Shown here: in pieces, positions 1-64,000 of the stretch
Numbering within the stretch: the first letter of the stretch is position 1
Layout of the letters: the number at the start of each line of letters is the position of its first letter
DNA from: a virus
Lineage: Duplodnaviria > Heunggongvirae > Uroviricota > Caudoviricetes
IMG/VR virus record: IMGVR_UViG_3300031087_000527
Span: 145,384 to 209,383 of that record
Reading direction: 5' to 3' (one strand)
DNA length: 64,000 bases
Position numbers and translations under genes: made by a program
Notes under the pieces: model-generated
The model's input: the letters and a program-made list of their open reading frames with translations, nothing else
The model's database searches: none
What the model was told of the DNA's origin: nothing

Positions 1-747
1 CACTTTTTCTTTTCTTTCTAAAACCTGTTGGTCAGCATTTTCCTGAAGCTCTTTTCTCTCAGATTCGACCTTGTTCTCATAAGAAATCTTATAATAGATA
101 TGACCGTGAGACAGCGCCACGGTAACATTATTTATTCTTTTATCTTTGATGTAATCATTGTCCCGGAAAAATACATATTCCATCTTTTTCCAGATATTAA
201 TACCCAAACGGTCTTTTTTCTTCAGGGAAAACTTGCTTACCTCAAGCGGAACCGAATAGTTAAACACCTTACTTAACTTTTTGGTTTTAGGTGTTTCTGG
301 TTTTCCTGTAAACTTGCTGGGATTAGCATAGTATTTGCCGAGGTTTTTAAAGCTGTTTTTCCAGTCCTTACCTAAGCGCGTTACAATCTGAGAAATATTT
401 TTGTCATTAAGCTGCTGCCCTTCGGACAGCAACTGCTGATAGATCTCATTATGGTTTTCGATCAGGAAGGCTTTACATTTCAGAATAGATCCTTGAGTTT
501 TCTCGCCGCCGCTGTTGTCGGAGATAACTGCCTTCATGATGATACTGTTGGTGAGAAGGTTGAAGAAAGAGAAGTCTCTTTTTTCTTTAGGTAAGGCAAA
601 GATGCTTTCAGCCTCTTTGCCAAGGATAATGTTCAACATATTTTCGAGGTGCTTGTATCGCAGAACAGCTTTTTTCATTATGGCAACAAACTTCATATTT
701 TTTTCATGAAGTGAAAACGTTTTGAGTTGTTTTGTTTTTTCTGCCAT
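1..747 (-). CDS. TnpB-like (IS200/IS605 OrfB family) protein, N-terminal about 249 aa; the gene runs off the window start
   Basis: Minus-strand ATG at 747..745 preceded by AAAGGAGGG SD. Open frame to position 1 with no stop. The segment ...KVFNYSVPLEVSKFSLKKKDRLGINIWKK...KRINNVTVALSHGHIYYKISYE matches the pre-RuvC WED/bridge signature of TnpB (lpkiG...v.r..dg.wy.s), as in the 486-aa TnpB at 29917. The RuvC motifs would lie beyond the window. Confidence 0.55.
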   Translation of the reverse strand, partial: MAEKTKQLKTFSLHEKNMKFVAIMKKAVLRYKHLENMLNIILGKEAESIFALPKEKRDFSFFNLLTNSIIMKAVISDNSGGEKTQGSILKCKAFLIENHNEIYQQLLSEGQQLNDKNISQIVTRLGKDWKNSFKNLGKYYANPSKFTGKPETPKTKKLSKVFNYSVPLEVSKFSLKKKDRLGINIWKKMEYVFFRDNDYIKDKRINNVTVALSHGHIYYKISYENKVESERKELQENADQQVLERKEKV

Positions 748-921
748 AATGCCCTCCTTTTAGCTTTAACAATATTCTATAATTTAATAGCAATCAAATA
801 TTTGTTATGTTATTATAAGGCAGATGATCAGGCTTGTTCAGATTTTTAGTATACTGTTAAATACGCCAAGTCGTTAAAAGAGGCAACATCTTTTTATTAA
901 CTATCAACTTGGGGTATTATT

Positions 922-1521
922 ATGTCAAAAAACTATTCTTACTTCTGTTTATTTATCAGTAAAGCTGATGATGCTTTCTCTTTAGTTTCTCGCTCCTATG
1001 ACATTCTTTCTGCCAAAAAAGACACCCTTAAAGACGTAGGTTATAATGGTTCATCTGTTCGTTTGATTGAAAATGGGTCAACGGCATCAATTATTGACGC
1101 TATGATAGGTGAACGTGAAGCACTGCGTATAAATCACATAGGTAATCTCTATGAGCTGGATATCTATGGGGCGATTATGTCTGATCAGTTTAAGCCGTTC
1201 GATGCATGGACCGCTTTTCTTAGTGAGAAAGGTTTATTGCGTCAATGGATAGCGGGTGAGCTAAAAGCAGTTCAGGCTCAAAGTTATCGGGAGAGGTCGA
1301 AGGAGTTTGGCTACAGGTGTAAATACATTGAGGATGAATACTGTTTGGATAATCATAAAAAGATATGGAGTGGCTTAACGTATTTTGAAGGTCATGAGTA
1401 TGACAGGCATGGTGATTATTCCAAGTTTTATTATAAGCAACAAACACGATTTGTTTCTGTAGGTGCGTTCCTGTTAAATCAGTCATGGCGGAACCATGTT
1501 AACTGTAATATAGGCTTGTAA
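922..1521 (+). CDS. hypothetical protein (199 aa)
   Basis: Long ORF with ATG after GGGGT. No recognisable motif. Confidence 0.55.
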   Translation: MSKNYSYFCLFISKADDAFSLVSRSYDILSAKKDTLKDVGYNGSSVRLIENGSTASIIDAMIGEREALRINHIGNLYELDIYGAIMSDQFKPFDAWTAFLSEKGLLRQWIAGELKAVQAQSYRERSKEFGYRCKYIEDEYCLDNHKKIWSGLTYFEGHEYDRHGDYSKFYYKQQTRFVSVGAFLLNQSWRNHVNCNIGL

Positions 1522-1578
1522 GTTGTCTTTATTTCTTGTATTGCTCTGAGCAAAAAGGTATAATGTGCTCTAACTTTA

Positions 1579-1986
1579 ATGAAAGAGAAATTTATGTATA
1601 CTCAAAACGCAGAGCAGCTTGAAAAAAGTTTCAAGAAAGTCCTAGAAAAGCACGGTCTGAAAATAATGACAGGCCTTAATGTTGGTCATCTGCCTCTTGA
1701 GGATGGTATTCCTTATTTTGAGGTTTATAGATCTGAAGAGATTCGCCTAAGCGAAGGTCGTGAAATCGTTCAGGAAATGGCAAATGAAATGGATATTCAG
1801 ATGTTTTTCGCATCAGTTGAGAACTCTGATTATGACTGCTGTCTTAAAGGCTATATGGATTTGGACTTTGAGGATTTCAGTAAATATCCGGGAAGTTCTG
1901 TATCGGCGCTGTCTGATAGTCGTGATATTGTAGAATATATTGAAGAAGATCAATGTATTGGTAAAATGATTCGTCCTAATGCTTGA
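1579..1986 (+). CDS. hypothetical protein (135 aa; alternative start 1594)
   Basis: ORF downstream of a TATAAT box at about 1556. AAGAGAAA SD before the second ATG. Acidic protein. Confidence 0.6.
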   Translation: MKEKFMYTQNAEQLEKSFKKVLEKHGLKIMTGLNVGHLPLEDGIPYFEVYRSEEIRLSEGREIVQEMANEMDIQMFFASVENSDYDCCLKGYMDLDFEDFSKYPGSSVSALSDSRDIVEYIEEDQCIGKMIRPNA

Positions 1987-2065
1987 ATGTCATTTTGGTC
2001 TTTGATATGATGGTTTCGTTGAATCATCCTATGGCGGCAAGTTAATGTTAACATAGGAGATATTC

Positions 2066-2248
2066 ATGAACGAGTTAAATATGTTTGTTATGGATTTGGG
2101 TCATTTTGGTGTAATCATGGTTGTTGAGAAGGATGAGGTTGCTGCAAGGAAGTTAATGGAGCAGTATTATAACTATGATCCTGCAGAGGAAGTGGAAATG
2201 TTAGAGATAACGCAAGGTCTGGTTGTTTCCAACTATGGTGATTCGTAG
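2066..2248 (+). CDS. hypothetical small protein (60 aa)
   Basis: AGGAGA SD 7 nt upstream of the ATG. Confidence 0.55.
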   Translation: MNELNMFVMDLGHFGVIMVVEKDEVAARKLMEQYYNYDPAEEVEMLEITQGLVVSNYGDS

Positions 2249-2341
2249 TGTTATGACACCAGTCTTCGGGCTGGTGTTGTAAATTATAAAGTAAAAGCAT
2301 CGCTGTTGTTTTCAACTAATGAGACACATAAGGAGTAAGTT

Positions 2342-2632
2342 ATGGTAAAAGTTGATGGTAAAGAGTTCTTGCTTGAGTGGGCGCAAAAATATATTGAGCC
2401 AGCAAAGCGTTTGGTCGAAAATAATCCTGATGATGTTTCAGCTTTGGCATCCTTACGTCTTTACGAGATTGCGCTAGCTTCAATTAACCTGATGAGTAAG
2501 CCTGTTTTTCAGGAGCGCCGCTATCAGTTTATTGGCAAAAAGGAACTTGAGTATTGGGCGGATGTGGATCGTGGTGTATATTTGAACGTGCCTGAAAGTG
2601 AGAGACGTATTATTTATGTTCAGGAAAAGTAA
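2342..2632 (+). CDS. hypothetical protein (96 aa)
   Basis: AAGGAG SD. The ORF ends just before the tRNA promoter. Confidence 0.65.
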   Translation: MVKVDGKEFLLEWAQKYIEPAKRLVENNPDDVSALASLRLYEIALASINLMSKPVFQERRYQFIGKKELEYWADVDRGVYLNVPESERRIIYVQEK

Positions 2633-2642
2633 GAAATAAAAA

Positions 2643-2683
2643 GTAAAAAAAGAGTTGTACTTAAGAAAGAAGTTAGGTATACT
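2643..2683 (+). promoter_or_regulatory. sigma70-like promoter: A-tract, GAGTTGTACT (-35) and TATACT (-10), 17-nt spacer
   Basis: AAGTAAAAAAAGAGTTGTACTTAAG...TATACT, 9 nt upstream of tRNA-like gene 2693. The same motif occurs upstream of four other tRNA genes. Confidence 0.6.
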
Positions 2684-2692
2684 CTTTTTACT

Positions 2693-2774
2693 GCATAAGT
2701 AGCTCAGTTGGTAGAGCGGATACATGGTTTGACCATGAAATTGTGTAAAGGTTCGAGTCCTTTCTTATGCACCA
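2693..2774 (+). tRNA. tRNA-like gene with atypical anticodon arm (possibly Gln-like, loop GTTTGAC/TTG); may be a pseudo-tRNA
   Basis: Perfect acceptor stem GCATAAG/CTTATGC plus ACCA. Canonical D arm GCTC-AGTTGGTA-GAGC and T arm AAAGG-TTCGAGT-CCTTT. There are 29 nt between the D and T arms and only a CATG/CATG stem, so no canonical 5-bp/7-nt anticodon arm. Confidence 0.45.
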
Positions 2775-2775
2775 C

Positions 2776-2912
2776 ACGCGTAGTTCAATAGTAGAACGTC
2801 ACCTGACTATGAAGGGGAAACGCCCCGCAAAACACGTCAGGTTGGAAAAAGGCTGTATACGGCTGAGTATCTGTAAAGTAGGCTGCGGGAGCAAGACCCG
2901 TCGCGTGAACCA
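2776..2912 (+). ncRNA. 137-nt tRNA-ended structured RNA, reminiscent of the stable small RNAs embedded in T4 tRNA clusters
   Basis: 5' ACACGCG-TA-GTTC-AATAGTA-GAAC (acceptor plus D arm). 3' GCGGG-AGCAAGA-CCCGT (T-arm-like) then CGCGTGA-A-CCA, which pairs with the 5' end (6 of 7). Internal 7-bp stem ACCTGAC/GTCAGGT encloses a 28-nt loop with the hairpin GGGGaaacgCCCC. No ORF. Confidence 0.4.
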
Positions 2913-2952
2913 ATAAAAAATGGTTGTACTTCAGGTTTGAATAGGGTATGAT
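2913..2952 (+). promoter_or_regulatory. sigma70-like promoter (A-tract, GGTTGTACT -35, TATGAT -10) for tRNA-Phe
   Basis: AATAAAAAATGGTTGTACT, 17 nt, then TATGAT, ending 9 nt before tRNA G1 at 2962. Confidence 0.6.
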
Positions 2953-2961
2953 TGTTTTAAT

Positions 2962-3037
2962 GCATTTGTAGCTCAGTTGGTAGAGCACTGGATTGAAAAT
3001 CCGGGTGTCGCAGGTTCAAGTCCTGCTGAATGCACCA
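2962..3037 (+). tRNA. tRNA-Phe (anticodon GAA)
   Basis: Acceptor GCATTTG/TGAATGC. D arm GCTC-AGTTGGTA-GAGC. Anticodon stem CTGGA/TCCGG with loop TTGAAAA. T arm GCAGG-TTCAAGT-CCTGC. Encoded CCA. Confidence 0.85.
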
Positions 3038-3272
3038 ACCGCTTCTCGGTTCGACTCCGAGTAAGACGCAAAAGAAAATTGGCGAAAATTGTACATAAGT
3101 AACCAATGAGTATGGATTGGATTTGCTGAAAAGCAAGCGTTAAAGTCAAGTAGAGGCATCTACTATAATCGGTGGGAGTAATCCCGTGATTTGTCGCCCG
3201 GCGGCGATGTTGACGGATAGGGTTCGAGTCCCTGCAGCGGTGCTAATTTAATAAGCAAAGAGGCGAATAAAA

Positions 3273-3461
3273 ATGGCAAAATATAGTGTTCCTGTTTTTA
3301 TTATTATTCTGGCTTTGCTGATGTGTGTAGTTATGAGGCAAGAGCCTCTGTCTCAAAATGAAATCTCAGAGTATCATGGTCGTTGTATCAAGCATGGCGG
3401 AGAGCCAACGGATACACTGAGAGAAAACGGTAATGGCATTATTCAGGTTATTTGCCGTTAA
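3273..3461 (+). CDS. small membrane protein (62 aa, N-terminal TM helix)
   Basis: AAGAGGCGAA SD. Hydrophobic N-terminus VPVFIIILALLMCVV. TATAAT at about 3160 upstream. Confidence 0.55.
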   Translation: MAKYSVPVFIIILALLMCVVMRQEPLSQNEISEYHGRCIKHGGEPTDTLRENGNGIIQVICR

Positions 3462-3509
3462 CAGTTTGTAAGCTGTTAAATGAAAAATACAGCCTCAATG
3501 CTGTAATAT

Positions 3510-3585
3510 GGGAGTCAACTCTGGTTTGACAGCTCTGTTTGTAACTCAAGCATCTGGATCGGTTCGAATCCGATAACTTCCACCA
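3510..3585 (+). tRNA. tRNA-like gene, anticodon arm non-canonical (loop GTAACTC); identity undetermined
   Basis: Acceptor GGGAGTC/AACTTCC (6 of 7). T arm ATCGG-TTCGAAT-CCGAT. Encoded A-CCA. The D stem has only 3 bp and the anticodon stem TGTTT/AAGCA carries a G-T wobble. Confidence 0.4.
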
Positions 3586-3653
3586 AGCCTGTTAAATAGT
3601 GCTCTCAGCCTTCGGGAGAAGAGTTCCAGATGAGCGGGAACTAGCAGGCTACT

Positions 3654-3730
3654 GTTTAGTTGAGATTAGTGGTATATCGGGTAGGATCGCATTTCTATCG
3701 ACACTGGTTCGAATCCAGTACTGAACACCA
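3654..3730 (+). tRNA. tRNA-like gene, 77 nt, with no canonical anticodon stem
   Basis: Acceptor GTTTAGT/ACTGAAC (G-T wobble). T arm ACTGG-TTCGAAT-CCAGT. Encoded A-CCA. D-loop TAGTGGTAT. No 5-bp/7-nt anticodon arm can be drawn in ...GGTAGGATCGCATTTCTATCGAC. Confidence 0.4.
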
Positions 3731-3906
3731 AGAATGCCAGTTATTATCTGCAGGTAATACTGGAAGTCTGCGGCGTATTCTGGAGTTTGGCTTGGCGAGC
3801 TAAACTGAGGTCACTGCTACTGATATTATGGTAGACACACTCTCCACGCAGCTAGCCTGTTCCGGTCGTTGTAAAGCGGCCAGGATGTGGCGAAAATTGC
3901 CATTAT

Positions 3907-3994
3907 GTCTTGATGGTGGAATAGGTAGACACGCTGGTTTAAGATGCCAGTGCCTGTAATGGGCGTGAGGGTTCAAATCCCTCTTGAGACACCA
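3907..3994 (+). tRNA. tRNA-Leu (type II, long variable arm; anticodon loop TTAAGAT gives AAG, though TAA is possible)
   Basis: Acceptor GTCTTGA/TTGAGAC. D arm GTG-GAATAGGTAGA-CAC. Anticodon stem CTGGT/GCCAG. 16-nt variable hairpin. T arm GAGGG-TTCAAAT-CCCTC. A-CCA. Confidence 0.75.
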
Positions 3995-4054
3995 AAGTAG
4001 TATTTTTTCATATGAATGAATCCCATTAAAATTCAATTCTATGAGGAAAATATT

Positions 4055-4267
4055 ATGCGTTTATTAGATATAGTTCAGCCATTCCTTTCCGAAGATGCTG
4101 ATCTGGAAAGTGTTTTAAGTGATATCGATGTTAGGTTGCGTTTTGAATCAGAAATGACACATGGTTATGGTTCTTTCACTGATCGAATATTAACGGCAAC
4201 ACTTGAGGTGCGTTATCAAGGTGATGTGATCCATACACAAGAAGAATACGATATAAGCAGTAGTTAA
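4055..4267 (+). CDS. hypothetical protein (70 aa; the ORF extends upstream to 4016)
   Basis: GAGGAAAA SD before the internal ATG at 4055. Terminator hairpin follows. Confidence 0.5.
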   Translation: MRLLDIVQPFLSEDADLESVLSDIDVRLRFESEMTHGYGSFTDRILTATLEVRYQGDVIHTQEEYDISSS

Positions 4268-4271
4268 AAAT

Positions 4272-4298
4272 GAGAGTGCCTCCGGGCGCTCTTTTTTT
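4272..4298 (+). terminator. rho-independent terminator
   Basis: GAGTGCCTCCGGGCGCTC hairpin followed by TTTTTTT. Confidence 0.6.
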
Positions 4299-4376
4299 AT
4301 GTTTAGAATAATGATTTCCTTGTACGTGGTATGCGGGATGTGATAAAATAAATGCAATATTAACTGAGGAAAAGAA

Positions 4377-4793
4377 ATGACAAATAAAGAGATTTACGCG
4401 GAAGTAACAGCCTATAACGATATTCTCGTGGTGGAATATAAAACGGAAGACAGTAATGATATGGTTACCAGTCCTTACGATAAGCCCGGCAATCTTGGCT
4501 ACGTTATTGGCGATACTGGTCATGTGGCTATCTCTGAAGAAGCCTATGCGCTGCTGAGCGTGATTAAGCGCTCTGGTGATGCGATTGGTGATATTGATAT
4601 CTTTAAGCTGGATAAAGGTGGCTATGCGTTCTCTACGCTGGGTGGTATGTGTTCACTTATAGATCCAAGAATAGCAGAAGGAAGCAGAACCTATGTTGTT
4701 CCTCCACTGTCTTGCTTCCAAGTAATTGAAAACAATGTGCCAGAAGGGGCAAAAGAAGCTATCGATTCTCCTGATGATGACGAAAATGAGTAA
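4377..4793 (+). CDS. hypothetical protein with acidic C-terminal tail (138 aa)
   Basis: GAGGAAAAGAA SD. Ends ...DSPDDDENE. Followed by the hairpin AGGCAC...GTGCCT plus T-run (4815..4846). Confidence 0.7.
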   Translation: MTNKEIYAEVTAYNDILVVEYKTEDSNDMVTSPYDKPGNLGYVIGDTGHVAISEEAYALLSVIKRSGDAIGDIDIFKLDKGGYAFSTLGGMCSLIDPRIAEGSRTYVVPPLSCFQVIENNVPEGAKEAIDSPDDDENE

Positions 4794-4935
4794 TAAAACA
4801 TAAAATATCACCATAAAGGCACTTTAAAAGGTGCCTTTTTATTTTTGTCTATGCTACAATGTTGTCATATTATCCTGAATTGCTGAGCGATGCAGAAAGT
4901 GTAAGGCTTAATCCGCTCCAATGAAAAGAGAATCG

Positions 4936-5226
4936 ATGATGAATGCTGCCCTGTCTAACGAACTGATTGATAATCTTAATAGTCAGCTTAAAGTATTGCA
5001 TTTTCGCGCCACACCAGATTACATTAACGGCCTGTTTTCTGAAGAAGGTGTTAAGAAAACCATGATGGATGCGTATAGCGCAGGTGTGTTCTGTAATGCG
5101 ATTGCTGAAAAGATTACCGGGATGAAATGGCCTTCCGATAAAGATACCAAAGAAAAAGCGGAAGTGTTCTTCACTGCTTTAATTAAGGCTGTAGATGAAG
5201 ATAAAGACTTGATCTGGATTAACTAA
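4936..5226 (+). CDS. hypothetical protein, paralogue of the 5304..5621 product
   Basis: Start chosen by alignment with its paralogue (MMNAALSNELIDNLNSQL against MSEKLPAKLIADLNNRL). Shared C-terminal motif KITGMKWP..DKDTKEKAEVFFTALI. Confidence 0.6.
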   Translation: MMNAALSNELIDNLNSQLKVLHFRATPDYINGLFSEEGVKKTMMDAYSAGVFCNAIAEKITGMKWPSDKDTKEKAEVFFTALIKAVDEDKDLIWIN

Positions 5227-5303
5227 GCATAATAATGAGTCGTTCTTATGACTGAAAGATACTTTCAGTTTAATTTTAAAAGCTACCAATAAGAGAGTAA
5301 ACA

Positions 5304-5621
5304 ATGAGCGAAAAACTGCCTGCCAAACTGATTGCTGATCTGAATAACCGTCTTGCTAAAATTGGTGTTCGTGCGACCGAAGGTTTTTTAAACACGCTTC
5401 TGGATGGAACATACGTGAAGCAAAGCATGATTGAAATCAATGGTATTGATACTGCTGAACGTGAGATGTTCCAGGAGATTCTTGCACAGAAGCTGACTGG
5501 AATGGAATGGCCTTGCAATGCGGATTCAAAGGAGAAGGAAGATAAGTTCCTCAAAGCTCTTATTGATGGCGTGAATGCTGAGGATGGGCTAAGCTGGATT
5601 GATGAAGAAAAAACAGTTTAA
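5304..5621 (+). CDS. hypothetical protein, paralogue of the 4936..5226 product
   Basis: AAGAGAG SD. About 40% identity to the upstream neighbour (KLTGMEWPCNADSKEKEDKFLKALI). Confidence 0.7.
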   Translation: MSEKLPAKLIADLNNRLAKIGVRATEGFLNTLLDGTYVKQSMIEINGIDTAEREMFQEILAQKLTGMEWPCNADSKEKEDKFLKALIDGVNAEDGLSWIDEEKTV

Positions 5622-5682
5622 AAGTGTTGTGCATGAAAGGCTATTGAAGTAAAATAGCCTTCTACTCTACTACTGGATATCT

Positions 5683-6489
5683 ATGATGAAAATCGAAAAG
5701 CAAGTTGAGCTATTCTTTGTTGATCCTGCTGTGTTAAAACAGAGCAAAACGGTTATTATAGGCCATTTTACTTCGGCGCTGTCTATTCCTGATTGTGCGA
5801 AAGGATTTTTAACGATTACTGGAAACAGTGATGATAGCATCAAAAGCATTCATTTTTCCGAAGAGATTATTTTACCAGAATCAGATCGCTTCTACGGCGA
5901 GCCAGAACTGGCGTTTTTAAACTCACAAAGTCTGAACGATTTAATGAGAAACAATCAGCTTCGCGTTTTCAGTGATCTCTCGAATAGCAATATCATTTCA
6001 GAGGTCATGTTCCTTGAGGTCCCAGCTCTGATTGAGGGTCTGCGTTCTTATTTATTCTTTGGCTTTGCGGATGTGAATAATCCTCTGGTAAAAGCGAATC
6101 CATCAGTAGTGTTCTATACTGAGAAAGGAGAAATCAAAACGGGTGGTGTTGCTCCTCACCGGACAGGTGATCATATCGGCTATGCGACGAGCCGCAACTA
6201 TGCGTTTGGCTTTGGTCGTAAAATGAAGATGAGCTGCACTACATCAAAATTCTATCTGGAAGGCATGGATAAGTATAAACGTATGCTTTCTGATCCGACA
6301 CAAGAGAACAATCCAAATATTCGTAAAGTCTTTGCTCATTGTATGGAAGAGTATCTTGACCACATCCGCGCCCTGAATGTGGTGCTTGAAGAGGAAGGAA
6401 AAGGCTATCGTCCTTTCTGGTTAGATGAGGAACTAAGTGCTGAGCATGATGAGCTTTTCAACCGGGCGTTTGCTGTCCATAATAGTTAA
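5683..6489 (+). CDS. hypothetical protein (268 aa)
   Basis: Long ORF. Terminator hairpin AGCATTCGCAAGAGTGCTTTTTTTT follows. Confidence 0.7.
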   Translation: MMKIEKQVELFFVDPAVLKQSKTVIIGHFTSALSIPDCAKGFLTITGNSDDSIKSIHFSEEIILPESDRFYGEPELAFLNSQSLNDLMRNNQLRVFSDLSNSNIISEVMFLEVPALIEGLRSYLFFGFADVNNPLVKANPSVVFYTEKGEIKTGGVAPHRTGDHIGYATSRNYAFGFGRKMKMSCTTSKFYLEGMDKYKRMLSDPTQENNPNIRKVFAHCMEEYLDHIRALNVVLEEEGKGYRPFWLDEELSAEHDELFNRAFAVHNS

Positions 6490-6589
6490 GATGTGAGTTA
6501 AAAAAGAAGCATTCGCAAGAGTGCTTTTTTTTGTTTTTGTGGTTTTTGCAGGTTATAATGAAAACTTATTATTGGATAAGGATTTTATT

Positions 6590-6967
6590 ATGGTTGATTC
6601 TTGTTGTGAAAAAAATTACGGTCATTATATTATTGAAGAAGGCGATCTCTCCAGAGAAGCGTTAGATAAAATCTTTGGAGAAGATAACTACGAGTTAACT
6701 ATCGAAAAAAAATTTCAGAACTATAAAGAGACTGTGGATAAATGGTTCGGTGAAGGTTTTGAATATTTAAGAAAAACACCAAATGGAATTCTGGTGAGAC
6801 AGGTTGTAATGCGGCAAGGTGAGGTTTTAATGGTGGATATAAAACATTTTCAAAGAGAGATTTTTGAAAGAAAGTATATCTATACTTACAAAGTTAAAAC
6901 TCAGGATAAAGAAATTACACTTTGCGATTGCGATTGTCATGTTATAGGCTGTAATATGGATCACTAA
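6590..6967 (+). CDS. Cys-motif small protein (C-terminal CDCDCHVIGCN), first of three tandem paralogues
   Basis: AAGGA SD before the internal ATG. The upstream part of the track ORF overlaps a terminator and a TATAAT promoter. Shares EEGLDKIFG..NY and CxCxCHxxG motifs with the next two ORFs. Confidence 0.65.
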   Translation: MVDSCCEKNYGHYIIEEGDLSREALDKIFGEDNYELTIEKKFQNYKETVDKWFGEGFEYLRKTPNGILVRQVVMRQGEVLMVDIKHFQREIFERKYIYTYKVKTQDKEITLCDCDCHVIGCNMDH

Positions 6968-6982
6968 GAAGAGAAAATAAGA

Positions 6983-7318
6983 ATGAGAGAATGTTGTGAT
7001 TTATCAGGTATGAAATATATAGCTGAAAATAAAGAGCTTTCTGAAGAAGGGCTGGATAAAATTTTTGGCAAAGGAAACTATCAGGCGTTAACTCAGAAGA
7101 TACCTTACTCTAAAAAAGAAACAATGGATTTCATCTTTGGTGAAGGAAAATATATTTTTGTTGATGGTGGCATCAAAACGCTACAAGGAAATGCCATTCA
7201 TTTAATCAAAGATATTGATAGAGAGTTTGATTATATCTATAAGGTGATCGTAGATAACGTTGAACATGAGCTTTGCGGTTGCGATTGTCATGTTATCGGC
7301 TTAAATGTGATTCATTAA
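6983..7318 (+). CDS. Cys-motif small protein (CGCDCHVIGLN), paralogue
   Basis: AAGAGAAAA SD. Paralogue of 6590 and 7333. Confidence 0.7.
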   Translation: MRECCDLSGMKYIAENKELSEEGLDKIFGKGNYQALTQKIPYSKKETMDFIFGEGKYIFVDGGIKTLQGNAIHLIKDIDREFDYIYKVIVDNVEHELCGCDCHVIGLNVIH

Positions 7319-7332
7319 AATAGGTGGTTATA

Positions 7333-7542
7333 ATGGTTATGCCATGCTGTAGTATGTGTTATCAAAAGTATCTCAATCAAGATGGGACATTAAATGAAGA
7401 AGGTCTTAATGCGATTTATGGTAAGAACGCCTATAAAATCATTGAGGATGCAGAAAGTAAAAAGGTCATCCAGAAAGGATTTCAAAAAATAAAGCTGTGC
7501 TCCTGTATTTGTCATACAGTGGGTATGAATGTGATGCATTAA
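7333..7542 (+). CDS. Cys-motif small protein (CSCICHTVGMN), shortest paralogue
   Basis: AGGTGG SD. ATG at 7333 within the track ORF 7324. Confidence 0.55.
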   Translation: MVMPCCSMCYQKYLNQDGTLNEEGLNAIYGKNAYKIIEDAESKKVIQKGFQKIKLCSCICHTVGMNVMH

Positions 7543-7562
7543 TAAAAAGGTGCGAGAATAAT

Positions 7563-7886
7563 ATGAACGATAACGATGATTTGATTTCTGAAAAATATCT
7601 TGAAGCAGCTAAGAAAACCCTGACCGATGAAGAGGCGCTTGCTTTTGCGAAAAAGTTTAATATGACAAACTTTTCGCTCAATCCCAAAAATCTTAAGATT
7701 CGCATAAAAGCCTCAAGTCTTTCCTGTCCATTATGCCAGGGTAAAAATATTGAAGTGTATCGAATCAAAATAAGAGGCCATTACCAGGGAGACAGTCAGA
7801 ATATAGCACCTAAGATGAAGTGTCTGGATTGTGATGTCTGCTCTACTGTGTGGGGAGTGGCCCTTGCTGACCACTACTGTATTTAA
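7563..7886 (+). CDS. putative zinc-ribbon protein (107 aa)
   Basis: AAGGTG SD. CPLCQGK...CLDCDVC four-Cys arrangement. Confidence 0.6.
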   Translation: MNDNDDLISEKYLEAAKKTLTDEEALAFAKKFNMTNFSLNPKNLKIRIKASSLSCPLCQGKNIEVYRIKIRGHYQGDSQNIAPKMKCLDCDVCSTVWGVALADHYCI

Positions 7887-8005
7887 TACCTAAAATAACT
7901 CCTCGCCTCGGCGGGGATTTTCTATGGCTATGAAAAGGTTGTGCATGATCGTGCTTTGTTGTATAATGGCTATCTACTCTAATCAGAAAAGAAGGCGAAA
8001 GCTAA

Positions 8006-8401
8006 ATGGATATGATTGAAATCAGTGACATTAACGTTGATGTGGATGTGATTGACCGCATTAAGTTTAGAAAAGATAGCTATGTATCAGGTATGCTGTG
8101 CCGCAATGTGAGCTATCGTCATGCTGGCTTTATGTCATGGCTTGCGGTAAGAGTTATGGAGCTTTACAATAAAGCTGAAGCTAAATCGTTTGAAGTGAAT
8201 GACAATGCTATGGCCTCACGTGAGGACGCTCTCGATCTGAAAGCGCATACCAATGCGTTTATTGCTGAAATGAGAGAGTCTGGTATTCCTGCAGATGTTA
8301 TTTCGCATATGGAAAATGCATTGAATCGCGGTATTGCTATTATTGAAGCAAATCACAAAGCATGGAAAGAATCACTGACTAAAAAAGAGGCTCAGGCATG
8401 A
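8006..8401 (+). CDS. hypothetical protein (131 aa)
   Basis: SD AAGGCGAAAG. Overlaps the next gene by ATGA. Confidence 0.7.
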   Translation: MDMIEISDINVDVDVIDRIKFRKDSYVSGMLCRNVSYRHAGFMSWLAVRVMELYNKAEAKSFEVNDNAMASREDALDLKAHTNAFIAEMRESGIPADVISHMENALNRGIAIIEANHKAWKESLTKKEAQA

Positions 8402-8715
8402 TTGTTCAAAAGTTAATCTATAACGAAAAGCTGACACAGTTCTTCAAGAACTTCTTTGCGGGTGCGGTTAAGGCTGCCTACGTTTCATTCACTGAAGATG
8501 CAGGTGAAAGCGATGATGATCTGAGAAAAGAAAGCCAGAGAATTACAGATGAGCTGTCAAATATCAATCTTAGCCTTCCTATAAACGCCGTGGATTTTAA
8601 ATCGGTGATTGTCCTGGATATTTCAGGTGAATTGGTTGAGCTGACGATGGTGCATGAAGCAACGTCTATGATTTTTGCTAAAATTGATAAGGAAGATTGT
8701 ATTTTTATCAGTTAA
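8398..8715 (+). CDS. hypothetical protein (105 aa)
   Basis: Translationally coupled (ATGA overlap). Bidirectional terminator at about 8745. Confidence 0.7.
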   Translation: MIVQKLIYNEKLTQFFKNFFAGAVKAAYVSFTEDAGESDDDLRKESQRITDELSNINLSLPINAVDFKSVIVLDISGELVELTMVHEATSMIFAKIDKEDCIFIS

Positions 8716-8770
8716 AGGTTGATGACGTTTAGTGTATAAAGAACTCCTCTTGGTGAGGAGTTTTTCATTA

Positions 8771-9205
8771 TTACATTTTGAATTTACGCTGGAACTCTTC
8801 TTTTTGATTCAGGCTTCTTTTAATATCACTGATTACAGAGTTAGTTGGAACAATCCAGTCTCCCATAGAACCGATAGCATCATTTGTAACAACCAAATCT
8901 TTCATTACTTCAGCATACTTTGGTTGCGCTAAAAGTTTATCAACATTGCGCATCATATTTTCAAACTGTTCAGGGTATTTCTGCTCAGAAGGCGCATAAG
9001 GCGTGCCATGATCTCCCGGCTTATTTAAAATATAGGCAAGCTTAAAGCAGTCATATTTTTCGCCTTTACTGTCTATATAATCTTTTAGTAAATCGCCAAG
9101 ATTTTCAATAGGAATCGCTTCCTTCTTGAATAATTTCACTTGTTGCTCAAGCTCGGTTTTTTCTAAGTTTTTTTTGAAACTTTTTAATCTTTCTGAAAAG
9201 CTCAT
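8771..9205 (-). CDS. hypothetical protein (144 aa)
   Basis: Minus-strand ATG preceded by AAGGAAAT. Convergent with 8398..8715 across a shared hairpin. Confidence 0.7.
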   Translation of the reverse strand: MSFSERLKSFKKNLEKTELEQQVKLFKKEAIPIENLGDLLKDYIDSKGEKYDCFKLAYILNKPGDHGTPYAPSEQKYPEQFENMMRNVDKLLAQPKYAEVMKDLVVTNDAIGSMGDWIVPTNSVISDIKRSLNQKEEFQRKFKM

Positions 9206-9369
9206 TTTTTATTTCCTTAATGTAGTGTATAGTTACAATTTAAGAGCATTACAATATAAAGTAAAGCCATAGCTGAATGAAAAAAGAGTAATTCTGAGCG
9301 AGAAAATGAAGTATGGCTTAAAAAGTGCTTGCAATCGAGTTTCTGATTGGATAGAATGTTTTGTATAGC

Positions 9370-9444
9370 GTCCTGTTAGTTAAACGGATATAATCCCCTC
9401 CTCCTAAGAGGGAGTTGCAGGTTCGATTCCTGCACGGGACACCA
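9370..9444 (+). tRNA. tRNA-Arg (anticodon CCT)
   Basis: Acceptor GTCCTGT/ACGGGAC. D arm GTTA-AACGGATA-TAAT. Anticodon stem CCCTC/GAGGG with loop CTCCTAA. T arm GCAGG-TTCGATT-CCTGC. A-CCA. Confidence 0.8.
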
Positions 9445-9687
9445 CCGAGTGGTCTAATCAGCCACTAATCCTCCTCGGATGAAGAGAAGAGACGTGATTG
9501 TCTCAAGAGGCTTCTGGCAAGCAAGTTGTTTGCCCGGCATATAACCGTTAGAGATATCGTCTTGGTAGAGGCGTCAGTAAGAAGCGTGGAGAGGCTGTAT
9601 TAACTCTGTGAAGCGTGATTACCTACTGGATTAGCAGATCAGCCAGCATCGTATGACGCGGTGTGTGGGTTAAAGTGGCTAGTCAAT
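9445..9687 (+). ncRNA. 243-nt ORF-free spacer inside the tRNA cluster; candidate stable small RNA(s) or processing substrate
   Basis: No ORF longer than 40 codons on either strand. Nested hairpins occur immediately after the tRNA, such as CCGAG-GTGGtctaatcagCCAC-...-CTCGG. T4 tRNA clusters carry similar stable RNAs. Confidence 0.25.
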
Positions 9688-9762
9688 GATTTTTTAGCTC
9701 AACGGGTAGAGCATTGGCGGGAGAATCCGCTGACGACGTAGGTTCGAGTCCTGCAGAAATCA
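9688..9762 (+). tRNA. tRNA-like gene with 6-nt anticodon-region loop (GGCGG-GAGAAT-CCGCT); probably a pseudo-tRNA
   Basis: Acceptor GATTTTT/AGAAATC. D arm GCTC-AACGGGTA-GAGC. T arm GTAGG-TTCGAGT-CCTGC. No encoded CCA. Confidence 0.4.
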
Positions 9763-9892
9763 CCTGTTTTATTAGGTTGCGTCCGACAACGTGAGTGGAT
9801 GTGAAAGGTAATAGCACGTTTGGAGCGAAACCAGACTTTCCTATTATCGTTTAAGAGGTGGGCCGATACAACACCTAACCTGATAAGACTAT

Positions 9893-9968
9893 GCACTTGT
9901 AGCTCAGTTGGTAGAGCACTGGATTGAAGATCCGGGTGTCGGGGGTTCGAATCCCTCCGAGTGCACCA
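9893..9968 (+). tRNA. tRNA-Phe (anticodon GAA), second copy
   Basis: Acceptor GCACTTG/CGAGTGC. Same D arm and anticodon stem as 2962. Loop TTGAAGA. T arm GGGGG-TTCGAAT-CCCTC. A-CCA. Confidence 0.85.
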
Positions 9969-10095
9969 TTTTCTCTTCCTCTTATCATTTCAAAAATACC
10001 AATCTAATCTGAAAAGTCTTTACGATAACAATTTGATAAAAAATATTCAATATTGTAAGCTATTTTTAAATAATCATTAAATAGGCGAAACAAAT

Positions 10096-10314
10096 ATGAT
10101 CGTAAAAACTATATTTCTTATTTCTGTTTTTGGTGTTCATGGAAGCACTATTACAAACGTTCAGGTTATGCCTGATATGGCAACATGTAATACGGCGAAA
10201 GAGTTGGTTAATGATGTCAGCTATCAGCCAGAGAAACTGCGTGGTGAAGATTGGGGCAAATATATTTTTAAGCCACGTAAGATTGAATGTGTTGAAAAAG
10301 AAGTAAAGAAATAA
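10096..10314 (+). CDS. small secreted protein (72 aa, signal-peptide-like N-terminus)
   Basis: N-terminus MIVKTIFLISVFGVHGST is signal-peptide-like. Weak SD. Confidence 0.55.
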   Translation: MIVKTIFLISVFGVHGSTITNVQVMPDMATCNTAKELVNDVSYQPEKLRGEDWGKYIFKPRKIECVEKEVKK

Positions 10315-10356
10315 CTTAAATTATAAAAAATGGCTTATTTCGATAAGCCATTTTGC

Positions 10357-11310
10357 TTAATAAACATAATCAAGTTTAGGTTCTTCATGGAAAAGAGTTT
10401 CATAGTTTCTTTCTCGTGCTGATCTCACGAAGTGTTTCATCTTGTTGTAGTTAAATGGCTCTGTATACTCACGATCTTTGATTCGTTGAGATAATAATAA
10501 AGACTCGTTTCTATCCCAATAGGTATATTCAAGAGCATTTTTGCCAGTTTTATCAACCTGGTGAACATCTATTCCTGCGTTTACCAGCATTCTCGCTTTA
10601 TCAATATCAGCGCCAGCACCAAATAAGGCATTACGCCCCCACTCATCTATTTGATTGACATTAATACCTTTCTCAATCAGAGCGGTTAATAGCTGCAGGC
10701 TTCCATCTCTTTCATTACTATCTAAATAGAAAAGCATATTCCGCCCGTATTTATCTACCTGATGAATATTGATGCCATGCTCAACCAGAAATAAGCCTTT
10801 TTCTGCATCAAGAGTGAATAAACCATTACGTTGGGTTTTGGGGTTCACCTGATGTATATCGGCTCCATATTTAATATAAAGTTGGCCCATTTCTTTTTGA
10901 TTATCCAAGCAAAAAGATAGCTCATCAAAAACAGTCTGACCTTTTTTATTTTTCTGGTTAATGTTAATACCTTTCTCTAATAAATAGGTGGAGCTTTCAA
11001 TATTGGTGCTTTGGCTAAAAAGTGCATTTTCGCCATAGATATCAACATTATTAATGTCTGCACCATTTTCTATAAAGAGTTTTATTTTGGTTAACTCATC
11101 GGTTTTAGAAAATGGTGTAAATCCACTAGTTGTTCTGACATTAAAATCAAGAGGTTCAGGTTTGCCCAATCCCCATAGCGTTCTTTTTTGGCTTCTTTTA
11201 ATAATTTCTTCAGCGCTCGCATCAAACATAAAAATCTGATCTTCTCTCAGACCAGCAAACTCTCTGGCGCGGTTATCGAATACACGCATAACATCAGTTA
11301 GACTAAACAT
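10357..11310 (-). CDS. ankyrin-repeat protein (about 317 aa; the track ORF extends to 11343)
   Basis: Minus-strand ATG preceded by AAGGAGAT. At least six 33-aa repeats with the pattern G.(D/N)(I/V)(N/H)Q.D..G.N.LF. Confidence 0.8.
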   Translation of the reverse strand: MFSLTDVMRVFDNRAREFAGLREDQIFMFDASAEEIIKRSQKRTLWGLGKPEPLDFNVRTTSGFTPFSKTDELTKIKLFIENGADINNVDIYGENALFSQSTNIESSTYLLEKGININQKNKKGQTVFDELSFCLDNQKEMGQLYIKYGADIHQVNPKTQRNGLFTLDAEKGLFLVEHGINIHQVDKYGRNMLFYLDSNERDGSLQLLTALIEKGINVNQIDEWGRNALFGAGADIDKARMLVNAGIDVHQVDKTGKNALEYTYWDRNESLLLSQRIKDREYTEPFNYNKMKHFVRSARERNYETLFHEEPKLDYVY

Positions 11311-11435
11311 TGTAATCTCCTTTATTTTTCTAAACTGTATCATTTAGCAGAGGGTAAATCAAATTGACAACTATATAGATTTGCTATTTGAAAAGCATAA
11401 TGATATAGAGCGTAAATAATCGATGGAGAATAAAT

Positions 11436-11822
11436 ATGAGCCTTTTTAAACTTGTTTCAGTATTAGGAATCGCCTCATTGGTGTGTTTTGTTGGTAGTAA
11501 TGTATATTGGGATGGGAAGCAAAAAGAGTCAGCAAATAGAGTGATGAGTGCCTATATTGAGACTCATAAGAGTCAGATACTCAATCAGAAATCAACCGAT
11601 AGTCTGGCCTGTAATAAGCAAGAATGTCTGGCAAACTTCAGTTCATTAAAATCAGAAAATCTTCTGACGGAAAAAGATGAGCGTTTCTTTAAAGAAGGTC
11701 AGTATTACATTTTTAACAAGAAAGAAGATGGCACCATAGCTTATCGCATCATTAAAAGCAAAGATGAGGTTAAAGCCGATAGCGATGCGTTATCTTTGGT
11801 GGCTGTGCTGACAATCATGTAA
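11436..11822 (+). CDS. membrane-anchored protein (128 aa)
   Basis: GGAG SD. N-terminal TM/signal LVSVLGIASLVCFVG. Confidence 0.7.
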   Translation: MSLFKLVSVLGIASLVCFVGSNVYWDGKQKESANRVMSAYIETHKSQILNQKSTDSLACNKQECLANFSSLKSENLLTEKDERFFKEGQYYIFNKKEDGTIAYRIIKSKDEVKADSDALSLVAVLTIM

Positions 11823-11890
11823 TAGTCATTGATTGCGATAGCCCAAAGGTGTATAGTATAGAGCCATAAAACACAATAGACGAGGTTGAT

Positions 11891-12097
11891 ATGTTAGATC
11901 TGTGGGGAGAATGTGAGAGCGTGTTGGCTGATGAAAAAAGTAAAGATAAACGCAAGAAGCGCCAAGATGATTTGAGTAATGTCTCTCTTGATCTTGTTAG
12001 TTCGCCGGGATATGGTATGTCAGGTAAAGGCGCAGACTCAAACGCAACGCAAGCTATGATTGAAGATTATGCCTCAGATGAGTTGGATGGTTGGTAA
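11891..12097 (+). CDS. hypothetical acidic small protein (68 aa)
   Basis: GAGG SD. Bidirectional terminator 12120..12143 (AAAAGCGGCCTAGCCGCTTTTTTT). Confidence 0.5.
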   Translation: MLDLWGECESVLADEKSKDKRKKRQDDLSNVSLDLVSSPGYGMSGKGADSNATQAMIEDYASDELDGW

Positions 12098-12139
12098 ATC
12101 TTAATAAGTTATTAAATAAAAGCGGCCTAGCCGCTTTTT

Positions 12140-12607
12140 TTAACTTAAAGATAAAGATATTTTATATGTAGTCTTTTTATCTTTTGTGCAGCTTTTTAAG
12201 ATGCTAATAGTTTTATATGGATTATTATAAAATACAGTGCCTGCGGTGGACTCAACTAAACAGTTATTATTATTGTAATCTTTATAGTGAATATTGAAAT
12301 AAGTATTGTCTTTCTCAGGTGTGTTTGGGTTGCGGACCTGTGTGAAGGTGAAATATGTGCTATCAGAGTCTGTGTTTTTATCAAAAAAAGATCCATCGGT
12401 TGTTTCTTTTAAACTTGAGTCTTTTTGATCAAAATAAAAATAATGTTTTTTATTATCGTAAGGAACGTAAAAAGTATGGCTATATCCAATTCCCACGTCA
12501 GGCACAATGCTTAAATTTATTCTTTCATAAACAGGTGTTGCTGATAATACAGTGGAAGAAAATAATGATGCGGATAACAATAAACTGGTTAATATAATTC
12601 TATTCAT
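12140..12607 (-). CDS. secreted protein (155 aa, signal peptide, N/Y/T-rich)
   Basis: Minus-strand ATG preceded by AAGGAC. N-terminus MNRIILTSLLLSASLFSSTVLSA. Confidence 0.6.
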   Translation of the reverse strand: MNRIILTSLLLSASLFSSTVLSATPVYERINLSIVPDVGIGYSHTFYVPYDNKKHYFYFDQKDSSLKETTDGSFFDKNTDSDSTYFTFTQVRNPNTPEKDNTYFNIHYKDYNNNNCLVESTAGTVFYNNPYKTISILKSCTKDKKTTYKISLSLS

Positions 12608-12813
12608 ATTTGTCCTTTTAAAAGTAGTTTAAGTGTATAAAAATAGTATCAAATTTATGAAAAATGTAAATGCATTTAAAAGAGTAATGTTAAGATTTGA
12701 TAATGATTTAAGACAAGTCCTATAAGGTAAACTTAAACAAGATTAGTTTGATGAAAAATGTTTTAATCCATTGGAAAACATGATAAAGTATACGCACTTT
12801 TAAAGGAGATACT

Positions 12814-14718
12814 ATGACATATTCTGAACGTCTTAATGATATTGCAATCGTAAAGCTGGACACTGAAGGCTTCTCATCACTCGATAGCCGCACTAAACGT
12901 CTGGCTTATCATCTGTCAGAAGCGGGTATGTGGGGGAAAGTGATCGGGCTGACTCAGGGATCAAGCGCTAACCTTATCGTTATTCCTGCACTAATCCATA
13001 TGTATAAACATCTTGATAAAGAAACTGAAGCTTTTAAGCAGGTTCGTGATAGTTTATTTATGCTCTTTGCGCACGGTGGTCTTTATCATACCACAACAGG
13101 TGAAAAACTGACACTGCCTCTGGATAGTGAGCAATTTGATGTATTGTGTTCTAATGTTTACTGTTCATTAGCTGCCTTATCGATTGAAATATTTCTTTTT
13201 GAGAACGATACCTATAATCTACCTTTATACCGCACCGTTCAAAAAGACGGCGTAGATGTGGTTAAGCAGTCTGGTGTTAACTTCTATGCTGGCCTTACCA
13301 CCGAGGAAGTAATTGCTTTTCGCAAAGAAGCCTACCCGAAACATGATAATGATGAGATTCCACCTTACGGATTTAACGAGAAACTCCTAAAAAATCATCT
13401 CACGGGTGAGATTAAACGAGAAGTCATCTTCGCTGATGGTCTTTATGGTCGCTATGTTAAAGAAATCATTAAAGAGCTTAAGCTTGCTCTGAACTACACT
13501 GAAAATGAAAAACAACATGCCTCTATTGAGACACTGATTACCTTCTATGAGACGGGTGATGCTGCTGATTTTGATAAGCACTGTGTAGCGTGGACGCAAG
13601 ATCAGGATAGTTCGATTTATTTCGTAAATGGCTTGATTGAATCTTATAAAGATCCGCTAGGTGTGGCGTGTAACTTTGAGAGTTTGGTTGCGTTTAAAAA
13701 TCCAGCACAGACAGCTAAAGTGAAGCGTATCATTGATAATATCCAGTGGTTTGAGGATAATCTCCCGTTTGATAAGCGCTTTAAGAAAGATAAGGCTGTA
13801 GGGCTATCTGCGAGTTCTATCAATGTTATTTCTATGGCTGGAGAAACCTCTCCTGTGCTGCCTTTAGGGATTAACTTGCCTAACAGCGACTGGATTCGTA
13901 AAAAGTTTGGTTCTAAATCCGTTACGTTGTCTAACGTGGATTCCTCACGTAGTAGCTATGATGTGCCATTAACCAAAGCCTTGTATCTGGATAAATATCA
14001 GGATCTGATTAAGCGTTATGGCAATGAGACGGGCATCCTTCATACGGACTTGCATGAGATTGCTGGTCATGGTTCGGGCAAAGTGCTGGACGGCGTTAAC
14101 AGTGATGTTCTGTCTACGTATTACTCTGTCATTGAGGAATGCCGTGCGGATCTTGTGGCGCTTTACTATATCCCGGATGAGAAGCTAAAAGAGATTGGTG
14201 TGTTTGCTGAGGATGTCAATGTTCGCGATGCGGCAATGGCTAAGTATGTAGCGTATTTCACTAATGGCGCTATCGGTCAGTTGCGCCGTGTGCGTTTTGG
14301 CGCTGATCTGACACAAGCTCACTTCAGAAACCGCCAGGTTATCTCTACATGGTTGCTTGAAAAAGCGAAGCCTGAACAGATGGCGATGGTTGTGAAGGAT
14401 GGTCAGTATTTCATTGAAGTGAATGATCTGGATGGTGTTCGCGTTCTGGTTGGTCAGTTGCTGGCAGAGGTTCAGCGTATTAAATCGGAAGGCGATTTTA
14501 ACGCGGCTAAAGCCCTCGTAGAGACGTATGGCACCAAAGTTAATAGGTTGGTTCATAAAGAGGTGTTGGAGCGTGTGAGTGGCTTAGGATTGGCGACAGT
14601 GGTAGGCTTCATGACGCCGATTCTGACACCTAACGGCGATGATATTGTTATTGAATATCAGGAAGACTTCCTGACTCAGCAGATTGAGTTGTTTGAGAAA
14701 TATTTCCTGAAGAAATAA
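12814..14718 (+). CDS. dipeptidyl-peptidase III-like zinc metallopeptidase (MEROPS M49 family), 634 aa
   Basis: AAAGGAGAT SD. HEIAGHGSGK and EECRAD lie about 40 aa apart, matching the M49 signature pair HELLGHGSGK / EECRAE. Confidence 0.85.
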   Translation: MTYSERLNDIAIVKLDTEGFSSLDSRTKRLAYHLSEAGMWGKVIGLTQGSSANLIVIPALIHMYKHLDKETEAFKQVRDSLFMLFAHGGLYHTTTGEKLTLPLDSEQFDVLCSNVYCSLAALSIEIFLFENDTYNLPLYRTVQKDGVDVVKQSGVNFYAGLTTEEVIAFRKEAYPKHDNDEIPPYGFNEKLLKNHLTGEIKREVIFADGLYGRYVKEIIKELKLALNYTENEKQHASIETLITFYETGDAADFDKHCVAWTQDQDSSIYFVNGLIESYKDPLGVACNFESLVAFKNPAQTAKVKRIIDNIQWFEDNLPFDKRFKKDKAVGLSASSINVISMAGETSPVLPLGINLPNSDWIRKKFGSKSVTLSNVDSSRSSYDVPLTKALYLDKYQDLIKRYGNETGILHTDLHEIAGHGSGKVLDGVNSDVLSTYYSVIEECRADLVALYYIPDEKLKEIGVFAEDVNVRDAAMAKYVAYFTNGAIGQLRRVRFGADLTQAHFRNRQVISTWLLEKAKPEQMAMVVKDGQYFIEVNDLDGVRVLVGQLLAEVQRIKSEGDFNAAKALVETYGTKVNRLVHKEVLERVSGLGLATVVGFMTPILTPNGDDIVIEYQEDFLTQQIELFEKYFLKK

Positions 14719-14728
14719 GATACAGATT

Positions 14729-14750
14729 AAGCCTCTTCGGAGGCTTTTTG
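14729..14750 (+). terminator. rho-independent terminator (GCCTCTTCGGAGGC plus T-run)
   Basis: Identical 14-nt hairpin reused at 15261 and 39858. Confidence 0.7.
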
Positions 14751-14813
14751 TGCTTGCTTTACATGGTTGTTGTCGATATAATCGCGATAATCTTACTTTT
14801 AGGAATCATCATC

Positions 14814-15248
14814 ATGTTGGTAATCAATAAAGACGTGTCGAAAGTGAAAGCAATTGTGCAGAAACAGGCTGAGTATTTAAGAGGTTCAGCCAGTGATAAC
14901 TTCTTTCGTAAGAATCATTACTCGTTTTTTATGACTGATGAATATTTATGTGTATCTATGTTGATTGAGGAGCAGTGGTCAGGTTCTTGCTGGTCAGACG
15001 ATATGGATGAGCCAAAGTATTACGAAGAGAAAACCTCACTGGTCAAAAAAGCAATTCGTGTTTTACTATCTGCGATGCTGCCAAAGAAAAACAACGTTCA
15101 AATTGGTTCTTTGGTTGAGGATGTTTTCGAAAAAATGCGTCGAGATATGCATACTGAATACGGTTATTATGGCAACTACGAAACGACTAAGCGATACACT
15201 ATAAACATTTCGGATGTTTATGATTTATTAGGTGAGGAATTCACATAA
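14814..15248 (+). CDS. hypothetical protein (144 aa)
   Basis: The track ORF from 14748 overlaps the terminator and a TATAAT box. AGGAAT SD before the ATG at 14814. Confidence 0.6.
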   Translation: MLVINKDVSKVKAIVQKQAEYLRGSASDNFFRKNHYSFFMTDEYLCVSMLIEEQWSGSCWSDDMDEPKYYEEKTSLVKKAIRVLLSAMLPKKNNVQIGSLVEDVFEKMRRDMHTEYGYYGNYETTKRYTINISDVYDLLGEEFT

Positions 15249-15260
15249 CATCGAATAAAA

Positions 15261-15284
15261 AGCCTCTTCGGAGGCTTTTTATTT
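15261..15284 (+). terminator. rho-independent terminator (GCCTCTTCGGAGGC plus TTTTT)
   Basis: Same hairpin as 14729. Confidence 0.7.
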
Positions 15285-15352
15285 AATAAAAGAGTTGTTA
15301 TTGTTGTCATAAAATGGTATGATGGCTGTGTTATTTAAAGAGGGTTAAAGTG

Positions 15353-15475
15353 ATGACTGACGTAAAAGAGTTAGTGGCTAAGTTGTTAGAAGACGCAAAA
15401 CGTCTGCAGGAAGTTGAGCCTAATGCGGGAACGGCTAAGCGCATTGAAGAAGCTCAGGAATTTTTAAAATCATAA
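15353..15475 (+). CDS. small ORF (40 aa)
   Basis: AAGAGGG SD. Not in the ORF track because it is shorter than 60 aa. Translates MTDVKELVAKLLEDAKRLQEVEPNAGTAKRIEEAQEFLKS. Confidence 0.4.
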   Translation: MTDVKELVAKLLEDAKRLQEVEPNAGTAKRIEEAQEFLKS

Positions 15476-15512
15476 GCCCTGTAGGGTGAAACCAAATAAA
15501 AGAGGATTTAAC

Positions 15513-15653
15513 ATGTCGGATAATAAAGTAATGACTGAAAAAGAAGTGAACGAGCAATATCAGAAAGATGTTGCTGATTCTAAAAGCTACGGAGACGAAA
15601 TCCGTGCGCAAGTTCGTCGTGATACTGCACTTGAGAAACTGCGCTCAAAATAA
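15513..15653 (+). CDS. small ORF (46 aa)
   Basis: AAGAGGA SD. Translates MSDNKVMTEKEVNEQYQKDVADSKSYGDEIRAQVRRDTALEKLRSK. Confidence 0.45.
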   Translation: MSDNKVMTEKEVNEQYQKDVADSKSYGDEIRAQVRRDTALEKLRSK

Positions 15654-15684
15654 TATAAACTGAATATTCCCAGCCGAGGTGTGT

Positions 15685-15861
15685 ATGTTTTATGAAGGAA
15701 CTGGAGATTATGGTCCTCGCCGCACGGTAGAAGAGCAGAAAATCTATGATCGCTATTCAGAAGAGTCTGTAAAGGCCAAAACGTATGGTGAAGAGTATTG
15801 GGCTAAAGACCGTCGCGATCAGGCTCTGTCTCGTCTTCCATCCTATCAACGTTCTAAATAA
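15685..15861 (+). CDS. small ORF (58 aa)
   Basis: GAGGTG SD. ATG at 15685. Confidence 0.45.
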   Translation: MFYEGTGDYGPRRTVEEQKIYDRYSEESVKAKTYGEEYWAKDRRDQALSRLPSYQRSK

Positions 15862-15870
15862 GGTGAGATA

Positions 15871-16590
15871 ATGTCTGATATTGATGCAGTTCAAAATGTT
15901 CATGTGGCGAAATTCAAAGGCAATATTAATATGTATTGGCCTATGGAAAATGTAGCAATGGATAAAGTTGTGCGTAATGCGGGAAATAAAACATTGACGC
16001 CTGAGCATATTCTGCTTGGTGGTGGTGCGGGTGAGCATTCGGCGCTTGTTATTTATAGTGATGCGGTAGTGCTTCAGACACTGATTTATGACTCATTGTT
16101 TAATACGCCAGAGTCATGGGATGGTCATGATCTTGATGTGGTTGCGTTCTTTAAGAAAAATGAGCAGCTTCATGATAAGTATTCGTATGGCATTGAAAAC
16201 CCAATGTTCGATGCTATTCGTGGTAGTTGGAGTATGGACACAAATCAGTGGCCTTTACAATCATGGGCGAGCTTTATTGATAACCTTGATAAAGATGATT
16301 TACTGTCAGAAGACACTCCTGAGCGCGTAATGATCGATATGCTTGGCGTATTCGTTTTGGAGCAAATGCCGCTGGTATGCTTGGTGGACAACGATATTCG
16401 TGAGATGGCAGAGCTGTATCGTAATAATAAGGCATCGCTGCGTCCTTATATGAAGCAGGAATACATTGATAAACTGCTGAGCTATTTCACTGCGCCAGAG
16501 CGGGGAGAAATGTGTGGAACAATTCATGAAAATGGAGAGACGCGCTGGGGATACAACCTTTCTGCCTGGAAAAAAGATAATAATCAATAA
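15871..16590 (+). CDS. hypothetical protein (239 aa)
   Basis: AAGGTGAG SD 6 nt upstream. Confidence 0.8.
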   Translation: MSDIDAVQNVHVAKFKGNINMYWPMENVAMDKVVRNAGNKTLTPEHILLGGGAGEHSALVIYSDAVVLQTLIYDSLFNTPESWDGHDLDVVAFFKKNEQLHDKYSYGIENPMFDAIRGSWSMDTNQWPLQSWASFIDNLDKDDLLSEDTPERVMIDMLGVFVLEQMPLVCLVDNDIREMAELYRNNKASLRPYMKQEYIDKLLSYFTAPERGEMCGTIHENGETRWGYNLSAWKKDNNQ

Positions 16591-16635
16591 AAGGTATTGT
16601 GCATGATAAAGGAAGCTGCTATAGTGGCTTCATTG

Positions 16636-16852
16636 TCTTCTTAGCTCAGCGGTTAGAGCCGAGGCCGTAGATCACGGTGGTTGCGAGACGAGAAAATATC
16701 TACGTAAGCGATGCGTATCAGTTAAAGTCTGATAAGGCCCCAGCAGGAAGCCTTTAGCTCAATGGCAGAGCCGTGGCGGAGTTGTCCGTGGTCGTGTAGA
16801 TCCTCGTTTTAATAAGCAATGCGCACTGGTTCGAATCCAGTAGAGGACACCA
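16636..16852 (+). ncRNA. 217-nt composite tRNA-like locus: canonical tRNA 3' half whose acceptor partner lies 210 nt upstream, with two D-arm-like modules between
   Basis: 3' end ACTGG-TTCGAAT-CCAGT, AGAGGAC-A-CCA. The only complementary 5' acceptor, GTCTTCT, is at 16636. D-arm copies are TAGCTCAGCGGTTAGAGCC (16643) and TAGCTCAATGGCAGAGCC (16756). GTAGATC heptamer repeated. No standard anticodon arm. Confidence 0.4.
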
Positions 16853-16876
16853 TTATTTCGAAAAGGAAAAGCTGAT

Positions 16877-17134
16877 ATGAGCATGAAAGTTTCTGAATTT
16901 ATTGAATGGTTAAAAACACAGCCTCAAGATGCTGAGGTAATGGTAATTAGCCATACCAGTGGCTCAAGTTATTATGATCAAGGTGGAAATATTCAGGTCG
17001 TTGCCTTTAACCCTGAAGAGTCAGCGCCGGGCAAGTATGATCCTACATTTGAGATGGATGACTTTAGTGGAGATGGCTTTAAGAACTCGCAGTTCTATGG
17101 TCAGAAGCAACTTCTGCTTGGAAGTCATGAGTAA
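16877..17134 (+). CDS. hypothetical protein (85 aa)
   Basis: AAAGGAAAAG SD. Terminator GAAGGGACTACTTTTAGTAGTCCTTTTTTT follows. Confidence 0.7.
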   Translation: MSMKVSEFIEWLKTQPQDAEVMVISHTSGSSYYDQGGNIQVVAFNPEESAPGKYDPTFEMDDFSGDGFKNSQFYGQKQLLLGSHE

Positions 17135-17441
17135 GAGAAGAAGTTATGCGAAGGGACTACTTTTAGTAGTCCTTTTTTTATTTAAAAATCAAAAGCAGAA
17201 TATTATAATGAGCAATAAAAAAGTGCTGACGTGTGCTGACATTTTTGATTACGCAAGCCATTCTCATCATATGAAAGAAGTAAAAGAAAAGCGTGAATCG
17301 CTTAAAATTGAGTTCGCAAGTCTAGCTTGATTTCTACAGGATAAGATTATTCTAAAATAGAGGCAACATTTTGCTTGTGCATGATGTTGTCTTTTGCTAT
17401 ACTTTCTTCATAGAAAGTAATTATGATTAAAGAGGTTGGCG

Positions 17442-17657
17442 ATGTGTAAATCTTTCATGCTTTTTCTGATAAGTCTGTTATATATTATTGGTTTTTTTAA
17501 GCTGGTTGGTTTTCCTTTTGTGCCTTCAGTGGATCATAAAGGTTTAGAGATGCTGGCTTTTGTGTTCTACCTGTTCAGTGTTATTTATGCGGTCTTTTAT
17601 ATTGTGGTATCTCTGTTCACCTTTCGCGTGTCATCAGACGTTGAAGAAAAAAACTAA
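17442..17657 (+). CDS. small membrane protein (two TM helices)
   Basis: AAGAGG SD. Hydrophobic throughout. Confidence 0.55.
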   Translation: MCKSFMLFLISLLYIIGFFKLVGFPFVPSVDHKGLEMLAFVFYLFSVIYAVFYIVVSLFTFRVSSDVEEKN

Positions 17658-17668
17658 GAGGCTTCAAA

Positions 17669-18010
17669 ATGGATAAGTTTATCTCCCCATCAAAAGTTGT
17701 TATTGGTCAACCTCACGCGGCGGTATTTGCCCGTGGTGAGTTCTGCGATAAAGCAACTAACATTCAGTTTCAAGGTCTTAATGAAGAGCAAAAGCTTGCG
17801 GTTAAAGCTGCTGTTGTTTCATCAGATTGCCAAAATACAAAGCCATATATTCAAGGTGATTCCAATGATTGGCTTTTGATAGAGTTCTGGTCATCAGATA
17901 TGGTTGATGTGGCTCATGCCTGCGTTGTGCTTGCGAGAGTGGCAGGTTTGACTGAGGATCAGGTACCAGGCCTTTCTCATCCAGATTTTAAAGGCGTATT
18001 TGAAGTTTAA
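17669..18010 (+). CDS. hypothetical protein (113 aa)
   Basis: AAGAGG SD. Confidence 0.75.
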   Translation: MDKFISPSKVVIGQPHAAVFARGEFCDKATNIQFQGLNEEQKLAVKAAVVSSDCQNTKPYIQGDSNDWLLIEFWSSDMVDVAHACVVLARVAGLTEDQVPGLSHPDFKGVFEV

Positions 18011-18044
18011 ACATTTTTGACAACCACTTCTTCTAAGAGGATAT

Positions 18045-18557
18045 ATGGAAAACTCTTTATTTATTATTCAGCGTATTAATGGTTATGATTACGAAGGTGA
18101 AACCAAAACAATCATAGCGACACGTCATACGACGAAAAAAGCTATCGAAGAAGAAGTTGATCGTCTTAATAATTTCATGGATGGTGTAGAGATGCCAGAG
18201 CCAGGTAGTTCTTCATGGAACTATTTTGATTTTGAAGAGCTTTTTATATCGGCTGAGGGTGAGTATGAAAATTTTTTATTATCCAGCAAGAAAAATACTG
18301 TATTGAATATGGCTGGCTTAAAAAATGATATTAAACGTCGTTTTGATAAGACTTATTCTTATTACATGAGTGGCGAATATCGTTATTCAGATAAAACACT
18401 AGAGTCTTATCTGAAGGAGTCATATTCTCGCTTTCTTTCAGGTGACACGTATTTGTCAGACTTGTTGGATATTGCTGAGGAGCTTCAGCACAAAGGCTTT
18501 ATCAAGTCTGATGTGTCAGTGATCAGGGCATCGTTGTTTGTAGTTAAAGGCAAGTAA
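18045..18557 (+). CDS. hypothetical protein (170 aa)
   Basis: AAGAGGAT SD. Confidence 0.8.
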   Translation: MENSLFIIQRINGYDYEGETKTIIATRHTTKKAIEEEVDRLNNFMDGVEMPEPGSSSWNYFDFEELFISAEGEYENFLLSSKKNTVLNMAGLKNDIKRRFDKTYSYYMSGEYRYSDKTLESYLKESYSRFLSGDTYLSDLLDIAEELQHKGFIKSDVSVIRASLFVVKGK

Positions 18558-18638
18558 GTCCTTGTGAATGAGTAGAAATGCTCATTCACAATATATATAT
18601 AGCGTGATCAAAAAAACACGCGGTTGAACGAAAATAGC

Positions 18639-18677
18639 AAAAAAAGAGTTGTACTTAAAGATCCACTTTGCTATGAT
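18639..18677 (+). promoter_or_regulatory. sigma70-like promoter (A-tract, GAGTTGTACT, 17 nt, TATGAT)
   Basis: Conserved tRNA promoter motif upstream of tRNA-Arg(TCT). Confidence 0.6.
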
Positions 18678-18704
18678 TGTTTTATCGAGAGAGAACAATA
18701 TATT

Positions 18705-18781
18705 GCGTCCTTAGCTCAGCAGGATAGAGCAACGGCCTTCTAAGCCGTAGGTCATAGGTTCGAATCCTATAGGACGCGCCA
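18705..18781 (+). tRNA. tRNA-Arg (anticodon TCT)
   Basis: Acceptor GCGTCCT/AGGACGC. D arm GCTC-AGCAGGATA-GAGC. Anticodon stem ACGGC/GCCGT with loop CTTCTAA. T arm ATAGG-TTCGAAT-CCTAT. G-CCA. Confidence 0.9.
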
Positions 18782-18806
18782 CAAAAATAAATCTCACGAG
18801 GTCGAT

Positions 18807-19139
18807 ATGAAAATGTTTAAACGTTTTATTTTTGTGATGCTAATGGCATGTAGCTTTTCGAGCCTGGCTGACTATTATGAGTGTGATATTAGCAATGGCT
18901 CGGTAGGTTTTTGTGGATCGTGGGCGCAAGAAAAAAGTTATCCGGTTCAGGATCAGAGCGGAACATTTCATGACTGTGATATCAATAACGGGTCTGTGGG
19001 TTTCTGTGGTGGATGGAGCCAACGACAAAGTTTTCCGGTAAAGCAGTCAGATGGATCTTACAGTAAATGCGATATCAATAATGGCTCAGTGGGTTTCTGT
19101 GCTGGTTGGTATCAAGGCAAAGCATATATTCAAAAATAA
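18807..19139 (+). CDS. secreted small protein with three 35-aa Cys-pair repeats (CDInNGSVGFCgGW)
   Basis: Signal peptide MKMFKRFIFVMLMACSFSSLA. Internal triple repeat. Paralogue of 19194. Confidence 0.8.
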   Translation: MKMFKRFIFVMLMACSFSSLADYYECDISNGSVGFCGSWAQEKSYPVQDQSGTFHDCDINNGSVGFCGGWSQRQSFPVKQSDGSYSKCDINNGSVGFCAGWYQGKAYIQK

Positions 19140-19193
19140 AAAGTAAAGTCGGCTTTTGCCAAAAATTAATATAGTGATTCTTACGAGGCTGAA

Positions 19194-19526
19194 ATGGGAA
19201 TGTTTAAACGTTTTATATTAGTGATGTTAATGGCATGTAGTTTTTCAAGTTTTGCTGATTATTATGAATGCCAACTTGTGAGCGGTAGGCCTACTTCATG
19301 TGGCTCATGGGCAGATGCTCAAAACTATCCAGTGAAGCAAGAAGATGGTTTTTATAAGGATTGTAGCATTACGAGTGGAAGTGCGTCGATGTGTAGTGGC
19401 TGGAGTGATCGGGATACATTTCCTGTAAAAGATGATAGCGGTTTTTATCAAACTTGTTCACTGGTAAGTGGCAGGGCGACTACATGTAGCGGTTGGTATG
19501 ATGGTAAGGCTATTGTTGAACCATAA
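19194..19526 (+). CDS. secreted small protein, paralogue of 18807 (three Cys-pair repeats)
   Basis: Signal peptide MGMFKRFILVMLMACSFSSFA. Repeats C.L.SGR.T.C.GW. Confidence 0.8.
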   Translation: MGMFKRFILVMLMACSFSSFADYYECQLVSGRPTSCGSWADAQNYPVKQEDGFYKDCSITSGSASMCSGWSDRDTFPVKDDSGFYQTCSLVSGRATTCSGWYDGKAIVEP

Positions 19527-19529
19527 AAA

Positions 19530-19571
19530 GTAAAAAAAGCTGTTGTACTGAAAGAAAATAGTAGGTATAAT
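19530..19571 (+). promoter_or_regulatory. sigma70-like promoter (A-tract, CTGTTGTACT, 17 nt, TATAAT)
   Basis: Upstream of tRNA-Met. Confidence 0.6.
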
Positions 19572-19584
19572 AGCTTTACAAAAC

Positions 19585-19660
19585 GGCCCCTTAGCTCAGT
19601 GGTTAGAGCAGGCGACTCATAATCGCTTGGTCGCTGGTTCAAGTCCAGCAGGGGCCACCA
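19585..19660 (+). tRNA. tRNA-Met (anticodon CAT; elongator type, or Ile2 if lysidinylated)
   Basis: Acceptor GGCCCCT/AGGGGCC with G1-C72 paired. D arm GCTC-AGTGGTTA-GAGC. Anticodon stem GGCGA/TCGCT with loop CTCATAA. T arm GCTGG-TTCAAGT-CCAGC. A-CCA. Confidence 0.85.
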
Positions 19661-19755
19661 GCATTCATACTCTCTTTGAATGTATTTGATTGAAAGGTTT
19701 TTTACTGCTATAAAAGTTTGTTTAATAAAAAGGAAGCCACGAACTTCCTTTTCAT

Positions 19756-19842
19756 GCCTCAGTGGTGAAATAGGTAGACACAAGAGATTCAAAATCTCTC
19801 GCCTTCACGGGCGTACCAGTTCGATTCTGGTCTGAGGCACCA
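19756..19842 (+). tRNA. tRNA-Leu (anticodon CAA, type II)
   Basis: Acceptor GCCTCAG/CTGAGGC. D arm GTG-AAATAGGTAGA-CAC. Anticodon stem AGAGA/TCTCT with loop TTCAAAA. 15-nt variable hairpin. T arm ACCAG-TTCGATT-CTGGT. Preceded by the hairpin GGAAGCCACGAACTTCC plus TTTT. Confidence 0.85.
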
Positions 19843-19860
19843 ATAAAAGAGGGAAATACT

Positions 19861-20253
19861 ATGTTAACCCAAGAAAATGTAGCATTGATTCATAAAGCGA
19901 TTCCGTTATATGCTGAAAAAGTAAGGCTGGAGTCTGATATTGTTAGTGTGATGATTGATGATTCTGTGGAGCTTAAAGAGCGTGCGGAGCAGAATCAGAG
20001 AGTGCTTAAGGTGATTGCTCAAAAAGTGAATATCGCCTTTGAGAACCACGAAAGACCTCAGCTTGAAGGTCGTGAGCGCGTTCTGCTTATCGGAATGATG
20101 AGTTTTCTGATCAGAGAGATTGAAGCGCGTCAGATGATAAACGTAGCAGGTCATGACAATGTTGTTGCGGATGTTTTCAATCAAAAGATCGAGCGGAAGA
20201 TTAAAGAAATCAGAGGAATGATGGCTGATTTCAAAAAAGAAAAAATTTTATAA
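19861..20253 (+). CDS. hypothetical protein (130 aa)
   Basis: AAAGAGGGAAA SD. Confidence 0.8.
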   Translation: MLTQENVALIHKAIPLYAEKVRLESDIVSVMIDDSVELKERAEQNQRVLKVIAQKVNIAFENHERPQLEGRERVLLIGMMSFLIREIEARQMINVAGHDNVVADVFNQKIERKIKEIRGMMADFKKEKIL

Positions 20254-20345
20254 AAAGTGCTTGTGCAGCAAGAGAGAAGTGGATATAATGAGTCTCTAAG
20301 CTGAACAAAGCAATGAATATTAACGAGATAGAGGAGGTTAGATAA

Positions 20346-20465
20346 AAGGACTGGTTAGTGTCCAGTTCTCGATAATAGTAGCTAAGATCATTCGCATACC
20401 CTTAAGTCGAATGTAGCCGGATACGTAAAAGTGTATCTGATTATCGGTAGAGCACTAGATATTTT
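20346..20465 (+). ncRNA. candidate small RNA, repeat copy A (about 120 nt)
   Basis: TATAAT at about 20284 upstream. Hairpins GGACTGG..CCAGTTC and GGATACgtaaaagtGTATC. T-run at the 3' end. Copy B carries compensatory substitutions. Confidence 0.4.
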
Positions 20466-20562
20466 ATTCTTATATTATGATCTTATATTGATGATGAGCT
20501 TTGAGGCTGCTATGAGCCGTAAATCATAGAGTGGATTTAACTAACAGAGGGGGAGAATAGAT

Positions 20563-20682
20563 ATTAGGACTGGTTGGTGTCCAGTTCTCAGTGATAGTAG
20601 CTAAGACCATTCGCATAACCTTAAGTCGAATGTAGCTGGACACGTAAAAGTGTGTCTGATCACTGGTAGAGCACAAGATATT
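20563..20682 (+). ncRNA. candidate small RNA, repeat copy B (about 85% identical to A)
   Basis: GGACACgtaaaagtGTGTC: the T>C and A>G changes relative to copy A preserve the pairing. No ORF. Confidence 0.4.
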
Positions 20683-20945
20683 TAAAAACTTATTGATAAT
20701 TTTATATGATGAATATTTAGGAATAGGCGTCTACAGCCGTAAAGTAGAAAGCAATATTTGAACTCGTCTTGCTGATGCTATTAGGCGGATTGAGGTGGAT
20801 ATGAAGCCACAAATAATAGCAGAGAGCCACCTTCGGGTGGCTTTTCTTGTTTTAAAGAGAAAGTTTTGACAAAAGAAGCGCCGTAAGGTTTAATATAAGA
20901 ACAAATCAGCATCCTGTTTTAATATAAACTAAATAGGAGAAAAAT

Positions 20946-21266
20946 ATGAAAGAGTTAATCAAAAAAGAGTTAATGTTCATTGAAGAAAATGCTGATTTGC
21001 TGAGAAATAACTATGATCCTGTAATTTTTGATTTTGAAGGACATGAGCCAAAGTATTTGTGTATAATGGAGTTCGCGCCATTCTCTATGCAAATAAACGT
21101 CCGCATAGAACCAGAACTGTGTTTTTTGTTTTCTGAGAAAGGAAAAAGCAAGGTGGTAATAAGCAGGCAGTCCAGAGAAATGGATGAAGAAGAAGAAAAA
21201 ATCTTCAAAAGTTTCATTGGAAAAGTCTACGAGAGATCAAAAAATCAACATGATTCATGGTATTAA
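20946..21266 (+). CDS. hypothetical protein (106 aa)
   Basis: AATAGGAGAAAAA SD. Confidence 0.8.
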   Translation: MKELIKKELMFIEENADLLRNNYDPVIFDFEGHEPKYLCIMEFAPFSMQINVRIEPELCFLFSEKGKSKVVISRQSREMDEEEEKIFKSFIGKVYERSKNQHDSWY

Positions 21267-21336
21267 AACAAGAAAGGGGGCCAAGCCTCCTTTTTTATTG
21301 CATATTGATCAAAAAGTCTTCAGTTAGTTAAAAATA

Positions 21337-21377
21337 GTAAAAAAAGTGTTGTACTGAAAGGTGGTCTTTGCTATTAT
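21337..21377 (+). promoter_or_regulatory. sigma70-like promoter (A-tract, GTGTTGTACT, 17 nt, TATTAT)
   Basis: Upstream of the second tRNA-Arg(TCT). Confidence 0.55.
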
Positions 21378-21416
21378 TACTACATCGAAACGCGGTGTAG
21401 AGCGTAAGATAATATT

Positions 21417-21493
21417 GCTTCCTTAGCTCAGCAGGATAGAGCAACGGCCTTCTAAGCCGTAGGTCATAGGTTCGAATCCTATAGGATGCGCCA
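21417..21493 (+). tRNA. tRNA-Arg (anticodon TCT), second copy with T3:T70 acceptor mismatch
   Basis: Body identical to 18705. Acceptor GCTTCCT/AGGATGC has one mismatch. Confidence 0.75.
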
Positions 21494-21707
21494 GTTATGC
21501 GAGCCTACCTCTCTGTATAACATAAGTGATTATTGTGCTGTGTTTGAAACCGTGATCAATCGGGGCTGAGCTGATTTAAGAAAGATGCCTAATATTGCTT
21601 TCTAAGCTGAGTCTAAAATAATTGATAAGCCTTCATTTCACTATTTAAAACTTGTATAGGCGGCGAAACAAGTTAACTTAAAAAAGGAAGTTGCACCTTC
21701 CTTTAAT

Positions 21708-21793
21708 GCCTCAGTGGTGAAATCGGTAGACACAAGGGATTTAAAATCCCTCGGCTTAGCGCTGTACCAGTTCGAGTCTGGTCTGAGGCACCA
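21708..21793 (+). tRNA. tRNA-Leu (anticodon TAA, type II)
   Basis: Acceptor GCCTCAG/CTGAGGC. D arm GTG-AAATCGGTAGA-CAC. Anticodon stem AGGGA/TCCCT with loop TTTAAAA. T arm ACCAG-TTCGAGT-CTGGT. A-CCA. Preceded by the hairpin GGAAGTTGCACCTTCC plus TTT. Confidence 0.85.
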
Positions 21794-21865
21794 AACAATA
21801 TACGCGCTGCGTAAATTGAGTAGGAGATATGTCATGCCAACGTATTCTCTTACTGATCGATTAAT

Positions 21866-21955
21866 GGTGAAGTGGTAGAGAGGCTTAATACACTGTCCTG
21901 CTAAGACAGAGTGTGGGAAACCGCACCGAGGGTTCGAATCCCTCCTTCACCGCCA
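21866..21955 (+). tRNA. tRNA-Ser (anticodon GCT, type II)
   Basis: Acceptor GGTGAAG/CTTCACC. D arm GTA-GAGAGGCTTAA-TAC. Anticodon stem CTGTC/GACAG with loop CTGCTAA. 18-nt variable arm. T arm GAGGG-TTCGAAT-CCCTC. G-CCA. Confidence 0.85.
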
Positions 21956-22037
21956 AATAAAGAAAAAGCTTGTGCATAATGTCAATAATCGCTATACTCT
22001 TATCACTGAAACAAAATCACCTATATCAAGGAATAAA

Positions 22038-22307
22038 ATGAAAAACTCTACTTTTGCTGCTATCCTGTTTACTCTGGCTGCTACTGTTGCTGTATCGGGC
22101 TGCGATAAAAAGATCGACAACGCACTGATCGGTGTAAACCAGTGTAACGTCGTTCAGGAAAAGAATGCGGATGGCTCATTAGGCAAAACCAATACCATCT
22201 GTAAAAAAGCCAGTATTAACGAGTTGATTGCATCTATTTCTGAAAGCAAAAAGCAAGGCGGAAAAGGCATCGTCTCTGTAGATGTCAATGGACACAAACT
22301 TATGTAA
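22038..22307 (+). CDS. small lipoprotein (signal peptide with lipobox AVSGC)
   Basis: AAGGAAT SD. N-terminus MKNSTFAAILFTLAATVAVSGCDKK. Terminator 22315..22342. Confidence 0.7.
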   Translation: MKNSTFAAILFTLAATVAVSGCDKKIDNALIGVNQCNVVQEKNADGSLGKTNTICKKASINELIASISESKKQGGKGIVSVDVNGHKLM

Positions 22308-22443
22308 TAGATAAAAGGGCCGCTTCGAGCGGTCTTTTTTTATTTTAAAATGACAATAAATAGCTTGTGCAAGATCGGTGTTAAGAGTATACTTTCTTTA
22401 TTGAAGTGAACCTTACCTAAAAACTCTCGCAGGAATGACGAAA

Positions 22444-22788
22444 ATGAAAAAACTGATTGCTATCGTTGTTGGTGCTGTTCTGTGTGTATCTTCTGTTTCT
22501 ACTGCTCAGGCAACTGATAAAGCGATTATTTATGGCGCTCTCGGTGCGATTGCCGGATATGTGATTGGCTCTCAAATGTCAGATCGTAATGATAACCGAA
22601 ATGACAGCCGCCGTAATGATAACTATCGTTATGAGCAGCGTCAACGCCAGCAACAGATGCAAATGAATCAGGATCCGTCTATTGCCTATTTCACGAATGA
22701 TGGTTGCCCCGTGCGCCGCTATCAACAAACTGACTGGAATGGTAGCTCTCGTGTTGTTCTGGTGAATGAGTGCCGCCGTCAGAACTAA
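22444..22788 (+). CDS. small secreted protein (signal peptide), paralogue of 22866
   Basis: N-terminus MKKLIAIVVGAVLCVSSVSTAQA. C-terminal DGCPV...VLVNECRRQN resembles its paralogue. Confidence 0.7.
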   Translation: MKKLIAIVVGAVLCVSSVSTAQATDKAIIYGALGAIAGYVIGSQMSDRNDNRNDSRRNDNYRYEQRQRQQQMQMNQDPSIAYFTNDGCPVRRYQQTDWNGSSRVVLVNECRRQN

Positions 22789-22865
22789 TAAAACCTCTTG
22801 TGCAGAGGCGTAAGTTCAACTATACTACGCCTCTTATAATATTGATTACTCATTTAAGGAAAAAC

Positions 22866-23198
22866 ATGAAAAAGATGACTGTTGTTGCTCTGGCGGCTGT
22901 GTTGGCTCTGACTTCAGTTACGGCTGATGCGAAGTCTCGCTCACGATCTAAATCGTCCTCATGGACTAAGCATTTGGCTATCGCAGGCGGTGCTGCAGCT
23001 GTAGGTTATATGATGGGGCGTTCTTCTGGTAGCAGCACAGAACCACTTGAGCCAGTTCGTCAGAATCAGGATTACAACGCGCAACAGCCGCAAAAAACCT
23101 CTGATGGCTGCGTGTTGAAAAACTCAATCGAGACGATGGAAGATGGTAGCTTGCACAACGTCACTGTTAAAGAGTGTAACGACGATTACAGTTATTAA
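22866..23198 (+). CDS. small secreted protein (signal peptide), paralogue of 22444
   Basis: AAGGAAAAA SD. N-terminus MKKMTVVALAAVLALTSVTADA. C-terminal DGCVL...VTVKECNDD. Confidence 0.7.
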   Translation: MKKMTVVALAAVLALTSVTADAKSRSRSKSSSWTKHLAIAGGAAAVGYMMGRSSGSSTEPLEPVRQNQDYNAQQPQKTSDGCVLKNSIETMEDGSLHNVTVKECNDDYSY

Positions 23199-23245
23199 TC
23201 TACAGGGCGGCTAAAAACCGCCTTGTTTTATAAGGAGCGTTTCAA

Positions 23246-23494
23246 ATGAATTGGTTTTGGATTGTCGTAAAGAATATGCATCGTGGTGTTATTCTGGTGC
23301 CACTTTACCTTACTGAGCGTGTCTGCCACTATGTTGGCGAAGGTCTGGTGAGTTTTTCATGTGGAGTAGAAAAGCTACGTAAAAACCTCCAAGTTAAGCT
23401 CCCTGTTTATGGCAAGGAGTTTATCGAAGCTGAAGATCGCAAAGAGCGTCAAAAAGCAGAGGCGCAACTGAAAAGTCAGGAATGGGATGAGTAA
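23246..23494 (+). CDS. hypothetical protein (82 aa)
   Basis: AAGGAG SD. Terminator 23499..23522 (GCCGCCTTCGGGCGG plus T-run). Confidence 0.65.
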   Translation: MNWFWIVVKNMHRGVILVPLYLTERVCHYVGEGLVSFSCGVEKLRKNLQVKLPVYGKEFIEAEDRKERQKAEAQLKSQEWDE

Positions 23495-23599
23495 AAGATA
23501 AGCCGCCTTCGGGCGGTTTTTTAGTAAAAACCCTTGCGCATGTTGTCATTGTTTGTTATGATGTTCTCATATTGTGATGAACAACTAAGAGATAAGACG

Positions 23600-24241
23600 A
23601 TGCGTTATTTTGAGAAAAAAGACTTTACTCAGTTCTGCGAGAAAGCTGAATCTTTTGGTCAGGTTTTGGCTGAAAAAGAAGAGAACCGTATTTCCGCTCT
23701 CAAAACTCATAATACCTATACGAATGAAATGCGTCAGGGGATTCTTGATTGCCGTTCAAAAGCTATGGGCCGCGTGTTTATGAAAGGTGTGCTGACTGAA
23801 TATTGGGCCACTCAAGATGGCATGATTGTCAAAGCGGATAAAATTACTCATTCTTGGGGTGTAAGAGGCGATTCTGTTCGTAAGGTAAAGACGTTTAGCT
23901 GCTGTACCCGTTTCCACAAATCGTCTTCTATCGCATTAGCAGTATTGATGGCGAAAGTTTTTCTGCTTCCCGAAGGTGATTCAATGAAAGCATACACGGT
24001 TCGCCTTAAAGATGGTAACTGGTGGAACTGTAAACTTGAAAACCTTGAGTTGGTAAAGAAGGGTAGCATGGGGGCCGCCATAAAGAAATCTGTAAAAGTG
24101 ATGAGGAACGGAAAGTTTTATGCCGCCTTTGAAAGTGTTTCAGTATGTGCCGCTCAGCTTCGCATTCCTCGTCGCCGTATGAGTGAGATGCTGGCTACAG
24201 GTAAGCAAGTAAATGGTTTTACTGTTGAGCGTTTTTCCTAA
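23600..24241 (+). CDS. hypothetical protein (213 aa)
   Basis: AAGAGATAAG SD before the ATG at 23600. The upstream part of the track ORF is probably promoter sequence. Confidence 0.7.
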   Translation: MRYFEKKDFTQFCEKAESFGQVLAEKEENRISALKTHNTYTNEMRQGILDCRSKAMGRVFMKGVLTEYWATQDGMIVKADKITHSWGVRGDSVRKVKTFSCCTRFHKSSSIALAVLMAKVFLLPEGDSMKAYTVRLKDGNWWNCKLENLELVKKGSMGAAIKKSVKVMRNGKFYAAFESVSVCAAQLRIPRRRMSEMLATGKQVNGFTVERFS

Positions 24242-24258
24242 CAAATAAGGAGTTATCT

Positions 24259-24726
24259 ATGTGGAAATATATTTCTGGCACTGAAAAAGACTTTGTTGGT
24301 TCTCCAGATTGGGCAACGCAACGGCTGGACACCGATAAGGGAGAGCCTCAGACGCCACAGGAAGCGTTTGTAGCGTGGATCGGTGATATTGGCGGCAAAC
24401 GTATGGTTAAAGACCAGTTTAGCCCTGAGCGCGAGTTTGATGGCAACTATGGCTATCGCAACTTCATCAGCGCAGAACGTGTAAAGCTGAATGTAGCTGA
24501 ACCGACATTTCTGCCTGTTGAGCCTCAAGAGAAAGATCTTTATAAGAAGGTAAAAGAAGATGTCTCTGTAAATACCGCAGGCGGAAAGATTGATTACCTC
24601 AAAGGCGAACATGTATCTTATGGTGGCGACATTACCATGTTTGGAAAAGTATGGTCTGTTATTTCGATCAGTGATAATGAAGACTATATGGGATTTGTTT
24701 CACCGGATATGCTGGAAGATATTTAA
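24259..24726 (+). CDS. hypothetical protein (155 aa)
   Basis: AAGGAG SD. Convergent terminator shared with the chemotaxis-protein gene. Confidence 0.8.
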   Translation: MWKYISGTEKDFVGSPDWATQRLDTDKGEPQTPQEAFVAWIGDIGGKRMVKDQFSPEREFDGNYGYRNFISAERVKLNVAEPTFLPVEPQEKDLYKKVKEDVSVNTAGGKIDYLKGEHVSYGGDITMFGKVWSVISISDNEDYMGFVSPDMLEDI

Positions 24727-24755
24727 CAAAAGAAAAGCCTCTAACGAGGCTTTTT

Positions 24756-25820
24756 TTATGCGGCTGTTCTGTGTTCCTTTTCAATATCATCAAGATCATG
24801 TCGAATATTGTTTAGCGTTTTAGCTGTCTCCTCGGAGTAAGTCGTATTCTCATAGACAGCCATGATGATATTATCAATAGAGTTCTTCATACATTCTATT
24901 TTCATTCGTTGCTCTTTGGATGATGTGCTAATTGTAGAAAGTGCCAGATTAGTTCGCTCTATCATTGTCAGCATTTCATGGATGTAAGCCGCGTTTTTAT
25001 TGTTGAGTTTGAATGTATCTTCTATTTGAGAGGATGTATCATTCACAAGTGCCTTGATTTCCTGAGCAGAATCCGCACAGCTTTTGGCTAACAATCTCAC
25101 TTCATTAGCTACAATTGAAAATCCTCTGCCGTGATCGCCCGCTCTTGCAGCTTCAATAGAGGCATTCAGAGAAAGAAGATTAGTTTTAAAAGCCATCTCA
25201 CTAATAAAGTCGGATATCTTTTTAATCTCCAAAGACTGGTCCTTTATGGTGCTTGTAGAGTTTGTCATAAGTGAAACATTCTCTATGGCTTCCTGAACAC
25301 CAGCAAGCGTCATGGAAGCTAATGAAAAGGCCTGATTGGACTCCTGTTCATTGTGTGAGGCGACCTGATAAAGCTCATTCACGCTGTATGCGGTTTTCTC
25401 AACAGCACGGCTCTGTGTTTCATTTCTGGAGAGTAGTGCGAGATTGCCTTTATCCAGTGAGATAAGACTGTCATTAAGACGCTGTGAGGCTTCCTGCTGC
25501 TGAGTTGCCCATTGGCTTAACATTTCTCTGACTACATCAAGATCAGGAGAGCAAAATGCGCTCTTACAGAAGTCTTTATTGCTAAGGTTATGAATATCTT
25601 TACGTAATAAGGCTAATGGGTTAATCAGATTAACCGTAATGTAATGCCGAATAAAAAGTGACGCAGGTAATAGCAAAAAAGGAATAGCGGAAAATAATAT
25701 CAGAGATGTTGATATATCTCCGGTTAAATAAAATACAAAAGGAATAAAAGCATAAAATGAAAAAATAAATAATACCGATGAAGCAACAGCCCTAACAGAA
25801 ATATCTCTTATGTGTTTCAT
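24756..25820 (-). CDS. methyl-accepting chemotaxis protein-like transducer (two N-terminal TM helices, coiled-coil signalling domain)
   Basis: Minus-strand ATG preceded by AAGGAT. Highly conserved MCP signalling core FKTNLLSLNASIEAARAGDHGRGFSIVANEVRLLAKSCADSAQEI. No large periplasmic ligand-binding domain. Confidence 0.85.
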   Translation of the reverse strand: MKHIRDISVRAVASSVLFIFSFYAFIPFVFYLTGDISTSLILFSAIPFLLLPASLFIRHYITVNLINPLALLRKDIHNLSNKDFCKSAFCSPDLDVVREMLSQWATQQQEASQRLNDSLISLDKGNLALLSRNETQSRAVEKTAYSVNELYQVASHNEQESNQAFSLASMTLAGVQEAIENVSLMTNSTSTIKDQSLEIKKISDFISEMAFKTNLLSLNASIEAARAGDHGRGFSIVANEVRLLAKSCADSAQEIKALVNDTSSQIEDTFKLNNKNAAYIHEMLTMIERTNLALSTISTSSKEQRMKIECMKNSIDNIIMAVYENTTYSEETAKTLNNIRHDLDDIEKEHRTAA

Positions 25821-26155
25821 ATTAATATCCTTATAGAAGTTTTATAATCAATAACATAGAAAAAATAATTAATAAACTCACTGCATGGCATTCTGATTAC
25901 TTTGCTTAAAATACAAATATATAAATCGGAATAAATCAAATAAGCAGAACATCTAGCTGTTAAATATTTTTATTTTTATGTTTAGGTTATTATTTAGCCT
26001 AGTAATGGGGGTTAATAGGTGTATCTCGGATAATCGAAGGCATGATAATCACAGAGAAAATAGATTAATAAAATCACTGTATTTCTAGGATAATTCCCAA
26101 TATTGAAATCAATATTGGCATATGGTATAGTAACGCAATATTAACAGGAGGCCTT

Positions 26156-26458
26156 ATGAATGAATTTGCTGAAATGAAGAAGCATAAAAATGAGCTTATG
26201 GCTGATATAGAAAGCTCGTTTCAAAAAATGAACATGAAGTTTGATGCTCACACTATTGAAATGGATAGAATGCTTAGAAATCATGGTGAGAGCATGTCGG
26301 CTTCATTTGACAGGCATCATGAGGCAATAGAGCAGAAGTTTTCCGATCAGCGTGAGAATGTCTCTAAAATGATGCGAAAGTTATCATGGCAAACCACGGC
26401 GTGGTTAGTTGGTATCTTTGCCATGTGGTTTTTTATCTTTTATAATTTTGGAGTGTAA
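26156..26458 (+). CDS. tail-anchored membrane protein (100 aa)
   Basis: AGGAGG SD. C-terminal TM segment WLVGIFAMWFFIFY. Confidence 0.75.
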   Translation: MNEFAEMKKHKNELMADIESSFQKMNMKFDAHTIEMDRMLRNHGESMSASFDRHHEAIEQKFSDQRENVSKMMRKLSWQTTAWLVGIFAMWFFIFYNFGV

Positions 26459-26459
26459 T

Positions 26460-26600
26460 ATGGTTAAGAGGCTAAATGGAGAAGATGTCAGGAAAATCAT
26501 GTTGGCTAATGCGAAAGTATTAGTGTCTGAACAATATAGAGCGCCTGCAGATGAGCTTAATGGAAAGCGGAGAGTAAATAAAAATAAAAAAGGGCCGTAG
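26460..26600 (+). CDS. small basic ORF (46 aa)
   Basis: GGAGTG SD. Terminator GGGCCGTAGCCC plus T-run follows. Confidence 0.4.
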   Translation: MVKRLNGEDVRKIMLANAKVLVSEQYRAPADELNGKRRVNKNKKGP

Positions 26601-26608
26601 CCCTTTTT

Positions 26609-27289
26609 TTATTGTTTAGCAGCTTCCCATAGTTTTTGATTTTCTTCAGTGAGGTCGGTTAAGTCTCGTATTTCTTTATAATAATCACAGGCATCTTCAT
26701 TGATTTCAGAAACCAGCATCAAGATAATTTCAGGATTAGGAGCATCTTTAATGCCTGAAATGTCCATTTTGAAGGAGACGGTGCTTTCTGTTTGTTCAAT
26801 CAGGATATTACGATGAAGTTTGGAAACGTATTCATTAGCTGCTTCATCTTTTGCTTTCTCGGTATTATGAATTCTATATTGAGGATTAATATTTTTGTCT
26901 TTAAAGTTGATTTTTGCGATATAACCGGCAGCTTCCTTCTCAAGGGAATCATCTTTCTTAACGACTTTTCCATAGCGGTAATCCATATCATACGAGTCCC
27001 AAATAGTAGAAATCTTGATAGATTTTACTGCTGAGCAAGTTTTAAAATCATCGCTGACTTTAAAGGTATAGCGATCACAGTCTTTCGAGCAAATGTTGCT
27101 AAAAATCTTTTCGGCATCTTTCTTGAAGTTTCCGCCTGCATCATAAGAGTAGATATATGAATTATAGTTAACAAAAGAATAGCTTTTGTGTGATGGACTC
27201 AGGCAGAAAAACAAGACAAAAGCGAAAACGGTAATCAGTAAGACAACAATACTGACTCTGGTTGCGCGGTTACAATCATTATAAGACAT
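26609..27289 (-). CDS. membrane-anchored protein (226 aa)
   Basis: Minus-strand ATG at 27289 preceded by GAGGTG. N-terminal TM segment VSIVVLLITVFAFVLFFCL. Confidence 0.7.
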   Translation of the reverse strand: MSYNDCNRATRVSIVVLLITVFAFVLFFCLSPSHKSYSFVNYNSYIYSYDAGGNFKKDAEKIFSNICSKDCDRYTFKVSDDFKTCSAVKSIKISTIWDSYDMDYRYGKVVKKDDSLEKEAAGYIAKINFKDKNINPQYRIHNTEKAKDEAANEYVSKLHRNILIEQTESTVSFKMDISGIKDAPNPEIILMLVSEINEDACDYYKEIRDLTDLTEENQKLWEAAKQ

Positions 27290-27430
27290 AGACACCTCGA
27301 TGTTTAAAAGAAGTAGTATTATAGCCTTTACACCTATCATGTTCAACATATTAATGTCGTAAAAAATGATTGAGTTCTACACTGATAACGTGATATAATC
27401 ATTGCCTACTTTTTACAAACAGGAGAGCCT

Positions 27431-28426
27431 ATGTCACATTTTACCGTTATTGTTGCTGGTGATGTTAATCTTAAGAAAGCATTAGCGCCTTTCGAGGAAC
27501 AGTCGTCCGATCCTGAAAACTCACCTTATTTTGAATTCGAAAATAAGAGTGAGTCTTCTCAAGAGCGAGAGGATTACAAAAACAAAACTACGCAAATCGT
27601 TGAGCTGGATGGTGTAAAATACCATCGTTCTGATGATGTTGTTCGCAGATTTGAAAAGTCTATCAAAAGCGAGAGTTCACCTTTCGGTGAGACAGTGCTT
27701 GAACTTCCTGAAGGTGCTAGACTTTATGAGGGTGCAGTTTCAGAAATCTATCCAACATTTGAAAGCTATCTTAGAGATTATTGTGGTTATGGATATTCAG
27801 AAGAACTTGATGCTTATGGATATTGGCATAACCCTAATGCAAAATGGGATTGGTATCAGGTAGGCGGTCGCTGGACAGGATATTTTAAAGGTAAACTGGG
27901 TGTGGGTGGAGAACAAGGCCGTCCTGGTCTGATGACGGAAGCTGCTGAGGCAGGTCGCTATGATGTTATCCGTTTGAAAGATATTGACTTTGAAGGTATG
28001 GAGGCTGAGGCTATTGCTGAGGCAAACGCAACCTATGATAAGATTGAGTCTATTTTGAAAGGCCGTCAATATCCGTCATGGACAGAGATCAGGGAAAAGC
28101 ATGGTGCGGATATTGATGCAGCAAGAAATGAATATCATAATCATCCGGTTGTTAAGGATTTTAATGAAGCTCGTTTTGATTTTTGGGGTGATTTTTATGA
28201 AATCTTTGGCAATAGCCGTGAGGAATATGTTGAGAGACAGCGTAAATCAATCATCACGCCGTTTGCTTTCCTGAAGGATGGTGTATGGTCTGAAAAGGGA
28301 CAAATGGGCTGGTTTGGTATGGCGATGGATGAAAAAGCTCAGAAAGACTGGAATGATGAGTTCTACAATATGCTGCGTGGCCTTCCTGAAGACACCCTGT
28401 TAACAGCAGTTGACTGTCATATCTAA
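27431..28426 (+). CDS. hypothetical protein (331 aa), family sharing the C-terminal motif ...TAVDCHI with 32567..33061
   Basis: AGGAGAG SD. Paralogous N-terminus (MSHFTVIVAG) and C-terminus (FAFLKDGVWS...LTAVDCHI). Confidence 0.85.
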   Translation: MSHFTVIVAGDVNLKKALAPFEEQSSDPENSPYFEFENKSESSQEREDYKNKTTQIVELDGVKYHRSDDVVRRFEKSIKSESSPFGETVLELPEGARLYEGAVSEIYPTFESYLRDYCGYGYSEELDAYGYWHNPNAKWDWYQVGGRWTGYFKGKLGVGGEQGRPGLMTEAAEAGRYDVIRLKDIDFEGMEAEAIAEANATYDKIESILKGRQYPSWTEIREKHGADIDAARNEYHNHPVVKDFNEARFDFWGDFYEIFGNSREEYVERQRKSIITPFAFLKDGVWSEKGQMGWFGMAMDEKAQKDWNDEFYNMLRGLPEDTLLTAVDCHI

Positions 28427-28549
28427 ATCAATAAAGGCTCCTTCGGGAGCTTTTGTCATGCTTAAATGATTAGGTTTGATTATTGATGTATGTTGCTATC
28501 ATTTAACGTAGAATAAAAACAATATTAATATAGATAATGAGGATTTAAG

Positions 28550-29740
28550 ATGGGATCATTTAATACCACGTGCGCTATCAGTCGGGCTACAATTCTTCAA
28601 GGCAATAATGTGCGTTTGTTTTATGTTGTATCAGAAGGCAAGTCAATGGGCAAAGGCTGTGAGTGCTATCCTTGGGATAACTTTAAGCTTATTGGCGGCG
28701 TAGGTATTCCTGCGAAATATGCAGATTACAATAACTATGAATTTGACGAAAACTCTTTGTTTGCCCGATATATTCATGATCAGATTAAGTCTGAATACTC
28801 AGAGAATGTCTCTGTTGAAGGTAAGGAGTACAATCCCTATCATGATCACATGGATGTCAATATCAAGGATTTAACATGGCAGAAGATTCAGGACATGATT
28901 CATAGTGGAAGATTGTTCCTTAATGGTTGTCAAGGAGAAAAATGTTTCGTAGCGTCCTTTGCTATTCATGAATCTGTTTATCAGGTAATGATTGAATCCA
29001 AAGAAAGTATCGATGAAAAGCTTAAGGAAGTAATGGGGAGCTATAACGATATGGTTGGCTTCAGAGAGGCTGTTGAGAAAAATAAGGCACGATTAGCGGC
29101 AGATTTTGAATCTGGAAAGATTACTTATGAACAGCAAACGGATATTGCTAATCAAATAGCGTGTGAAAGCATGAAGCAGTTAAACGCAAACAAGATCAAG
29201 TTTGGTATGGCTGGTCAGGCAACATCAAACGTAGGCGGCCCACAGCTTCACAGAGACATCATTGCTTTTGCTAAAAGTAATGGATTTGATAAAGCTGAAA
29301 AAGAAATATTTCGTGCCTTGCTGGAAACCGAAAATATGCTGAACACAATGTATGTTCAAAATGTTATGATTCGTCCGGTTATGACTTCAGGACAGTGTGG
29401 TGAGCCAAAGGACAGTGCTATTTTTTTGCGCAAGTTGGCTAACGCTGTAGAGAATATCAAGAGTAAATGGCACGATGAGTATGGCGTAAAGGTTGATGTA
29501 TGCAAAGAGTCTAAAGAGTGGCAACAGGTTAAGCTATCAGATATTAAAACTGAATGGGAAGAAACTTTAGACATTGAAGACGAGGAATATGCCTACCTTT
29601 GTGAGATCATTGAAGGTAAAGATAAACTAATTATCTCTCCAGAAGAATGGGATAACGGTGAGTTTTTCTATGATGTGCTTGCTGATGTAATCGGTGAAAG
29701 TCTGGATACCAGTATTGAACTTCATATCTTAAACCAGTAA
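28550..29740 (+). CDS. hypothetical protein (396 aa)
   Basis: GAGGAT SD. Terminator 29754..29784. Confidence 0.85.
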   Translation: MGSFNTTCAISRATILQGNNVRLFYVVSEGKSMGKGCECYPWDNFKLIGGVGIPAKYADYNNYEFDENSLFARYIHDQIKSEYSENVSVEGKEYNPYHDHMDVNIKDLTWQKIQDMIHSGRLFLNGCQGEKCFVASFAIHESVYQVMIESKESIDEKLKEVMGSYNDMVGFREAVEKNKARLAADFESGKITYEQQTDIANQIACESMKQLNANKIKFGMAGQATSNVGGPQLHRDIIAFAKSNGFDKAEKEIFRALLETENMLNTMYVQNVMIRPVMTSGQCGEPKDSAIFLRKLANAVENIKSKWHDEYGVKVDVCKESKEWQQVKLSDIKTEWEETLDIEDEEYAYLCEIIEGKDKLIISPEEWDNGEFFYDVLADVIGESLDTSIELHILNQ

Positions 29741-29836
29741 ATCATTATCTAAAAAAGAGAGCGCCTTGCAGGGCGCTTTTTTATACATTAAGTATCGTGC
29801 TTTTTTCTTTCATGTGGTGAAACAGTTAAAATTATA

Positions 29837-29850
29837 GCAACGAACGCAAC
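29837..29850. repeat. left inverted repeat GCAACGAACGCAAC flanking tnpB
   Basis: Exact reverse complement of GTTGCGTTCGTTGC at 31409..31422. Confidence 0.6.
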
Positions 29851-29916
29851 ATATTAAACATGTTTGATTTTTCTTCTTTTTTATTATAGTATCCTTTTAT
29901 AAATTACGGGGATATT

Positions 29917-31377
29917 ATGACGCAGACTTACTTTATTAAACACGATTATGACAGAACAGTTCAGCCGTTCTGGAATGAACAGTGTCTTAAAATATCTCAA
30001 AACCTTTTTCTCCCCTGCACCGAAAATAATATCCCTAATTTTAAAACTCATTACCTCTCTTCTTTGATCCGTAAGCTTACACCCGTTCATTCTTATCACT
30101 TTCCTTTATTCTTTAAATCTTATGTTATGTCTGCGCCTGATATTGTGGTTAAAGCCGTAAGGAAAGTGCGCTTTTATTTTACCTCGACTGAACAAAGACT
30201 TAAATATGAGCAAATGATGATGGTTGCTCGCAGAGCCTACAATCTTGCGGTTGATATGTGTAATAACAGAGAATTTATCGATGAGCAGGGGAAACCTGTT
30301 GATATCAGAATTCCCATCAGAGATAAAGTAAAAAAAGAAAGTGCTGAAAATAATTATGTTTTTGACACTAATGTCTGCGATCAGGCTGTCAGGATAGCTA
30401 AGTCTGAGTTTATCACTCTCTGTAAAAATAACAAAAAGAAGAAGAATACAACATTATTCACGAGTTTCTCACGACTAGGCTTCAAAAGCCGTAAAGACAA
30501 AAAACAGACCTTTTCCCATCCCCGGATGGGAAAAGAGGGTTCCGTCTGTATAAAATCGTTGGGAAGCATCAGGCTGACGGAAAAGCTGCCTGATGAATGC
30601 TATGGCAAAAATGTTGAGGTAACAATGGAGTATGGCAGATGGTTCATCTGCGTCCAGAAAAATATAGAGATAAAAGGAAACCGTTTAGATTGTTCCGAAA
30701 GCCAAGGGCCAAATAAAACGGTTTCTGAAAAAGAAGTGAAAGTGATTGCTCTTGATCCGGGAAGCAGGACGTTTTTAACAGGATTCAGCGAGAAAGAAGT
30801 TATCGTTTATGGTAAGGATTATTCTATAAAATGCTTACTACCATTGGCAAAGAAGATGCGTGAGCTGTATTCTTTGCGTGAGAGGTTAAAGAAGCATGAG
30901 CTATACAGAAAGGAAAGCCTGGATAATCCGCAGTGGATAAACGATACGTTTAGGCATATAGAAAACAGCCTGAATAGGCTGTCCTGTAAGCGTCAGGATC
31001 TTGTTAATCATCTGCACAGGACTGTAGTTTATGATATAGTGATGAGCTACGATGTGATTTATCTTCCTGATTTCGAAACCAAGTCTATGGTAAAGACTAA
31101 GGGGAGAAGAATAGGCCGTAAAGCTGTTCATAACATGCTTTCTCTGAGTCATTATATTTTTAAGGAATTTCTGCTGTGGACAGCAAAGAAATACGGTAAG
31201 GAAGTCATTATCGTTAACGAGAGTTATACGAGTAAAACCCAAAGCTGGAACGGAGTGGTAAATGAAAAGCTGGGATCATCGAGGTTGATGAAAGACGGCA
31301 AAAGAATAATAAACAGAGATATCAATGGTGCAAGGAATATTTACCTGAAGCACATATCTCAGTTAACTAACATTTAG
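29917..31377 (+). CDS. tnpB: TnpB-like RuvC nuclease (IS200/IS605 OrfB family), zinc-finger cysteines absent; alternative start 30127 gives 416 aa
   Basis: N-terminal VRKVRFYFTSTEQ (KFRLYPT.EQ-like). RuvC-I VIALDPGSRTF. RuvC-II YLPDFETKSM. RuvC-III NRDINGARNI. Where CxxC...CxxC is expected the sequence reads TSKTQSWNG...MKDGKRI with no cysteine. Confidence 0.85.
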   Translation: MTQTYFIKHDYDRTVQPFWNEQCLKISQNLFLPCTENNIPNFKTHYLSSLIRKLTPVHSYHFPLFFKSYVMSAPDIVVKAVRKVRFYFTSTEQRLKYEQMMMVARRAYNLAVDMCNNREFIDEQGKPVDIRIPIRDKVKKESAENNYVFDTNVCDQAVRIAKSEFITLCKNNKKKKNTTLFTSFSRLGFKSRKDKKQTFSHPRMGKEGSVCIKSLGSIRLTEKLPDECYGKNVEVTMEYGRWFICVQKNIEIKGNRLDCSESQGPNKTVSEKEVKVIALDPGSRTFLTGFSEKEVIVYGKDYSIKCLLPLAKKMRELYSLRERLKKHELYRKESLDNPQWINDTFRHIENSLNRLSCKRQDLVNHLHRTVVYDIVMSYDVIYLPDFETKSMVKTKGRRIGRKAVHNMLSLSHYIFKEFLLWTAKKYGKEVIIVNESYTSKTQSWNGVVNEKLGSSRLMKDGKRIINRDINGARNIYLKHISQLTNI

Positions 31378-31437
31378 GTGCTTCGCCTTAGCCGGAACTG
31401 CGAATGCTGTTGCGTTCGTTGCGGGTTTAATGAAGAG
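31375..31437 (+). repeat. tnpB 3'-flanking conserved element (right-end or omega-RNA-like), copy 1
   Basis: Starts at the tnpB stop codon: TAGGTGCTTCGCCTTAGCCGGAACTGCGAATGCTGTTGCGTTCGTTGCGGGTTTAATGAAGAG. Contains the right inverted repeat. Related copies at 43312 and 37870. Confidence 0.6.
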
Positions 31438-31486
31438 TCAGGTAAAAGTAAAGATGATGGCAGCTATAATCAACAAAGTCGTGCAA

Positions 31487-31522
31487 TAAAAAAGCCTCCT
31501 ATGGAGGCCTTTATTTGTTTTG
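31487..31522. terminator. bidirectional rho-independent terminator (AAAAAGCCTCCTATGGAGGCCTTTATTTGTTTT)
   Basis: Hairpin flanked by an A-run and a T-run, between the convergent tnpB unit and the SPFH gene. Confidence 0.6.
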
Positions 31523-31529
31523 ATAAGGA

Positions 31530-32432
31530 TTAGTTATCGAGAGAGATAACGGGCATAGTAGGCCTGTCAGAAACGATAACTACCATGAGTTTTTCCACAA
31601 TGCGTTTCTTCTCAGCATCCTCAAAAGACACACCGATCTCACTTTGGATGTTAGCAATAGCATCCTTCACGGTTAATACAGCAGCATCAACAATGGCGCG
31701 GCGACTCTCTGCCATTTTTTCAGCTTGCTGACGCATCAGCATAGGCTGAGCGATTTCTGGCGCATAAGCGATCTTAGTAATGCTGGCGCTGATAATAACC
31801 ACACCGATTTCTTTTAAACGTGTATTAATGCTTTCAATCAGCTTGGTTGAAAACGAACCTAAGTTGTTGCTCAGGGTTTCTTCATCAGCCACATTGCTGT
31901 CAAATGCATGTTGAGTAACAATCGTTCTCAGTTCACTCTCGCTGGCGTTGCGAATAAAATCATCTGGCTTCTCAGCATTATAATGGAACGGAGCAGCCTG
32001 TTCAACACGGTAGTTGACCACCATAGAGACATTCAAGGGAATACCCTTTTTGTCATTGATTTTGGTTTCCTGAGTTTCAAAGGTATTAATCTTGGTGCTG
32101 ATTTTCTCAAAGGAGAAGAAAGGATTGACGAATGTAACACCTTCACCCATAAGTGTGCCTCGGTATTTACCTAAGAAGCTGGCAACCACTTTCTGATTGG
32201 GGGAGATAATGATAAAGCTGTTAAAGAAGAAAATAGCAGCAATGATGCCAGAAATAAAAGCCGTAGAACCATACAGAATAGAGATTTCTTCACGGAATTC
32301 ATTATAGCCATAAGGCACCTGAACCTGAGCGTGCATAACAGCGTAGACGGTAATCGCAATGAAGATAAGTGTCAGCACAACGCCAAGATAGGCTGCACTC
32401 AGATTGGTTTTTTCATCTTTCAAAATATTCAT
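31530..32432 (-). CDS. SPFH/band-7 (stomatin/prohibitin-like) membrane protein
   Basis: Minus-strand ATG preceded by GGAG. N-terminal TM helix, then an SPFH-like core (...VASFLGKYRGTLMGEGVTFVNPFF...NVSMVVNYRV...). Confidence 0.8.
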   Translation of the reverse strand: MNILKDEKTNLSAAYLGVVLTLIFIAITVYAVMHAQVQVPYGYNEFREEISILYGSTAFISGIIAAIFFFNSFIIISPNQKVVASFLGKYRGTLMGEGVTFVNPFFSFEKISTKINTFETQETKINDKKGIPLNVSMVVNYRVEQAAPFHYNAEKPDDFIRNASESELRTIVTQHAFDSNVADEETLSNNLGSFSTKLIESINTRLKEIGVVIISASITKIAYAPEIAQPMLMRQQAEKMAESRRAIVDAAVLTVKDAIANIQSEIGVSFEDAEKKRIVEKLMVVIVSDRPTMPVISLDN

Positions 32433-32566
32433 TATGGCAAAGCTCCTGATTAGTAAATAGAGACAGCATTATAGCGACTCTTATGGTGCTTTTCAATGTA
32501 AATATGACTAAGAAACTTGATAAAGTGAAGAAAATGCGTGAAAATAAAATAAAAAAGGAAAACGAT

Positions 32567-33061
32567 ATGCATTATGCTCTAATGGTAGTTTTAGAAAAAG
32601 ACATTGTAAAACAAATGGAAAAGTTCAAAGAAGCTGAGGATAATCCTGAATCAAAATGGGATAACTATGGATTAGGTCGCCGTTTCAGAAGCTACTTCTC
32701 TAAAAAGGATGGCACAAACTTTTGCGTATCTAAGGTCTGCGAAATCGACATAGAAAAAATGAAGGCGGAAATGATAGAAGTCGCTAAGAAAGAGTATGGC
32801 ATTTTTGAGGTGATAAACTTTGAAAGCGAAGAAAGAAAGCGAGAAGCTATTATTAATATGTTAGGTTCTTACATGACAGAAGAAGATTATATCAGCCAGC
32901 GATCAAGAGAGTTTTTAACACCTTATGCTTTCCTTCGTAGCGGAGAGTGGTATGATGCTAAACGCTCAGGATCGCATGAGAAGTGGATAGAAGATTTTCA
33001 AAAAATATTTGAAGACCTTCCTCCTGAAACTGAGTTGGCGGTTTTTGACTGTCATATTTAA
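32567..33061 (+). CDS. hypothetical protein (164 aa), paralogue of 27431..28426 (C-terminal ...LAVFDCHI)
   Basis: AAAGGAAAAC SD before the ATG at 32567. The N-terminus MHYALMVVLEKD aligns with MSHFTVIVAGDV. Confidence 0.7.
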   Translation: MHYALMVVLEKDIVKQMEKFKEAEDNPESKWDNYGLGRRFRSYFSKKDGTNFCVSKVCEIDIEKMKAEMIEVAKKEYGIFEVINFESEERKREAIINMLGSYMTEEDYISQRSREFLTPYAFLRSGEWYDAKRSGSHEKWIEDFQKIFEDLPPETELAVFDCHI

Positions 33062-33067
33062 AAAGTG

Positions 33068-33095
33068 CTTGCTATTGATATCTTGTTGGTATAAT
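33068..33095 (+). promoter_or_regulatory. promoter with extended -10 (TTGctaTTGATA ... TGgTATAAT)
   Basis: Drives the ORF-free transcript 33102..33374. Confidence 0.45.
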
Positions 33096-33101
33096 ATGGC
33101 T

Positions 33102-33374
33102 ATGTTGATGCAGACTGGAACGTGTTAAACGGGTATCAATGTCGGGCGAGAGCCTCCCAGCCTGTGAGCGGGATATTGAAAGAGTAGGCCAGATTTTGAG
33201 ATAACTTTATTTTGCCAGTGCCGAGAATGAGGCCCTAAAAGCACGTCGGACGTTGAGCCGGAAGAGCGGAAGTCATTCACCGCAATCGCTATGGGAAGCG
33301 AGAGAGTGTACGAATAATCACGGGCAAACCTAAAGTTATCTCAGAACAAATAAGACGCTTCGGCGTCTTTTTTG
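33102..33374 (+). ncRNA. candidate structured ncRNA of about 270 nt, bounded by its own promoter and terminator
   Basis: No ORF longer than 11 codons. Locally GC-rich. 12-bp long-range pairing GAGATAACTTTA (33198) with TAAAGTTATCTC (33331). Ends with AAGACGCTTCGGCGTCTTTTTTG. Confidence 0.45.
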
Positions 33375-33430
33375 TTGTGCATAAACCATCGTTGTGTTAA
33401 AATCATGTTCTACTTTAAAAAGGAATCCTC

Positions 33431-33673
33431 ATGAAAGAGAAAATCATGTTAGTGTTAGGCCTGATGTGTCTCATCGGTGGTGTAATTGTCAGTTTTCAGA
33501 TATTTCCTGAGTCATTCAAGCAAGTAAATGACATCCTCGCATCTTTATTAATGAGTGTTGCAGGCGTAGCATTAGGCGCAACGTCTTTCGGTATAGTATT
33601 GGTTTCTCAAGCCTTTTTTGATGCTTTTGTGAGCGATATGAAATCCAATATAGCGTCGTCAAAAACATCCTAA
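33431..33673 (+). CDS. small membrane protein (two TM helices)
   Basis: AAGGAAT SD. Confidence 0.7.
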   Translation: MKEKIMLVLGLMCLIGGVIVSFQIFPESFKQVNDILASLLMSVAGVALGATSFGIVLVSQAFFDAFVSDMKSNIASSKTS

Positions 33674-33796
33674 GTGTTTGAATATATGGCGCATTTTAAA
33701 TATCTAAGACCTATTTATTGCTTGATTGTCAGGTGCTAAAGGTATATAATGCTTCTTATTGAAAGTGATGAAATCTGATAACTTATCGAGGTAAAA

Positions 33797-34099
33797 ATGA
33801 AAATCTCTAAGCTGAAACCTGGTGATGTTGTTTTCTCTGTTGAAAAGACAAAGATGGGTAATACTACGCTTAAAACCGTTTCTGTATTCCGCGTATCTAT
33901 TAAAGAAGTTCATGAGACACATGTTATTGCTTCATGGAATGGCAATAAACCTCGTCGTTTTGGTCTGGCGGCTGTGAGTAAGTGGAAAGAAAAGGAACCT
34001 GTAAGAATCCAGATTCGTCCTTGCTATTACCGTCTGGCAACAAAAGAAGAAATTGCTCAGATGGAAAAAGAAAAGGCTGAGAAAAAGCAGATTAACTAA
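33797..34099 (+). CDS. hypothetical protein (100 aa)
   Basis: GAGG SD. Terminator AAAGGAGGCAAACCTCCTTTTG. Confidence 0.75.
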   Translation: MKISKLKPGDVVFSVEKTKMGNTTLKTVSVFRVSIKEVHETHVIASWNGNKPRRFGLAAVSKWKEKEPVRIQIRPCYYRLATKEEIAQMEKEKAEKKQIN

Positions 34100-34151
34100 T
34101 CATAAAGGAGGCAAACCTCCTTTTGTATCACTTTATGTTTGAGGAAATATC

Positions 34152-34604
34152 ATGGCTACGTTTACGCCGATTGAGCGTCCGGTTATCAAGAATCAGCTTG
34201 AGTATACGCTTCAGGAATGTCATACGGATGTTAATGAACATGACGCCTGGGCGGGACCTGTTGTTTACATTGCCGATGAAGTCTCAACAAAAGAAGAAGC
34301 TGAGATTTTCCTGCGCTGCCTGCAGATTTGTATTGAGAAGTTCAATGGATCACGCACACGTTATGGTGAGCCTTACGACTCGGTAGATTTTGAAGCAGAA
34401 GAGTTCGAAGATGAATTTGATGAAATTGAGCATGATACCTCAGATAATGTCATTCGTTTCTCAAAAGATGGGAAAGATTATTTTATCGGTTATGATTTTG
34501 ATATGGGGATGCCTACCGAAGATGCGCGATACTTCGCGGGTGTGAAGTTTGTTAGTGCTATTTTCTACGATGAAAATGGCAACATGTTTAATGTAGAAAT
34601 GTAA
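34152..34604 (+). CDS. hypothetical acidic protein (150 aa)
   Basis: GAGGAAAT SD. Terminator GGCTGCCTCTGGGCGGCC plus T-run. Confidence 0.8.
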   Translation: MATFTPIERPVIKNQLEYTLQECHTDVNEHDAWAGPVVYIADEVSTKEEAEIFLRCLQICIEKFNGSRTRYGEPYDSVDFEAEEFEDEFDEIEHDTSDNVIRFSKDGKDYFIGYDFDMGMPTEDARYFAGVKFVSAIFYDENGNMFNVEM

Positions 34605-34656
34605 GCCAAGGCTGCCTCTGGGCGGCCTTTTTATTAACTAAATACAGGAGTTTTTT

Positions 34657-34908
34657 ATGACGAAAAAGAAAGTTCCCAAAACAATGATTATTAGTGGGAA
34701 AGTGAGTGATCTCTTTTTCATGACGATAAAAGATGAAAATGGGCAAGTCATCGCTGATTATGATGGTTATGTTCCATCTTTTGTTCCTAATGATGGTTCT
34801 GATTATATTTTGATGGAAATTGATATTGAAAATGGTCTGATTTTAGGCTGGCGTAATCCGACAGAGAGTGAGCAATTTCAGGATTTGATAAAGAATCATA
34901 AAGGATAA
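34657..34908 (+). CDS. hypothetical protein (83 aa)
   Basis: CAGGAG SD. Bidirectional terminator AAAAAGGCCAGAAATGGCCTTTCTTTT. Confidence 0.7.
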   Translation: MTKKKVPKTMIISGKVSDLFFMTIKDENGQVIADYDGYVPSFVPNDGSDYILMEIDIENGLILGWRNPTESEQFQDLIKNHKG

Positions 34909-34933
34909 AAAAAGGCCAGAAATGGCCTTTCTT

Positions 34934-35356
34934 TTAACGGATTTTAGGGCTGCTTGAATAAGGTATGCTGATAGTAGATGACGGCTGGTTGTAGCGGTCT
35001 CTGGCTTCTTTAAGTCTTGATGAAAAAGAAAGTTGGGGTTTATTTTGACTTACAGATGCCGCTGCAGGTTGTCTGATGTTTTCGTTATTTTTAGAAGAGT
35101 TTGGATTTACTGAGTCAAATATTTTACCTTGGGTTATATAAGGCTTTGTCTTTATATCTGTCATGTCTTTTGCTAGAATGTCATCGTGATTAGCTTGATA
35201 GATTTCATCTTTATTTGCTTCTTTGTAAATAACATCCATATTCTGCTGCCGAATAATGGTATCAACAGAGAATAAAGCCATATCAAGTTCCCTATTATGC
35301 TCATTCAAAGGTGGAACTTCTGCAAGGTTAAATCGCTTATACAGTGGAGCTGACAT
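34934..35356 (-). CDS. hypothetical protein (140 aa)
   Basis: Minus-strand ATG preceded by AAAGGATT. Confidence 0.65.
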   Translation of the reverse strand: MSAPLYKRFNLAEVPPLNEHNRELDMALFSVDTIIRQQNMDVIYKEANKDEIYQANHDDILAKDMTDIKTKPYITQGKIFDSVNPNSSKNNENIRQPAAASVSQNKPQLSFSSRLKEARDRYNQPSSTISIPYSSSPKIR

Positions 35357-35484
35357 AAAAAATCCTTTCTTTAAGTAGTTTCTTTAATTGTAGAGTAGAT
35401 TGAATTTTAGTCAAGCAAAAAAGCTTGTGCATCAGGTGCTTTTGCGCTATAATGACAACTATTAAATTTAAAAGGAAGGCTATA

Positions 35485-36378
35485 ATGAGAGATATTAATC
35501 AAACCATGAATAAGAACTTCATTCGGACGTTTAAGCTTCCGATTGCGGTAGATCGTGAGCCTTATTTCTCTTATTTTCTTAACCTTCTTGATCCTTATTA
35601 CGACACTCTTCGTAAGTTTGAACTGTTCAAAAAAGCGTATGATGTTCATGGTGAGTTGATGTTCAAGCATAACGCAAACAAGCTCGATGAAACGCTTAAA
35701 TATCTAAGCCAAAAGCCAGAGTATGCGCGTTTTGCTAAAATGGATATGAAGCCTTTTCAGAAAAAGCTGTCTATTCCTAAAAAAGAACTCTACACCACAG
35801 GTAATGAAGGCCGCGTCTATATCAGTATTGATTTGGTTAAGGCAAACTTCCAGTCTCTTAAACTTGTTGAGCCAACTCTCTTTGATGGTCATACGACTTT
35901 CAATGATTTTGCCGTAAGTCGTGGCTTTGATGAAGTGTTGCTTAACAGTAAGATCACTCGTCAAGTCATTTTTGGTGGCCTTTCTCCGGCGCGTCAGCAA
36001 AGTATTCAGCAGTTTATGATGGAAAACATTATTGCTGATCTGATGCGTAAAGGCTTCAATAAAGATGGTATTTATAGCCTGTCTTCTGATGAGATGATTT
36101 TTGAGGATGTTGGCTATAATCTTGAAGATATTAAAGATACGGCATCAGCGTTAGGCTATGAAGTCCGTGTAGAACGTTTTGACCTAGTGAAACCATTTGA
36201 GAAGGCTTACTTTGTAAAAGAAGGTCATGATGGTTCACGCGAGTTTAAGATGGTGACCACAGCAGTAATGGCTGAGTTCATTAAGAAATATGAAGGTCGC
36301 CCCCTGGAAGATATTGATCTTTATTTCTACGATGAGAATAAACGGCTATCTAAGTTTATTGAAACAAGTATTTTCTAA
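35485..36378 (+). CDS. hypothetical protein (297 aa)
   Basis: AAAGGAAGG SD before the ATG at 35485. Confidence 0.8.
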   Translation: MRDINQTMNKNFIRTFKLPIAVDREPYFSYFLNLLDPYYDTLRKFELFKKAYDVHGELMFKHNANKLDETLKYLSQKPEYARFAKMDMKPFQKKLSIPKKELYTTGNEGRVYISIDLVKANFQSLKLVEPTLFDGHTTFNDFAVSRGFDEVLLNSKITRQVIFGGLSPARQQSIQQFMMENIIADLMRKGFNKDGIYSLSSDEMIFEDVGYNLEDIKDTASALGYEVRVERFDLVKPFEKAYFVKEGHDGSREFKMVTTAVMAEFIKKYEGRPLEDIDLYFYDENKRLSKFIETSIF

Positions 36379-36424
36379 AAATACTTTTGATAAGTTAAAA
36401 CCACTATTAAAAAGAGGATTTAAA

Positions 36425-37048
36425 ATGATTAAAGAAATGCTGCCAGTAAACCGTGGGCGTGTCGATGATGCGGATGCGGTGTTTTATAAAGAAAAGACAG
36501 GCCGTGACATCACTAAAACGGAACTTCGTCTATTGCCTTTGCTTCACCACATGTATATGACAACCGATCCCGTAAATGGAAATCGTATCAATCAGGAAGA
36601 GCATGTCATTTTGACAGCAATGAAAGATGCAGGCTTTATTGAATTTGGTCGCGCTCGCCGTATGGTCGGTTTTTACGATGTGAAGATGAGTAAAGAGTCA
36701 TGGAATGTGATCGTTAAAATGCTGTATGACACTTATGCGGCTAAAGTTAAAGAACAGCCTGAGATTAAAGGCTCTTATCAGGATTTGGTTGGTCGTGAGA
36801 TTGATCGCGATGAAATGACGGCTATTTTCAAGCTTTGCTATGCTGTTATGAATGGTGGCTATATTGATGAAAATGATCTCACTCAAAAAGTAATGGCGGC
36901 ATTCAATCGCTTCAGTAAAAAAGGTTTGATTTACTTTGCACCGCGAGGCCCGGAAGCTGAACGTTATAATGTAGCTATCACTGAAGTGATGTGGTATGCG
37001 ATTAACGAGGTGTTATTTGAAAACGTGGTAAAGAAAGAAGTAGAATGA
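36425..37048 (+). CDS. hypothetical protein (207 aa)
   Basis: AAAGAGGAT SD before the ATG at 36425. Confidence 0.75.
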   Translation: MIKEMLPVNRGRVDDADAVFYKEKTGRDITKTELRLLPLLHHMYMTTDPVNGNRINQEEHVILTAMKDAGFIEFGRARRMVGFYDVKMSKESWNVIVKMLYDTYAAKVKEQPEIKGSYQDLVGREIDRDEMTAIFKLCYAVMNGGYIDENDLTQKVMAAFNRFSKKGLIYFAPRGPEAERYNVAITEVMWYAINEVLFENVVKKEVE

Positions 37049-37089
37049 AATTAAAAAAGAAAAGGGAGCATAGCTCCCTTTTTTATTAA

Positions 37090-37290
37090 TTAACGATTAC
37101 TGTCATGATTTACAAACAGGCTTGAGTCGCCCTGAACTTCACCACGCTGTGCCTGATGTTGAACAAAAGCTTGATAGCTCTGAGTTGTCTGCATGTTCTC
37201 ATCACCGTTGCCCTGTGTTGCCTGAGCTGCGAATGAACCTGTAAGTAAAGCGATAGCTAAAGCGGAAACTGCAATTTTAGTGTTTTTCAT
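37090..37290 (-). CDS. small secreted protein (signal peptide)
   Basis: Minus-strand ATG preceded by AAGGAAAAC. N-terminus MKNTKIAVSALAIALLTGSFAAQA. Confidence 0.65.
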   Translation of the reverse strand: MKNTKIAVSALAIALLTGSFAAQATQGNGDENMQTTQSYQAFVQHQAQRGEVQGDSSLFVNHDSNR

Positions 37291-37606
37291 GTTGTTTTCC
37301 TTTTATGAAGTTAAAATATTATGTGATGTGCATCACATTTGTATAAGAATGATACGCTATGATTATAGAATGATCAAGGCCTTATGTTTGATGGAGATAG
37401 TCAAAAAAACTGAAGTGAAATGATCAAATAGTGCTATACATTGAGAATGAAAGTTGATATAGTGAGTCTACTGATTTGAAGAGAGGTAAAGCTATGTGGT
37501 CTTACTATTTCATGTCCTACTCAATTCAGCCAGCCGAGCAGGTTGTGTCTGAAAATAAACGTGTATCTTTTTGGCGTAAGTTTTTTAACTAACTAAGAGG
37601 TGTAAT

Positions 37607-37825
37607 ATGGCATATCCTAATAAACCACAGAATCAAAAACAGCGTCAGTCTCAGTCCAACAATCGTTCCCGTTCCTCTTCAGGTTCTCGTTCGAGTGGTG
37701 GTGGTTATAATAGCGGCCTGTATGATGGCTATGATTCGAATGATTATGGTAGCCGTGACGATGGTTGTAGCAATAGCTATTCGTCGAATAGCGATTCAAG
37801 TGGTTCGTGTGGTTCTTCAGATTAA
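37607..37825 (+). CDS. low-complexity Ser/Gly/Asn/Asp-rich small protein with basic N-terminus
   Basis: AAGAGGTG SD. ...RSRSSSGSRSSGGGYNSGLYDGYDSNDYGSRDDG... Confidence 0.6.
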   Translation: MAYPNKPQNQKQRQSQSNNRSRSSSGSRSSGGGYNSGLYDGYDSNDYGSRDDGCSNSYSSNSDSSGSCGSSD

Positions 37826-37869
37826 AAAATAGTTGAATGTCATGTTCTGGACTGCTATACTGTCATTAC

Positions 37870-37921
37870 GGTGAGGTTAGCCGGAACATGAAAGTAAATT
37901 TAATTAAATGAGGTTAGTAAA
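37870..37921 (+). repeat. partial copy of the tnpB-flank element, forming the 5' leader of a small basic protein gene
   Basis: GGTGAGGTTAGCCGGAAC...AAAGTAAATTTAATTAAATGAGG resembles copy 1 (GCCTTAGCCGGAAC...GGGTTTAATGAAGAG). Confidence 0.4.
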
Positions 37922-38071
37922 ATGCAAGGCTCTGCTGGCGTTCGTGTAGAAAAGTTTGGTAAAGATAAACGTGACAGTCGTGGTGGTGAGTTCGGTGGTA
38001 AACAGGATTCACGTAAAAAAGGCAAAGTTCAACGTGGAAAACGTCGTGATGACGAGCAAAGCGGTTTCTAA
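37922..38071 (+). CDS. small basic protein (49 aa), paralogue of 43402..43551
   Basis: GAGGTTAG SD. MQGSAGVRVEKFGKDKRDSRGG...KVQRGKRRDDEQSGF shares VRVEKFxK with its paralogue. Terminator GGCTGCTTCGGCAGCC follows. Confidence 0.55.
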   Translation: MQGSAGVRVEKFGKDKRDSRGGEFGGKQDSRKKGKVQRGKRRDDEQSGF

Positions 38072-38144
38072 GCTGTAAGGGCTGCTTCGGCAGCCTTCTC
38101 TTAAATAGTCTGAATTGGTATATTTAAACTATTAGGAGAGAAAA

Positions 38145-38570
38145 ATGATTAAAGTAGATTACGAACACTCTGAGAATTTTATTGACGAAAATGATATCTT
38201 CGTTGGTTTTAATACAGAGTTCCAATGCTGTGAAAACTTCGGTTGGTATTTTAAAGATAACGACTGTATCGACGATGCTCAGGCGTTGTCAGAGAATGAA
38301 GATGTTGTAAGTAAGATTGACTTTGATATGGAAGGATGGGTGTTTGATACCTCCTACTGTGAATGCAAATACTACGATACAAAGACATTTACTTCTGTTG
38401 ATGCTGTAGTCTTTCGTATAATCAAAGAAGCTCAAGAAAAGTTTCTGTTCTTGTTTAATGTAGGTAATGGCATGTATGCGCACGATTTTTTCTTCGGTGC
38501 ATGCAAAGATGCCCACGCCAATAAAGCATTAAGTGATAATCAAGTGATTATTGAACAAGGTTCAGTATAA
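38145..38570 (+). CDS. hypothetical protein (141 aa)
   Basis: TAGGAGAGAAAA SD. Terminator 38577..38599. Confidence 0.8.
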   Translation: MIKVDYEHSENFIDENDIFVGFNTEFQCCENFGWYFKDNDCIDDAQALSENEDVVSKIDFDMEGWVFDTSYCECKYYDTKTFTSVDAVVFRIIKEAQEKFLFLFNVGNGMYAHDFFFGACKDAHANKALSDNQVIIEQGSV

Positions 38571-38616
38571 ACAATAAAGCACCGAAAGGTGCTTTTTTTA
38601 CATCAGGAGAAAAAAT

Positions 38617-38913
38617 ATGATCGAACAAATGATGAGTATTAAGCATATTTATGCGGATATTGAGAAAAAAGAAAAAGAAGCTCGCTTACAAATATCCGAA
38701 AATAGCAAAGGTATTCAAGAAATAGCGGCTCTTTATGAGCCAGAGCGTATTTCTCTAATCAAAGAAGCGCAGTCCGCCTTAAAAGAACATGGCTTCCTAT
38801 GGGATACGAAAAACTTAAGTGTTATAATGGTCAAGTTTAAACCTCTTTCATGGCGTGATCATGTTTTCTTTGTTGAGCGACATATCGGTCGATGCCTTAC
38901 CAATGTAGCTTAA
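38617..38913 (+). CDS. hypothetical protein (98 aa)
   Basis: CAGGAGAAAAA SD. Confidence 0.75.
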   Translation: MIEQMMSIKHIYADIEKKEKEARLQISENSKGIQEIAALYEPERISLIKEAQSALKEHGFLWDTKNLSVIMVKFKPLSWRDHVFFVERHIGRCLTNVA

Positions 38914-39007
38914 ATAGTCATGTTAATTATACTAAACAGGAAAAGATATTTTGCTTATCATTTTCTATAATAGTATAATATACTAAACAACAAATGAGGA
39001 TACTACT

Positions 39008-39367
39008 ATGTTAAAGCCATCTGTTTCTGCAAATGATCTGAAAGTAAAAAATGAGGCCATCGAGAATGAAAAATACAGCAGCCTCAACGCCGCATTTAAT
39101 AATATCGAGACGAAGCTTAAAAATAAGATGGAAACAATGAAGCAGGCTATTAGCTCTGGAGAGGTTGTAGCTCATGTTAAAATGACTAGGCCGCTGCGTG
39201 AAAATGATCTGAAGGAACTTCAGGATGCTTATCATGGATCAGGATTCTCGGTTGAGATGAAACGGGAAGAAGAACTGCAGGATTATACAGGTCAGCCTAA
39301 CAGATTTGGCAACTATATTCCTGCAGAGTATGACACTGTTTACGTGCTTACAGTCAGGATGATATAA
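39008..39367 (+). CDS. hypothetical protein (119 aa)
   Basis: TGAGGAT SD. Terminator 39371..39393. Confidence 0.75.
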   Translation: MLKPSVSANDLKVKNEAIENEKYSSLNAAFNNIETKLKNKMETMKQAISSGEVVAHVKMTRPLRENDLKELQDAYHGSGFSVEMKREEELQDYTGQPNRFGNYIPAEYDTVYVLTVRMI

Positions 39368-39442
39368 AAAAGGCCCTACGGGGCTTTTTTGCTTTTTGTA
39401 TTTCATGTGGTAAAATGCTTGTATTAATAATAGGAGAGAGAT

Positions 39443-39592
39443 ATGTCAGAGCATTATGTGCTAACACAAGAAGAGCTTGAGCAACTAACGGAGATTGCTC
39501 AGGAGACTTCAGTAGAAGTTCCTCATGGTCTAAGTCGTGAGGAAAGGCGTGAATGGTCAAAAAAAGAGCTTGAAGCTAAAAAAGATGCCTGA
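39443..39592 (+). CDS. small ORF (49 aa)
   Basis: TAGGAGAGAG SD. Its stop overlaps the next ATG (ATGCCTGA). Confidence 0.5.
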   Translation: MSEHYVLTQEELEQLTEIAQETSVEVPHGLSREERREWSKKELEAKKDA

Positions 39593-39857
39593 TATACTGA
39601 AATCTATTAAGTCAGATCAGGTGTTTAATATGCAAAAGGTGAAATGTGTAGAGTCAGGCAATAAGAAATATGAAATGGTTTTAGAATACGGAGAAACCTT
39701 AAACACGATTTCTTTGTCGGTATCAGAAAAAGGCGAGCAAGTAGTTCGTTACCTGAATCAGTTTTTGAGAAATGTGTCGGATACTGATGTGTTTAAAACC
39801 ATGTTGAAACATAACTTAGGCGAAGCGGAGAGTGCTGAGCTTATCGGTCAAATCTAA
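39585..39857 (+). CDS. hypothetical protein (90 aa)
   Basis: Translationally coupled ATG inside the GTG-initiated track ORF 39537. Confidence 0.55.
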   Translation: MPDILKSIKSDQVFNMQKVKCVESGNKKYEMVLEYGETLNTISLSVSEKGEQVVRYLNQFLRNVSDTDVFKTMLKHNLGEAESAELIGQI

Positions 39858-39877
39858 GCCTCTTCGGAGGCTTTTTT
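39858..39877 (+). terminator. rho-independent terminator (GCCTCTTCGGAGGC plus TTTTTT), third identical copy
   Basis: Same hairpin as 14729 and 15261. Abuts the 3' end of the minus-strand ferredoxin gene. Confidence 0.65.
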
Positions 39878-40115
39878 AATAGATGGCTATTTCGATATCG
39901 GTCTTAGGCACCGTACAGCAAAGAAGGAACTCGCCTGATGGTTTATAAGCCAAGTCATCTTTGACCATCATAATCTCTCCTGAGATCAGTTTGCTGTGGC
40001 AAGCGCCACAAAATCCATCCATGCAATTAAACTCTACAATGATTTCTTTAGCTAAAAGATAGTGAAGCAACGATGTGTGATTAAAGTCGGTTATTTTGAC
40101 ATGAATGTTTCTCAT
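39876..40115 (-). CDS. plant-type [2Fe-2S] ferredoxin-like protein (79 aa)
   Basis: Minus-strand ATG preceded by GAGGAG. Cys pattern C-x4-C-x2-C...29 aa...C (CMDGFCGACH ... LLCC). Confidence 0.75.
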   Translation of the reverse strand: MRNIHVKITDFNHTSLLHYLLAKEIIVEFNCMDGFCGACHSKLISGEIMMVKDDLAYKPSGEFLLCCTVPKTDIEIAIY

Positions 40116-40209
40116 ACGTACTCCTCATTAAGTATTCATAGTATAACACGCTTTCCAGCCAACTAAAAACCAAAATAAAAAAGATTTCGCTATGCAATCA
40201 TAGTTCGTA

Positions 40210-40440
40210 ATGCTAGAATGGCTTTTCAAATCAAGGAATAGGGCAAGGCTAAAAATGACATTTGGAAACGTGGAGTGTTCTTGGTTCAAGATAATGTTGT
40301 TGTTTGCATCGTTTTTAATAGGTGGCTTCATGGCTATAGATGCTCCGGCAATTAACGTTGCTGATAATGTTATTCGCTTTCTTCAAGGAGGTTCTATTTC
40401 TTTTGTGATCTGCTGTGTGATCATGGCTTTCATGCCGTAA
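40210..40440 (+). CDS. small membrane protein (76 aa)
   Basis: AGGGCAAGG SD. Two hydrophobic segments. Terminator 40471..40491. Confidence 0.5.
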   Translation: MLEWLFKSRNRARLKMTFGNVECSWFKIMLLFASFLIGGFMAIDAPAINVADNVIRFLQGGSISFVICCVIMAFMP

Positions 40441-40601
40441 ACATAAAAAATGAAACATTAGTTTATATTAAGCACCTTCGGGTGCTTTTTTATTTGTATT
40501 ATTAAAATACATTAAAAATAATTATGTATAGCTATTGTTATATTGTATTTTTTTTATTACTTTCGAATTGTATTTCATTAACAATAAGGAAGAAAGTATA
40601 A

Positions 40602-41162
40602 ATGAAGATTTTTATTAGGAATAGAAAGTTAAAAGGATTTTCTTTGTTAGAGTTATTATTGGTTTTAGGAATAATAGCGGCGCTAATAGTGGCGGCTTTT
40701 ATTGTTTATCCTAAAGTAAGAACTTCGCAAATAGTTGACGCTGAATCTAAAAATATTGCGACCATTAGAGCAGGATTACTGGCTTTATATTCATCCACAA
40801 CGAATATAACAACAGTAAATAATACAGTAGGAATAAATGCGCAAATATTTCCTGATAATATGTTAGTTCAAAGTGGTGGAACAGTATCAGATGTGGTTAA
40901 TGGTTTTAAAGGTAAAGTAAAGTTGTCTGCTACAAATTATGCTTCCTATGGTAAGGTTGTGTTCAATATAAGTTATGCCAACGTCCCTCAAGATGCTTGC
41001 GTTAAGCTTGTAACAGCAGTTGCTCCAAGTATGTCTATGGTTAACATAGGCGGTAGTTATGCTAAAAGTGATTTATCTAATGTTGACTGGAGTGTGGCAA
41101 ATGCAGCGACAGCATGTAACTCTGCCGGAACAAGCTCAACGATTGTTTTTTCATTTTATTAA
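40602..41162 (+). CDS. type IV pilin/pseudopilin-like protein (class III prepilin signal)
   Basis: AAGGAAGAAAG SD. N-terminus MKIFIRNRKLKG|FSLLELLLVLGIIAALIVAAFIVYP matches the prepilin peptidase site G/F-x-x-x-E followed by a hydrophobic helix. Confidence 0.8.
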   Translation: MKIFIRNRKLKGFSLLELLLVLGIIAALIVAAFIVYPKVRTSQIVDAESKNIATIRAGLLALYSSTTNITTVNNTVGINAQIFPDNMLVQSGGTVSDVVNGFKGKVKLSATNYASYGKVVFNISYANVPQDACVKLVTAVAPSMSMVNIGGSYAKSDLSNVDWSVANAATACNSAGTSSTIVFSFY

Positions 41163-41273
41163 ATCCTTAATCATGATTATTTCTAAAAGGCATACTTTCG
41201 CGGTGTGCCTTTTTATTTGCGATTAGAATATTATTTATGTTATTATGCTATTACTATATAAGAGGGTATAAAA

Positions 41274-41822
41274 ATGAATACGACAACGAAAAAGCGTCCT
41301 AAAATAACTGAAGAGTTTGTTTATGCGAAATCTGAAGGTGAGCTGTTAGTAGAGGAGATGGAAAAACTGTCGGCTGCAGGTGTTGAACGTAGCAGTATGG
41401 GGCGCAATCATCCAAATGAGCGCGAGTTGCCAGTGAGAAAAAATGCTGACGGCTTGATTGATGTTCATTCATTTATTTCTGAAGCGCATTTTGAAGGCTA
41501 TATCAAGAAAGAGCTGGATCGTCCGGGCTTGTTCCCACTAAAGAAAAAATGGAATGTTGGTGGCACAGGTGCTGATGGCTATGGTGGGGAAACTGTTATA
41601 GAAGCTGAGCGCGAGCCTAAGTATCCTGAAGCTCTGTTAGATATTCTTGAGTTATTGCGTCCGAATATGACGGCTATACAGATTGAGCGCGTATTGTCTG
41701 GTTTGGAGTATTCAGAGCATACAGATACTGAAGTTGGCTATTACTACGACAAACACGATGTCATGATTCATGAGTATGAAACGCAAAGTTTACTTGAATC
41801 GCTGAAAAAGACATTCGGTTAA
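41274..41822 (+). CDS. hypothetical protein (182 aa), paralogue of 41901
   Basis: AAGAGGG SD. Shared C-terminal domain (KKW.VGG...). Confidence 0.85.
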   Translation: MNTTTKKRPKITEEFVYAKSEGELLVEEMEKLSAAGVERSSMGRNHPNERELPVRKNADGLIDVHSFISEAHFEGYIKKELDRPGLFPLKKKWNVGGTGADGYGGETVIEAEREPKYPEALLDILELLRPNMTAIQIERVLSGLEYSEHTDTEVGYYYDKHDVMIHEYETQSLLESLKKTFG

Positions 41823-41900
41823 AGTATTGCTAAAATAGTAATAGAAAAGCATATCAGTTTCTGGTATGCTTTTTTTATTGCATAAAACAAAGAGGTTAGC

Positions 41901-42263
41901 ATGATTGATATTAATAGCATTAAATATGCCGAAGAATTGGAAAAACTAGTTGAGGAAGAGTTGGGACGTAAAGTGTTCCCAATTGAAAAGAAATGGGTTT
42001 CCGGCGGTGTGGTTCGAGGTTGGACTGGTACTGAGTCTCGTATTCCTGCTGAAGCAGAGCCTTTACATGATCCAGAAGAATGGATTGATGTGCTTGAGGT
42101 GATTTGTCCTAATATTAATTTCCTCCAGTATAAGCGTCTGGAAAGTAGAGGCCTGTGGGATGAAGATACTGATAGTAGAAATGATTACTATGAATGCGAA
42201 GAATACAAGATCAAACGTCTGAATACCGAAAATCTCTTAGATGCCTTGAAATCCATTTTTTAA
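41901..42263 (+). CDS. hypothetical protein (120 aa), shorter paralogue of 41274
   Basis: AAAGAGG SD. Aligns with the C-terminal half of 41274. Confidence 0.8.
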   Translation: MIDINSIKYAEELEKLVEEELGRKVFPIEKKWVSGGVVRGWTGTESRIPAEAEPLHDPEEWIDVLEVICPNINFLQYKRLESRGLWDEDTDSRNDYYECEEYKIKRLNTENLLDALKSIF

Positions 42264-42274
42264 GTGAGAAAACC

Positions 42275-42718
42275 ATGAACATTAAAGTTGTCTTCATCGT
42301 TGGCTTACCCGGAGCAGGGAAGACAACTTTACTAAAACAAATGGGTGATGGTTTTTGTATTGATGATTTATCCATTAACCTGGATAAATTGGATAACTTT
42401 AAACAGAATCCAGAACCAGTCCTGTATATTGCTGATCCGACTCTATGCATGGCTACTCAGGAAAGGGCTGAAACTTCTTTGAAGAAGATGCTGGGTTCAG
42501 ATTTTACTGTTGAGTCATTTCAATGGTGCTTCTTTGAAAATGATTTAGAGGCTTGCTGGGCAAATGTTGAAGCGCGTCAAGATAAAAGGAAAATCGATAT
42601 TCATTTCGTGAAGCATCTCTTTCGCTGCTATGCTGAGAACTATGATCTGGATAAGCAAGAGCTAATTCCCGTTTACAAAGGAAATCAAAATGTTTCTAAA
42701 AAATCCAGAAAAATATAG
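42275..42718 (+). CDS. P-loop NTPase / nucleotide-kinase-like protein (147 aa)
   Basis: Walker A VVFIVGLPGAGKTTLLKQ. Start at 42275 within the track ORF 42194. Confidence 0.75.
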   Translation: MNIKVVFIVGLPGAGKTTLLKQMGDGFCIDDLSINLDKLDNFKQNPEPVLYIADPTLCMATQERAETSLKKMLGSDFTVESFQWCFFENDLEACWANVEARQDKRKIDIHFVKHLFRCYAENYDLDKQELIPVYKGNQNVSKKSRKI

Positions 42719-43118
42719 CTATACATTAACTCTGGTTGATTCTGATATGCCTGATTATAAAGGAGAAGACTATATCAGGGATTTCTTCTCGGTTGATGGG
42801 AATCTATTAATAACACAACACGATCATAATGATAAAATGATTAGTCCAGACGCTATGTTGTGGGCGACACCTTATACACGTCATGAGGTTAAAACCATTC
42901 ATGATATCAAAGCGGCTTTATCTTTAAAAAGTATTTTTGTGGATGACTGCTATGATGAATCAGTGATTCTTTCAGACCTCTCAGAGTCAGACACTTTTAT
43001 CACACTCTTTGGAGACAGGCCTGTAAGCGACTTGTCGGATGATACAATTGCGTATTACGTTAAAGGCAAGCCCATAAAAGTAAGCGCGTCTGAGTTTTTT
43101 GAGGAAGTATTGGCTTAA
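42690..43118 (+). CDS. hypothetical protein (142 aa)
   Basis: AAAGGAAAT SD. Overlaps the previous gene by 29 nt. Confidence 0.7.
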   Translation: MFLKNPEKYSYTLTLVDSDMPDYKGEDYIRDFFSVDGNLLITQHDHNDKMISPDAMLWATPYTRHEVKTIHDIKAALSLKSIFVDDCYDESVILSDLSESDTFITLFGDRPVSDLSDDTIAYYVKGKPIKVSASEFFEEVLA

Positions 43119-43259
43119 AAACAAGCAAACTAACACGATGATCTCAAATAATGCTTGAACCACAAAAAGGCGATTGCTATACTTATTTCACTGGTTAGGG
43201 CGCACGCCCATGTTTTTTAAAAGAAGATTGAAGCAACTAACACAACAAAATGCGGTAAT

Positions 43260-43288
43260 TTAATATAAAATTTGCAATTTTATATTAA
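43260..43288. repeat. perfect 29-bp palindrome TTAATATAAAATTTGCAATTTTATATTAA
   Basis: 13-bp arms around TGCA, 23 nt upstream of tnpB-flank element copy 3. Confidence 0.7.
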
Positions 43289-43311
43289 ATATATTATATC
43301 TTTTACTACAA

Positions 43312-43383
43312 TAGGTGCTTGGCCTTAATCGGAACTGCGATTTTAACAGGTTTTGTTGTGATCGTTGCGATTTAAATCAAGAG
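43312..43383 (+). repeat. solo copy of the tnpB-flank element (no tnpB), leader of a small basic protein gene
   Basis: TAGGTGCTTGGCCTTAATCGGAACTGCGATTTTAACAGGTTTTGTTGTGATCGTTGCGATTTAAATCAAGAG is collinear with 31375..31437, including the TAGGTGCTT start and the GTTG.G..CGTTGCG core. Confidence 0.6.
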
Positions 43384-43401
43384 ATAAATAAGGACGATAA
43401 A

Positions 43402-43551
43402 ATGTTAAACTCTTCTTCTATCCGCGTAGAGAAATTTGAGAAATCGAAGAAAATGGCTCGCAAAGAAGTCGTAGCTAAGCGAGATAATAAAAAATTGAAT
43501 AAGGTTGTTCGCGGTCGTCGTGAAGAACTAGAGCTTGAAGATGTTTATTAA
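43402..43551 (+). CDS. small basic protein (49 aa), paralogue of 37922..38071
   Basis: AAGGACGAT SD. MLNSSSIRVEKFEKSKKMARKEVVAKRDNKKLNKVVRGRREELELEDVY. Terminator GGTCGCTTAGCGGCC plus T-run. Confidence 0.6.
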   Translation: MLNSSSIRVEKFEKSKKMARKEVVAKRDNKKLNKVVRGRREELELEDVY

Positions 43552-43642
43552 AATAAAGGTCGCTTAGCGGCCTTTTTTATTGCTTTGGATTTCTGAAATC
43601 TGTATAATGACAACCATGTTAATGAACTCTATGGTGATTATG

Positions 43643-44266
43643 ATGGAAAAAGAACAATTTGGTGTTAGCCCTTCACATTGGGCAGGACTCAGTGAAGAAG
43701 AGCGCGAGCTTTATCGCATTATTCGTCCTATGCGCACTTGCAATTATAGTGTGACCGTCGAGCTTCATAATGTTAAGCGTGAGCTTGCGCGTCAAGCTGA
43801 GCAGGCGGAGTTGGATGGTGGCGTGTTTAACCTGAATCCTGATTTCCAGCGCGGACATGTATGGTCCCTTGAAAAACAGATTGGCTATGTAGAGAACCTG
43901 CTTCGGGGAACGGCTCCAATTGAAATCAAGTTCAACTGTGCTAAGTTTCATGATTTTAACGCTGAGGCGACGGGAATGCATGGCTATGATATGGTCTGTG
44001 TTGATGGCCTGCAGCGTTTAACCGCCGTTGTGGATTTCATGGATGGCAAGTTCAAGCTTTTTGATGGGCGATATGATGAAACATCACTGCTTAAAACAGC
44101 CTTTTCACCACGCCGTAAGCATCTCCTGTTCCAGATCTATGATGTGAAAGACTATGGTGATTTGATTCAGTTCTATCTGGATCTTAACACAGGCGGTGTG
44201 GTTCATGAAGAAAGTGAGCTTAATCGAGTGAGAAAGCTTCAACAGGATTATCAGTCAAGTAAATAA
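43643..44266 (+). CDS. DUF262 / ParB-like nuclease-domain protein
   Basis: TATAAT upstream. Motifs PDFQRGHVW and DGLQRLTA match the DUF262 (GmrSD N-terminal, ParB-like) signature. Confidence 0.75.
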   Translation: MEKEQFGVSPSHWAGLSEEERELYRIIRPMRTCNYSVTVELHNVKRELARQAEQAELDGGVFNLNPDFQRGHVWSLEKQIGYVENLLRGTAPIEIKFNCAKFHDFNAEATGMHGYDMVCVDGLQRLTAVVDFMDGKFKLFDGRYDETSLLKTAFSPRRKHLLFQIYDVKDYGDLIQFYLDLNTGGVVHEESELNRVRKLQQDYQSSK

Positions 44267-44296
44267 CTAAAAAGGCGAGGGATCGCCTTTTTATTT

Positions 44297-44866
44297 TTAG
44301 ATTTCGATGTTTTTGTTTGCGCAGAAAGTAATAAGTTGCTTATTAACCTGAAGCCATAAAGCATACTCTTTTGGTATATAAGCAAGATAAGTAATCGGAC
44401 TTTCTTTTATATTCAGTATTCTTGCACTAATAAAATCATTTTCAACAATAGTACTTTCTGATTTAAGTTTCTTGGCATGGGCTACAACGCGATTAAATAA
44501 GCTCTTATCTTTCTTATAATCTTCTATGTCTTCCTCAGAAAATGCAAACAAATGCACGCCTGACTCACAGGCTTTCTGTGGATAATCTTCATAGGGCTTG
44601 CCCATTAAAGCTGTTGCGCTTTCATCAGTAGGCAAATCCTCTTTAAATGCCTCAAACAAATCAAAATCACTATGATTAAGATACGTAAAGCCATCACCAT
44701 TAACAATGATGCTGCTAAGACCGTCATGAGATATTTTTGAAGAAAAAAGAACGCTGCGATGTGATTGCTCAGGATCTTTTTGATATTCATTAAAGAACTC
44801 TGCAGGATCGAAAGATTTAAGCACGTGTAAATCATTGTCTTTGATTGTAAATAAAATGGTATTCAT
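44297..44866 (-). CDS. hypothetical protein (189 aa)
   Basis: Minus-strand ATG at 44866 preceded by AAGGAGAT. Second gene of a minus-strand pair. Confidence 0.7.
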   Translation of the reverse strand: MNTILFTIKDNDLHVLKSFDPAEFFNEYQKDPEQSHRSVLFSSKISHDGLSSIIVNGDGFTYLNHSDFDLFEAFKEDLPTDESATALMGKPYEDYPQKACESGVHLFAFSEEDIEDYKKDKSLFNRVVAHAKKLKSESTIVENDFISARILNIKESPITYLAYIPKEYALWLQVNKQLITFCANKNIEI

Positions 44867-44922
44867 GATATATCTCCTTTTAAGTATGTTGAGTATAAAA
44901 TAAGCAAAGGTTAAAAACAAAT

Positions 44923-46383
44923 TTACTTATTTGGAGAAAAGAGTAGGTTTTCAATTTTCATTAAACGCTTGGGCATTTCAGGATCGAAAAAGAGACTATC
45001 AGCTATTCGTGCGCAAAACTCATGAGGTGTCATAAAGTAGTTATAGTGATGAGGATTACGGCAATCAATCTCTTTTTTTATAGTGTGAGTAAATGAAGAA
45101 ATATCCACATCAAAATAATGGTAATAAGATAAATCAATGTCGAGTATTTCTGAAATGAAAGGTTCGTATTGTATTAAAGCTTGTATTTTTTCCATCAGTT
45201 TACTTTCAGCATTTAATATTTTTTGTATGGCAGAAAAATAAAGGCGATACATTAGAATATTAGAAGGTGAAATTTTAAGTGTTATTGATGAGAGATTTAA
45301 ATAAAGAGAATTTTTATTTCTTTCATTAAGCTCTAATGCTTCAGGCAAGAATCGCGCTATAAGCTCCTCTAAGCGGTTCTTAAACATCTCGTAAGGCTTT
45401 GTGTTATTATTTGATAACGTGCTCGCTATGAACGTTTTAAAGACGTTGCTGAGGCCAAACTGATTGGCGTGGTCGGATGCCATTATAAAATCATCCGGGA
45501 CAGTGCGATTTTCTCGGATTGATTCAAGTAAGTAATAGTCGAGAGCATGGAATCGTTCATGATGATAGGTTCTTTGAAGTTGCTCAATAAAGTCTTGTTT
45601 TTCATTAAAGGCATGAGCAATACATTTAAGGTTAAGTCCGACTTTACCACACTGGAATGCGCCATGATCCTGATTAAAGTTCTTAGCTGTATTATAAATA
45701 AGAAAGTTTTTATCTGTGTTGAGATGAAGATGAATATTACCATACAGGCCAACACGGTGATGACTTTGATAAAGCTCAGCGAGACTGCTAAAAGCACGGT
45801 TAATATCATCAAATGCTTCATTGGTTATGCTGTAATGCTCCGGTGCATGGATAGAGCCAAATTGATAGCGATGAAGTAGATTATAGGCTTTGAGACTATT
45901 ATCCGAAAAAGAAGAGTAGTGCTCCGAAGTTGCTTTTATTTGTTGATGAAGGTAGGCATCATCATAATCCTGAGTCGTTTGGGTCAGCAGAGTGTTGGTT
46001 TCAAAAATGGATTTTTTCAAATAATAATGGGCATTTTTGTAGTTCTCTTTAAATAAAATATAGAAAGAAGATTCTCGTTCTTTAATTAATGTCAGCATTT
46101 CAGTAATAGATTGGCTTTGTATTATAAGGTGAGCTAACTTTTCATCTTTTTTCTGAACTTCTGATAAGTGACTGTAGCTGAGTTTATTATGAGCAAGAGG
46201 TAAAAGGTTATATTGAAAAAAGTAAGATTTTACAAAAAGAGATTTGGCAAGATTAAATCCTCGGAGACCAAAGAGCTTAATCAGGTTAGTTAAGTCTGTT
46301 TTGTTATCCTGAGAATAAATAGCAAAAGCGGATTCCATTGTGTTAAGATAATGCTCAAGATAATAGTTTTTAATAACGTGCAT
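44923..46383 (-). CDS. hypothetical protein (486 aa)
   Basis: Minus-strand ATG at 46383 preceded by AAAGGAG. Confidence 0.8.
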   Translation of the reverse strand: MHVIKNYYLEHYLNTMESAFAIYSQDNKTDLTNLIKLFGLRGFNLAKSLFVKSYFFQYNLLPLAHNKLSYSHLSEVQKKDEKLAHLIIQSQSITEMLTLIKERESSFYILFKENYKNAHYYLKKSIFETNTLLTQTTQDYDDAYLHQQIKATSEHYSSFSDNSLKAYNLLHRYQFGSIHAPEHYSITNEAFDDINRAFSSLAELYQSHHRVGLYGNIHLHLNTDKNFLIYNTAKNFNQDHGAFQCGKVGLNLKCIAHAFNEKQDFIEQLQRTYHHERFHALDYYLLESIRENRTVPDDFIMASDHANQFGLSNVFKTFIASTLSNNNTKPYEMFKNRLEELIARFLPEALELNERNKNSLYLNLSSITLKISPSNILMYRLYFSAIQKILNAESKLMEKIQALIQYEPFISEILDIDLSYYHYFDVDISSFTHTIKKEIDCRNPHHYNYFMTPHEFCARIADSLFFDPEMPKRLMKIENLLFSPNK

Positions 46384-46486
46384 AACACTCCTTTTCTTGT
46401 TATCATAGCGTAGCATAAAATAGATGGTCTTCAAAATATTTTGAGGCAGATCGCAGAACAGAAAATCTTAGAGATAGAGGTATTTA

Positions 46487-47056
46487 ATGGTAAATCAGGA
46501 AAAAGTAAGAAAAATTTTACTAGACAACTGCGCAGGAAACGTTGAGGCGCAACGATACTTTACGTTATTCTTAAGAGTGGAAAAGCTGCTTGGTGAAGAG
46601 AAAGATCGGTGGCTTAAAGAAGATACCGAGTATTTATCTCTTATGAAGAAGTCGGCACTTTATGTCGATAAGAATGCCTTTGGAGGGATTGTTGTCTTTG
46701 TATTGGCCTGCATCCTCGCTAATCTTATTATTATGCCTATTTTTCCGTTAGTTTTAGGTTTTCATGTGAGTGGGTGGCTTTATGGATTTCTGACAGTAGT
46801 GAGTGGTTTGGGGCTTCAAACATTCTTGGCTCTACGATTTAGAAGACTGAGTGTTTTAGCGTTGCTGGTTCAGTTTGAAAACAGAGAAATGAGTAAAGGC
46901 TTTTTTGAGAAAATGTTGGATGCTGTCCCGGAAGATAAGCTTCAGGATAAGAAAGATATGGCTGATATTTTGGCTAAATATTCCTATCAGTATAATGGTG
47001 TCAAACAATACAAGCATCTACTCGCTTACAAGATAATGAATAACAGGTCTATGTAG
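46487..47056 (+). CDS. membrane protein (189 aa, about 3 TM segments)
   Basis: GAGG SD. Hydrophobic core GIVVFVLACILANLIIMPIFPLVLGF. Confidence 0.7.
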   Translation: MVNQEKVRKILLDNCAGNVEAQRYFTLFLRVEKLLGEEKDRWLKEDTEYLSLMKKSALYVDKNAFGGIVVFVLACILANLIIMPIFPLVLGFHVSGWLYGFLTVVSGLGLQTFLALRFRRLSVLALLVQFENREMSKGFFEKMLDAVPEDKLQDKKDMADILAKYSYQYNGVKQYKHLLAYKIMNNRSM

Positions 47057-47094
47057 TGATTTTAAAAAATAACAAAACATAAAGAGGTAAAAAT

Positions 47095-47283
47095 ATGGCA
47101 GCACGTCCTTTGAAGTTTGACAATGAAAACATGTCTAAGTGTAGTAATGCGATTGTGGATGAATCAGGGACCGTAGTTTTTCCTGCTGGTTTTTATACTG
47201 CTAAAGGAAATCTTGGCAGAGTCGTACTATTGGATCTAATTAGGCGGAAAGGTTTAAGGTTCTTGGAGAACGATGAAAAATAA
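47095..47283 (+). CDS. hypothetical small protein (62 aa)
   Basis: AAAGAGG SD. Terminator AAAAGGAGAGTAATCTCCTTTTTT. Confidence 0.6.
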   Translation: MAARPLKFDNENMSKCSNAIVDESGTVVFPAGFYTAKGNLGRVVLLDLIRRKGLRFLENDEK

Positions 47284-47378
47284 CAGAAAAGGAGAGTAAT
47301 CTCCTTTTTTACGTCTAAATAAAGCTGGAACTAAAGCATGAAAAAAGGTATAATTGGTTAAATAATTCAGAGGTTTCT

Positions 47379-47924
47379 ATGCTTGAAATAATCACTTATC
47401 ATGATGCTAAATCACAAGGAATGAGTAAATTTTTTAGTGGAAAAATGTGTCGTAATGGGCATGTGGCTGAACGCTATATTGGTTCACGTTCTTGCGTGAT
47501 ATGTGCTTATAACAATGAAAAGAAGCACAAAGAGAATAATCCTGAGAAGACTACGGCAAGACGTAAGGCATATCGTGAGAAAAACCATGAGCGTCTTTTG
47601 GATGCAGATAAGTTGTATAGAGAAAGTCATAAAACACAAAGAGCTTATCATCGAAAAAACTATAAGAAAAGAAATCTTGAAAGGACGCCTCGTTGGTTTG
47701 GTGAGTTTGACGAGTTTGTTTTGATGGAGGCTGTGGTGTTGTGTAGGCAGCGTCAAAAAGAAACAGGATTTGAATGGCATGTGGATCACATGTATCCATT
47801 AAATGCTAAAAAAGTGAGTGGGCTTCATTGTGCGGAAAACTTTCAGGTTATTCCTGCTGTGATGAATGAATCAAAACAAAATAAACTGATAATGACTGAA
47901 CGTTGTCAATGGCTGAGAGGATAA
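47379..47924 (+). CDS. HNH endonuclease
   Basis: CRNGH...C.IC zinc-binding pair. HNH core FEWHVDHMYPLNAKKVSGLHCAENFQVIPAVMNESKQNK. Confidence 0.85.
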   Translation: MLEIITYHDAKSQGMSKFFSGKMCRNGHVAERYIGSRSCVICAYNNEKKHKENNPEKTTARRKAYREKNHERLLDADKLYRESHKTQRAYHRKNYKKRNLERTPRWFGEFDEFVLMEAVVLCRQRQKETGFEWHVDHMYPLNAKKVSGLHCAENFQVIPAVMNESKQNKLIMTERCQWLRG

Positions 47925-47928
47925 ACGA

Positions 47929-49113
47929 ATGTCTCAAAATATTTATGATCCAAGATATGAAACTAATGTGCCTTGTTTTAATAAGACACAAGTAAAGGCG
48001 TTTGTCTTGAATAATGAAGTTAACAAAGTAAGGCATTGGTTTGCTAATGGTCGTCCTCATAAGCGTCTTGCGGGTGAGGCTATGTATGAAGCTATTCATC
48101 AGGATAACGCTGAAATCATAGATTTGGTCTATCAATCTGGATGGGTAAGTAAAGAAAAGTTCTTATTTGAAGTTTTGGGTAAATGTGAGGTTCGCTATAC
48201 ACAGGATAATGAGAAGAAAGAGTATTATCCTCAAGTAAGAGAGTGGGCAGCTAAAACACTTATGGCGGAAATAGATCGCAAAAGCTTAAAAGATAAAGTG
48301 TTTAAAGAGCTTGTGTTTATGCTGAGTAAAACCAATAGCGATGAGGATGCTCGCAAGATCGGAATCGATTATACTATAAAAATGGCTCGTGAAGAAGCAC
48401 AGTCTATTGGGATTGGCCTTTTATGGAATCTGAAGTTGGTTGATGAAGGTGTAAGGGATAGGGCTAAAAAAGGGCTGGAAGGTAATGTGAAGGCTAAAAA
48501 GCAGAGTATGGATTACTTTGAGACTTTGCTTTTCATGGTCGAGCGAGGAACGCCTATGCCAACCAACCTGTTAAAAGCAATTGTAATGTATGGAAATCGT
48601 TTAGGTTTTGACTTCGTGAAACCTTATTCAGAAAAGTTATTTTCATTAGATTCAGTTGTGATTGATTCTCCGAAAAACGTTGGGCTTTTGGTGACCGAGC
48701 TTGGGGTATGGCAAGAGGATAAGTGTATTTCTCTTGAAGATGTTGGGCGTATGCTTTCACTTTTGATTAAAAGTGGATTAAAAAACACAGTAGTGATTAA
48801 GCGTAAAGATGTAATGATCGATGAGGAAACGGGCAAGGAAGCGGAGCACTACGATTATTTTGAGGTTCGCCGTGGTGTAGTGGGATCCGTGGAGCGAGTA
48901 AATAGCGTGCGTCAAAACTGCCGTCCTAATCAGAATGTTTTTTATGAACATGGTTTTTTAAGTAAGGGCGACAATAATGATGAGGTGGTTATTGATATTC
49001 GTGAATATGTTTTTATTGATCATGATGATACATCAATCTACAAAACCCGGCCTGTTACTGAAGCAGAAAAACAGGCATCGATTGCTGAGTTTGAAGCCTT
49101 AAGATTTAAATAA
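47929..49113 (+). CDS. hypothetical protein (394 aa)
   Basis: AGAGGATAAAC SD. Confidence 0.85.
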   Translation: MSQNIYDPRYETNVPCFNKTQVKAFVLNNEVNKVRHWFANGRPHKRLAGEAMYEAIHQDNAEIIDLVYQSGWVSKEKFLFEVLGKCEVRYTQDNEKKEYYPQVREWAAKTLMAEIDRKSLKDKVFKELVFMLSKTNSDEDARKIGIDYTIKMAREEAQSIGIGLLWNLKLVDEGVRDRAKKGLEGNVKAKKQSMDYFETLLFMVERGTPMPTNLLKAIVMYGNRLGFDFVKPYSEKLFSLDSVVIDSPKNVGLLVTELGVWQEDKCISLEDVGRMLSLLIKSGLKNTVVIKRKDVMIDEETGKEAEHYDYFEVRRGVVGSVERVNSVRQNCRPNQNVFYEHGFLSKGDNNDEVVIDIREYVFIDHDDTSIYKTRPVTEAEKQASIAEFEALRFK

Positions 49114-49176
49114 TGGTTGTGCAGCATATGAGTAGATGTTAGAGTGCTAAATATATTATAAAATAAAGAGGTATGT

Positions 49177-49899
49177 ATGAGTTTAAACGCACAAGAGTTA
49201 TCGTTTCTGAATGCCGTAGGCCCACGTCCTGCTATCAATAAAATGGGACTGTTGAAATTTGTAAGTGATGTCTATCCTGAGCAGGGCATGAGCGTCTTTG
49301 AGAAGAAACTGCTGACTAAGCGGAAGGTTAAAACTAAAATCATTGTAACCTCACTGAAAGTGCAGGAGGCTATGATTAAACGTCTTTTTGATGGTGAGCT
49401 TGAGTTTAAGAAGATAGGGGCAATAGCATGGAGCGAGAATTATGCGCCTGCCTTAAAAAAGGTTGAAAGTTTCAATGCGTTCCGTGAGAAAAACGATAGC
49501 TTATCTTTAGTTGACTTTATTTTGGAAGCAATCAAAGAAGGTGATCATTCGGAGATGTTTCGTGAAGACTGGCCTTTTACGGTCCAATATCAAAAAGGTG
49601 AATGTTATTTTGAAGTTAATCAAGAGACGCCTGAATTTGATGAATATGAAACATCTCATCAGCAGGAAGAGCGCCTGATTAACATTTTCAACAGTTATTT
49701 CCACGCATGGACAACCAAACTGGATAAATATCGTGATTTGCTGAAAACGCTTAAAGGTATGGAAGAGAGCGTAGGTTTGGATGCGAAGATCAAGGATAAA
49801 ATTATTAGCAACTATCTTGATTCTCTGCAGACGCCCTCACATGCTGAGCAGTTTAAAGATAAAATAACGCTTCGCGAGTTTGTTTTGAAATATGCTTGA
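49177..49899 (+). CDS. hypothetical protein (240 aa)
   Basis: AAAGAGG SD. Bidirectional terminator 49916..49940 (GCCACCTCCGGGTGGC). Confidence 0.8.
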   Translation: MSLNAQELSFLNAVGPRPAINKMGLLKFVSDVYPEQGMSVFEKKLLTKRKVKTKIIVTSLKVQEAMIKRLFDGELEFKKIGAIAWSENYAPALKKVESFNAFREKNDSLSLVDFILEAIKEGDHSEMFREDWPFTVQYQKGECYFEVNQETPEFDEYETSHQQEERLINIFNSYFHAWTTKLDKYRDLLKTLKGMEESVGLDAKIKDKIISNYLDSLQTPSHAEQFKDKITLREFVLKYA

Positions 49900-49941
49900 A
49901 TGAAGGCAAGATGATAAAGCCACCTCCGGGTGGCTTTTTAC

Positions 49942-50703
49942 TTATGATTTAGCGTCATGCCAGAGTTTTATGTCTGCCTGCTGTTTCATTAGCTCAGGCG
50001 TCTTTTCTAATATCTCATCATTAATTGTATTCAACAGGTTTTCAAAAGTCGCCATAGGCACAGACACTATCGTATCAGCAGTCTCAACAATAACGCCTTC
50101 GCGGGAAGGTTTTAAGACAATATTGCTTGCCACTTTTAAGTTTGATTGAACATCAAGATAGTGATTATATTTTTCATATCGAGTTTTTACAATTTTCTGA
50201 TAATCTTCTTCTCTTTGAGTTGGTGCGAAAACAGGGAAAACAGGGAAAAGGCTGTTTTTAGGAAGCATAAAGGTCAAATCAGGTTTGCCATCATTAAATG
50301 AAACGATTGCAATGTAGTTATCCACTACAACTTTACCTTCTTCGACATCACGCTGTGTGGCAATAATATAATCATCACGACTGGAAGATGTCATTACAGG
50401 TGTAAGGCGAACAAGCTTAACGTCTCTGGACAAAATGGGCTTATCAATGAAATACCTTTCACATCCCTCATGGCAAGGAGTCTGTAAAAGATCTTTAGCT
50501 TCATTAAAAAGTACCTGCTCATTTCTGTAGTCAGATGATGAGGTGTTAATAAAGCGATTAGCAGGCCTGTCATAAATATTTCCTATAGCAAAACAAATTA
50601 ATCCTAAGAAGGTTAAAGTCGGGCCAAGCCAAGCGAAAATTGATAGACGTAAGCGGAATGACTTTTTATTTTCCAGCTTGGTGTAAACATTATCTTTATC
50701 CAT
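49942..50703 (-). CDS. membrane-anchored protein (253 aa)
   Basis: Minus-strand ATG at 50703 preceded by AAAAGGTAAC. TM segment LSIFAWLGPTLTFLGLICFAIG. Confidence 0.7.
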   Translation of the reverse strand: MDKDNVYTKLENKKSFRLRLSIFAWLGPTLTFLGLICFAIGNIYDRPANRFINTSSSDYRNEQVLFNEAKDLLQTPCHEGCERYFIDKPILSRDVKLVRLTPVMTSSSRDDYIIATQRDVEEGKVVVDNYIAIVSFNDGKPDLTFMLPKNSLFPVFPVFAPTQREEDYQKIVKTRYEKYNHYLDVQSNLKVASNIVLKPSREGVIVETADTIVSVPMATFENLLNTINDEILEKTPELMKQQADIKLWHDAKS

Positions 50704-50827
50704 TGAAGTTACCTTTTTTGTGTGAACTGATATGTTATAATAATCTAAAGTGAGATTCAATTTTACTTGCTAAGGTGAGTCGTGTGGTGTAAATATTAAG
50801 CAGAAAAGAGGACGGAATAATAAGATA

Positions 50828-51331
50828 ATGGGATTAAAATGTAGTCATCAAGCCTTTAGAGGAACATACGGTGAGTTTCACCGATTTAGACAGGTTGTGG
50901 CAAATGCTGCAGGCGGGTCTATGCCTCCTCACTATAAATCAAAAGGAAAGGGCTTATTTGATTTTGATGAGTATGGACAGCTTATTGTTGATGATGAGCT
51001 TGAAGATCATGAGGTTTATCTCCCTGAAGACATTAGGCAGGATGATAAAAATATAGGTCTGTTTGTATTTCTGCTTCATTCCGATTATGACGGTGATATC
51101 TCTCCAGATATGTGTTTTTTAGTGGCTGACAGTTTGCAGAAGCTGTTACCTGTGATAAAAACAACAAACTATCCTTTCATCCCCAAAAAGAAAATACCTG
51201 ATTTGACAATAAAAGGTGTTGTACAGAGCATAGAACAATGGCATAATGAGAGCTACGGTGAGATTGCCGAAAATTTTATACGTGGTTGCCGAAGAGCGGC
51301 AGATGCTAACGAGCCTTTATTATTTGATTAG
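50828..51331 (+). CDS. hypothetical protein (167 aa)
   Basis: AAAGAGGACGG SD. Confidence 0.7.
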   Translation: MGLKCSHQAFRGTYGEFHRFRQVVANAAGGSMPPHYKSKGKGLFDFDEYGQLIVDDELEDHEVYLPEDIRQDDKNIGLFVFLLHSDYDGDISPDMCFLVADSLQKLLPVIKTTNYPFIPKKKIPDLTIKGVVQSIEQWHNESYGEIAENFIRGCRRAADANEPLLFD

Positions 51332-51336
51332 GAGTT

Positions 51337-51690
51337 TTGATGGAACAGTTCTATGTAGTCAGTGTCAAACACACTCTGAAAACCTGTGATTTTATCTTGT
51401 TGTGGGGGCCGGATGCGCGTGGCTATACGCACAGTCTGGAGCGTGCTGGGAAATATACCCGTGAAGAAATTATGTCGCAACAGGATTACTATAATAACGG
51501 TAAGCATACGATAGCTGTTCCTTGCTCTGTGATTGACTCTCTTAAAACCACAACAGATGAACAGGAAGAGTTTCCCGGTCATGGTATCATGCATATCAAA
51601 GATAATTGGGATCAGCTTCTTGATAAGGTTATTGCTAAGCCACTTGCTGATCCGGTGATTAACTATCGTCGAGCCATGAAAGTGGTGTAA
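51337..51690 (+). CDS. hypothetical protein (117 aa)
   Basis: TAGGAG SD. Terminator AAAAAGGCCAGTCCAACTGGTCTTTTTTATT. Confidence 0.8.
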   Translation: MMEQFYVVSVKHTLKTCDFILLWGPDARGYTHSLERAGKYTREEIMSQQDYYNNGKHTIAVPCSVIDSLKTTTDEQEEFPGHGIMHIKDNWDQLLDKVIAKPLADPVINYRRAMKVV

Positions 51691-51782
51691 AACATAAAAA
51701 GGCCAGTCCAACTGGTCTTTTTTATTGCTTATCATTTCAAAGATCTATAAAATAGCGCCAATAAATCTATTTAAGGAAAATC

Positions 51783-52556
51783 ATGAGTAAGAATCCAGTG
51801 GTAGCATTCTTTTTTGATCATATCAATAAGCAGGGTAATGAAGTCCGTCAGCACTTCTCACAAGTAAAGAAAGATTCAATGTTTTTCCATGTTAATATTA
51901 TTGGTAATAAAGGAGAGGATCCGGCATGTTTCTTTGCTTACCATTTCAGCGATAAGTTAATAGAAGAAGCTGATTTCTTGAATATGGTTGAAGATCCTTT
52001 CCGAACAGGCGTCAGGGCTATTACTATCAGTCAGGAAGAAAAGAATGCATTTTCTGAGAGTTTCTATAGAGTGAATACTGAACAAATGCCTGATTGGGAG
52101 TATCGGAGAGGTGCTTATCAGGAGCTTTTAGATGCACCAGTGTTGCATGTAGAGCAAGGTGTTGAAGGTCTTATAGATGCTGTGGCTAACTATATGCACA
52201 TGGATAAACATGACCTCGGTTCTGGTATGTATCATCGTAAGCCAGAGAATATTTCTTTAGAGGTTATCTATCAAAAAACAGATGATAACTTTAAATGGGG
52301 CGATATTACAGCGCGAGTTGTGTTTAATGGTGAGGTGATTGGTCATTATAATCGTGGCGGTCGCTATATGGATACCTACACCTATTACACGCATGATCGT
52401 GCTAAATGGAATGCGATGATGGATTATATTGTGAAGGAATACAATATTACGCCGGAAGAAGATTATTCTTTGTTTGAGTTCAGCAAAGAGGATGATATTT
52501 ATACGCTTGCTCATATTCCAGGTTATCACGATGTAGAGGAATCTGACAATGACTAA
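51783..52556 (+). CDS. hypothetical protein (257 aa)
   Basis: AAGGAAAAT SD. Confidence 0.85.
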   Translation: MSKNPVVAFFFDHINKQGNEVRQHFSQVKKDSMFFHVNIIGNKGEDPACFFAYHFSDKLIEEADFLNMVEDPFRTGVRAITISQEEKNAFSESFYRVNTEQMPDWEYRRGAYQELLDAPVLHVEQGVEGLIDAVANYMHMDKHDLGSGMYHRKPENISLEVIYQKTDDNFKWGDITARVVFNGEVIGHYNRGGRYMDTYTYYTHDRAKWNAMMDYIVKEYNITPEEDYSLFEFSKEDDIYTLAHIPGYHDVEESDND

Positions 52557-52674
52557 GATCTTAGCGGCCTGTTCTCGTTCCGCTACGGCTAATGAGAAGG
52601 CGTTTGCCTTTGGCATGATGGTTGGTGTATTTATGGGGGCAGTAATCGGAATAGGTGCTTGTCTTACAGTATAG
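52549..52674 (+). CDS. small hydrophobic peptide (41 aa)
   Basis: ATG overlaps the previous stop (ATGACTAA). MTKILAACSRSATANEKAFAFGMMVGVFMGAVIGIGACLTV. Terminator GCTGCTTCGGCAGC follows. Confidence 0.4.
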   Translation: MTKILAACSRSATANEKAFAFGMMVGVFMGAVIGIGACLTV

Positions 52675-52778
52675 CAAAGAAGCTGCTTCGGCAGCTTCTT
52701 TTATTGGTATTGGATAAATTTGATTATTTTTGTCGCTATAAAATAAAATAGAAGTAAATTTAAATAAAAGGATAAAAT

Positions 52779-53429
52779 ATGGATGGTTCTACAGCTATTT
52801 TTGATTTTGAGAAAATGTTGGAAAATGAAAGGGCTAAATATAATCGAATGAAAGAAAAAGAAATAATGGAACGAATTGATTTTCTTGAGAAAAATAAGAT
52901 TGAACAAAACGCTCATTATTTTTTGGAAACCAGATTTTGGGGTTTGTTTTTATTATTAAGCTTAATGTTAACAACGCTTTCAGTCAGTTTAATTGTGGTT
53001 TTTCTGACAAAATTATTATTTCATTCATTTGGGGCTACTGTATTTTCTTCTTTTTTAGGCGTGTTGCTTGGCGCATGGTTAAGTATTTTACTATTTGAAA
53101 AAGTTAAGGTAAAAGCTAAAGATAAGTATGAAGTTAAGAAGCTTAAAAAACTGAGGAAAAATATGAATAGTAAGCCTGATTTTTTTGACGAGTCATTCTT
53201 GTCATCGACAGCATCACCTGAGTTGATAGTTGCATTCGAAAAAGAAATGGGCAGGCAATACCTGATTGAGATGTATGTAGCTAATAATGGAGAGGAACTT
53301 ACCAATCAAATGCTGATGGATCATTTTAACAAGAGAGATAGAATCGCTCAGGAAGAAAATAATCTCAGGATACTGTATGAGGACTGCATTAAAAAAGTAG
53401 AAGGTAAACATCTTTTTTGTGCTAAATAG
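52779..53429 (+). CDS. membrane protein (216 aa, central pair of TM helices), paralogue of 53499
   Basis: AAAAGGATAAAAT SD. Conserved C-terminus LIEMYVANNGEEL...LYEDCIKKVE. Confidence 0.8.
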   Translation: MDGSTAIFDFEKMLENERAKYNRMKEKEIMERIDFLEKNKIEQNAHYFLETRFWGLFLLLSLMLTTLSVSLIVVFLTKLLFHSFGATVFSSFLGVLLGAWLSILLFEKVKVKAKDKYEVKKLKKLRKNMNSKPDFFDESFLSSTASPELIVAFEKEMGRQYLIEMYVANNGEELTNQMLMDHFNKRDRIAQEENNLRILYEDCIKKVEGKHLFCAK

Positions 53430-53498
53430 AATATGGGCAATGTATTCGTCGAGTCGAAATATTTTATATTTCCTATAAACAAATATTAAGAGGCCGTA

Positions 53499-54098
53499 AT
53501 GTCTAAGTTTAAAATAATATTGGAAAGAGATAAAGAGGATTACAGGGATGAAAAAGGTCGGGAAATAATAAAACAAATAGATTTTTACAAGAATAATAAT
53601 GTAAAGATTAAAGTCGTAGACTTTTTAAATAACCGATTTCCGAACGATTTTATACAGTTTTTTTTAATATTAGGAATTTTTATTCCAGTTAATCTTTTGA
53701 TGTGCAGTATTATGTATTTATTGTTCAAAAATCAAATGGCTATATCTTTATCCATATTGCTTACGTCTATCATTAGTTTTGTAAGTTTACATTTGGTGAG
53801 TATAAAAGCGAAAGACAAAGAAAAGATAGATAATCTAGAAAGTTATTTTGATCAAGAAAATAATTTTTTAAATGATGAGTTTATGAAAATGCCCGCATCT
53901 CAAGATTTACTTGGTGCGTTTAAAAAAGAAATGGGCAAACAAGCATTGATTGAGGCTTATGTCGCAAATAAAGGTGAAGAGCTAAGCAATGAGCAAATAA
54001 TAGCTTATTATGAAAAGCTAGAGAGTGAAGATCTTGATAAAAACAAAGAGTTTAGATTGCTCTATGAGGACTGTATCAAAAAAGTGGAACTCTGCTAA
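53499..54098 (+). CDS. membrane protein (199 aa), paralogue of 52779
   Basis: AAGAGG SD. LIEAYVANKGEEL...LYEDCIKKVE. Confidence 0.8.
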   Translation: MSKFKIILERDKEDYRDEKGREIIKQIDFYKNNNVKIKVVDFLNNRFPNDFIQFFLILGIFIPVNLLMCSIMYLLFKNQMAISLSILLTSIISFVSLHLVSIKAKDKEKIDNLESYFDQENNFLNDEFMKMPASQDLLGAFKKEMGKQALIEAYVANKGEELSNEQIIAYYEKLESEDLDKNKEFRLLYEDCIKKVELC

Positions 54099-54294
54099 AA
54101 ATTATCATTAATTGAATAATTCTCAACAGCAACAAGATTATATAATAAAAAAGAGGCTTTCGTTTACTCTACAAGGACTGTGTTCAGAAAAGGGAGCTTT
54201 ACTAAAAACCTCAATACGCTTTTTTCATTTAACGCTTGTGCATCATCTCAATAGCTGATATTATGTTGTCATACAAACAGTAAAGAGGTGTATC

Positions 54295-54558
54295 ATGGTT
54301 GAGATTCCTAAGTTAAAAGTAGGCGATAAGGTGCTGGTAAAATGGCACAATGGTTTATATCCTGAAGAAGGCGTGTTTATGCTGGAAGAGTATATGTTCT
54401 GCTTAGGATACTTTGAGTCAGAGGATCATCGTACAATGCATCGGTTCACGCCCCTGTCTGATCTCATGCAACCTGCAGATGACCGTACAGCCCATATGTC
54501 AAACATTGGCAGCTATCCTATCGAGGTTGTGCCTATGTTTGAGCTTGTATCTGAATAA
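54295..54558 (+). CDS. hypothetical protein (87 aa)
   Basis: AAAGAGGTG SD. Confidence 0.75.
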   Translation: MVEIPKLKVGDKVLVKWHNGLYPEEGVFMLEEYMFCLGYFESEDHRTMHRFTPLSDLMQPADDRTAHMSNIGSYPIEVVPMFELVSE

Positions 54559-54606
54559 TCTATAAAGCCCTTTAATGAGCTTTTACTCTATCTAAAAGGA
54601 AAAAAT

Positions 54607-54822
54607 ATGCACAGTAAAACCAATGTTGTTGAAAATCCAGAACAAGACGTTGCAGTTTCTTTTGAGTATCGCGGCTATATCGTCAAGCATGTAACGCTCA
54701 AAGAGTTTGGTGTGCTGAACTGGATGTTTGAGCCTCTGGATAAGATCCATGATGGCGAGCGTGAGTGGCGCGTATCTGAAGAGATGGTCATTGAAGCCAT
54801 TGACGAGTATTCTGAAGACTAA
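54607..54822 (+). CDS. hypothetical protein (71 aa)
   Basis: AAAAGGAAAAAAT SD. Confidence 0.7.
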   Translation: MHSKTNVVENPEQDVAVSFEYRGYIVKHVTLKEFGVLNWMFEPLDKIHDGEREWRVSEEMVIEAIDEYSED

Positions 54823-54882
54823 GGTTGTTCTCTGAAGCTGAGCTTGATATAATAAGCTATACTACTAATAAGAGGATGTATC

Positions 54883-55074
54883 ATGAAGCAAGCTGTTTTG
54901 AATAAAACGCCAGAAGGTAATGGTTATGAAGTGCATTACAATGGCAATACGATTTTGAAATCTACTTATCGGGATGCATGGCGTCTCGTTAATGGCCTGT
55001 TAATGTCTGGAGAGATTGACTCCATCGATAACAAAGAAGTGCCGGAACAATCAGTATTTGTCCGAGCAGCATAA
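54883..55074 (+). CDS. hypothetical protein (63 aa)
   Basis: AAGAGGATG SD. Terminator 55093..55118 (GGCCGCGCTGCGGCC). Confidence 0.7.
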   Translation: MKQAVLNKTPEGNGYEVHYNGNTILKSTYRDAWRLVNGLLMSGEIDSIDNKEVPEQSVFVRAA

Positions 55075-55181
55075 TCAATAAAATACTTATATAAAGGCCG
55101 CGCTGCGGCCTTTTTTTATAAATAATTTGCTCAAGTTTCAATCAAAGGTTATGATGGCTCAATGAATATAAGGAGACAAAT

Positions 55182-56288
55182 ATGCTTGCATTTGGTAAAA
55201 AGACAATGTTCAAAGAACAGGCTGTGGCTACGAGTAGAGCGAAAATAAAACGTAATTTTTTGAAGAATTTTTGCGTTGGGACTATGGTTTTAGTTTGTGG
55301 ACTGGTCTCTTATGATGTTGGTGTTACAGCATCAAATATTAACCATATAAATAATATGGCTGAATATAAGATACAAAATCAGAAATCTCTGGATAATTAC
55401 AGTACCTTTAAAGATCGAGTGATGGCAGTTCCTTATTCGGATGCGCAGTTCAAAAAAGATTTAACCACATTTGAATATATGTATGGTTATAAAGGCTCGG
55501 ATAGCCCCGTTTATAAAAAAATAATAGAGGATGAGAAAAAAAGTTTAAACGTATTATTATATCAAAACTTAGCTAAGGATAATGCTAACAATTTCTATTC
55601 TGATTTATACACTATGACTAAAAGTTATACATTAAAAGATTATATAAATAGAAACAGTGTCGGTCATAAAAAATTTACAGATGATGTCTCAAAGGTGCAA
55701 GGTAAGCATGAAATAGCAGCCATCAAGTATGAAGATGTATTTAATATGAATCAGAAAGAAAGGATTGCTAATATGGCATCCCAAACACTAGGATATTATT
55801 ATAGTAATATCGATAATAAAATGTATCAAAACTTCAGAAATTTACTGGTCGAAAAAGGTTTTAGTGCTAATGCTTATTTTCCTGATAAGGAAAAAGCAGG
55901 AAAATACCATGACCTTTATTATGATTATTTGTATAACTATGAGATGTCTTCTGAAAAGTTGGCTATAAGACAGGATTTCTATGATGATGTTTATAAAAAT
56001 AATCAAACTATCAGGCAATATTATGAGCAAGGCGATTTCAAAAAACTGCGAGAGCTATTTAAAATAGGTAATGGTTTTGCTCAAATAGCAATAACTGATT
56101 ATATCAATGACACAAAAGAAAATAGCAATTTGGGAGAGCCTTTTTATCATCGTTTAGCTCAGCACTTCGAAATGCATCCTGATCTTAAAAAACCCGCTAA
56201 GGTTTACGAAGAGTATACTGGTTCAACTTCTCCAGAAAAGAAAGGCCTCTATGACAGAAGTATTGATACATTTTTGTATATGCCATGA
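55182..56288 (+). CDS. signal-anchored paralogue 1 of 6 (368 aa): basic N-terminus, one TM helix, about 300-aa extracytoplasmic domain
   Basis: AAGGAGACAAAT SD. Motifs VPYSDAQFKKDL, YY..GD.KKLRELFKIGNGF and YTGS.SPEK shared with the next five ORFs. Confidence 0.85.
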   Translation: MLAFGKKTMFKEQAVATSRAKIKRNFLKNFCVGTMVLVCGLVSYDVGVTASNINHINNMAEYKIQNQKSLDNYSTFKDRVMAVPYSDAQFKKDLTTFEYMYGYKGSDSPVYKKIIEDEKKSLNVLLYQNLAKDNANNFYSDLYTMTKSYTLKDYINRNSVGHKKFTDDVSKVQGKHEIAAIKYEDVFNMNQKERIANMASQTLGYYYSNIDNKMYQNFRNLLVEKGFSANAYFPDKEKAGKYHDLYYDYLYNYEMSSEKLAIRQDFYDDVYKNNQTIRQYYEQGDFKKLRELFKIGNGFAQIAITDYINDTKENSNLGEPFYHRLAQHFEMHPDLKKPAKVYEEYTGSTSPEKKGLYDRSIDTFLYMP

Positions 56289-56410
56289 AGATATTTTTTT
56301 CTATTAAATTCTTAAAGAACCACTCGTTGGTTCTTTTTGTTTACATAATAAATTTGGTATATTATCAGCAAAAATAGTATTATTACACTATGATAAAATG
56401 AGGACTATCT

Positions 56411-57502
56411 ATGCTAAAGTTTGGCAATAAAACACTATTCAATCAAAAAATCGCTAGGTCAGAAAAATCTGTTATAAAAAGAAAAACATGGAAGCATATT
56501 GCTGCAGGCGTACTCTGCTTATTTGGAGGAATGGCTACCTATGATGTGGCTGTGACGGCGTCAAACATTAGTCATGTTAATAAAATGGTTGAATACAAGA
56601 TAGCGGACAATGCCTCACTTGATAACTACAGTTCTTTTAAGGCCAGAGTGATGGCTGTACCTTATTCGGATGCGCAGTTCAAAAAAGATTTGAAGACCTT
56701 TGAGTATATATATGGTTACAAAGGCAATGAGAATGTTGTTTTCAAACACTATATGTGGCGTGATCGCGCAGTTGGAAGTAATGTTGAATTGAATGCTATG
56801 CTTGTGATGAATGTTAGGTTTGATAATCCTGGGGAGCTTTATAAAGACATCTATAACTTTACAAAAGGGCGTGATGTTAAGGAGATGACTGATGGAAGAG
56901 AAAATGATTTTTACGGAAAAATTAATGATATTTATAACCAGCATATACCATTTAAAAAGGTTTTTAATAATGCTCAGATGATGAAGTCGATAAGAGCAAA
57001 CATGTCGCTAGGATCTTCTTATAGCTATATTCATAGTGAAAGTAAAATGTATGACAATCTTAGCCAGTTGCTGGTTGAACAGGGGTTTAATCCTCAATCC
57101 TATTTTGCCAGTAAAGAAGATGTCAGAAAAGTGGAATCTATTATTGGTCTTTCTACTAGTGCTGAAAATAAAGTTATATTTGAAAACTATGCTCATCAGG
57201 TAGACAAAAATAACAGAGATTTACGAGCTTATTACGAAAAAGGGGATCTGAAAAAGTTAAGAGAGCTATTCAAAATAGGAAATGGTTTCTCCAAAGTAGT
57301 GGTTTCTGATTATATTGATGGCATGAAAAAAGATTACAATATAGGATATTCTTTTTCATCTTATCTATATCAGAATGAAAGTTTGGGTACAATTAATTTC
57401 CTGAAGCCTGCTGAGTTGTATTCTAAATATACTGGCTCATTAACACCAGAAAAAGAAAAAATATATAAAAAAGATATATTGGATATTTGGTATAGACCAT
57501 AA
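56411..57502 (+). CDS. signal-anchored paralogue 2 of 6 (363 aa)
   Basis: Closest to paralogue 1. A stretch longer than 30 nt, CCTTATTCGGATGCGCAGTTCAAAAAAGATTT, is identical at the DNA level. Confidence 0.85.
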   Translation: MLKFGNKTLFNQKIARSEKSVIKRKTWKHIAAGVLCLFGGMATYDVAVTASNISHVNKMVEYKIADNASLDNYSSFKARVMAVPYSDAQFKKDLKTFEYIYGYKGNENVVFKHYMWRDRAVGSNVELNAMLVMNVRFDNPGELYKDIYNFTKGRDVKEMTDGRENDFYGKINDIYNQHIPFKKVFNNAQMMKSIRANMSLGSSYSYIHSESKMYDNLSQLLVEQGFNPQSYFASKEDVRKVESIIGLSTSAENKVIFENYAHQVDKNNRDLRAYYEKGDLKKLRELFKIGNGFSKVVVSDYIDGMKKDYNIGYSFSSYLYQNESLGTINFLKPAELYSKYTGSLTPEKEKIYKKDILDIWYRP

Positions 57503-57511
57503 GAGGCTAAA

Positions 57512-58585
57512 ATGTTAAAAACTAAAAATATTTTTTATAGAACTATCAGCTATGCTAAAACAAATAGCAGTAAAATCAATAAAGCGTCTCTCCTTAAGAG
57601 AGTTGCTTTAGGTGTCTCACTTTCTATTGCTGCTATAGCCTCTTGGGATGTGGCGGTTAACCTGACCAATATTAAACATGTTGCTGACATGGTTGACTAT
57701 AAAGTGTATAACAACGCTCAGACAAACAACTATTCAAATTTTAAGTCTAAAATGGAGGCTGTTCCTTATTCAGATGAGGATTTTAACCGAGATCTAAACA
57801 TATTTAAGTTAACCTATATTGATGGTAATAAATCTTTTAGAAATACAATAAACTATGGCGATGGTCTTGATACACTTTTACTGCTTAAATACACTTACAC
57901 TGATCCTGTTGGTTATTTAAAAGAGATGTCTTTTGTGAATCAGGAGTCTGTTGATAATCTAAATAATCACAACCCAAGATCAAAACTTAACGCAGAAAAA
58001 ATACAGCGTATTACAGATAAATATAAAATAAAAAGCGATGGGTTTTCTTACGCTGACGATTTACAAGTAAAGAAGCGTGCTAAATCTATATTTGTTGTGA
58101 TGAATAGTGATTTAAATATTGCTGCTGATAATACGTATGCGCCTATTTATGGCAACTTTGAAAGATTATTAAGCGAACATGATATAAACAAAAACATGTA
58201 TTTATGGAGATCAGCTTATATCAAAATGAAGTTTGGAAAAATAAGCGCAAAAGAATATCAGAGTGAACAAGATAAAATAGATAGAGGCGTTGCATTAAAT
58301 ATTGAAACATTAAAGCAATACTATAAGAATGGCGATTTGGATAAGCTAAGGGGAGTATTCCGTTTTGGTAATGCTTTTACTTCTGTAGCAGTAGATCAAT
58401 CTCTAAAAGAAAATGCGCATATAGGCATCCCCATATCTGCTCTGCTTATGACATATTTTGATAATGACTATGATTATTACGATACTATGCAAGAAGGTGC
58501 TAAGGCATATCAGAAGATGACTGGAACACTAACGCCTGAAAAAGAATCGCTTTACGGTAAAGACGATTTTATTCTATGGCACTAA
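57512..58585 (+). CDS. signal-anchored paralogue 3 of 6 (357 aa)
   Basis: 9-nt spacer from the previous gene. VPYSDEDF, YYKNGDLDKLRGVFRFGNAF, TGTLTPEK. Confidence 0.85.
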   Translation: MLKTKNIFYRTISYAKTNSSKINKASLLKRVALGVSLSIAAIASWDVAVNLTNIKHVADMVDYKVYNNAQTNNYSNFKSKMEAVPYSDEDFNRDLNIFKLTYIDGNKSFRNTINYGDGLDTLLLLKYTYTDPVGYLKEMSFVNQESVDNLNNHNPRSKLNAEKIQRITDKYKIKSDGFSYADDLQVKKRAKSIFVVMNSDLNIAADNTYAPIYGNFERLLSEHDINKNMYLWRSAYIKMKFGKISAKEYQSEQDKIDRGVALNIETLKQYYKNGDLDKLRGVFRFGNAFTSVAVDQSLKENAHIGIPISALLMTYFDNDYDYYDTMQEGAKAYQKMTGTLTPEKESLYGKDDFILWH

Positions 58586-58600
58586 ATAAGGGTTAAATAA

Positions 58601-59653
58601 ATGCTTAAAGTAAAAAGTATATTTAATAATGATATAGCCTATAAAGAGAGATCGGCTAAGGTCAGTAAGACTTCTGTTGTTAAAAAAGTAATAGTAGGCG
58701 CAATGTTTACCGTGGCAGGCATTGCTGCATGTGATGTAGCTATATTAAGTGGTGATGTTGCGAAAGTAAATACAGTGGCAAATTACAAAGTAAATCATTA
58801 TAAATCGTTGTCTTCGTATAGCACGTTTAAAGAAAAAATAGACGCTGTTCCTTATACAGATGCGCAGTTTAATCAGGATTTAAAGGTTCTTGATGCTATC
58901 TATAATCATCAGGACAACGTTATGTATAACAAAGTAATGAGCAGCGCTAGTGGGGCTTATGGCTCTTTTTTAGGTATGATGGTGTTAGGAAGTGGTAAGT
59001 ATATTGATCAGGCTGCCACGTATAATAAGCTGCTCCCCTTAACAAAAGATATGCCTGAAAAGGAACTGAAAGATGTAAATCCTGAAATATATAGAGCATT
59101 TGCCTTGGATGAGGCTGTTAAAAAGGATAAAGTAAAGTGGGCTATGAATTCGCTAGCTTCTCTTAAAATGAGTGTGAGCTATGCCTCTTTTGGTGAGGGT
59201 ATAGATTTGAATAAAGGGCTTTATGAAAACATGGAGCGTTATTTCAAAGAAAAAGGATTTGGTGAAAATATTCTTTTCATATCGCCTGACCTTGCTCTTT
59301 CACGAGGTGATAGAAGTAAAGATATTCAAAATTTTTATACGAAGGCAAAAGAATCCACTCAGAAAGCGAATACTGAACTTGAAAGTATTTACCGTTCTGG
59401 TGATAAGGCGAAGCTGAAAGAGCTGCTCCAGATGGCTTATGCTTTCCAATATCGCATAGCGGGAGAGATAGCTCAGAAAACATATAATGTAGGCTGGGTT
59501 GAGCCGCCTCTTTCATTTCAGCTTATGGGAAATGCTGAAAATGGTTATGGTTTAGCGAAAAGTATAAAATGGATTGCTCAGAAAAATGGCGATTATACGC
59601 CTGAAAACGCTATATATTATGATAATGATTTCTTTTTTTCGTTATATTACTAA
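58601..59653 (+). CDS. signal-anchored paralogue 4 of 6 (350 aa)
   Basis: 15-nt spacer. VPYTDAQF, YRSGDKAKLKELLQMAYAF, GDYTPEN. Confidence 0.85.
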   Translation: MLKVKSIFNNDIAYKERSAKVSKTSVVKKVIVGAMFTVAGIAACDVAILSGDVAKVNTVANYKVNHYKSLSSYSTFKEKIDAVPYTDAQFNQDLKVLDAIYNHQDNVMYNKVMSSASGAYGSFLGMMVLGSGKYIDQAATYNKLLPLTKDMPEKELKDVNPEIYRAFALDEAVKKDKVKWAMNSLASLKMSVSYASFGEGIDLNKGLYENMERYFKEKGFGENILFISPDLALSRGDRSKDIQNFYTKAKESTQKANTELESIYRSGDKAKLKELLQMAYAFQYRIAGEIAQKTYNVGWVEPPLSFQLMGNAENGYGLAKSIKWIAQKNGDYTPENAIYYDNDFFFSLYY

Positions 59654-59664
59654 GGAAATAAGAT

Positions 59665-60717
59665 ATGTTAAAAACAAAAGGTATGTTTGAGCAAAAATAT
59701 ACATATTCTAATGCATCAAAAAATAAAATCGCAAAGGCTTCATTGTTAAAACGTGTTGCTTTAGGTGTTGGCTTGACTATTGCGGCAATTACATCATGGG
59801 ATTTGGCTCTAATCAATACATATGCTGTTAAAATAAATGACTTAGCAGACTATAAGGTGAGTCATTATGCTGGCTTAACAAGCTATGATAACTTTAAAAA
59901 ACAGATAGAGACTGTGCCTTATTCGGATGCGCAATTTGACTATGATTTAAAGACATTAGACTATCTCTATGGGCATAAAGATAACCTCATGTATAGAAAA
60001 ATGATTAGCTACTCAAATAGTGGATATGGTTCTTTTTTAGTCTCTGCTATAGTTAATAACTTTGAACATAAAGATCCACATAAGACATATAAAAAACTAT
60101 TACAAGAAACGGCAAGTATGCCTAATACAAAAGAAATACCATCTAATCTTTATTCTTTTACCAGTAGAGATATAACCCCTGAGAATAATAAAGATATCGC
60201 AAGAGTAAGGATGTCAAGCCTTTTCAAGTTGGGTAATAGTTATGGCTCTTTTGGTCCGAGTATAACTATAAACAGAGCAATATATGATAATATGAATACG
60301 TATTTAAAAGAGAAAGGATATAAAGAGAATCTGTTATTTATCGATCCTAATCTTTCTTATAATCGAGAAGAGCTGACGAAAACAAAATCACAGTCAATTA
60401 AATATCTTGAAGAAATAAGGCATTCTCAAGATAAAGCAAATGCTGAGATAGAAAAGTATTATCGATCAGGAGATTTGGTAAAACTTAAGGAGCTATTTAA
60501 AATGGCTCATGCTTTCACTTACAATATCGTTGAACAGCCTATGTCTTATATAAATAAAAATGCGCCATCCTCAAACCTAATATCTTCTATATTATTCGAC
60601 AGGATATATAATGGATCTGTAATTTACGATAGTGCTGGTTTTATTTCTAAGGTTAAAGGTGAGTATACTCCTGAGAAGTCTGTCTATTATGAAAACCCCT
60701 TTGGCCTTTATTACTGA
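59665..60717 (+). CDS. signal-anchored paralogue 5 of 6 (350 aa)
   Basis: 11-nt spacer. VPYSDAQF, YYRSGDLVKLKELFKMAHAF, GEYTPEK. Confidence 0.85.
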   Translation: MLKTKGMFEQKYTYSNASKNKIAKASLLKRVALGVGLTIAAITSWDLALINTYAVKINDLADYKVSHYAGLTSYDNFKKQIETVPYSDAQFDYDLKTLDYLYGHKDNLMYRKMISYSNSGYGSFLVSAIVNNFEHKDPHKTYKKLLQETASMPNTKEIPSNLYSFTSRDITPENNKDIARVRMSSLFKLGNSYGSFGPSITINRAIYDNMNTYLKEKGYKENLLFIDPNLSYNREELTKTKSQSIKYLEEIRHSQDKANAEIEKYYRSGDLVKLKELFKMAHAFTYNIVEQPMSYINKNAPSSNLISSILFDRIYNGSVIYDSAGFISKVKGEYTPEKSVYYENPFGLYY

Positions 60718-60726
60718 GGAAATACA

Positions 60727-61830
60727 ATGATTACACTAAAAAGAAAAGAGAATATTTTTGATAAAGATATATCACATAAAAACAACTCAGTGGTCAAATC
60801 TAAAGGTTTTTTCAAGAAATCCTTTATATCATTGTCATTGCTTTGTCTGACGGCTGTATCCTTAGATATAGGAACGTCAGTATCTAATGGCGTAAAGATG
60901 TCAAACTTTGCTGATAGTAGAGCAGCTTACTTTGAAAGCGTTGAAACCTATTCAGCATTCAAAAATAAGGCTGATGCCGTTCCTTATTCTAAGAGTGATT
61001 TTGAGAAAGATATGGCGTTATTCAAGTTTATTTATTTGGATTCTCGCAACAATACATTATTTACGTATATGAATGAAACAAATACTTTTGATGCCTTTGT
61101 TCGAGCAAAATATAAATATAATGGAATAGATAATACTAAACATCTGGCAGCGCTTATGGGGATGCTTTCAAAAGATCAATATTTTTCTGAAGGGAATGAA
61201 AATATACAAAGTCTACAGAATAATATTAGTCTTTATCAAGATAAACTAAAAAATAATTTGAGCAAAAAAGAATCTCTCGATTATGTGCAATATTCTTTTT
61301 CAACAAGAGATGGTTATACGAAAGATCCATCCTTATCTGAAAAAATGTATAATAACATAATACAGTATTCTAATAAGCAAGGACTGGATGCCAATCTCTT
61401 TATGTTAAACCCCACTCAATCTCAGAAGTATGTTGAGCTTAAAAACTCTTTAGCTTATGGCTACACGAAAGATGATGCCTTTATTAAAAAGACGTTTAAT
61501 GAAATAAATGAACTTAAAGAGGCTAGAAGTATTGGACTTCAAGAAATGATAACAGCTTACGATAAGCATGACTATGATAAACTGTATACAATGTTTAAGA
61601 CGTTTAATGCTTTTTATACGATTATCTCTAAGGACAGGCCTCAAAACACAAGTCCTGAAATTGAAACCTATCTGACAAGTAAAATCTATATTTCAGAGAA
61701 GGATAGAATGGATTGGGCTATTACAAATAATGTTGATAAGGTTTATCGAATTCTAAATGAAAACCAGAAAGGAACGATATACGGTGATGACGAAGAATCC
61801 AGTCTGCGCGGGTGGTTTGTGGCTTTTTAA
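60727..61830 (+). CDS. signal-anchored paralogue 6 of 6 (367 aa), most divergent
   Basis: 9-nt spacer. VPYSKSDF. Same TM topology. Confidence 0.8.
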   Translation: MITLKRKENIFDKDISHKNNSVVKSKGFFKKSFISLSLLCLTAVSLDIGTSVSNGVKMSNFADSRAAYFESVETYSAFKNKADAVPYSKSDFEKDMALFKFIYLDSRNNTLFTYMNETNTFDAFVRAKYKYNGIDNTKHLAALMGMLSKDQYFSEGNENIQSLQNNISLYQDKLKNNLSKKESLDYVQYSFSTRDGYTKDPSLSEKMYNNIIQYSNKQGLDANLFMLNPTQSQKYVELKNSLAYGYTKDDAFIKKTFNEINELKEARSIGLQEMITAYDKHDYDKLYTMFKTFNAFYTIISKDRPQNTSPEIETYLTSKIYISEKDRMDWAITNNVDKVYRILNENQKGTIYGDDEESSLRGWFVAF

Positions 61831-61976
61831 AAATAAAAAAACAGGAAAATTTCTTATTATTTGACAAAGTTTATTTAACTCCTAAATTATTATTAATAAA
61901 TATTTATCCATTATTTAAAAATATGGAATGGTGTTTTAACTTATTTTATTACTAATACTACCAATCAGGAGTTTAT

Positions 61977-63947
61977 ATGAAAAACTTGCTACAAAGTTTA
62001 TTTATCACTGCCAATACACTAACAACAACCAAAGATATATCCTATGTTATGCGAGGTGATGATAATAATTACTATATTTTCCTTGAGATTTATAACTTTA
62101 ATGATCAAGATAAAATGACGCTTAGGCTTCTTAAACAAGAGAGTATTCATAACGATATTTTACTGCTTGAGATTGAAGATAAGGAAAAAGAAATATCAGA
62201 TTTTAGCAATGATACGTATGGCTTGTCTGATTTGGTTAAAGAAAAAAATAAAAAAATAAATATTGATAGCGTTGGAAAAAATAAAAAATGCTATCTTATT
62301 TTAAAAGATGACTGTGAGCAGAGAATAAAAAAAGAGTTTTTAAATATATTGGTAATAATACAGAAATACCAATCAAAATGTCTTGATTGCGAAGATGCCT
62401 TAATATTTATCCCTTTTGAAGAGAAGTTTGATAATAATGAAATAAGAAAAGATGTTGGTTCTAATAAAGGCTGTAGGTTTATAGAAAAATCAGGTCAGCC
62501 GTTCTATTTTGAATCTTGCTCCGAGGCGCAATACTCATGGATAAATGCGCTTGTTTACCAATACCCAAACCAAAGAATACAGTCAAAAATATTACTTAAT
62601 GCTTTGAATCTTTCTTTCTTTTCTAATGAGACTGAAAAGAAAGATGAGGTTCCTTTTATGGCTATTATTAGTAAAGATCATGGGGCTAGTGGATTTATTG
62701 ATACGTTAAGCTATGGATCAAAAGAAAAGATACCTGAAGGAGAAGTATTTAGTGGAAAATATAGTATAAATAATGAAAGTGCGCACTATATTAATCCATT
62801 AGATATTTGTTTTGGGCATGATAAGCCATTAGGAGCTGAGATGTTCACAATTAGTCAGGTTTTATCATATATAACAGGCAATGAAATTCATGCTGGACTA
62901 TTGCTGGATATTGTTGAGAGTCTATATATACCCAAATATGTAAAAACAGAAAGTATACCGGAAATCAAAACACTCCTTTTAAAAGAAGGTGAGAATAGTG
63001 AAGAAATTTCATGGATAGAAATAAGAAATATTCTTGCGCGTTCTGGTAAGAACGAATTATTTGCGTGGTATGCGCATAAGCAAGCGATGCCTACACTTAA
63101 GGATTTTATGAATGCTTTAGGTAAGAAAAGAGATGGTGAATTTAAAGTCTTCGATAAAGATTTTGAGAGGGCAATTTTAAAAGCCGAAAAAATTCTTAAA
63201 AATAATGTATTCGCCTCATGTGCTACGAATATTAATATAGATTATAGAGAGCATATAACGCATATGATTCTCTCTAAAAATGAAAAAGAAGCTGAATTGG
63301 GCTATATTGTTGCCTCATCCCATCTTTTTAAACAATTTTTACTTAACTCATATGATGATGTTTCTAATATAAATGAAGATTGTAAGCCAATTATGAGAAA
63401 ATATATTAATAAGTTTAAAAATGCAGCAAAGCGTGTAGTGCTAGATGACGCAGATATAGCTTTTTCAAAAAGGAGCAATAATTCGCTTCAACACATTATA
63501 AATATTTTTGCAAGAGAGGCTCGTAAGTGTAAAATGGATTTGACTATTTTATTAAGTGAAGAAGACTATAAAAATGAAAAATGCGATGAGTTTAAACAGT
63601 TTATTACGTCTTCTTTCAAAATAACCTGTCATGAAGATAAAAACAGCATTTATTCAACACCAATCCTTTCAAATAAAAATAAGGATATAGTATTAAATAG
63701 TTATTTCGACACTAAATCAGGAGAGATAAATCCAGTGCTTTATTTTAATCTTTCTCCAGTAGAGTATTGGGCTGTAACTACAATACGAACAGAAGTTAAC
63801 TTGAGAAATAAGCTATACGCTATAACTTCAGTGGGAAAAGCCAGAAAAATACTTGCTGATGCTTATCCAGAAGGGCTTTTAATGGCTCAATATAATGAAG
63901 ATTACAACGAAAATGAAGTCTTAGAGTATCTGCTTCAACGAGTATAA
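61977..63947 (+). CDS. large hypothetical protein (656 aa) downstream of the six-paralogue array
   Basis: CAGGAG SD after a 146-nt AT-rich spacer. Terminator 63955..63976 (GGCCACCTAGTGGCC plus T-run). Confidence 0.85.
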   Translation: MKNLLQSLFITANTLTTTKDISYVMRGDDNNYYIFLEIYNFNDQDKMTLRLLKQESIHNDILLLEIEDKEKEISDFSNDTYGLSDLVKEKNKKINIDSVGKNKKCYLILKDDCEQRIKKEFLNILVIIQKYQSKCLDCEDALIFIPFEEKFDNNEIRKDVGSNKGCRFIEKSGQPFYFESCSEAQYSWINALVYQYPNQRIQSKILLNALNLSFFSNETEKKDEVPFMAIISKDHGASGFIDTLSYGSKEKIPEGEVFSGKYSINNESAHYINPLDICFGHDKPLGAEMFTISQVLSYITGNEIHAGLLLDIVESLYIPKYVKTESIPEIKTLLLKEGENSEEISWIEIRNILARSGKNELFAWYAHKQAMPTLKDFMNALGKKRDGEFKVFDKDFERAILKAEKILKNNVFASCATNINIDYREHITHMILSKNEKEAELGYIVASSHLFKQFLLNSYDDVSNINEDCKPIMRKYINKFKNAAKRVVLDDADIAFSKRSNNSLQHIINIFAREARKCKMDLTILLSEEDYKNEKCDEFKQFITSSFKITCHEDKNSIYSTPILSNKNKDIVLNSYFDTKSGEINPVLYFNLSPVEYWAVTTIRTEVNLRNKLYAITSVGKARKILADAYPEGLLMAQYNEDYNENEVLEYLLQRV

Positions 63948-64000
63948 ATTGCTGAGGCCACCTAGTGGCCTTTTTGTCGTTCTATAAAATCAGTAACACA

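What the first reader, a model, noticed from the sequence alone, without database searches (positions are those of the whole stretch)
12814..14718. Dipeptidyl-peptidase III (M49) homologue in a phage
The 634-aa ORF carries both hallmark M49 motifs, HEIAGHGSGK and EECRAD, at the canonical spacing. This family is mainly eukaryotic and Bacteroidetes, and a cytosolic zinc exopeptidase is unusual phage cargo. It is followed by two reuses of an identical terminator hairpin.
Basis: partly seen in the sequence, partly recalled or inferred. Interest (0 to 1): 0.6.

Follow-up and report, generated by a model that had tools for sequence, protein, structure and literature searches.

The report
Jumbo-phage dipeptidyl-peptidase III (M49) gene
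An uncultured jumbo phage carries an intact, conserved copy of the zinc enzyme dipeptidyl-peptidase III, which is almost unknown in viruses; it is a new carrier for a well-known enzyme, most likely used to break down short peptides in the infected cell.

Summary
ORF 12814-14718(+) encodes a 634-aa protein with HEIAGH (414-419) and EECRAD (441-446), and the hairpin AAGCCTCTTCGGAGGCTTTTT occurs at 14729 and 15260, plus a third copy at 39856.

Every sequence and fold test puts the protein in family M49:
- Pfam PF03571, E=1e-55.
- A full-length match to Bacteroides thetaiotaomicron DPP III (5NA7), E=2e-125.
- All five conserved M49 regions, the zinc ligands, the catalytic Glu and six of the ten listed substrate-contact residues are kept.
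- The AF2 model (pLDDT 90) superposes on 5NA8 at TM 0.92.

The replicon is best read as an uncultured jumbo myovirus. Evidence: 12 tRNAs, 20 PHROG families, neighbours homologous only to phage genes (CBB/GAP32/KVP40), and a syntenic 341.6-kb IMG/VR contig.

The gene is fixed in this lineage. It keeps the same position, terminator and ribosome-binding site in relatives only 73% identical, and dN/dS is 0.08-0.09.

M49 is effectively absent from known phages. The one hit among 50,697 records is a Bacteroidales fragment, and PHROGs and BFVD give nothing.

The nearest relatives (55-67%) sit in uncultured AT-rich Proteobacteria, not Bacteroidota (33-39%).

The role is inferred: peptide-to-dipeptide turnover during infection. 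This is a new member of a known kind, of moderate interest.

The parts
12814..14718 (+). Gene for a 634-aa M49 dipeptidyl-peptidase III homologue with no signal peptide. Zinc ligands are H414, H419 and E442, and the catalytic Glu is E415. The five M49 regions are R1 273-292, R2 352-375, R3 414-424, R4 441-446 and R5 501-510.
12802..12808 (+). Shine-Dalgarno sequence AAAGGAG, 5 nt before the ATG. It is conserved in the orthologous loci L004, L016 and L022.
12760..12789 (+). Candidate promoter: a GTTTTAAT (-35-like) box, a 17-nt spacer and an extended -10-like TGATAAAGT. Both boxes are conserved in L004 and L016. The function is inferred only; the consensus scan did not score it.
14729..14749 (+). 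Intrinsic terminator hairpin (AAGCCTC-UUCG-GAGGCTT plus a T-run) that ends the M49 transcription unit. It is base-identical in orthologous loci whose M49 is only 73% identical.
14754..14782 (+). Sigma-70-type promoter of the next unit (TTGCTT-N17-TATAAT), conserved in position in L004 and L016. It implies the downstream ORF really starts at the ATG at 14814 (144 aa), not at the TTG at 14748.
15260..15280 (+). Second identical copy of the terminator hairpin, after the downstream small membrane-protein ORF (ends at 15248).
39856..39876 (+). Third identical copy of the same hairpin, between convergent ORFs (39537-39854 on + and the ferredoxin-like 39879-40115 on -).

Best explanation
The ORF is a true, very probably active member of metallopeptidase family M49 (dipeptidyl-peptidase III). 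It is encoded as a stable accessory gene of an uncultured jumbo myovirus lineage distantly related to the CBB/GAP32/Rak2-type and KVP40-type phages. The host is probably an enterobacterium such as Serratia. The gene forms its own small transcription unit: conserved promoter-like boxes, a strong ribosome-binding site and a conserved intrinsic terminator. The product has no signal peptide, so it is a cytoplasmic two-lobed zinc enzyme. Inferred mechanism: as in characterised DPP IIIs, the two lobes close over an oligopeptide of roughly 3-10 residues. Zn2+ held by H414, H419 and E442, together with the general base E415, hydrolyses the second peptide bond and releases N-terminal dipeptides. In the infected cell this would speed the last steps of peptide breakdown and feed amino acids into the very large protein synthesis programme of a jumbo phage. 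Shown here: family membership, intact active site, predicted fold, conservation and purifying selection, rarity in phages, and phage context. Inferred: enzymatic activity, timing of expression, host, and above all the physiological role. The confidence of 0.6 combines about 0.9 for 'an active M49 enzyme carried by a phage' with about 0.45 for the amino-acid recycling role.
For: Family membership:
- Pfam PF03571, E=1e-55, 189.6 bits against a cut-off of 21.
- phmmer against PDB gives BtDPP III 5NA7 at E=2.4e-125 over residues 5-628, followed by the human, yeast, fungal, Caldithrix and Corallococcus DPP IIIs.
- All five M49 regions defined in PMC5667867 are present. H414, E415, H419, E442, E276, Y278, N354, N357, D431 and H503 align with Bt H448, E449, H453, E476, E307, Y309, N385, N388, D465 and H533.
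- The AF2 model has pLDDT 90 and pTM 0.90. Its best structural match is the closed BtDPP III 5NA8, TM 0.92-0.93, rmsd 2.5-2.7 A.

Selection and conservation:
- dN/dS is 0.08-0.09 at dS 0.45-0.53 against the 88%-identical orthologue in L022. Of the 46 amino-acid changes, only two conservative ones (N287S, V509I) fall within the five conserved regions.
- The gene sits at the same syntenic position in L004 and L016 (73% amino-acid identity, dS saturated), with an identical terminator and a conserved SD.

Phage context:
- The window has 12 tRNAs, and 79 of 99 ORFs lie on one strand.
- 20 PHROG families match against only 9 Pfam families.
- Neighbouring genes have homologues only in phages, especially the jumbo myoviruses CBB, GAP32, BF and KVP40.
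- The syntenic relative is a 341,648-bp IMG/VR viral contig.
- The gene's GC content lies within the range of the window's genes, rank 6 of 71.

Host hint: the 93%-identical protein WP_282994823.1 lies on a syntenic 130.9-kb contig that was binned into a Serratia MAG from a cultured gut sub-community.
Against: - No enzymatic, expression or host data exist.
- No hallmark structural or replication gene lies in the window or within 10 kb of either end. The viral assignment therefore rests on neighbour homology and on IMG/VR's classification of a relative.
- The recycling role is a generic inference. Nothing in the gene neighbourhood (orphans, an Ank protein, small membrane proteins) ties the enzyme to amino-acid metabolism.
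- The upstream promoter is not a canonical sigma-70 match, so expression timing is unknown.
- The Serratia link comes from reference-based binning and could be wrong.
Confidence: 0.6

Rival explanations
1. The phage DPP III has a specific target rather than a bulk role. It would destroy a short bioactive peptide of the host or of competing phages, such as a peptide quorum or death signal, a peptide toxin, a defence-system messenger, or the small peptides released by prohead maturation.
For: DPP III enzymes act only on short oligopeptides and are best known in animals for inactivating signalling peptides (PMC4824452 and PMC7535908, as listed). The gene sits in a region of host-interaction-type accessory genes: an Ank-repeat protein, pilin-like proteins, an MCP-signalling protein and a GmrSD_N protein. 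Purifying selection is strong.
Against: There is no association with any known defence or anti-defence family (PADLOC gave no hit for the gene or its immediate neighbours other than the Ank protein). No candidate peptide substrate is encoded nearby. The idea is untested and not suggested by any conserved gene pairing, since the flanking genes are separate transcription units.
Confidence: 0.15
2. The contig is not a phage but part of a bacterial genome or a giant plasmid-like element, so the M49 gene is ordinary cellular cargo.
For: RefSeq lists a 93%-identical copy under Serratia sp. Se-RSBMAAmG. Identical or near-identical copies lie on contigs of up to 553-866 kb. No hallmark virion gene was seen within the 84 kb examined. 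The sister genes are chromosomal in Mb-scale bacterial contigs.
Against: The 'Serratia' record is a binned MAG contig that is syntenic with the window. The window is 37% GC. The window carries scattered duplicated tRNA genes, about 80% of ORFs on one strand and very few Pfam hits, yet 20 PHROG families match. Neighbouring genes match only phage genomes. IMG/VR holds a syntenic 341.6-kb viral contig.
Confidence: 0.07
3. The gene is a recently captured passenger or a pseudoenzyme with no catalytic role in the phage.
For: Jumbo phages carry many sporadic host-derived genes. The gene is slightly more GC-rich than the window mean (43% against 37%).
Against: The gene is conserved at the same locus across relatives whose synonymous sites are saturated. 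dN/dS is 0.08-0.09. Every zinc, catalytic and key substrate-binding residue is kept in all lineage members. Its composition is not an outlier (rank 6 of 71).
Confidence: 0.05

Closest known systems
Bacteroides thetaiotaomicron DPP III (BtDPP III; PDB 5NA6/5NA7/5NA8; MEROPS family M49)
   Same: Full-length collinear alignment (37% identity, E=2.4e-125). The HEXXGH and EEXRAD motifs have the identical short 'bacterial' 21-residue spacer. All five conserved regions are present. The predicted two-lobe fold matches (TM 0.92 to the closed form). The Asp equivalent to Bt D465 / human D496, which governs the Arg-Arg-arylamide preference, is kept as D431.
   Different: The phage protein is only 37% identical and about 40 residues shorter at the N-terminus; a related Weeksellaceae enzyme carries a lipoprotein-type leader there. 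Motif 1 is HEIAGH (no Cys) where Bt has HECLGH, and motif 2 is EECRAD (Cys, as in mammalian EECRAE) where Bt has EEARAD. Bt T380, I382 and Y627 correspond to L, L and V. The phage enzyme is encoded by a phage rather than a gut bacterium.
Unnamed M49 subfamily in uncultured AT-rich Proteobacteria (for example P0059 on GCA_040384245.1 contig JAWVHA010000002.1, and P0016, P0030, P0032, P0045)
   Same: These are 55-67% identical over the full length, with the same N-terminus (M-x-YSER...DI.I), the same length and the same motif spacing. In the distance tree the phage clade is nested inside this subfamily.
   Different: These copies sit in bacterial contexts: LuxR, HD-GYP, SCPU, rhomboid and DotM_C genes with many Ank proteins, on contigs of up to 2.2 Mb at 25-35% GC. 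They share no synteny with the phage and carry EE(A/S)RAD instead of EECRAD. This is the probable donor pool. The organisms could not be named.
Eukaryotic DPP III (human DPP3, yeast Dpp3)
   Same: Same family, fold, zinc ligands and catalytic Glu/His.
   Different: About 20-22% identity. The eukaryotic enzymes have a long loop of about 50 residues between the two zinc motifs (with the ETGE Keap1-binding motif in mammals) that is absent here.
CBB / GAP32 / BF / Rak2-type and KVP40-type jumbo myoviruses
   Same: Several accessory genes in the window have their only homologues in these phages, at 32-38% identity. Genome scale (about 340 kb for the IMG/VR relative), low GC and tRNA clusters are shared features.
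   Different: There is no DNA-level similarity, and none of these phages encodes an M49 protein.

Membership tests
Peptidase family M49 (dipeptidyl-peptidase III) | Hexapeptide zinc-binding motif HEXXGH (region 3) | tested here: met
   H414-E-I-A-G-H419 aligns with Bt H448-ECLG-H453 and is invariant in 43 subfamily members. The motif definition is from PMC5667867.
Peptidase family M49 (dipeptidyl-peptidase III) | Second zinc motif EEXR(K)AE(D), 22-55 residues C-terminal to the first | tested here: met
   E441-E442-C-R-A-D446. The spacer is identical to BtDPP III (21 intervening residues). E442 aligns with the zinc ligand E476.
Peptidase family M49 (dipeptidyl-peptidase III) | All five conserved sequence regions (R1-R5) | tested here: met
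   R1 GLIESYKDPLGVACNFESLV 273-292, R2 GINLPNSDWIRKKFGSKSVTLSNV 352-375, R3 414-424, R4 441-446 and R5 QAHFRNRQVI 501-510, compared with the Bt regions listed in PMC5667867.
Peptidase family M49 (dipeptidyl-peptidase III) | Profile match above the curated threshold | tested here: met
   PF03571 at 189.6 bits against a gathering cut-off of 21, E=1e-55. There is no NCBIfam model hit.
Peptidase family M49 (dipeptidyl-peptidase III) | Two-lobe fold with the catalytic cleft between the lobes | tested here: met
   The AF2 model (pLDDT 90, pTM 0.90) matches 5NA8 at TM 0.92-0.93, and all the top 17 PDB matches are DPP IIIs. This is a prediction, not an experimental structure.
Peptidase family M49 (dipeptidyl-peptidase III) | Zn-dependent release of N-terminal dipeptides from oligopeptides (EC 3.4.14.4) | not testable with these tools
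   This needs purified protein and an Arg-Arg-2-naphthylamide or oligopeptide assay, with and without chelator.
Jumbo tailed phage (Caudoviricetes, genome above 200 kb) | Virion and packaging hallmark genes (major capsid, portal, large terminase, tail sheath) on the same replicon | not tested
   None lies in the window or within 10 kb beyond its ends. The rest of the 294-kb contig could not be read with the tools. There is only a weak small-terminase PHROG hit, E=1.5e-6.
Jumbo tailed phage (Caudoviricetes, genome above 200 kb) | Gene content shared with known phages and classification as viral | tested here: met
   20 PHROG families match. Neighbouring genes have homologues only in phage genomes (97 and 53 records). 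The syntenic relative IMGVR_UViG_3300011202_000010 is 341,648 bp.

The most novel reading that the evidence does not exclude
The phage DPP III is a targeted counter-measure. It would be made in the infected cell to destroy a specific short host peptide (a peptide alarm, quorum or toxin signal, or a defence messenger). That would make it the first phage exopeptidase used for peptide-signal interference, borrowed from intracellular Proteobacteria.
Probability: 0.1. Interest if true: 0.7.

Novelty: new member of a known kind. Interest (0 to 1): 0.35.

Why it matters
DPP III is a well-studied enzyme family with no described viral members. Here it is a fixed, selected gene in a lineage of uncultured jumbo phages, which adds terminal peptide catabolism to the list of host-like functions that large phages bring with them. 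The gene also exposes a large unnamed M49 subfamily in uncultured AT-rich Proteobacteria, and it flags a RefSeq 'Serratia' protein (WP_282994823.1) that is really phage-encoded. It does not overturn any concept. Its value is as a testable example of phage-driven peptide and amino-acid recycling, or possibly of peptide-signal interference.

Tried and rejected
1. DNA-level searches of 4 kb and 24 kb of the window against 50,697 phage records gave no match, so the phage could not be named.
2. NCBIfam, PHROGs and PADLOC gave no hit for the protein.
4. I tried to name the donor lineage through neighbours of the sister genes.
   - The RNase II-like neighbour in L006 is itself an orphan, with 11 hits and none named.
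   - The HD-GYP neighbour in L019 only reaches about 50% identity to named Betaproteobacteria.
   - A literature search for the assembly accession found nothing.
   - I considered that the Mb-scale AT-rich contigs might be giant viruses. Bacterial signalling and Dot/Icm-type genes in other sister loci (LuxR, HD-GYP, SCPU in L019; DotM_C in L021), and a response regulator and CheX in L006 itself, argue against this. It was not tested directly for the 2.2-Mb L008 contig.
5. I looked for hallmark phage genes just outside the window and found none.
6. The consensus promoter scan was not enriched over shuffles, so the upstream promoter rests only on conservation.
7. dN/dS against the 73% and 60-65% relatives is unreliable because dS is saturated. 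It was replaced by the L022 comparison.
8. The single 'phage' record with M49 (MT836480.1) was rejected as a Bacteroidales fragment.
9. Literature searches for M49 or DPP III in phages or viruses found nothing relevant.

Full report
**Observation.** The ORF 12814-14718 (+) exists as described: ATG start, 634 codons, preceded by AAAGGAG five bases upstream. HEIAGH occupies residues 414-419 and EECRAD residues 441-446. The 21-nt string AAGCCTCTTCGGAGGCTTTTT occurs at 14729, 10 nt after the stop codon, and at 15260, after the next small ORF. No copy appeared in 100 shuffles. Each copy folds as a GC-rich stem with a UUCG loop followed by a U-run.

**What the protein is.**
- Pfam gives a single family, Peptidase_M49, at E=1e-55 and 189.6 bits against a cut-off of 21.
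- Against all PDB sequences the best match is B. thetaiotaomicron DPP III (5NA7). It scores E=2.4e-125 and is collinear from residue 5 to 628. The human, yeast, Armillariella, Caldithrix and Corallococcus DPP IIIs follow.
- The BtDPP III structure paper (PMC5667867) defines the family by five conserved regions. It names the zinc ligands (H448, H453, E476), the catalytic E449 and the substrate-contacting residues.
- In the HMMER alignment and in my own alignments these correspond to H414, H419, E442 and E415, and to E276, Y278, N354, N357, D431 and H503 of the phage protein. All are conserved. All five regions are recognisable at 273-292, 352-375, 414-424, 441-446 and 501-510.
- The spacer between the two zinc motifs is the short bacterial type, identical in length to Bt.
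- An AlphaFold2 model built on 43 homologues has pLDDT 90 and pTM 0.90. [quoted passage not shown] The 17 best PDB matches are all DPP IIIs.
- There is no N-terminal signal sequence, whereas a Weeksellaceae homologue has a lipoprotein-type leader.
- Every sequence- or fold-level membership criterion is met. Activity itself cannot be tested here.

**What the replicon is.**
- The window has no DNA-level match in 50,697 deposited phage genomes.
- It carries 12 scattered tRNA genes with duplicates.
- 79 of 99 ORFs lie on one strand, with 83% coding density.
- Only 9 Pfam families match, against 20 PHROG families, nearly all of unknown function.
- Sigma-70-type promoters sit 27-38 nt upstream of many ORFs.
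- Two neighbouring genes (27431-28423 and 28550-29737) have homologues only in phage genomes. These are most prominently the jumbo myoviruses CBB, GAP32, BF, the Erwinia and Yersinia relatives, and the KVP40 group, at 32-38% identity.
- The exact protein lies on a 294,057-bp metagenomic contig.
- A 73%-identical orthologue lies on a 341,648-bp IMG/VR viral contig (L016) and on a 164.7-kb contig (L004). Both are syntenic with the window over a dozen or more flanking genes.
- A 93%-identical copy is in RefSeq as a 'Serratia sp. Se-RSBMAAmG' protein. That record is a MAG binned from a cultured weevil-gut sub-community (PMC10665472). Its 130.9-kb contig is syntenic with the window. It is therefore a phage contig binned with its probable host.
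- No hallmark virion gene lies in the window or within 10 kb beyond it. The phage assignment is therefore strong but indirect.

**Is the gene a fixed, functional part of the phage?**
- Against the L022 orthologue (88% nucleotide identity) there are 222 nucleotide changes but only 46 amino-acid changes. This gives dN/dS of 0.08-0.09 at dS 0.45-0.53. Only two conservative changes (N287S, V509I) fall within the five conserved regions.
- Against the 73% orthologues dS is saturated. Even so, the gene keeps the same position, the SD sequence and an upstream pair of boxes (GTTTTAAT, 17 nt, TGnTAAAGT).
- The terminator hairpin is base-for-base identical in those orthologues. It is followed by a positionally conserved TTGnnn-N17-TATAAT promoter for the next unit.
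- The gene's GC (43%) and GC3 are within the spread of the window's genes, rank 6 of 71.
- This is a long-resident, selected, monocistronic gene, not a recent passenger.

**How unusual is it in viruses?**
- tblastn against 50,697 phage records found one hit, MT836480.1, an UNVERIFIED 10-kb human-faecal contig. Its other genes are a BACON/LRR surface protein, IspD, a PNP-oxidase-like protein, an M23 peptidase and a DDE transposase. It is a Bacteroidales chromosomal fragment.
- PHROGs has no M49 family. BFVD has no structural match.
- Two pattern-based scans of IMG/VR found only four M49 loci: the syntenic relative L016, two giant-virus-MAG contigs and one 4-kb fragment. These scans are pattern-limited and not exhaustive.
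- The held literature has nothing on viral M49.

**Origin.**
- All 120 best hits in the 5.8-billion-protein collection are 52-100% identical and unnamed apart from the mis-binned Serratia record.
- A neighbour-joining tree, rough and without support values, nests the phage clade (window, L022, P0002-P0014, L016) inside this subfamily. Bacteroidota-type enzymes sit on a long branch outside it. Named homologues are all Bacteroidota at 33-39% identity.
- The 55-67% tier lies on AT-rich (25-35% GC) contigs of up to 1.9-2.2 Mb. These are full of orphans and Ank-repeat proteins. Their neighbours include LuxR, HD-GYP, SCPU, rhomboid, a response regulator, CheX and a DotM_C protein.
- The HD-GYP neighbour's nearest named relatives are Betaproteobacteria at about 50% identity.
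- The likely donor pool is therefore uncultured, probably host-associated Proteobacteria. I could not name it.

**Mechanism and role.** By homology, the enzyme should close its two lobes on a short oligopeptide and release N-terminal dipeptides, using the H414/H419/E442-bound zinc and E415. Retention of D431 (Bt D465, human D496) predicts activity on Arg-Arg-arylamide. The most economical role is acceleration of terminal peptide catabolism to supply amino acids during a large phage's replication. A targeted role against a specific peptide signal or toxin is possible but unsupported, since there is no PADLOC link and no conserved partner gene.

**Verdict.** This is a new member of a known enzyme family in an unusual carrier. 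It is moderately interesting, and the open question is its physiological role.

Noticed in passing
window 9688-9764 (+); L004 5894-5970: A tRNA-like gene that ARAGORN reads with a 4-base anticodon (agaa in the window, aggg in L004). It is conserved in position between tRNA-Arg(CCT) and tRNA-Phe(GAA), and the two phages show compensatory changes in the acceptor and anticodon stems. It could be a quadruplet-decoding or otherwise unusual tRNA.
   Followed up: partly
window 2693-21955: Twelve tRNA genes are scattered among small ORFs, with duplicates (2x Phe-GAA, 2x Arg-TCT). The related phage locus L004 also has an amber-suppressor-type tRNA(CTA) at 2707-2781, as does the bacterial sister locus L006 at 6981-7055.
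   Followed up: no
window 55182-61830 (+), plus 61977-63947: Six tandem ORFs of 350-368 aa, apparently paralogous by their uniform size and tandem order (not compared with one another), are followed by a 656-aa ORF. None has a Pfam or PHROG match, and the array is conserved on other contigs (L009, L010).
   Followed up: no
window 29917-31377 (+); L011 8183-9826; L022 5135-6271: TnpB/IS605-OrfB (Cas12f1-like TNB domain) genes occur at different places in closely related phage genomes, which suggests active IS200/IS605-type elements in this lineage.
   Followed up: no
window 24756-25820 (-), 40602-41162 (+), 10357-11343 (-), and elsewhere: Unusual accessory cargo: an MCP-signalling-domain protein (phrog_8572), type IV pilin-like proteins (PilS/bundlin, several copies in relatives), an ankyrin-repeat protein, and SPFH/Band7, GmrSD_N and 2Fe-2S ferredoxin proteins.
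   Followed up: no
L022 1-475 (GCA_030024225.1 JASEWL010000016.1): The phage contig binned into the 'Serratia sp. Se-RSBMAAmG' MAG encodes an 882-aa Cas3-like helicase-nuclease (Cas3_HD, DEAD, ResIII, Cas3-like_C). RefSeq protein WP_282994823.1 from this contig is labelled as a Serratia protein but is phage-encoded.
   Followed up: partly
contigs carrying the identical or >=90% identical M49 protein: Contig lengths are 130,884; 259,989; 294,057; 458,248; 552,876 and 866,249 bp, against 341,648 bp for the IMG/VR relative. In sample ERZ27247428 the window's right end is also on a second contig of 186,829 bp. The true genome size is unresolved: these could be concatemers, strain mixtures or a very large genome.
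   Followed up: no
L006, L007, L008, L019, L020, L021: The sister M49 genes lie in AT-rich (25-35% GC), orphan- and ankyrin-rich bacterial contigs of up to 2.2 Mb. They carry DotM_C, LuxR, HD-GYP, SCPU and clusters of phage-type integrases. An RNase II-like protein there has only 11 detectable homologues in 5.8 billion proteins. This looks like an uncharacterised, probably intracellular proteobacterial lineage.
   Followed up: partly
L015 (MT836480.1): This GenBank record, 'UNVERIFIED: Bacteriophage sp.', is by gene content a Bacteroidales chromosomal fragment (BACON/LRR protein, IspD, PNPOx, M23 peptidase, DDE transposase, M49) and not a phage.
   Followed up: yes
L017, L018 (IMG/VR GVMAG-M-3300006056-32 and GVMAG-S-3300006056-154): Two short contigs from giant-virus MAG bins encode M49 proteins 35-45% identical to the phage enzyme (L017 is about 51% identical to Bacteroidota types). 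Whether they are truly viral or binning contaminants was not examined.
   Followed up: no
window intergenic regions, e.g. 5627, 7939, 20261, 33375: A recurrent promoter-like motif, TTGTGCA(T)-N-TA(T/A)AAT, lies 27-38 nt upstream of many + strand ORFs. The general pattern TTGnnn-N16-18-TAnAAT is about 4-fold enriched in intergenic DNA. This suggests a shared promoter class recognised by host RNA polymerase.
   Followed up: partly
window 14748-15248 (+): The mechanically listed TTG start at 14748 overlaps the terminator and the promoter. The conserved promoter (14754-14782) and the 144-aa call in L022 suggest the real start is the ATG at 14814. The product has an N-terminal transmembrane segment and no family match.
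   Followed up: partly

What the first reader, a model, noticed from the sequence alone, without database searches (positions are those of the whole stretch)
16636..16852. 217-nt composite tRNA-like locus
The 3' end is a textbook tRNA 3' half: ACTGG-TTCGAAT-CCAGT, acceptor AGAGGAC, A, CCA. The only sequence able to form the acceptor stem with it (GTCTTCT) lies 210 nt upstream. The interval contains two near-identical acceptor-proximal/D-arm modules (TAGCTCAGCGGTTAGAGCC and TAGCTCAATGGCAGAGCC) and repeated GTAGATC heptamers. It is either a tRNA gene interrupted by an insertion or intron-like segment of about 145 nt, partially duplicated tRNA remnants, or a larger tRNA-ended RNA.
Basis: seen in the sequence. 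Interest (0 to 1): 0.55.

Follow-up and report, generated by a model that had tools for sequence, protein, structure and literature searches.

The report
Two-headed tRNA-like RNA gene
The locus is a conserved gene of uncultivated giant phages for a 218-nt RNA built from two fused tRNA-like units with no anticodon, a shape not described before and of unknown function.

Summary
Window 16635-16852 (+) has a 7-bp acceptor stem closed over 200 nt, two D-arms, a canonical T-arm and an encoded ACCA. It is not an intron-containing tRNA, two ordinary tRNAs, a tmRNA or a decayed remnant.

Eight distinct homologues of 218-223 nt from related giant-phage contigs share one fold. In it, 97-99% of pair cells are standard pairs and 15-19 pairs show compensatory changes, against 1-6 in slid controls.

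The RNA is a tandem duplication of a ~110-nt tRNA-like unit. The halves are about 60% identical, and their acceptor strands are swapped. The result is a dumbbell:
- an outer head: open acceptor stem with CCA, D1, T2;
- an inner head: T1, closed acceptor-like hairpin, D2, which is YrlA-like in layout;
- a short hairpin in each head;
- a ~30-bp inter-unit rod joining the two.

No conserved anticodon loop exists. The gene has a recurrent phage promoter ending 10 nt upstream. In one relative it lies inside a tRNA array.

Function is inferred only. The most likely role is a stable, non-decoding, bivalent tRNA mimic that acts as a decoy or scaffold for tRNA-binding proteins. It is absent from Rfam, GenBank phages and E. 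coli genomes. I class it as a new variant of tRNA-like non-coding RNA.

The parts
16597..16625 (+). Promoter-like element TTGTGC-N17-TATAGT. The -10 hexamer ends 10 nt before the RNA's first base.
   Evidence: The motif TTGT[AGT]C-N16-18-TAnnnT occurs 22 times on the + strand and 2 times on the - strand of the window. It has the same 10-nt spacing before tRNA-Pro (2693) and tRNA-Phe (2962). It is conserved in L037, L039 and L042. The generic sigma-70 scan did not flag it, because the -35 matches only 3 of 6.
16612..16631 (+). Conserved 8-bp hairpin GAAGCUGC-UAUA-GUGGCUUC overlapping the -10 element. It could be a terminator for the upstream 239-aa gene or a leader hairpin.
   Evidence: The scan flags it as terminator-like. 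In L039 a G-to-A change turns a U.G pair into U-A, which keeps the stem.
16635..16641 (+). Outer acceptor stem, 5' strand (GUCUUCU).
   Evidence: It pairs with 16842-16848. All 7 pairs are kept in 8 sequences, and 2 pairs show compensatory changes.
16642..16659 (+). U8-A9 plus D-arm 1 (GCUC-AGCGGUUA-GAGC), part of the outer head.
   Evidence: The stem is invariant. The loop carries A14, G15 and G18G19 in most sequences.
16664..16678 (+). Hairpin A1 (GCCGU-AGAUC-ACGGU).
   Evidence: Two of its 5 pairs covary (CCGU/ACGG, CUGC/GCAG, CUGU/ACAG). The loop sequence varies, so it is not an anticodon loop.
16680..16712 (+). Rod, 5' strand (M1b).
   Evidence: It pairs with 16791-16820. The duplex energy is -16 to -23 kcal/mol, against -1.4 to -8.4 for the local hairpins, in all 7 sequences tested. 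The sequence is replaced in L039 (GAUUCAUA/UAUGAAUC) and L049 (GAGAUAA/UUAUCUC) with complementarity kept. Six of the 10 pairs of helix 5 are compensatory.
16716..16734 (+). T-arm 1 (UAUCAG-UUAAAGU-CUGAUA), part of the inner head.
   Evidence: The stem is invariant in all 8 sequences and the loop differs only in L078 (UUCAAGU) and L039 (UUAAAAU); with the preceding CGAUGCG it is the best-conserved block of the RNA. The loop has A where tRNA has C56 in 7 of 8 sequences.
16735..16753 (+). Closed acceptor-like hairpin of the inner head. It is formed by unit 1's 3' acceptor strand and unit 2's 5' acceptor strand, capped by a tetraloop.
   Evidence: It covaries: AAGGC/GCCUU, AAGGUU/AACCUU and AGGGUUUC/GAAAUCCU.
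16755..16771 (+). UA plus D-arm 2 (GCUC-AAUGGCA-GAGC), part of the inner head.
   Evidence: The stem is invariant. The loop is variable and G18G19 is lost in L037.
16776..16789 (+). Hairpin A2 (GCGGA-GUUG-UCCGU), the counterpart of A1.
   Evidence: The stem is kept in all 8 sequences. The loop varies: GUUG, UAUAG, AAGUU.
16791..16820 (+). Rod, 3' strand (M2b).
   Evidence: It is the partner of 16680-16712.
16825..16841 (+). T-arm 2 (ACUGG-UUCGAAU-CCAGU), part of the outer head.
   Evidence: Three of its 5 stem pairs are compensatory: ACUGG/CCAGU, ACAGG/CCUGU and GUUGG/CCAAC.
16842..16852 (+). Outer acceptor stem 3' strand (AGAGGAC), discriminator A and the encoded CCA.
   Evidence: GACACCA is invariant in the 8 dimer sequences.

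Best explanation
Window 16635-16852 (+) is a gene for a 218-nt structured RNA that does not decode codons.

Origin (shown). It arose by tandem duplication of a ~110-nt tRNA-like unit. The acceptor strands are swapped: unit 1's 5' strand pairs with unit 2's 3' strand, and unit 1's 3' strand pairs with unit 2's 5' strand.

Fold (shown by covariation). The RNA is a pseudo-symmetric dumbbell.
- The outer tRNA-like head has a 7-bp acceptor stem, discriminator A, an encoded CCA, D-arm 1 and T-arm 2.
- The inner head has T-arm 1, a closed acceptor-like hairpin and D-arm 2.
- Each head carries one short extra hairpin.
- The heads are joined by a ~30-bp imperfect helix made of the two units' central segments.
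- There is no conserved anticodon.

Expression (inferred). The RNA is transcribed from its own phage promoter, or within a tRNA array as in L049. It is probably matured like a tRNA, with RNase P cutting at G1 and 3' trimming down to the encoded CCA.

Function (inferred, the weakest step). It probably persists as a stable tRNA mimic that engages tRNA-binding protein(s) through two heads held a fixed distance apart. That would make it a decoy, inhibitor or scaffold, for example for a dimeric tRNA-targeting or tRNA-modifying enzyme.
For: Tool calls on the locus. ARAGORN in default mode and Rfam at gathering threshold do not call it.

Homologues. Eight distinct 218-223-nt homologues come from syntenic giant-phage contigs and from one non-syntenic tRNA array.

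Fold.
- RNAalifold gives 68 pairs, 15 of them compensatory.
- On the MAFFT alignment 97.0% of cells are paired, against 38-48% when partners are slid. Compensatory pairs number 15 against 2-6, and 0 of 500 shuffles reach this.
- On the model-based alignment the figures are 98.7% and 19 pairs.
- Independent MFE folds of L048, L037, L039 and L049 recover the same architecture.
- For six of the eight sequences the consensus fold is within 0.2-3.5 kcal/mol of the MFE; for L039 and L049 the alignment-projected fold is far weaker.
- The rod duplex is far more stable than the local hairpins in 7 of 7 sequences.

Origin. The halves share 65-67 identical positions out of about 110, with alignment scores 6.5-7 SD above shuffles. 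In L041 each unit hits the Rfam tRNA model over positions 5-66.

Specificity. The covariance model separates true copies (200-265 bits) from ordinary tRNAs (52 bits or less).

Expression signals. The promoter family has the same spacing as before tRNA-Pro and tRNA-Phe.

tRNA-like core. Position 15 and the base before the T stem are G and C in the outer head and A and U in the inner head, as in the tRNA Levitt pair (read).
Against: - There are no expression, processing or binding data, so the function is inference only.
- The whole sequence is not more stable than shuffles (z = -0.41), and the window's own MFE is a different fold 3.5 kcal/mol lower.
- There are only 8 distinct sequences, 6 of them close relatives, so the shuffle statistics are not probabilities.
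- Elbow nucleotides are relaxed. C56 is A in T1 in most sequences and in T2 of L037. G18 or G19 is lost in some D-loops. Either head may therefore not be recognised as a tRNA.
- The RNA is dispensable. L042 lacks it, and L036 and L077 carry a 105-nt deletion derivative.
- No candidate partner protein was identified in the window.
Confidence: 0.55

Rival explanations
1. It is a tRNA gene, tRNA-Tyr(GUA), interrupted by a ~128-nt intron or insertion that is removed to give a functional class II-like tRNA.
For: ARAGORN run with -i calls tRNA-Tyr(gta) over 16635-16852 with a 128-nt intron, anticodon loop CUGUAGA and discriminator A. CGAGG at 16660-16664 can pair with CCUCG at 16802-16806.
Against: The same mode calls Cys(gca) in L037 and L078, Phe(aaa) in L039 and His(gtg) in L049, each with different intron boundaries. 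It also calls a tRNA in 178 of 200 controls with a shuffled interior. L039 and L049 have no complementary partner for the supposed anticodon stem. The 'GUAGA' of the supposed anticodon loop is base-paired in the rod with a compensatory change (67:168 C-G to U-A). There is no group I intron or other Rfam hit. The 'intron' is as conserved as the 'exons'.
Confidence: 0.04
2. It is a neutral or decaying product of tRNA gene duplication, two tandem pseudo-tRNAs with no function of their own.
For: The halves are homologous. Deletion derivatives (L036, L077) and complete absence (L042) exist. Elbow nucleotides are relaxed.
Against: Between 15 and 19 pairs show compensatory changes. The rod was wholly re-sequenced in L039 and L049 with complementarity kept. 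A 27-nt block around T1 is conserved (25 of 27 positions invariant), and so is the promoter. The RNA is retained in two different genomic contexts.
Confidence: 0.06
3. It is a Y RNA-like RNA (YrlA type) that binds a Ro60/Rsr protein and tethers it to an effector.
For: The inner head has the YrlA layout of T-arm, closed acceptor-like hairpin and D-arm. It gives weak YrlA hits of 17.1, 23.2 and 18.3 bits. Phages are known to carry YrlA RNAs (PMC4201824).
Against: The scores are far below the gathering score of 69, and below the 32-39 bits of other phage YrlA-like modules found here. The paper itself warns that T-arm plus D-arm of dimeric tRNAs are false positives for the YrlA model. The ends form a tRNA acceptor stem with CCA, not a Ro-binding stem. 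The GNCGAAN0-1G motif is absent from the sequence. No TROVE or RtcB domain occurs in the 39 ORFs scanned.
Confidence: 0.1
4. It is a cis-acting 5' leader or processing module for the downstream 85-aa gene. A tRNA-like punctuation site would be cut by RNase P or RNase E to define or stabilise the mRNA.
For: In 7 of the 8 dimer-bearing homologues it lies between the promoter and the 85-aa ORF. No terminator precedes the ORF, which starts 24 nt after CCA, and a strong terminator follows the ORF at 17150-17176. L042 keeps the promoter and the gene without the RNA.
Against: In L049 the RNA sits in a tRNA array with no such gene downstream. A 218-nt two-headed covarying structure is far more than a cleavage site needs. 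A single tRNA-like end would be enough.
Confidence: 0.1
5. It is an aminoacylated, tmRNA-like or regulatory tRNA mimic that enters the ribosome or another aminoacyl-tRNA-dependent pathway through its open CCA head.
For: The outer head has a 7-bp acceptor stem, A73, an encoded CCA and a canonical T-loop. A long helix leaves the tRNA-like core, as P2 does in tmRNA.
Against: Pair 3:70 is C-G rather than G.U. There is no conserved reading frame or stop, and the UAAUAA in the window is not conserved. ARAGORN's tmRNA mode and the Rfam tmRNA families find nothing. No synthetase identity set is recognisable.
Confidence: 0.08

Closest known systems
YrlA, the bacterial and phage Y RNA-like RNA (Rfam RF02553; Chen et al. 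2014, PMC4201824)
   Same: It contains a circularly permuted tRNA-like module, T-arm then closed acceptor-like hairpin then D-arm, sitting at the end of a long helix. It has no anticodon. It is found in phages.
   Different: In YrlA the helix ends in the free 5' and 3' termini and carries the Rsr-binding site. Here the helix ends in a second complete tRNA-like core with an open 7-bp acceptor stem and CCA. An extra hairpin lies between the D-arm and the helix, not in the variable-arm position. Scores are 17-23 bits against a gathering score of 69. No Rsr gene was seen.
tmRNA, its tRNA-like domain plus helix P2
   Same: A tRNA-like acceptor/T-arm domain with CCA lacks an anticodon arm and continues into a long helix leading to a second domain.
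   Different: There is no G3.U70, no tag reading frame and no pseudoknots. The second domain is another tRNA-like core. tmRNA detectors do not find it.
Phage T4 species 1 RNA (rnaC, 139 nt) and species 2 RNA (rnaD) in the T4 tRNA cluster
   Same: These are stable small RNAs encoded among phage tRNA genes. rnaC carries a canonical T-arm (CCGGG-UUCGAAU-CCCGG) with terminal pairing and large inserted hairpins. Their function is still unknown (my own knowledge).
   Different: No homology was detected: model R1 does not hit rnaC or rnaD in L074. rnaC has one head, no D-arms and no encoded CCA in the annotated span.
Tandem or dimeric tRNA genes and dimeric tRNA precursors
   Same: Two homologous tRNA-like units lie head to tail in one transcript. 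In L041 each unit hits the tRNA model over positions 5-66.
   Different: Neither unit can close its own acceptor stem. The strands are swapped between units, the central arms pair with each other instead of forming anticodon arms, and the whole RNA covaries as one molecule.
Circularly permuted tRNA genes and two-piece (permuted) tmRNA genes
   Same: The inner head has a 3' half (T-arm plus acceptor 3' strand) preceding a 5' half (acceptor 5' strand plus D-arm), joined by a short loop.
   Different: There is no evidence that the loop is processed. Its sequence is a variable tetraloop (AGCA, AGUA, GGUA, GGCA, GUUA, GCCA). The Rfam permuted-tmRNA families give no hit.

Membership tests
Canonical tRNA (Rfam RF00005 / ARAGORN) | 7-bp acceptor stem, discriminator base, CCA-compatible 3' end | tested here: met
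   GUCUUCU pairs with AGAGGAC, followed by A and CCA. All 7 pairs are kept in 8 sequences and 2 are compensatory.
Canonical tRNA (Rfam RF00005 / ARAGORN) | Anticodon arm: 5-bp stem and 7-nt loop with U33 and a conserved anticodon | tested here: not met
   ARAGORN in default mode makes no call in any of 8 homologues. The loops of hairpins A1 and A2 are 4-5 nt and variable. The Rfam alignment skips 44-46 nt where the arm should be.
Canonical tRNA (Rfam RF00005 / ARAGORN) | Score at or above the Rfam gathering threshold of 29 bits | tested here: not met
   The window locus gives 16.9 bits, and only a partial match. The 105-nt deletion derivative L036 reaches 39.5 bits, with a 44-nt insert.
Intron-containing bacterial or phage tRNA | Conserved exon junction that restores one anticodon arm, and a recognisable self-splicing (group I) core | tested here: not met
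   Intron-mode calls disagree among homologues (Tyr, Cys, Phe, His). Of 200 interior-shuffled controls, 178 are also called. There is no Intron_gpI or other intron hit in Rfam. At 128 nt it is also below the usual group I size (my own knowledge).
YrlA / Y RNA-like (RF02553) | Permuted tRNA-like module: T-arm, closed acceptor-like stem-loop, D-arm | tested here: met
   The inner head at 16716-16771 has this layout. The hairpin covaries and aligns to YrlA model positions 24-84.
YrlA / Y RNA-like (RF02553) | Score at or above the gathering threshold of 69 bits | tested here: not met
   Scores are 17.1, 23.2 and 18.3 bits.
YrlA / Y RNA-like (RF02553) | 5' and 3' ends form the Rsr-binding stem carrying the GNCGAAN0-1G motif (PMC4201824) | tested here: not met
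   The ends form a tRNA acceptor stem with CCA. I did not find the motif when reading the aligned sequences. YrlA model positions 1-23 and 85-114 do not align.
YrlA / Y RNA-like (RF02553) | Encoded next to an Rsr (TROVE-domain) gene | tested here: inconclusive
   No TROVE or RtcB domain occurs in the 39 ORFs scanned in the 64-kb window, which include 33 of the 35 ORFs of 180 aa or more. The rest of the 294-kb genome could not be examined.
tmRNA | G3.U70 alanine identity pair, tag reading frame with a stop codon, pseudoknots | tested here: not met
   Pair 3:70 is C-G in all sequences. ARAGORN's tmRNA mode finds nothing. No tmRNA family hit occurs in Rfam. No frame or stop is conserved across homologues.
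T4 species 1 RNA (rnaC) | Sequence or structure homology to T4 rnaC | tested here: not met
   Model R1 finds only the ordinary tRNAs in the T4 region L074 and does not hit rnaC at 1909-2047. The folds differ.

The most novel reading that the evidence does not exclude
This would be a previously unrecognised class of bivalent tRNA mimic. Two complete tRNA cores are fused end to end through a shared helix. The class was created by tandem duplication plus acceptor-strand swap. Giant phages would use it to trap or bridge dimeric tRNA-recognising proteins, for example tRNA-cleaving defence nucleases. It would also be a living intermediate showing how permuted YrlA-type tRNA-like modules arise from tandem tRNA genes.
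Probability: 0.25. Interest if true: 0.85.

Novelty: new variant of a known kind. Interest (0 to 1): 0.68.

Why it matters
Phage tRNA regions are usually annotated with tRNA finders and the rest is ignored. This locus shows that a covarying, promoter-driven 218-nt RNA with two tRNA-like heads can hide there, invisible to ARAGORN and Rfam.

If it binds tRNA-recognising proteins, it would add an RNA-based strategy to the current picture of phage tRNAs countering tRNA-targeting defences.

Structurally it is a natural domain-swapped tRNA dimer. It suggests a simple route from tandem tRNA genes to permuted tRNA-like modules such as YrlA.

The same window holds several other non-canonical tRNA-like RNAs, so the phenomenon may be broader than this one locus.

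Tried and rejected
Searches that found no relatives:
- GenBank phages, by nucleotide similarity. Only T-arm-sized matches to tRNA genes appeared, covering 18% of the query or less.
- E. coli genomes gave the same result.
- IMG/VR, using the flanking 239-aa and M49-peptidase proteins, found nothing.
- Two degenerate D-arm or T-loop patterns in IMG/VR returned only ordinary tandem tRNAs or chance hits.
- In 185,579 species genomes the 17-mer gave 23 chance hits, none with the flanking D-arm.

Structural ideas dropped:
- My first fold idea paired GAUCACGG with CCGUGGUC, as in the single-sequence MFE. I dropped it once homologues showed that those segments form local covarying hairpins A1 and A2.
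- CGAGG/CCUCG as an anticodon stem is not conserved in L039 or L049.
- The GTAGATC direct repeats as intron or target-site boundaries are not conserved.

Other checks:
- ARAGORN's intron mode proved uninformative under a shuffled-interior control.
- I looked for Rsr, RtcB and tRNA enzymes among 39 ORFs and found none.
- The neighbouring 239-aa and 85-aa proteins match nothing in Pfam or among PDB sequences. In PHROGs only the 85-aa protein matches, to a family of unknown function.
- I searched for the same T-arm, closed hairpin, D-arm motif elsewhere. It occurs in other IMG/VR tRNA arrays, but there as single-headed, sub-threshold YrlA-like RNAs and not as two-headed ones.
- The literature searches found no description of a two-headed tRNA-like phage RNA.
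Full report
**1. The observation**

- A canonical T-arm, ACTGG-TTCGAAT-CCAGT, is followed by AGAGGAC, A and CCA.
- The complementary GTCTTCT lies about 200 nt upstream.
- There are two D-arm modules and two GTAGATC heptamers.
- ARAGORN in default mode tRNAs in the window but nothing here.
- Rfam at gathering thresholds tRNAs and nothing here.
- In permissive mode Rfam gives only a partial tRNA match of 16.9 bits and a weak YrlA (Y RNA-like) match of 17.1 bits over 16711-16774.
- The single-sequence fold is not more stable than shuffles, with z = -0.41. The case therefore rests on comparative evidence.

**2. Source and relatives**

The window comes from a 294-kb metagenomic contig, ENA ERZ27247428 k141_35101. 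It has no close relative among GenBank phages.

Homologues of the upstream 239-aa and downstream 85-aa proteins led to syntenic contigs. A conserved 18-mer led to two JGI/IMG-VR contigs.

In all there are eight distinct full-length copies of 218-223 nt: window, L048, L075, L037, L038, L078, L039 and L049.

Three other states exist.
- L036 and L077 carry a 105-nt derivative. The stretch between the two D-arm repeats has been deleted, and L077 also has CCA mutated to CCC.
- L042 lacks the RNA altogether.
- In L049 the RNA is not between those protein genes. It sits inside a tRNA array: Arg, Met, Leu, Arg, Met, then the RNA, then 3 nt, then a tRNA-Pro-like gene.

No copy was found in 185,579 species genomes by the 17-mer. 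GenBank phages and E. coli genomes gave only T-arm-sized matches.

**3. The fold**

RNAalifold on six and then eight sequences gives one structure of 68 pairs in 12 helices.

| Measure | MAFFT alignment | Model-based alignment |
|---|---|---|
| Cells forming standard pairs | 97.0% | 98.7% |
| Same, 3' partners slid 1-3 columns | 38-48% | 38-48% |
| Pairs with compensatory changes | 15 | 19 |
| Same, slid controls | 2-6 | 1-4 |
| Shuffles reaching the observed value | 0 of 500 | 0 of 500 |

The model-based alignment leans toward the structure, so its figures are the more favourable ones.

Independent MFE folds of L048, L037, L039 and L049 recover the same architecture. For the window and its five close relatives the consensus fold lies 0.2-3.5 kcal/mol above the MFE; for L039 and L049 the alignment-projected fold is much weaker (-33.9 and -56.2 against MFEs of -68.1 and -65.8), which I attribute to mis-aligned rod columns.

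The pieces, in window RNA numbering, are:
- the outer acceptor stem, 1-7 with 208-214;
- D-arm 1;
- hairpin A1, whose stem covaries (CCGU/ACGG, CUGC/GCAG, CUGU/ACAG) and whose loop varies;
- a long imperfect helix, the 'rod', between 46-78 and 157-186;
- T-arm 1;
- a closed acceptor-like hairpin, 101-119, which covaries (AAGGC/GCCUU, AAGGUU/AACCUU, AGGGUUUC/GAAAUCCU);
- UA and D-arm 2;
- hairpin A2;
- a 4-nt linker;
- T-arm 2, which covaries (ACUGG/CCAGU, ACAGG/CCUGU, GUUGG/CCAAC);
- ACCA.

The rod has been almost completely re-sequenced in L039 (GAUUCAUA/UAUGAAUC) and L049 (GAGAUAA/UUAUCUC) relative to the window (GAGACGAG/CUCGUUUU), yet it stays complementary. The inter-segment duplex is worth -16 to -23 kcal/mol, against -1.4 to -8.4 for the two segments folded locally, in all seven sequences tested.

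The many G.U pairs, the loop motifs, the CCA and the promoter orientation fix the + strand.

**4. Origin by duplication and strand swap**

The 5' and 3' halves align over their whole length with 65-67 identities out of about 110. The scores are 6.5-7 SD above shuffles. In L041 each half separately matches the Rfam tRNA model over positions 5-66, at 30.3 and 20.2 bits.

So the RNA is a tandem duplication of a ~110-nt tRNA-like unit. Neither unit can close its own acceptor stem, because the strands are swapped. Unit 1's 5' strand pairs with unit 2's 3' strand to form the outer stem. Unit 1's 3' strand pairs with unit 2's 5' strand to form the closed hairpin. The two central segments pair with each other.

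The product is a pseudo-two-fold dumbbell with two five-way junctions. Both have the same cyclic order: acceptor, D, short hairpin, rod, T.

In both heads, position 15 and the base before the T stem match a tRNA Levitt pair: G15/C48 in the outer head and A15/U48 in the inner head (read). The 4-nt linker GCG(C/U) resembles a class I variable loop. This suggests that the rod occupies the anticodon-stem position. That last point is inference.

**5. Expression signals**

A motif, TTGT[AGT]C-N16-18-TAnnnT, occurs 22 times on the + strand and twice on the - strand of the window. One copy ends 10 nt before G16635, the same spacing as before tRNA-Pro and tRNA-Phe. It is conserved in the relatives.

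No terminator separates the RNA from the 85-aa ORF. A strong terminator follows that ORF.

The tRNA-array context in L049 requires excision from a polycistronic precursor. Maturation by RNase P and 3' trimming to the encoded CCA is inferred from the 7-bp acceptor stem stacked on a 5-bp T stem. It was not tested.

**6. Alternatives tested**

*Intron-containing tRNA.* ARAGORN with -i calls tRNA-Tyr(gta) with a 128-nt intron. The same option gives Cys, Phe or His with other boundaries in the homologues. It also gives a tRNA call in 178 of 200 controls whose interior was shuffled. The supposed anticodon GUA lies in a covarying rod helix. No intron family matches.

*Two ordinary tRNAs.* No tool resolves them, and the acceptor strands do not allow it.

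*YrlA.* The inner head has the YrlA layout, but it scores 17-23 bits against a gathering score of 69. The YrlA paper warns that the T-arm and D-arm of dimeric tRNAs mimic the model. The Rsr-binding stem and motif are absent. No TROVE or RtcB domain was found in the 39 ORFs scanned.

*tmRNA.* There is no G3.U70, no conserved frame and no detector hit.

*Pseudogene.* Covariation, a conserved 27-nt block around T1 (25 of 27 positions invariant), the conserved promoter and retention in two genomic contexts all argue against it. The deletion derivatives and the empty site do show that the RNA is dispensable.

**7. Is the architecture unique?**

The motif 'T-arm, closed 6-9-bp hairpin, D-arm' was absent from the first 586 kb of sequence held, except in this family.

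These score 32-39 bits on YrlA. At least one, L153, has a simple closing stem. They look like single-headed, sub-threshold YrlA-like RNAs.

None is two-headed as far as I examined. Model R1 gives 200-265 bits for the family, 54-57 for the deletion derivatives and at most 52 for ordinary tRNAs.

**8. How it most likely works**

Shown: this is a conserved, structured, promoter-associated RNA gene with two tRNA-like cores and no anticodon.

Inferred: it is processed like a tRNA and is stable because both ends are buried in a tRNA-like acceptor stem. Because it cannot decode, its tRNA-like surfaces most plausibly serve to bind proteins that recognise the tRNA acceptor/T-arm/elbow region. Two heads at a fixed distance suggest a dimeric or bridging target.

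The invariant T1 hairpin and the invariant UCCGUGGUCG.GUA block contrast with the freely covarying T2 stem. They suggest at least one sequence-specific contact.

A decoy or inhibitor role against tRNA-targeting host enzymes fits current knowledge that phage tRNAs counter such defences (PMC11555353, PMC10802454, PMC13096335). Nothing here tests it.

**9. Verdict**

The 'larger tRNA-ended RNA' reading is right, the duplication is real, and the intron reading is not supported.

The RNA belongs to the known kind 'tRNA-like non-coding RNA'. Its closest relatives by architecture are YrlA, the tmRNA tRNA-like domain and T4 species 1 RNA. It fails the membership tests of each.

Its two-headed, strand-swapped design is, as far as the searched libraries and papers show, undescribed.

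Limits:
- only eight sequences, six of them close relatives;
- no expression or binding data;
- only 64 kb of a 294-kb genome examined.

Noticed in passing
window 2775-2913 (+): A ~137-nt tRNA-like RNA abuts tRNA-Pro. It has acceptor CACGCG/CGCGUG followed by AACCA, a D-arm GUUC-AAUAGUA-GAAC, several inserted hairpins and a degenerate T-arm GCGGG-AGCAAGA-CCCGU. Neither ARAGORN nor Rfam calls it.
   Followed up: partly
window 3038-3243 (+): A ~206-nt predicted structure directly after tRNA-Phe is closed by ACCGCU/AGCGGU. It has two T-arm-like hairpins, CUCGG-UUCGACU-CCGAG at 3045-3061 and UAGGG-UUCGAGU-CCCUG at 3218-3234. It has no CCA.
   Followed up: partly
window 3510-3577 and 3654-3727 (+): The first is a tRNA-like 3' end (ATCGG-TTCGAAT-CCGAT, then AACTTCC and ACCA) without a normal D-arm. 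The second is a tRNA that only Rfam calls (35.5 bits), whose T-arm is identical to T-arm 2 of the locus.
   Followed up: no
window 9688-9764 (+): This tRNA has an 8-nt anticodon loop and a four-base anticodon (agaa) according to ARAGORN. It could be a frameshift-suppressor-like tRNA.
   Followed up: no
window, 22 sites on the + strand (e.g. 2655, 2924, 7939, 16597, 19543, 20261, 35425): A recurrent promoter-like motif, TTGT[AGT]C-N16-18-TAnnnT, is strongly strand-biased (22 against 2). It lies 10-40 nt upstream of several tRNAs.
   Followed up: partly
window 29917-31377 (+): A 486-aa ORF carries a Cas12f1-like TNB domain, so it is TnpB-like. This points to a possible IS200/IS605-type element or an RNA-guided nuclease in the phage genome.
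   Followed up: no
window 55182-61830 (+): Six tandem ORFs of 350-368 aa of similar size, perhaps paralogues (similarity not tested); the four scanned have no Pfam match.
   Followed up: no
window 10357-11343 (-), 12814-14718 (+), 24756-25820 (-), 31530-32432 (-), 40602-41162 (+), 43580-44266 (+): The cargo is unusual for a phage: an ankyrin-repeat protein, an M49 peptidase, an MCP signalling-domain protein, an SPFH/Band 7 protein, a PilS-type pilin and a weak GmrSD_N hit.
   Followed up: no
L049:455-586 (-): Two genes downstream of the RNA in the divergent relative lies a 132-nt tRNA (Rfam 47.2 bits) with a ~60-nt insertion. ARAGORN does not call it.
   Followed up: no
L119:1755-1874, L137:3312-3378, L153:4298-4358, L163:8894-8997, L174:6787-6899, L193:12599-12706 (-), also L120, L164, L170: These are T-arm, closed hairpin, D-arm modules inside IMG/VR phage tRNA arrays. 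They score 32-39 bits on Rfam YrlA (gathering score 69). They are probably unannotated phage Y RNA-like RNAs. L153 has a 9-bp closing stem.
   Followed up: partly
L164:8971-9618 (+): A ROOL RNA (298 bits) lies immediately upstream of one of these YrlA-like modules in a dense tRNA array.
   Followed up: no
L163:8790-9090 (+): The motif TTCATCCTTCTA(T/C)A occurs four times around the YrlA-like module. A tmRNA lies at L163:4738-5051.
   Followed up: no
L003 / L009 (IMG/VR): Adjacent tRNA-like genes, each with a ~45-nt insertion after the D-arm (for example GGGGTAGCTCAGTGGTTAGAGC...GGTTCGAGTCCAACCCCC). They turned up as chance matches to a search pattern.
   Followed up: no
L039:7115-8035 and 10019-10474: A radical-SAM protein and a YqeY (GatB-like, tRNA-related) domain protein lie 1-4 kb downstream of the RNA in the L039 relative.
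   Followed up: no
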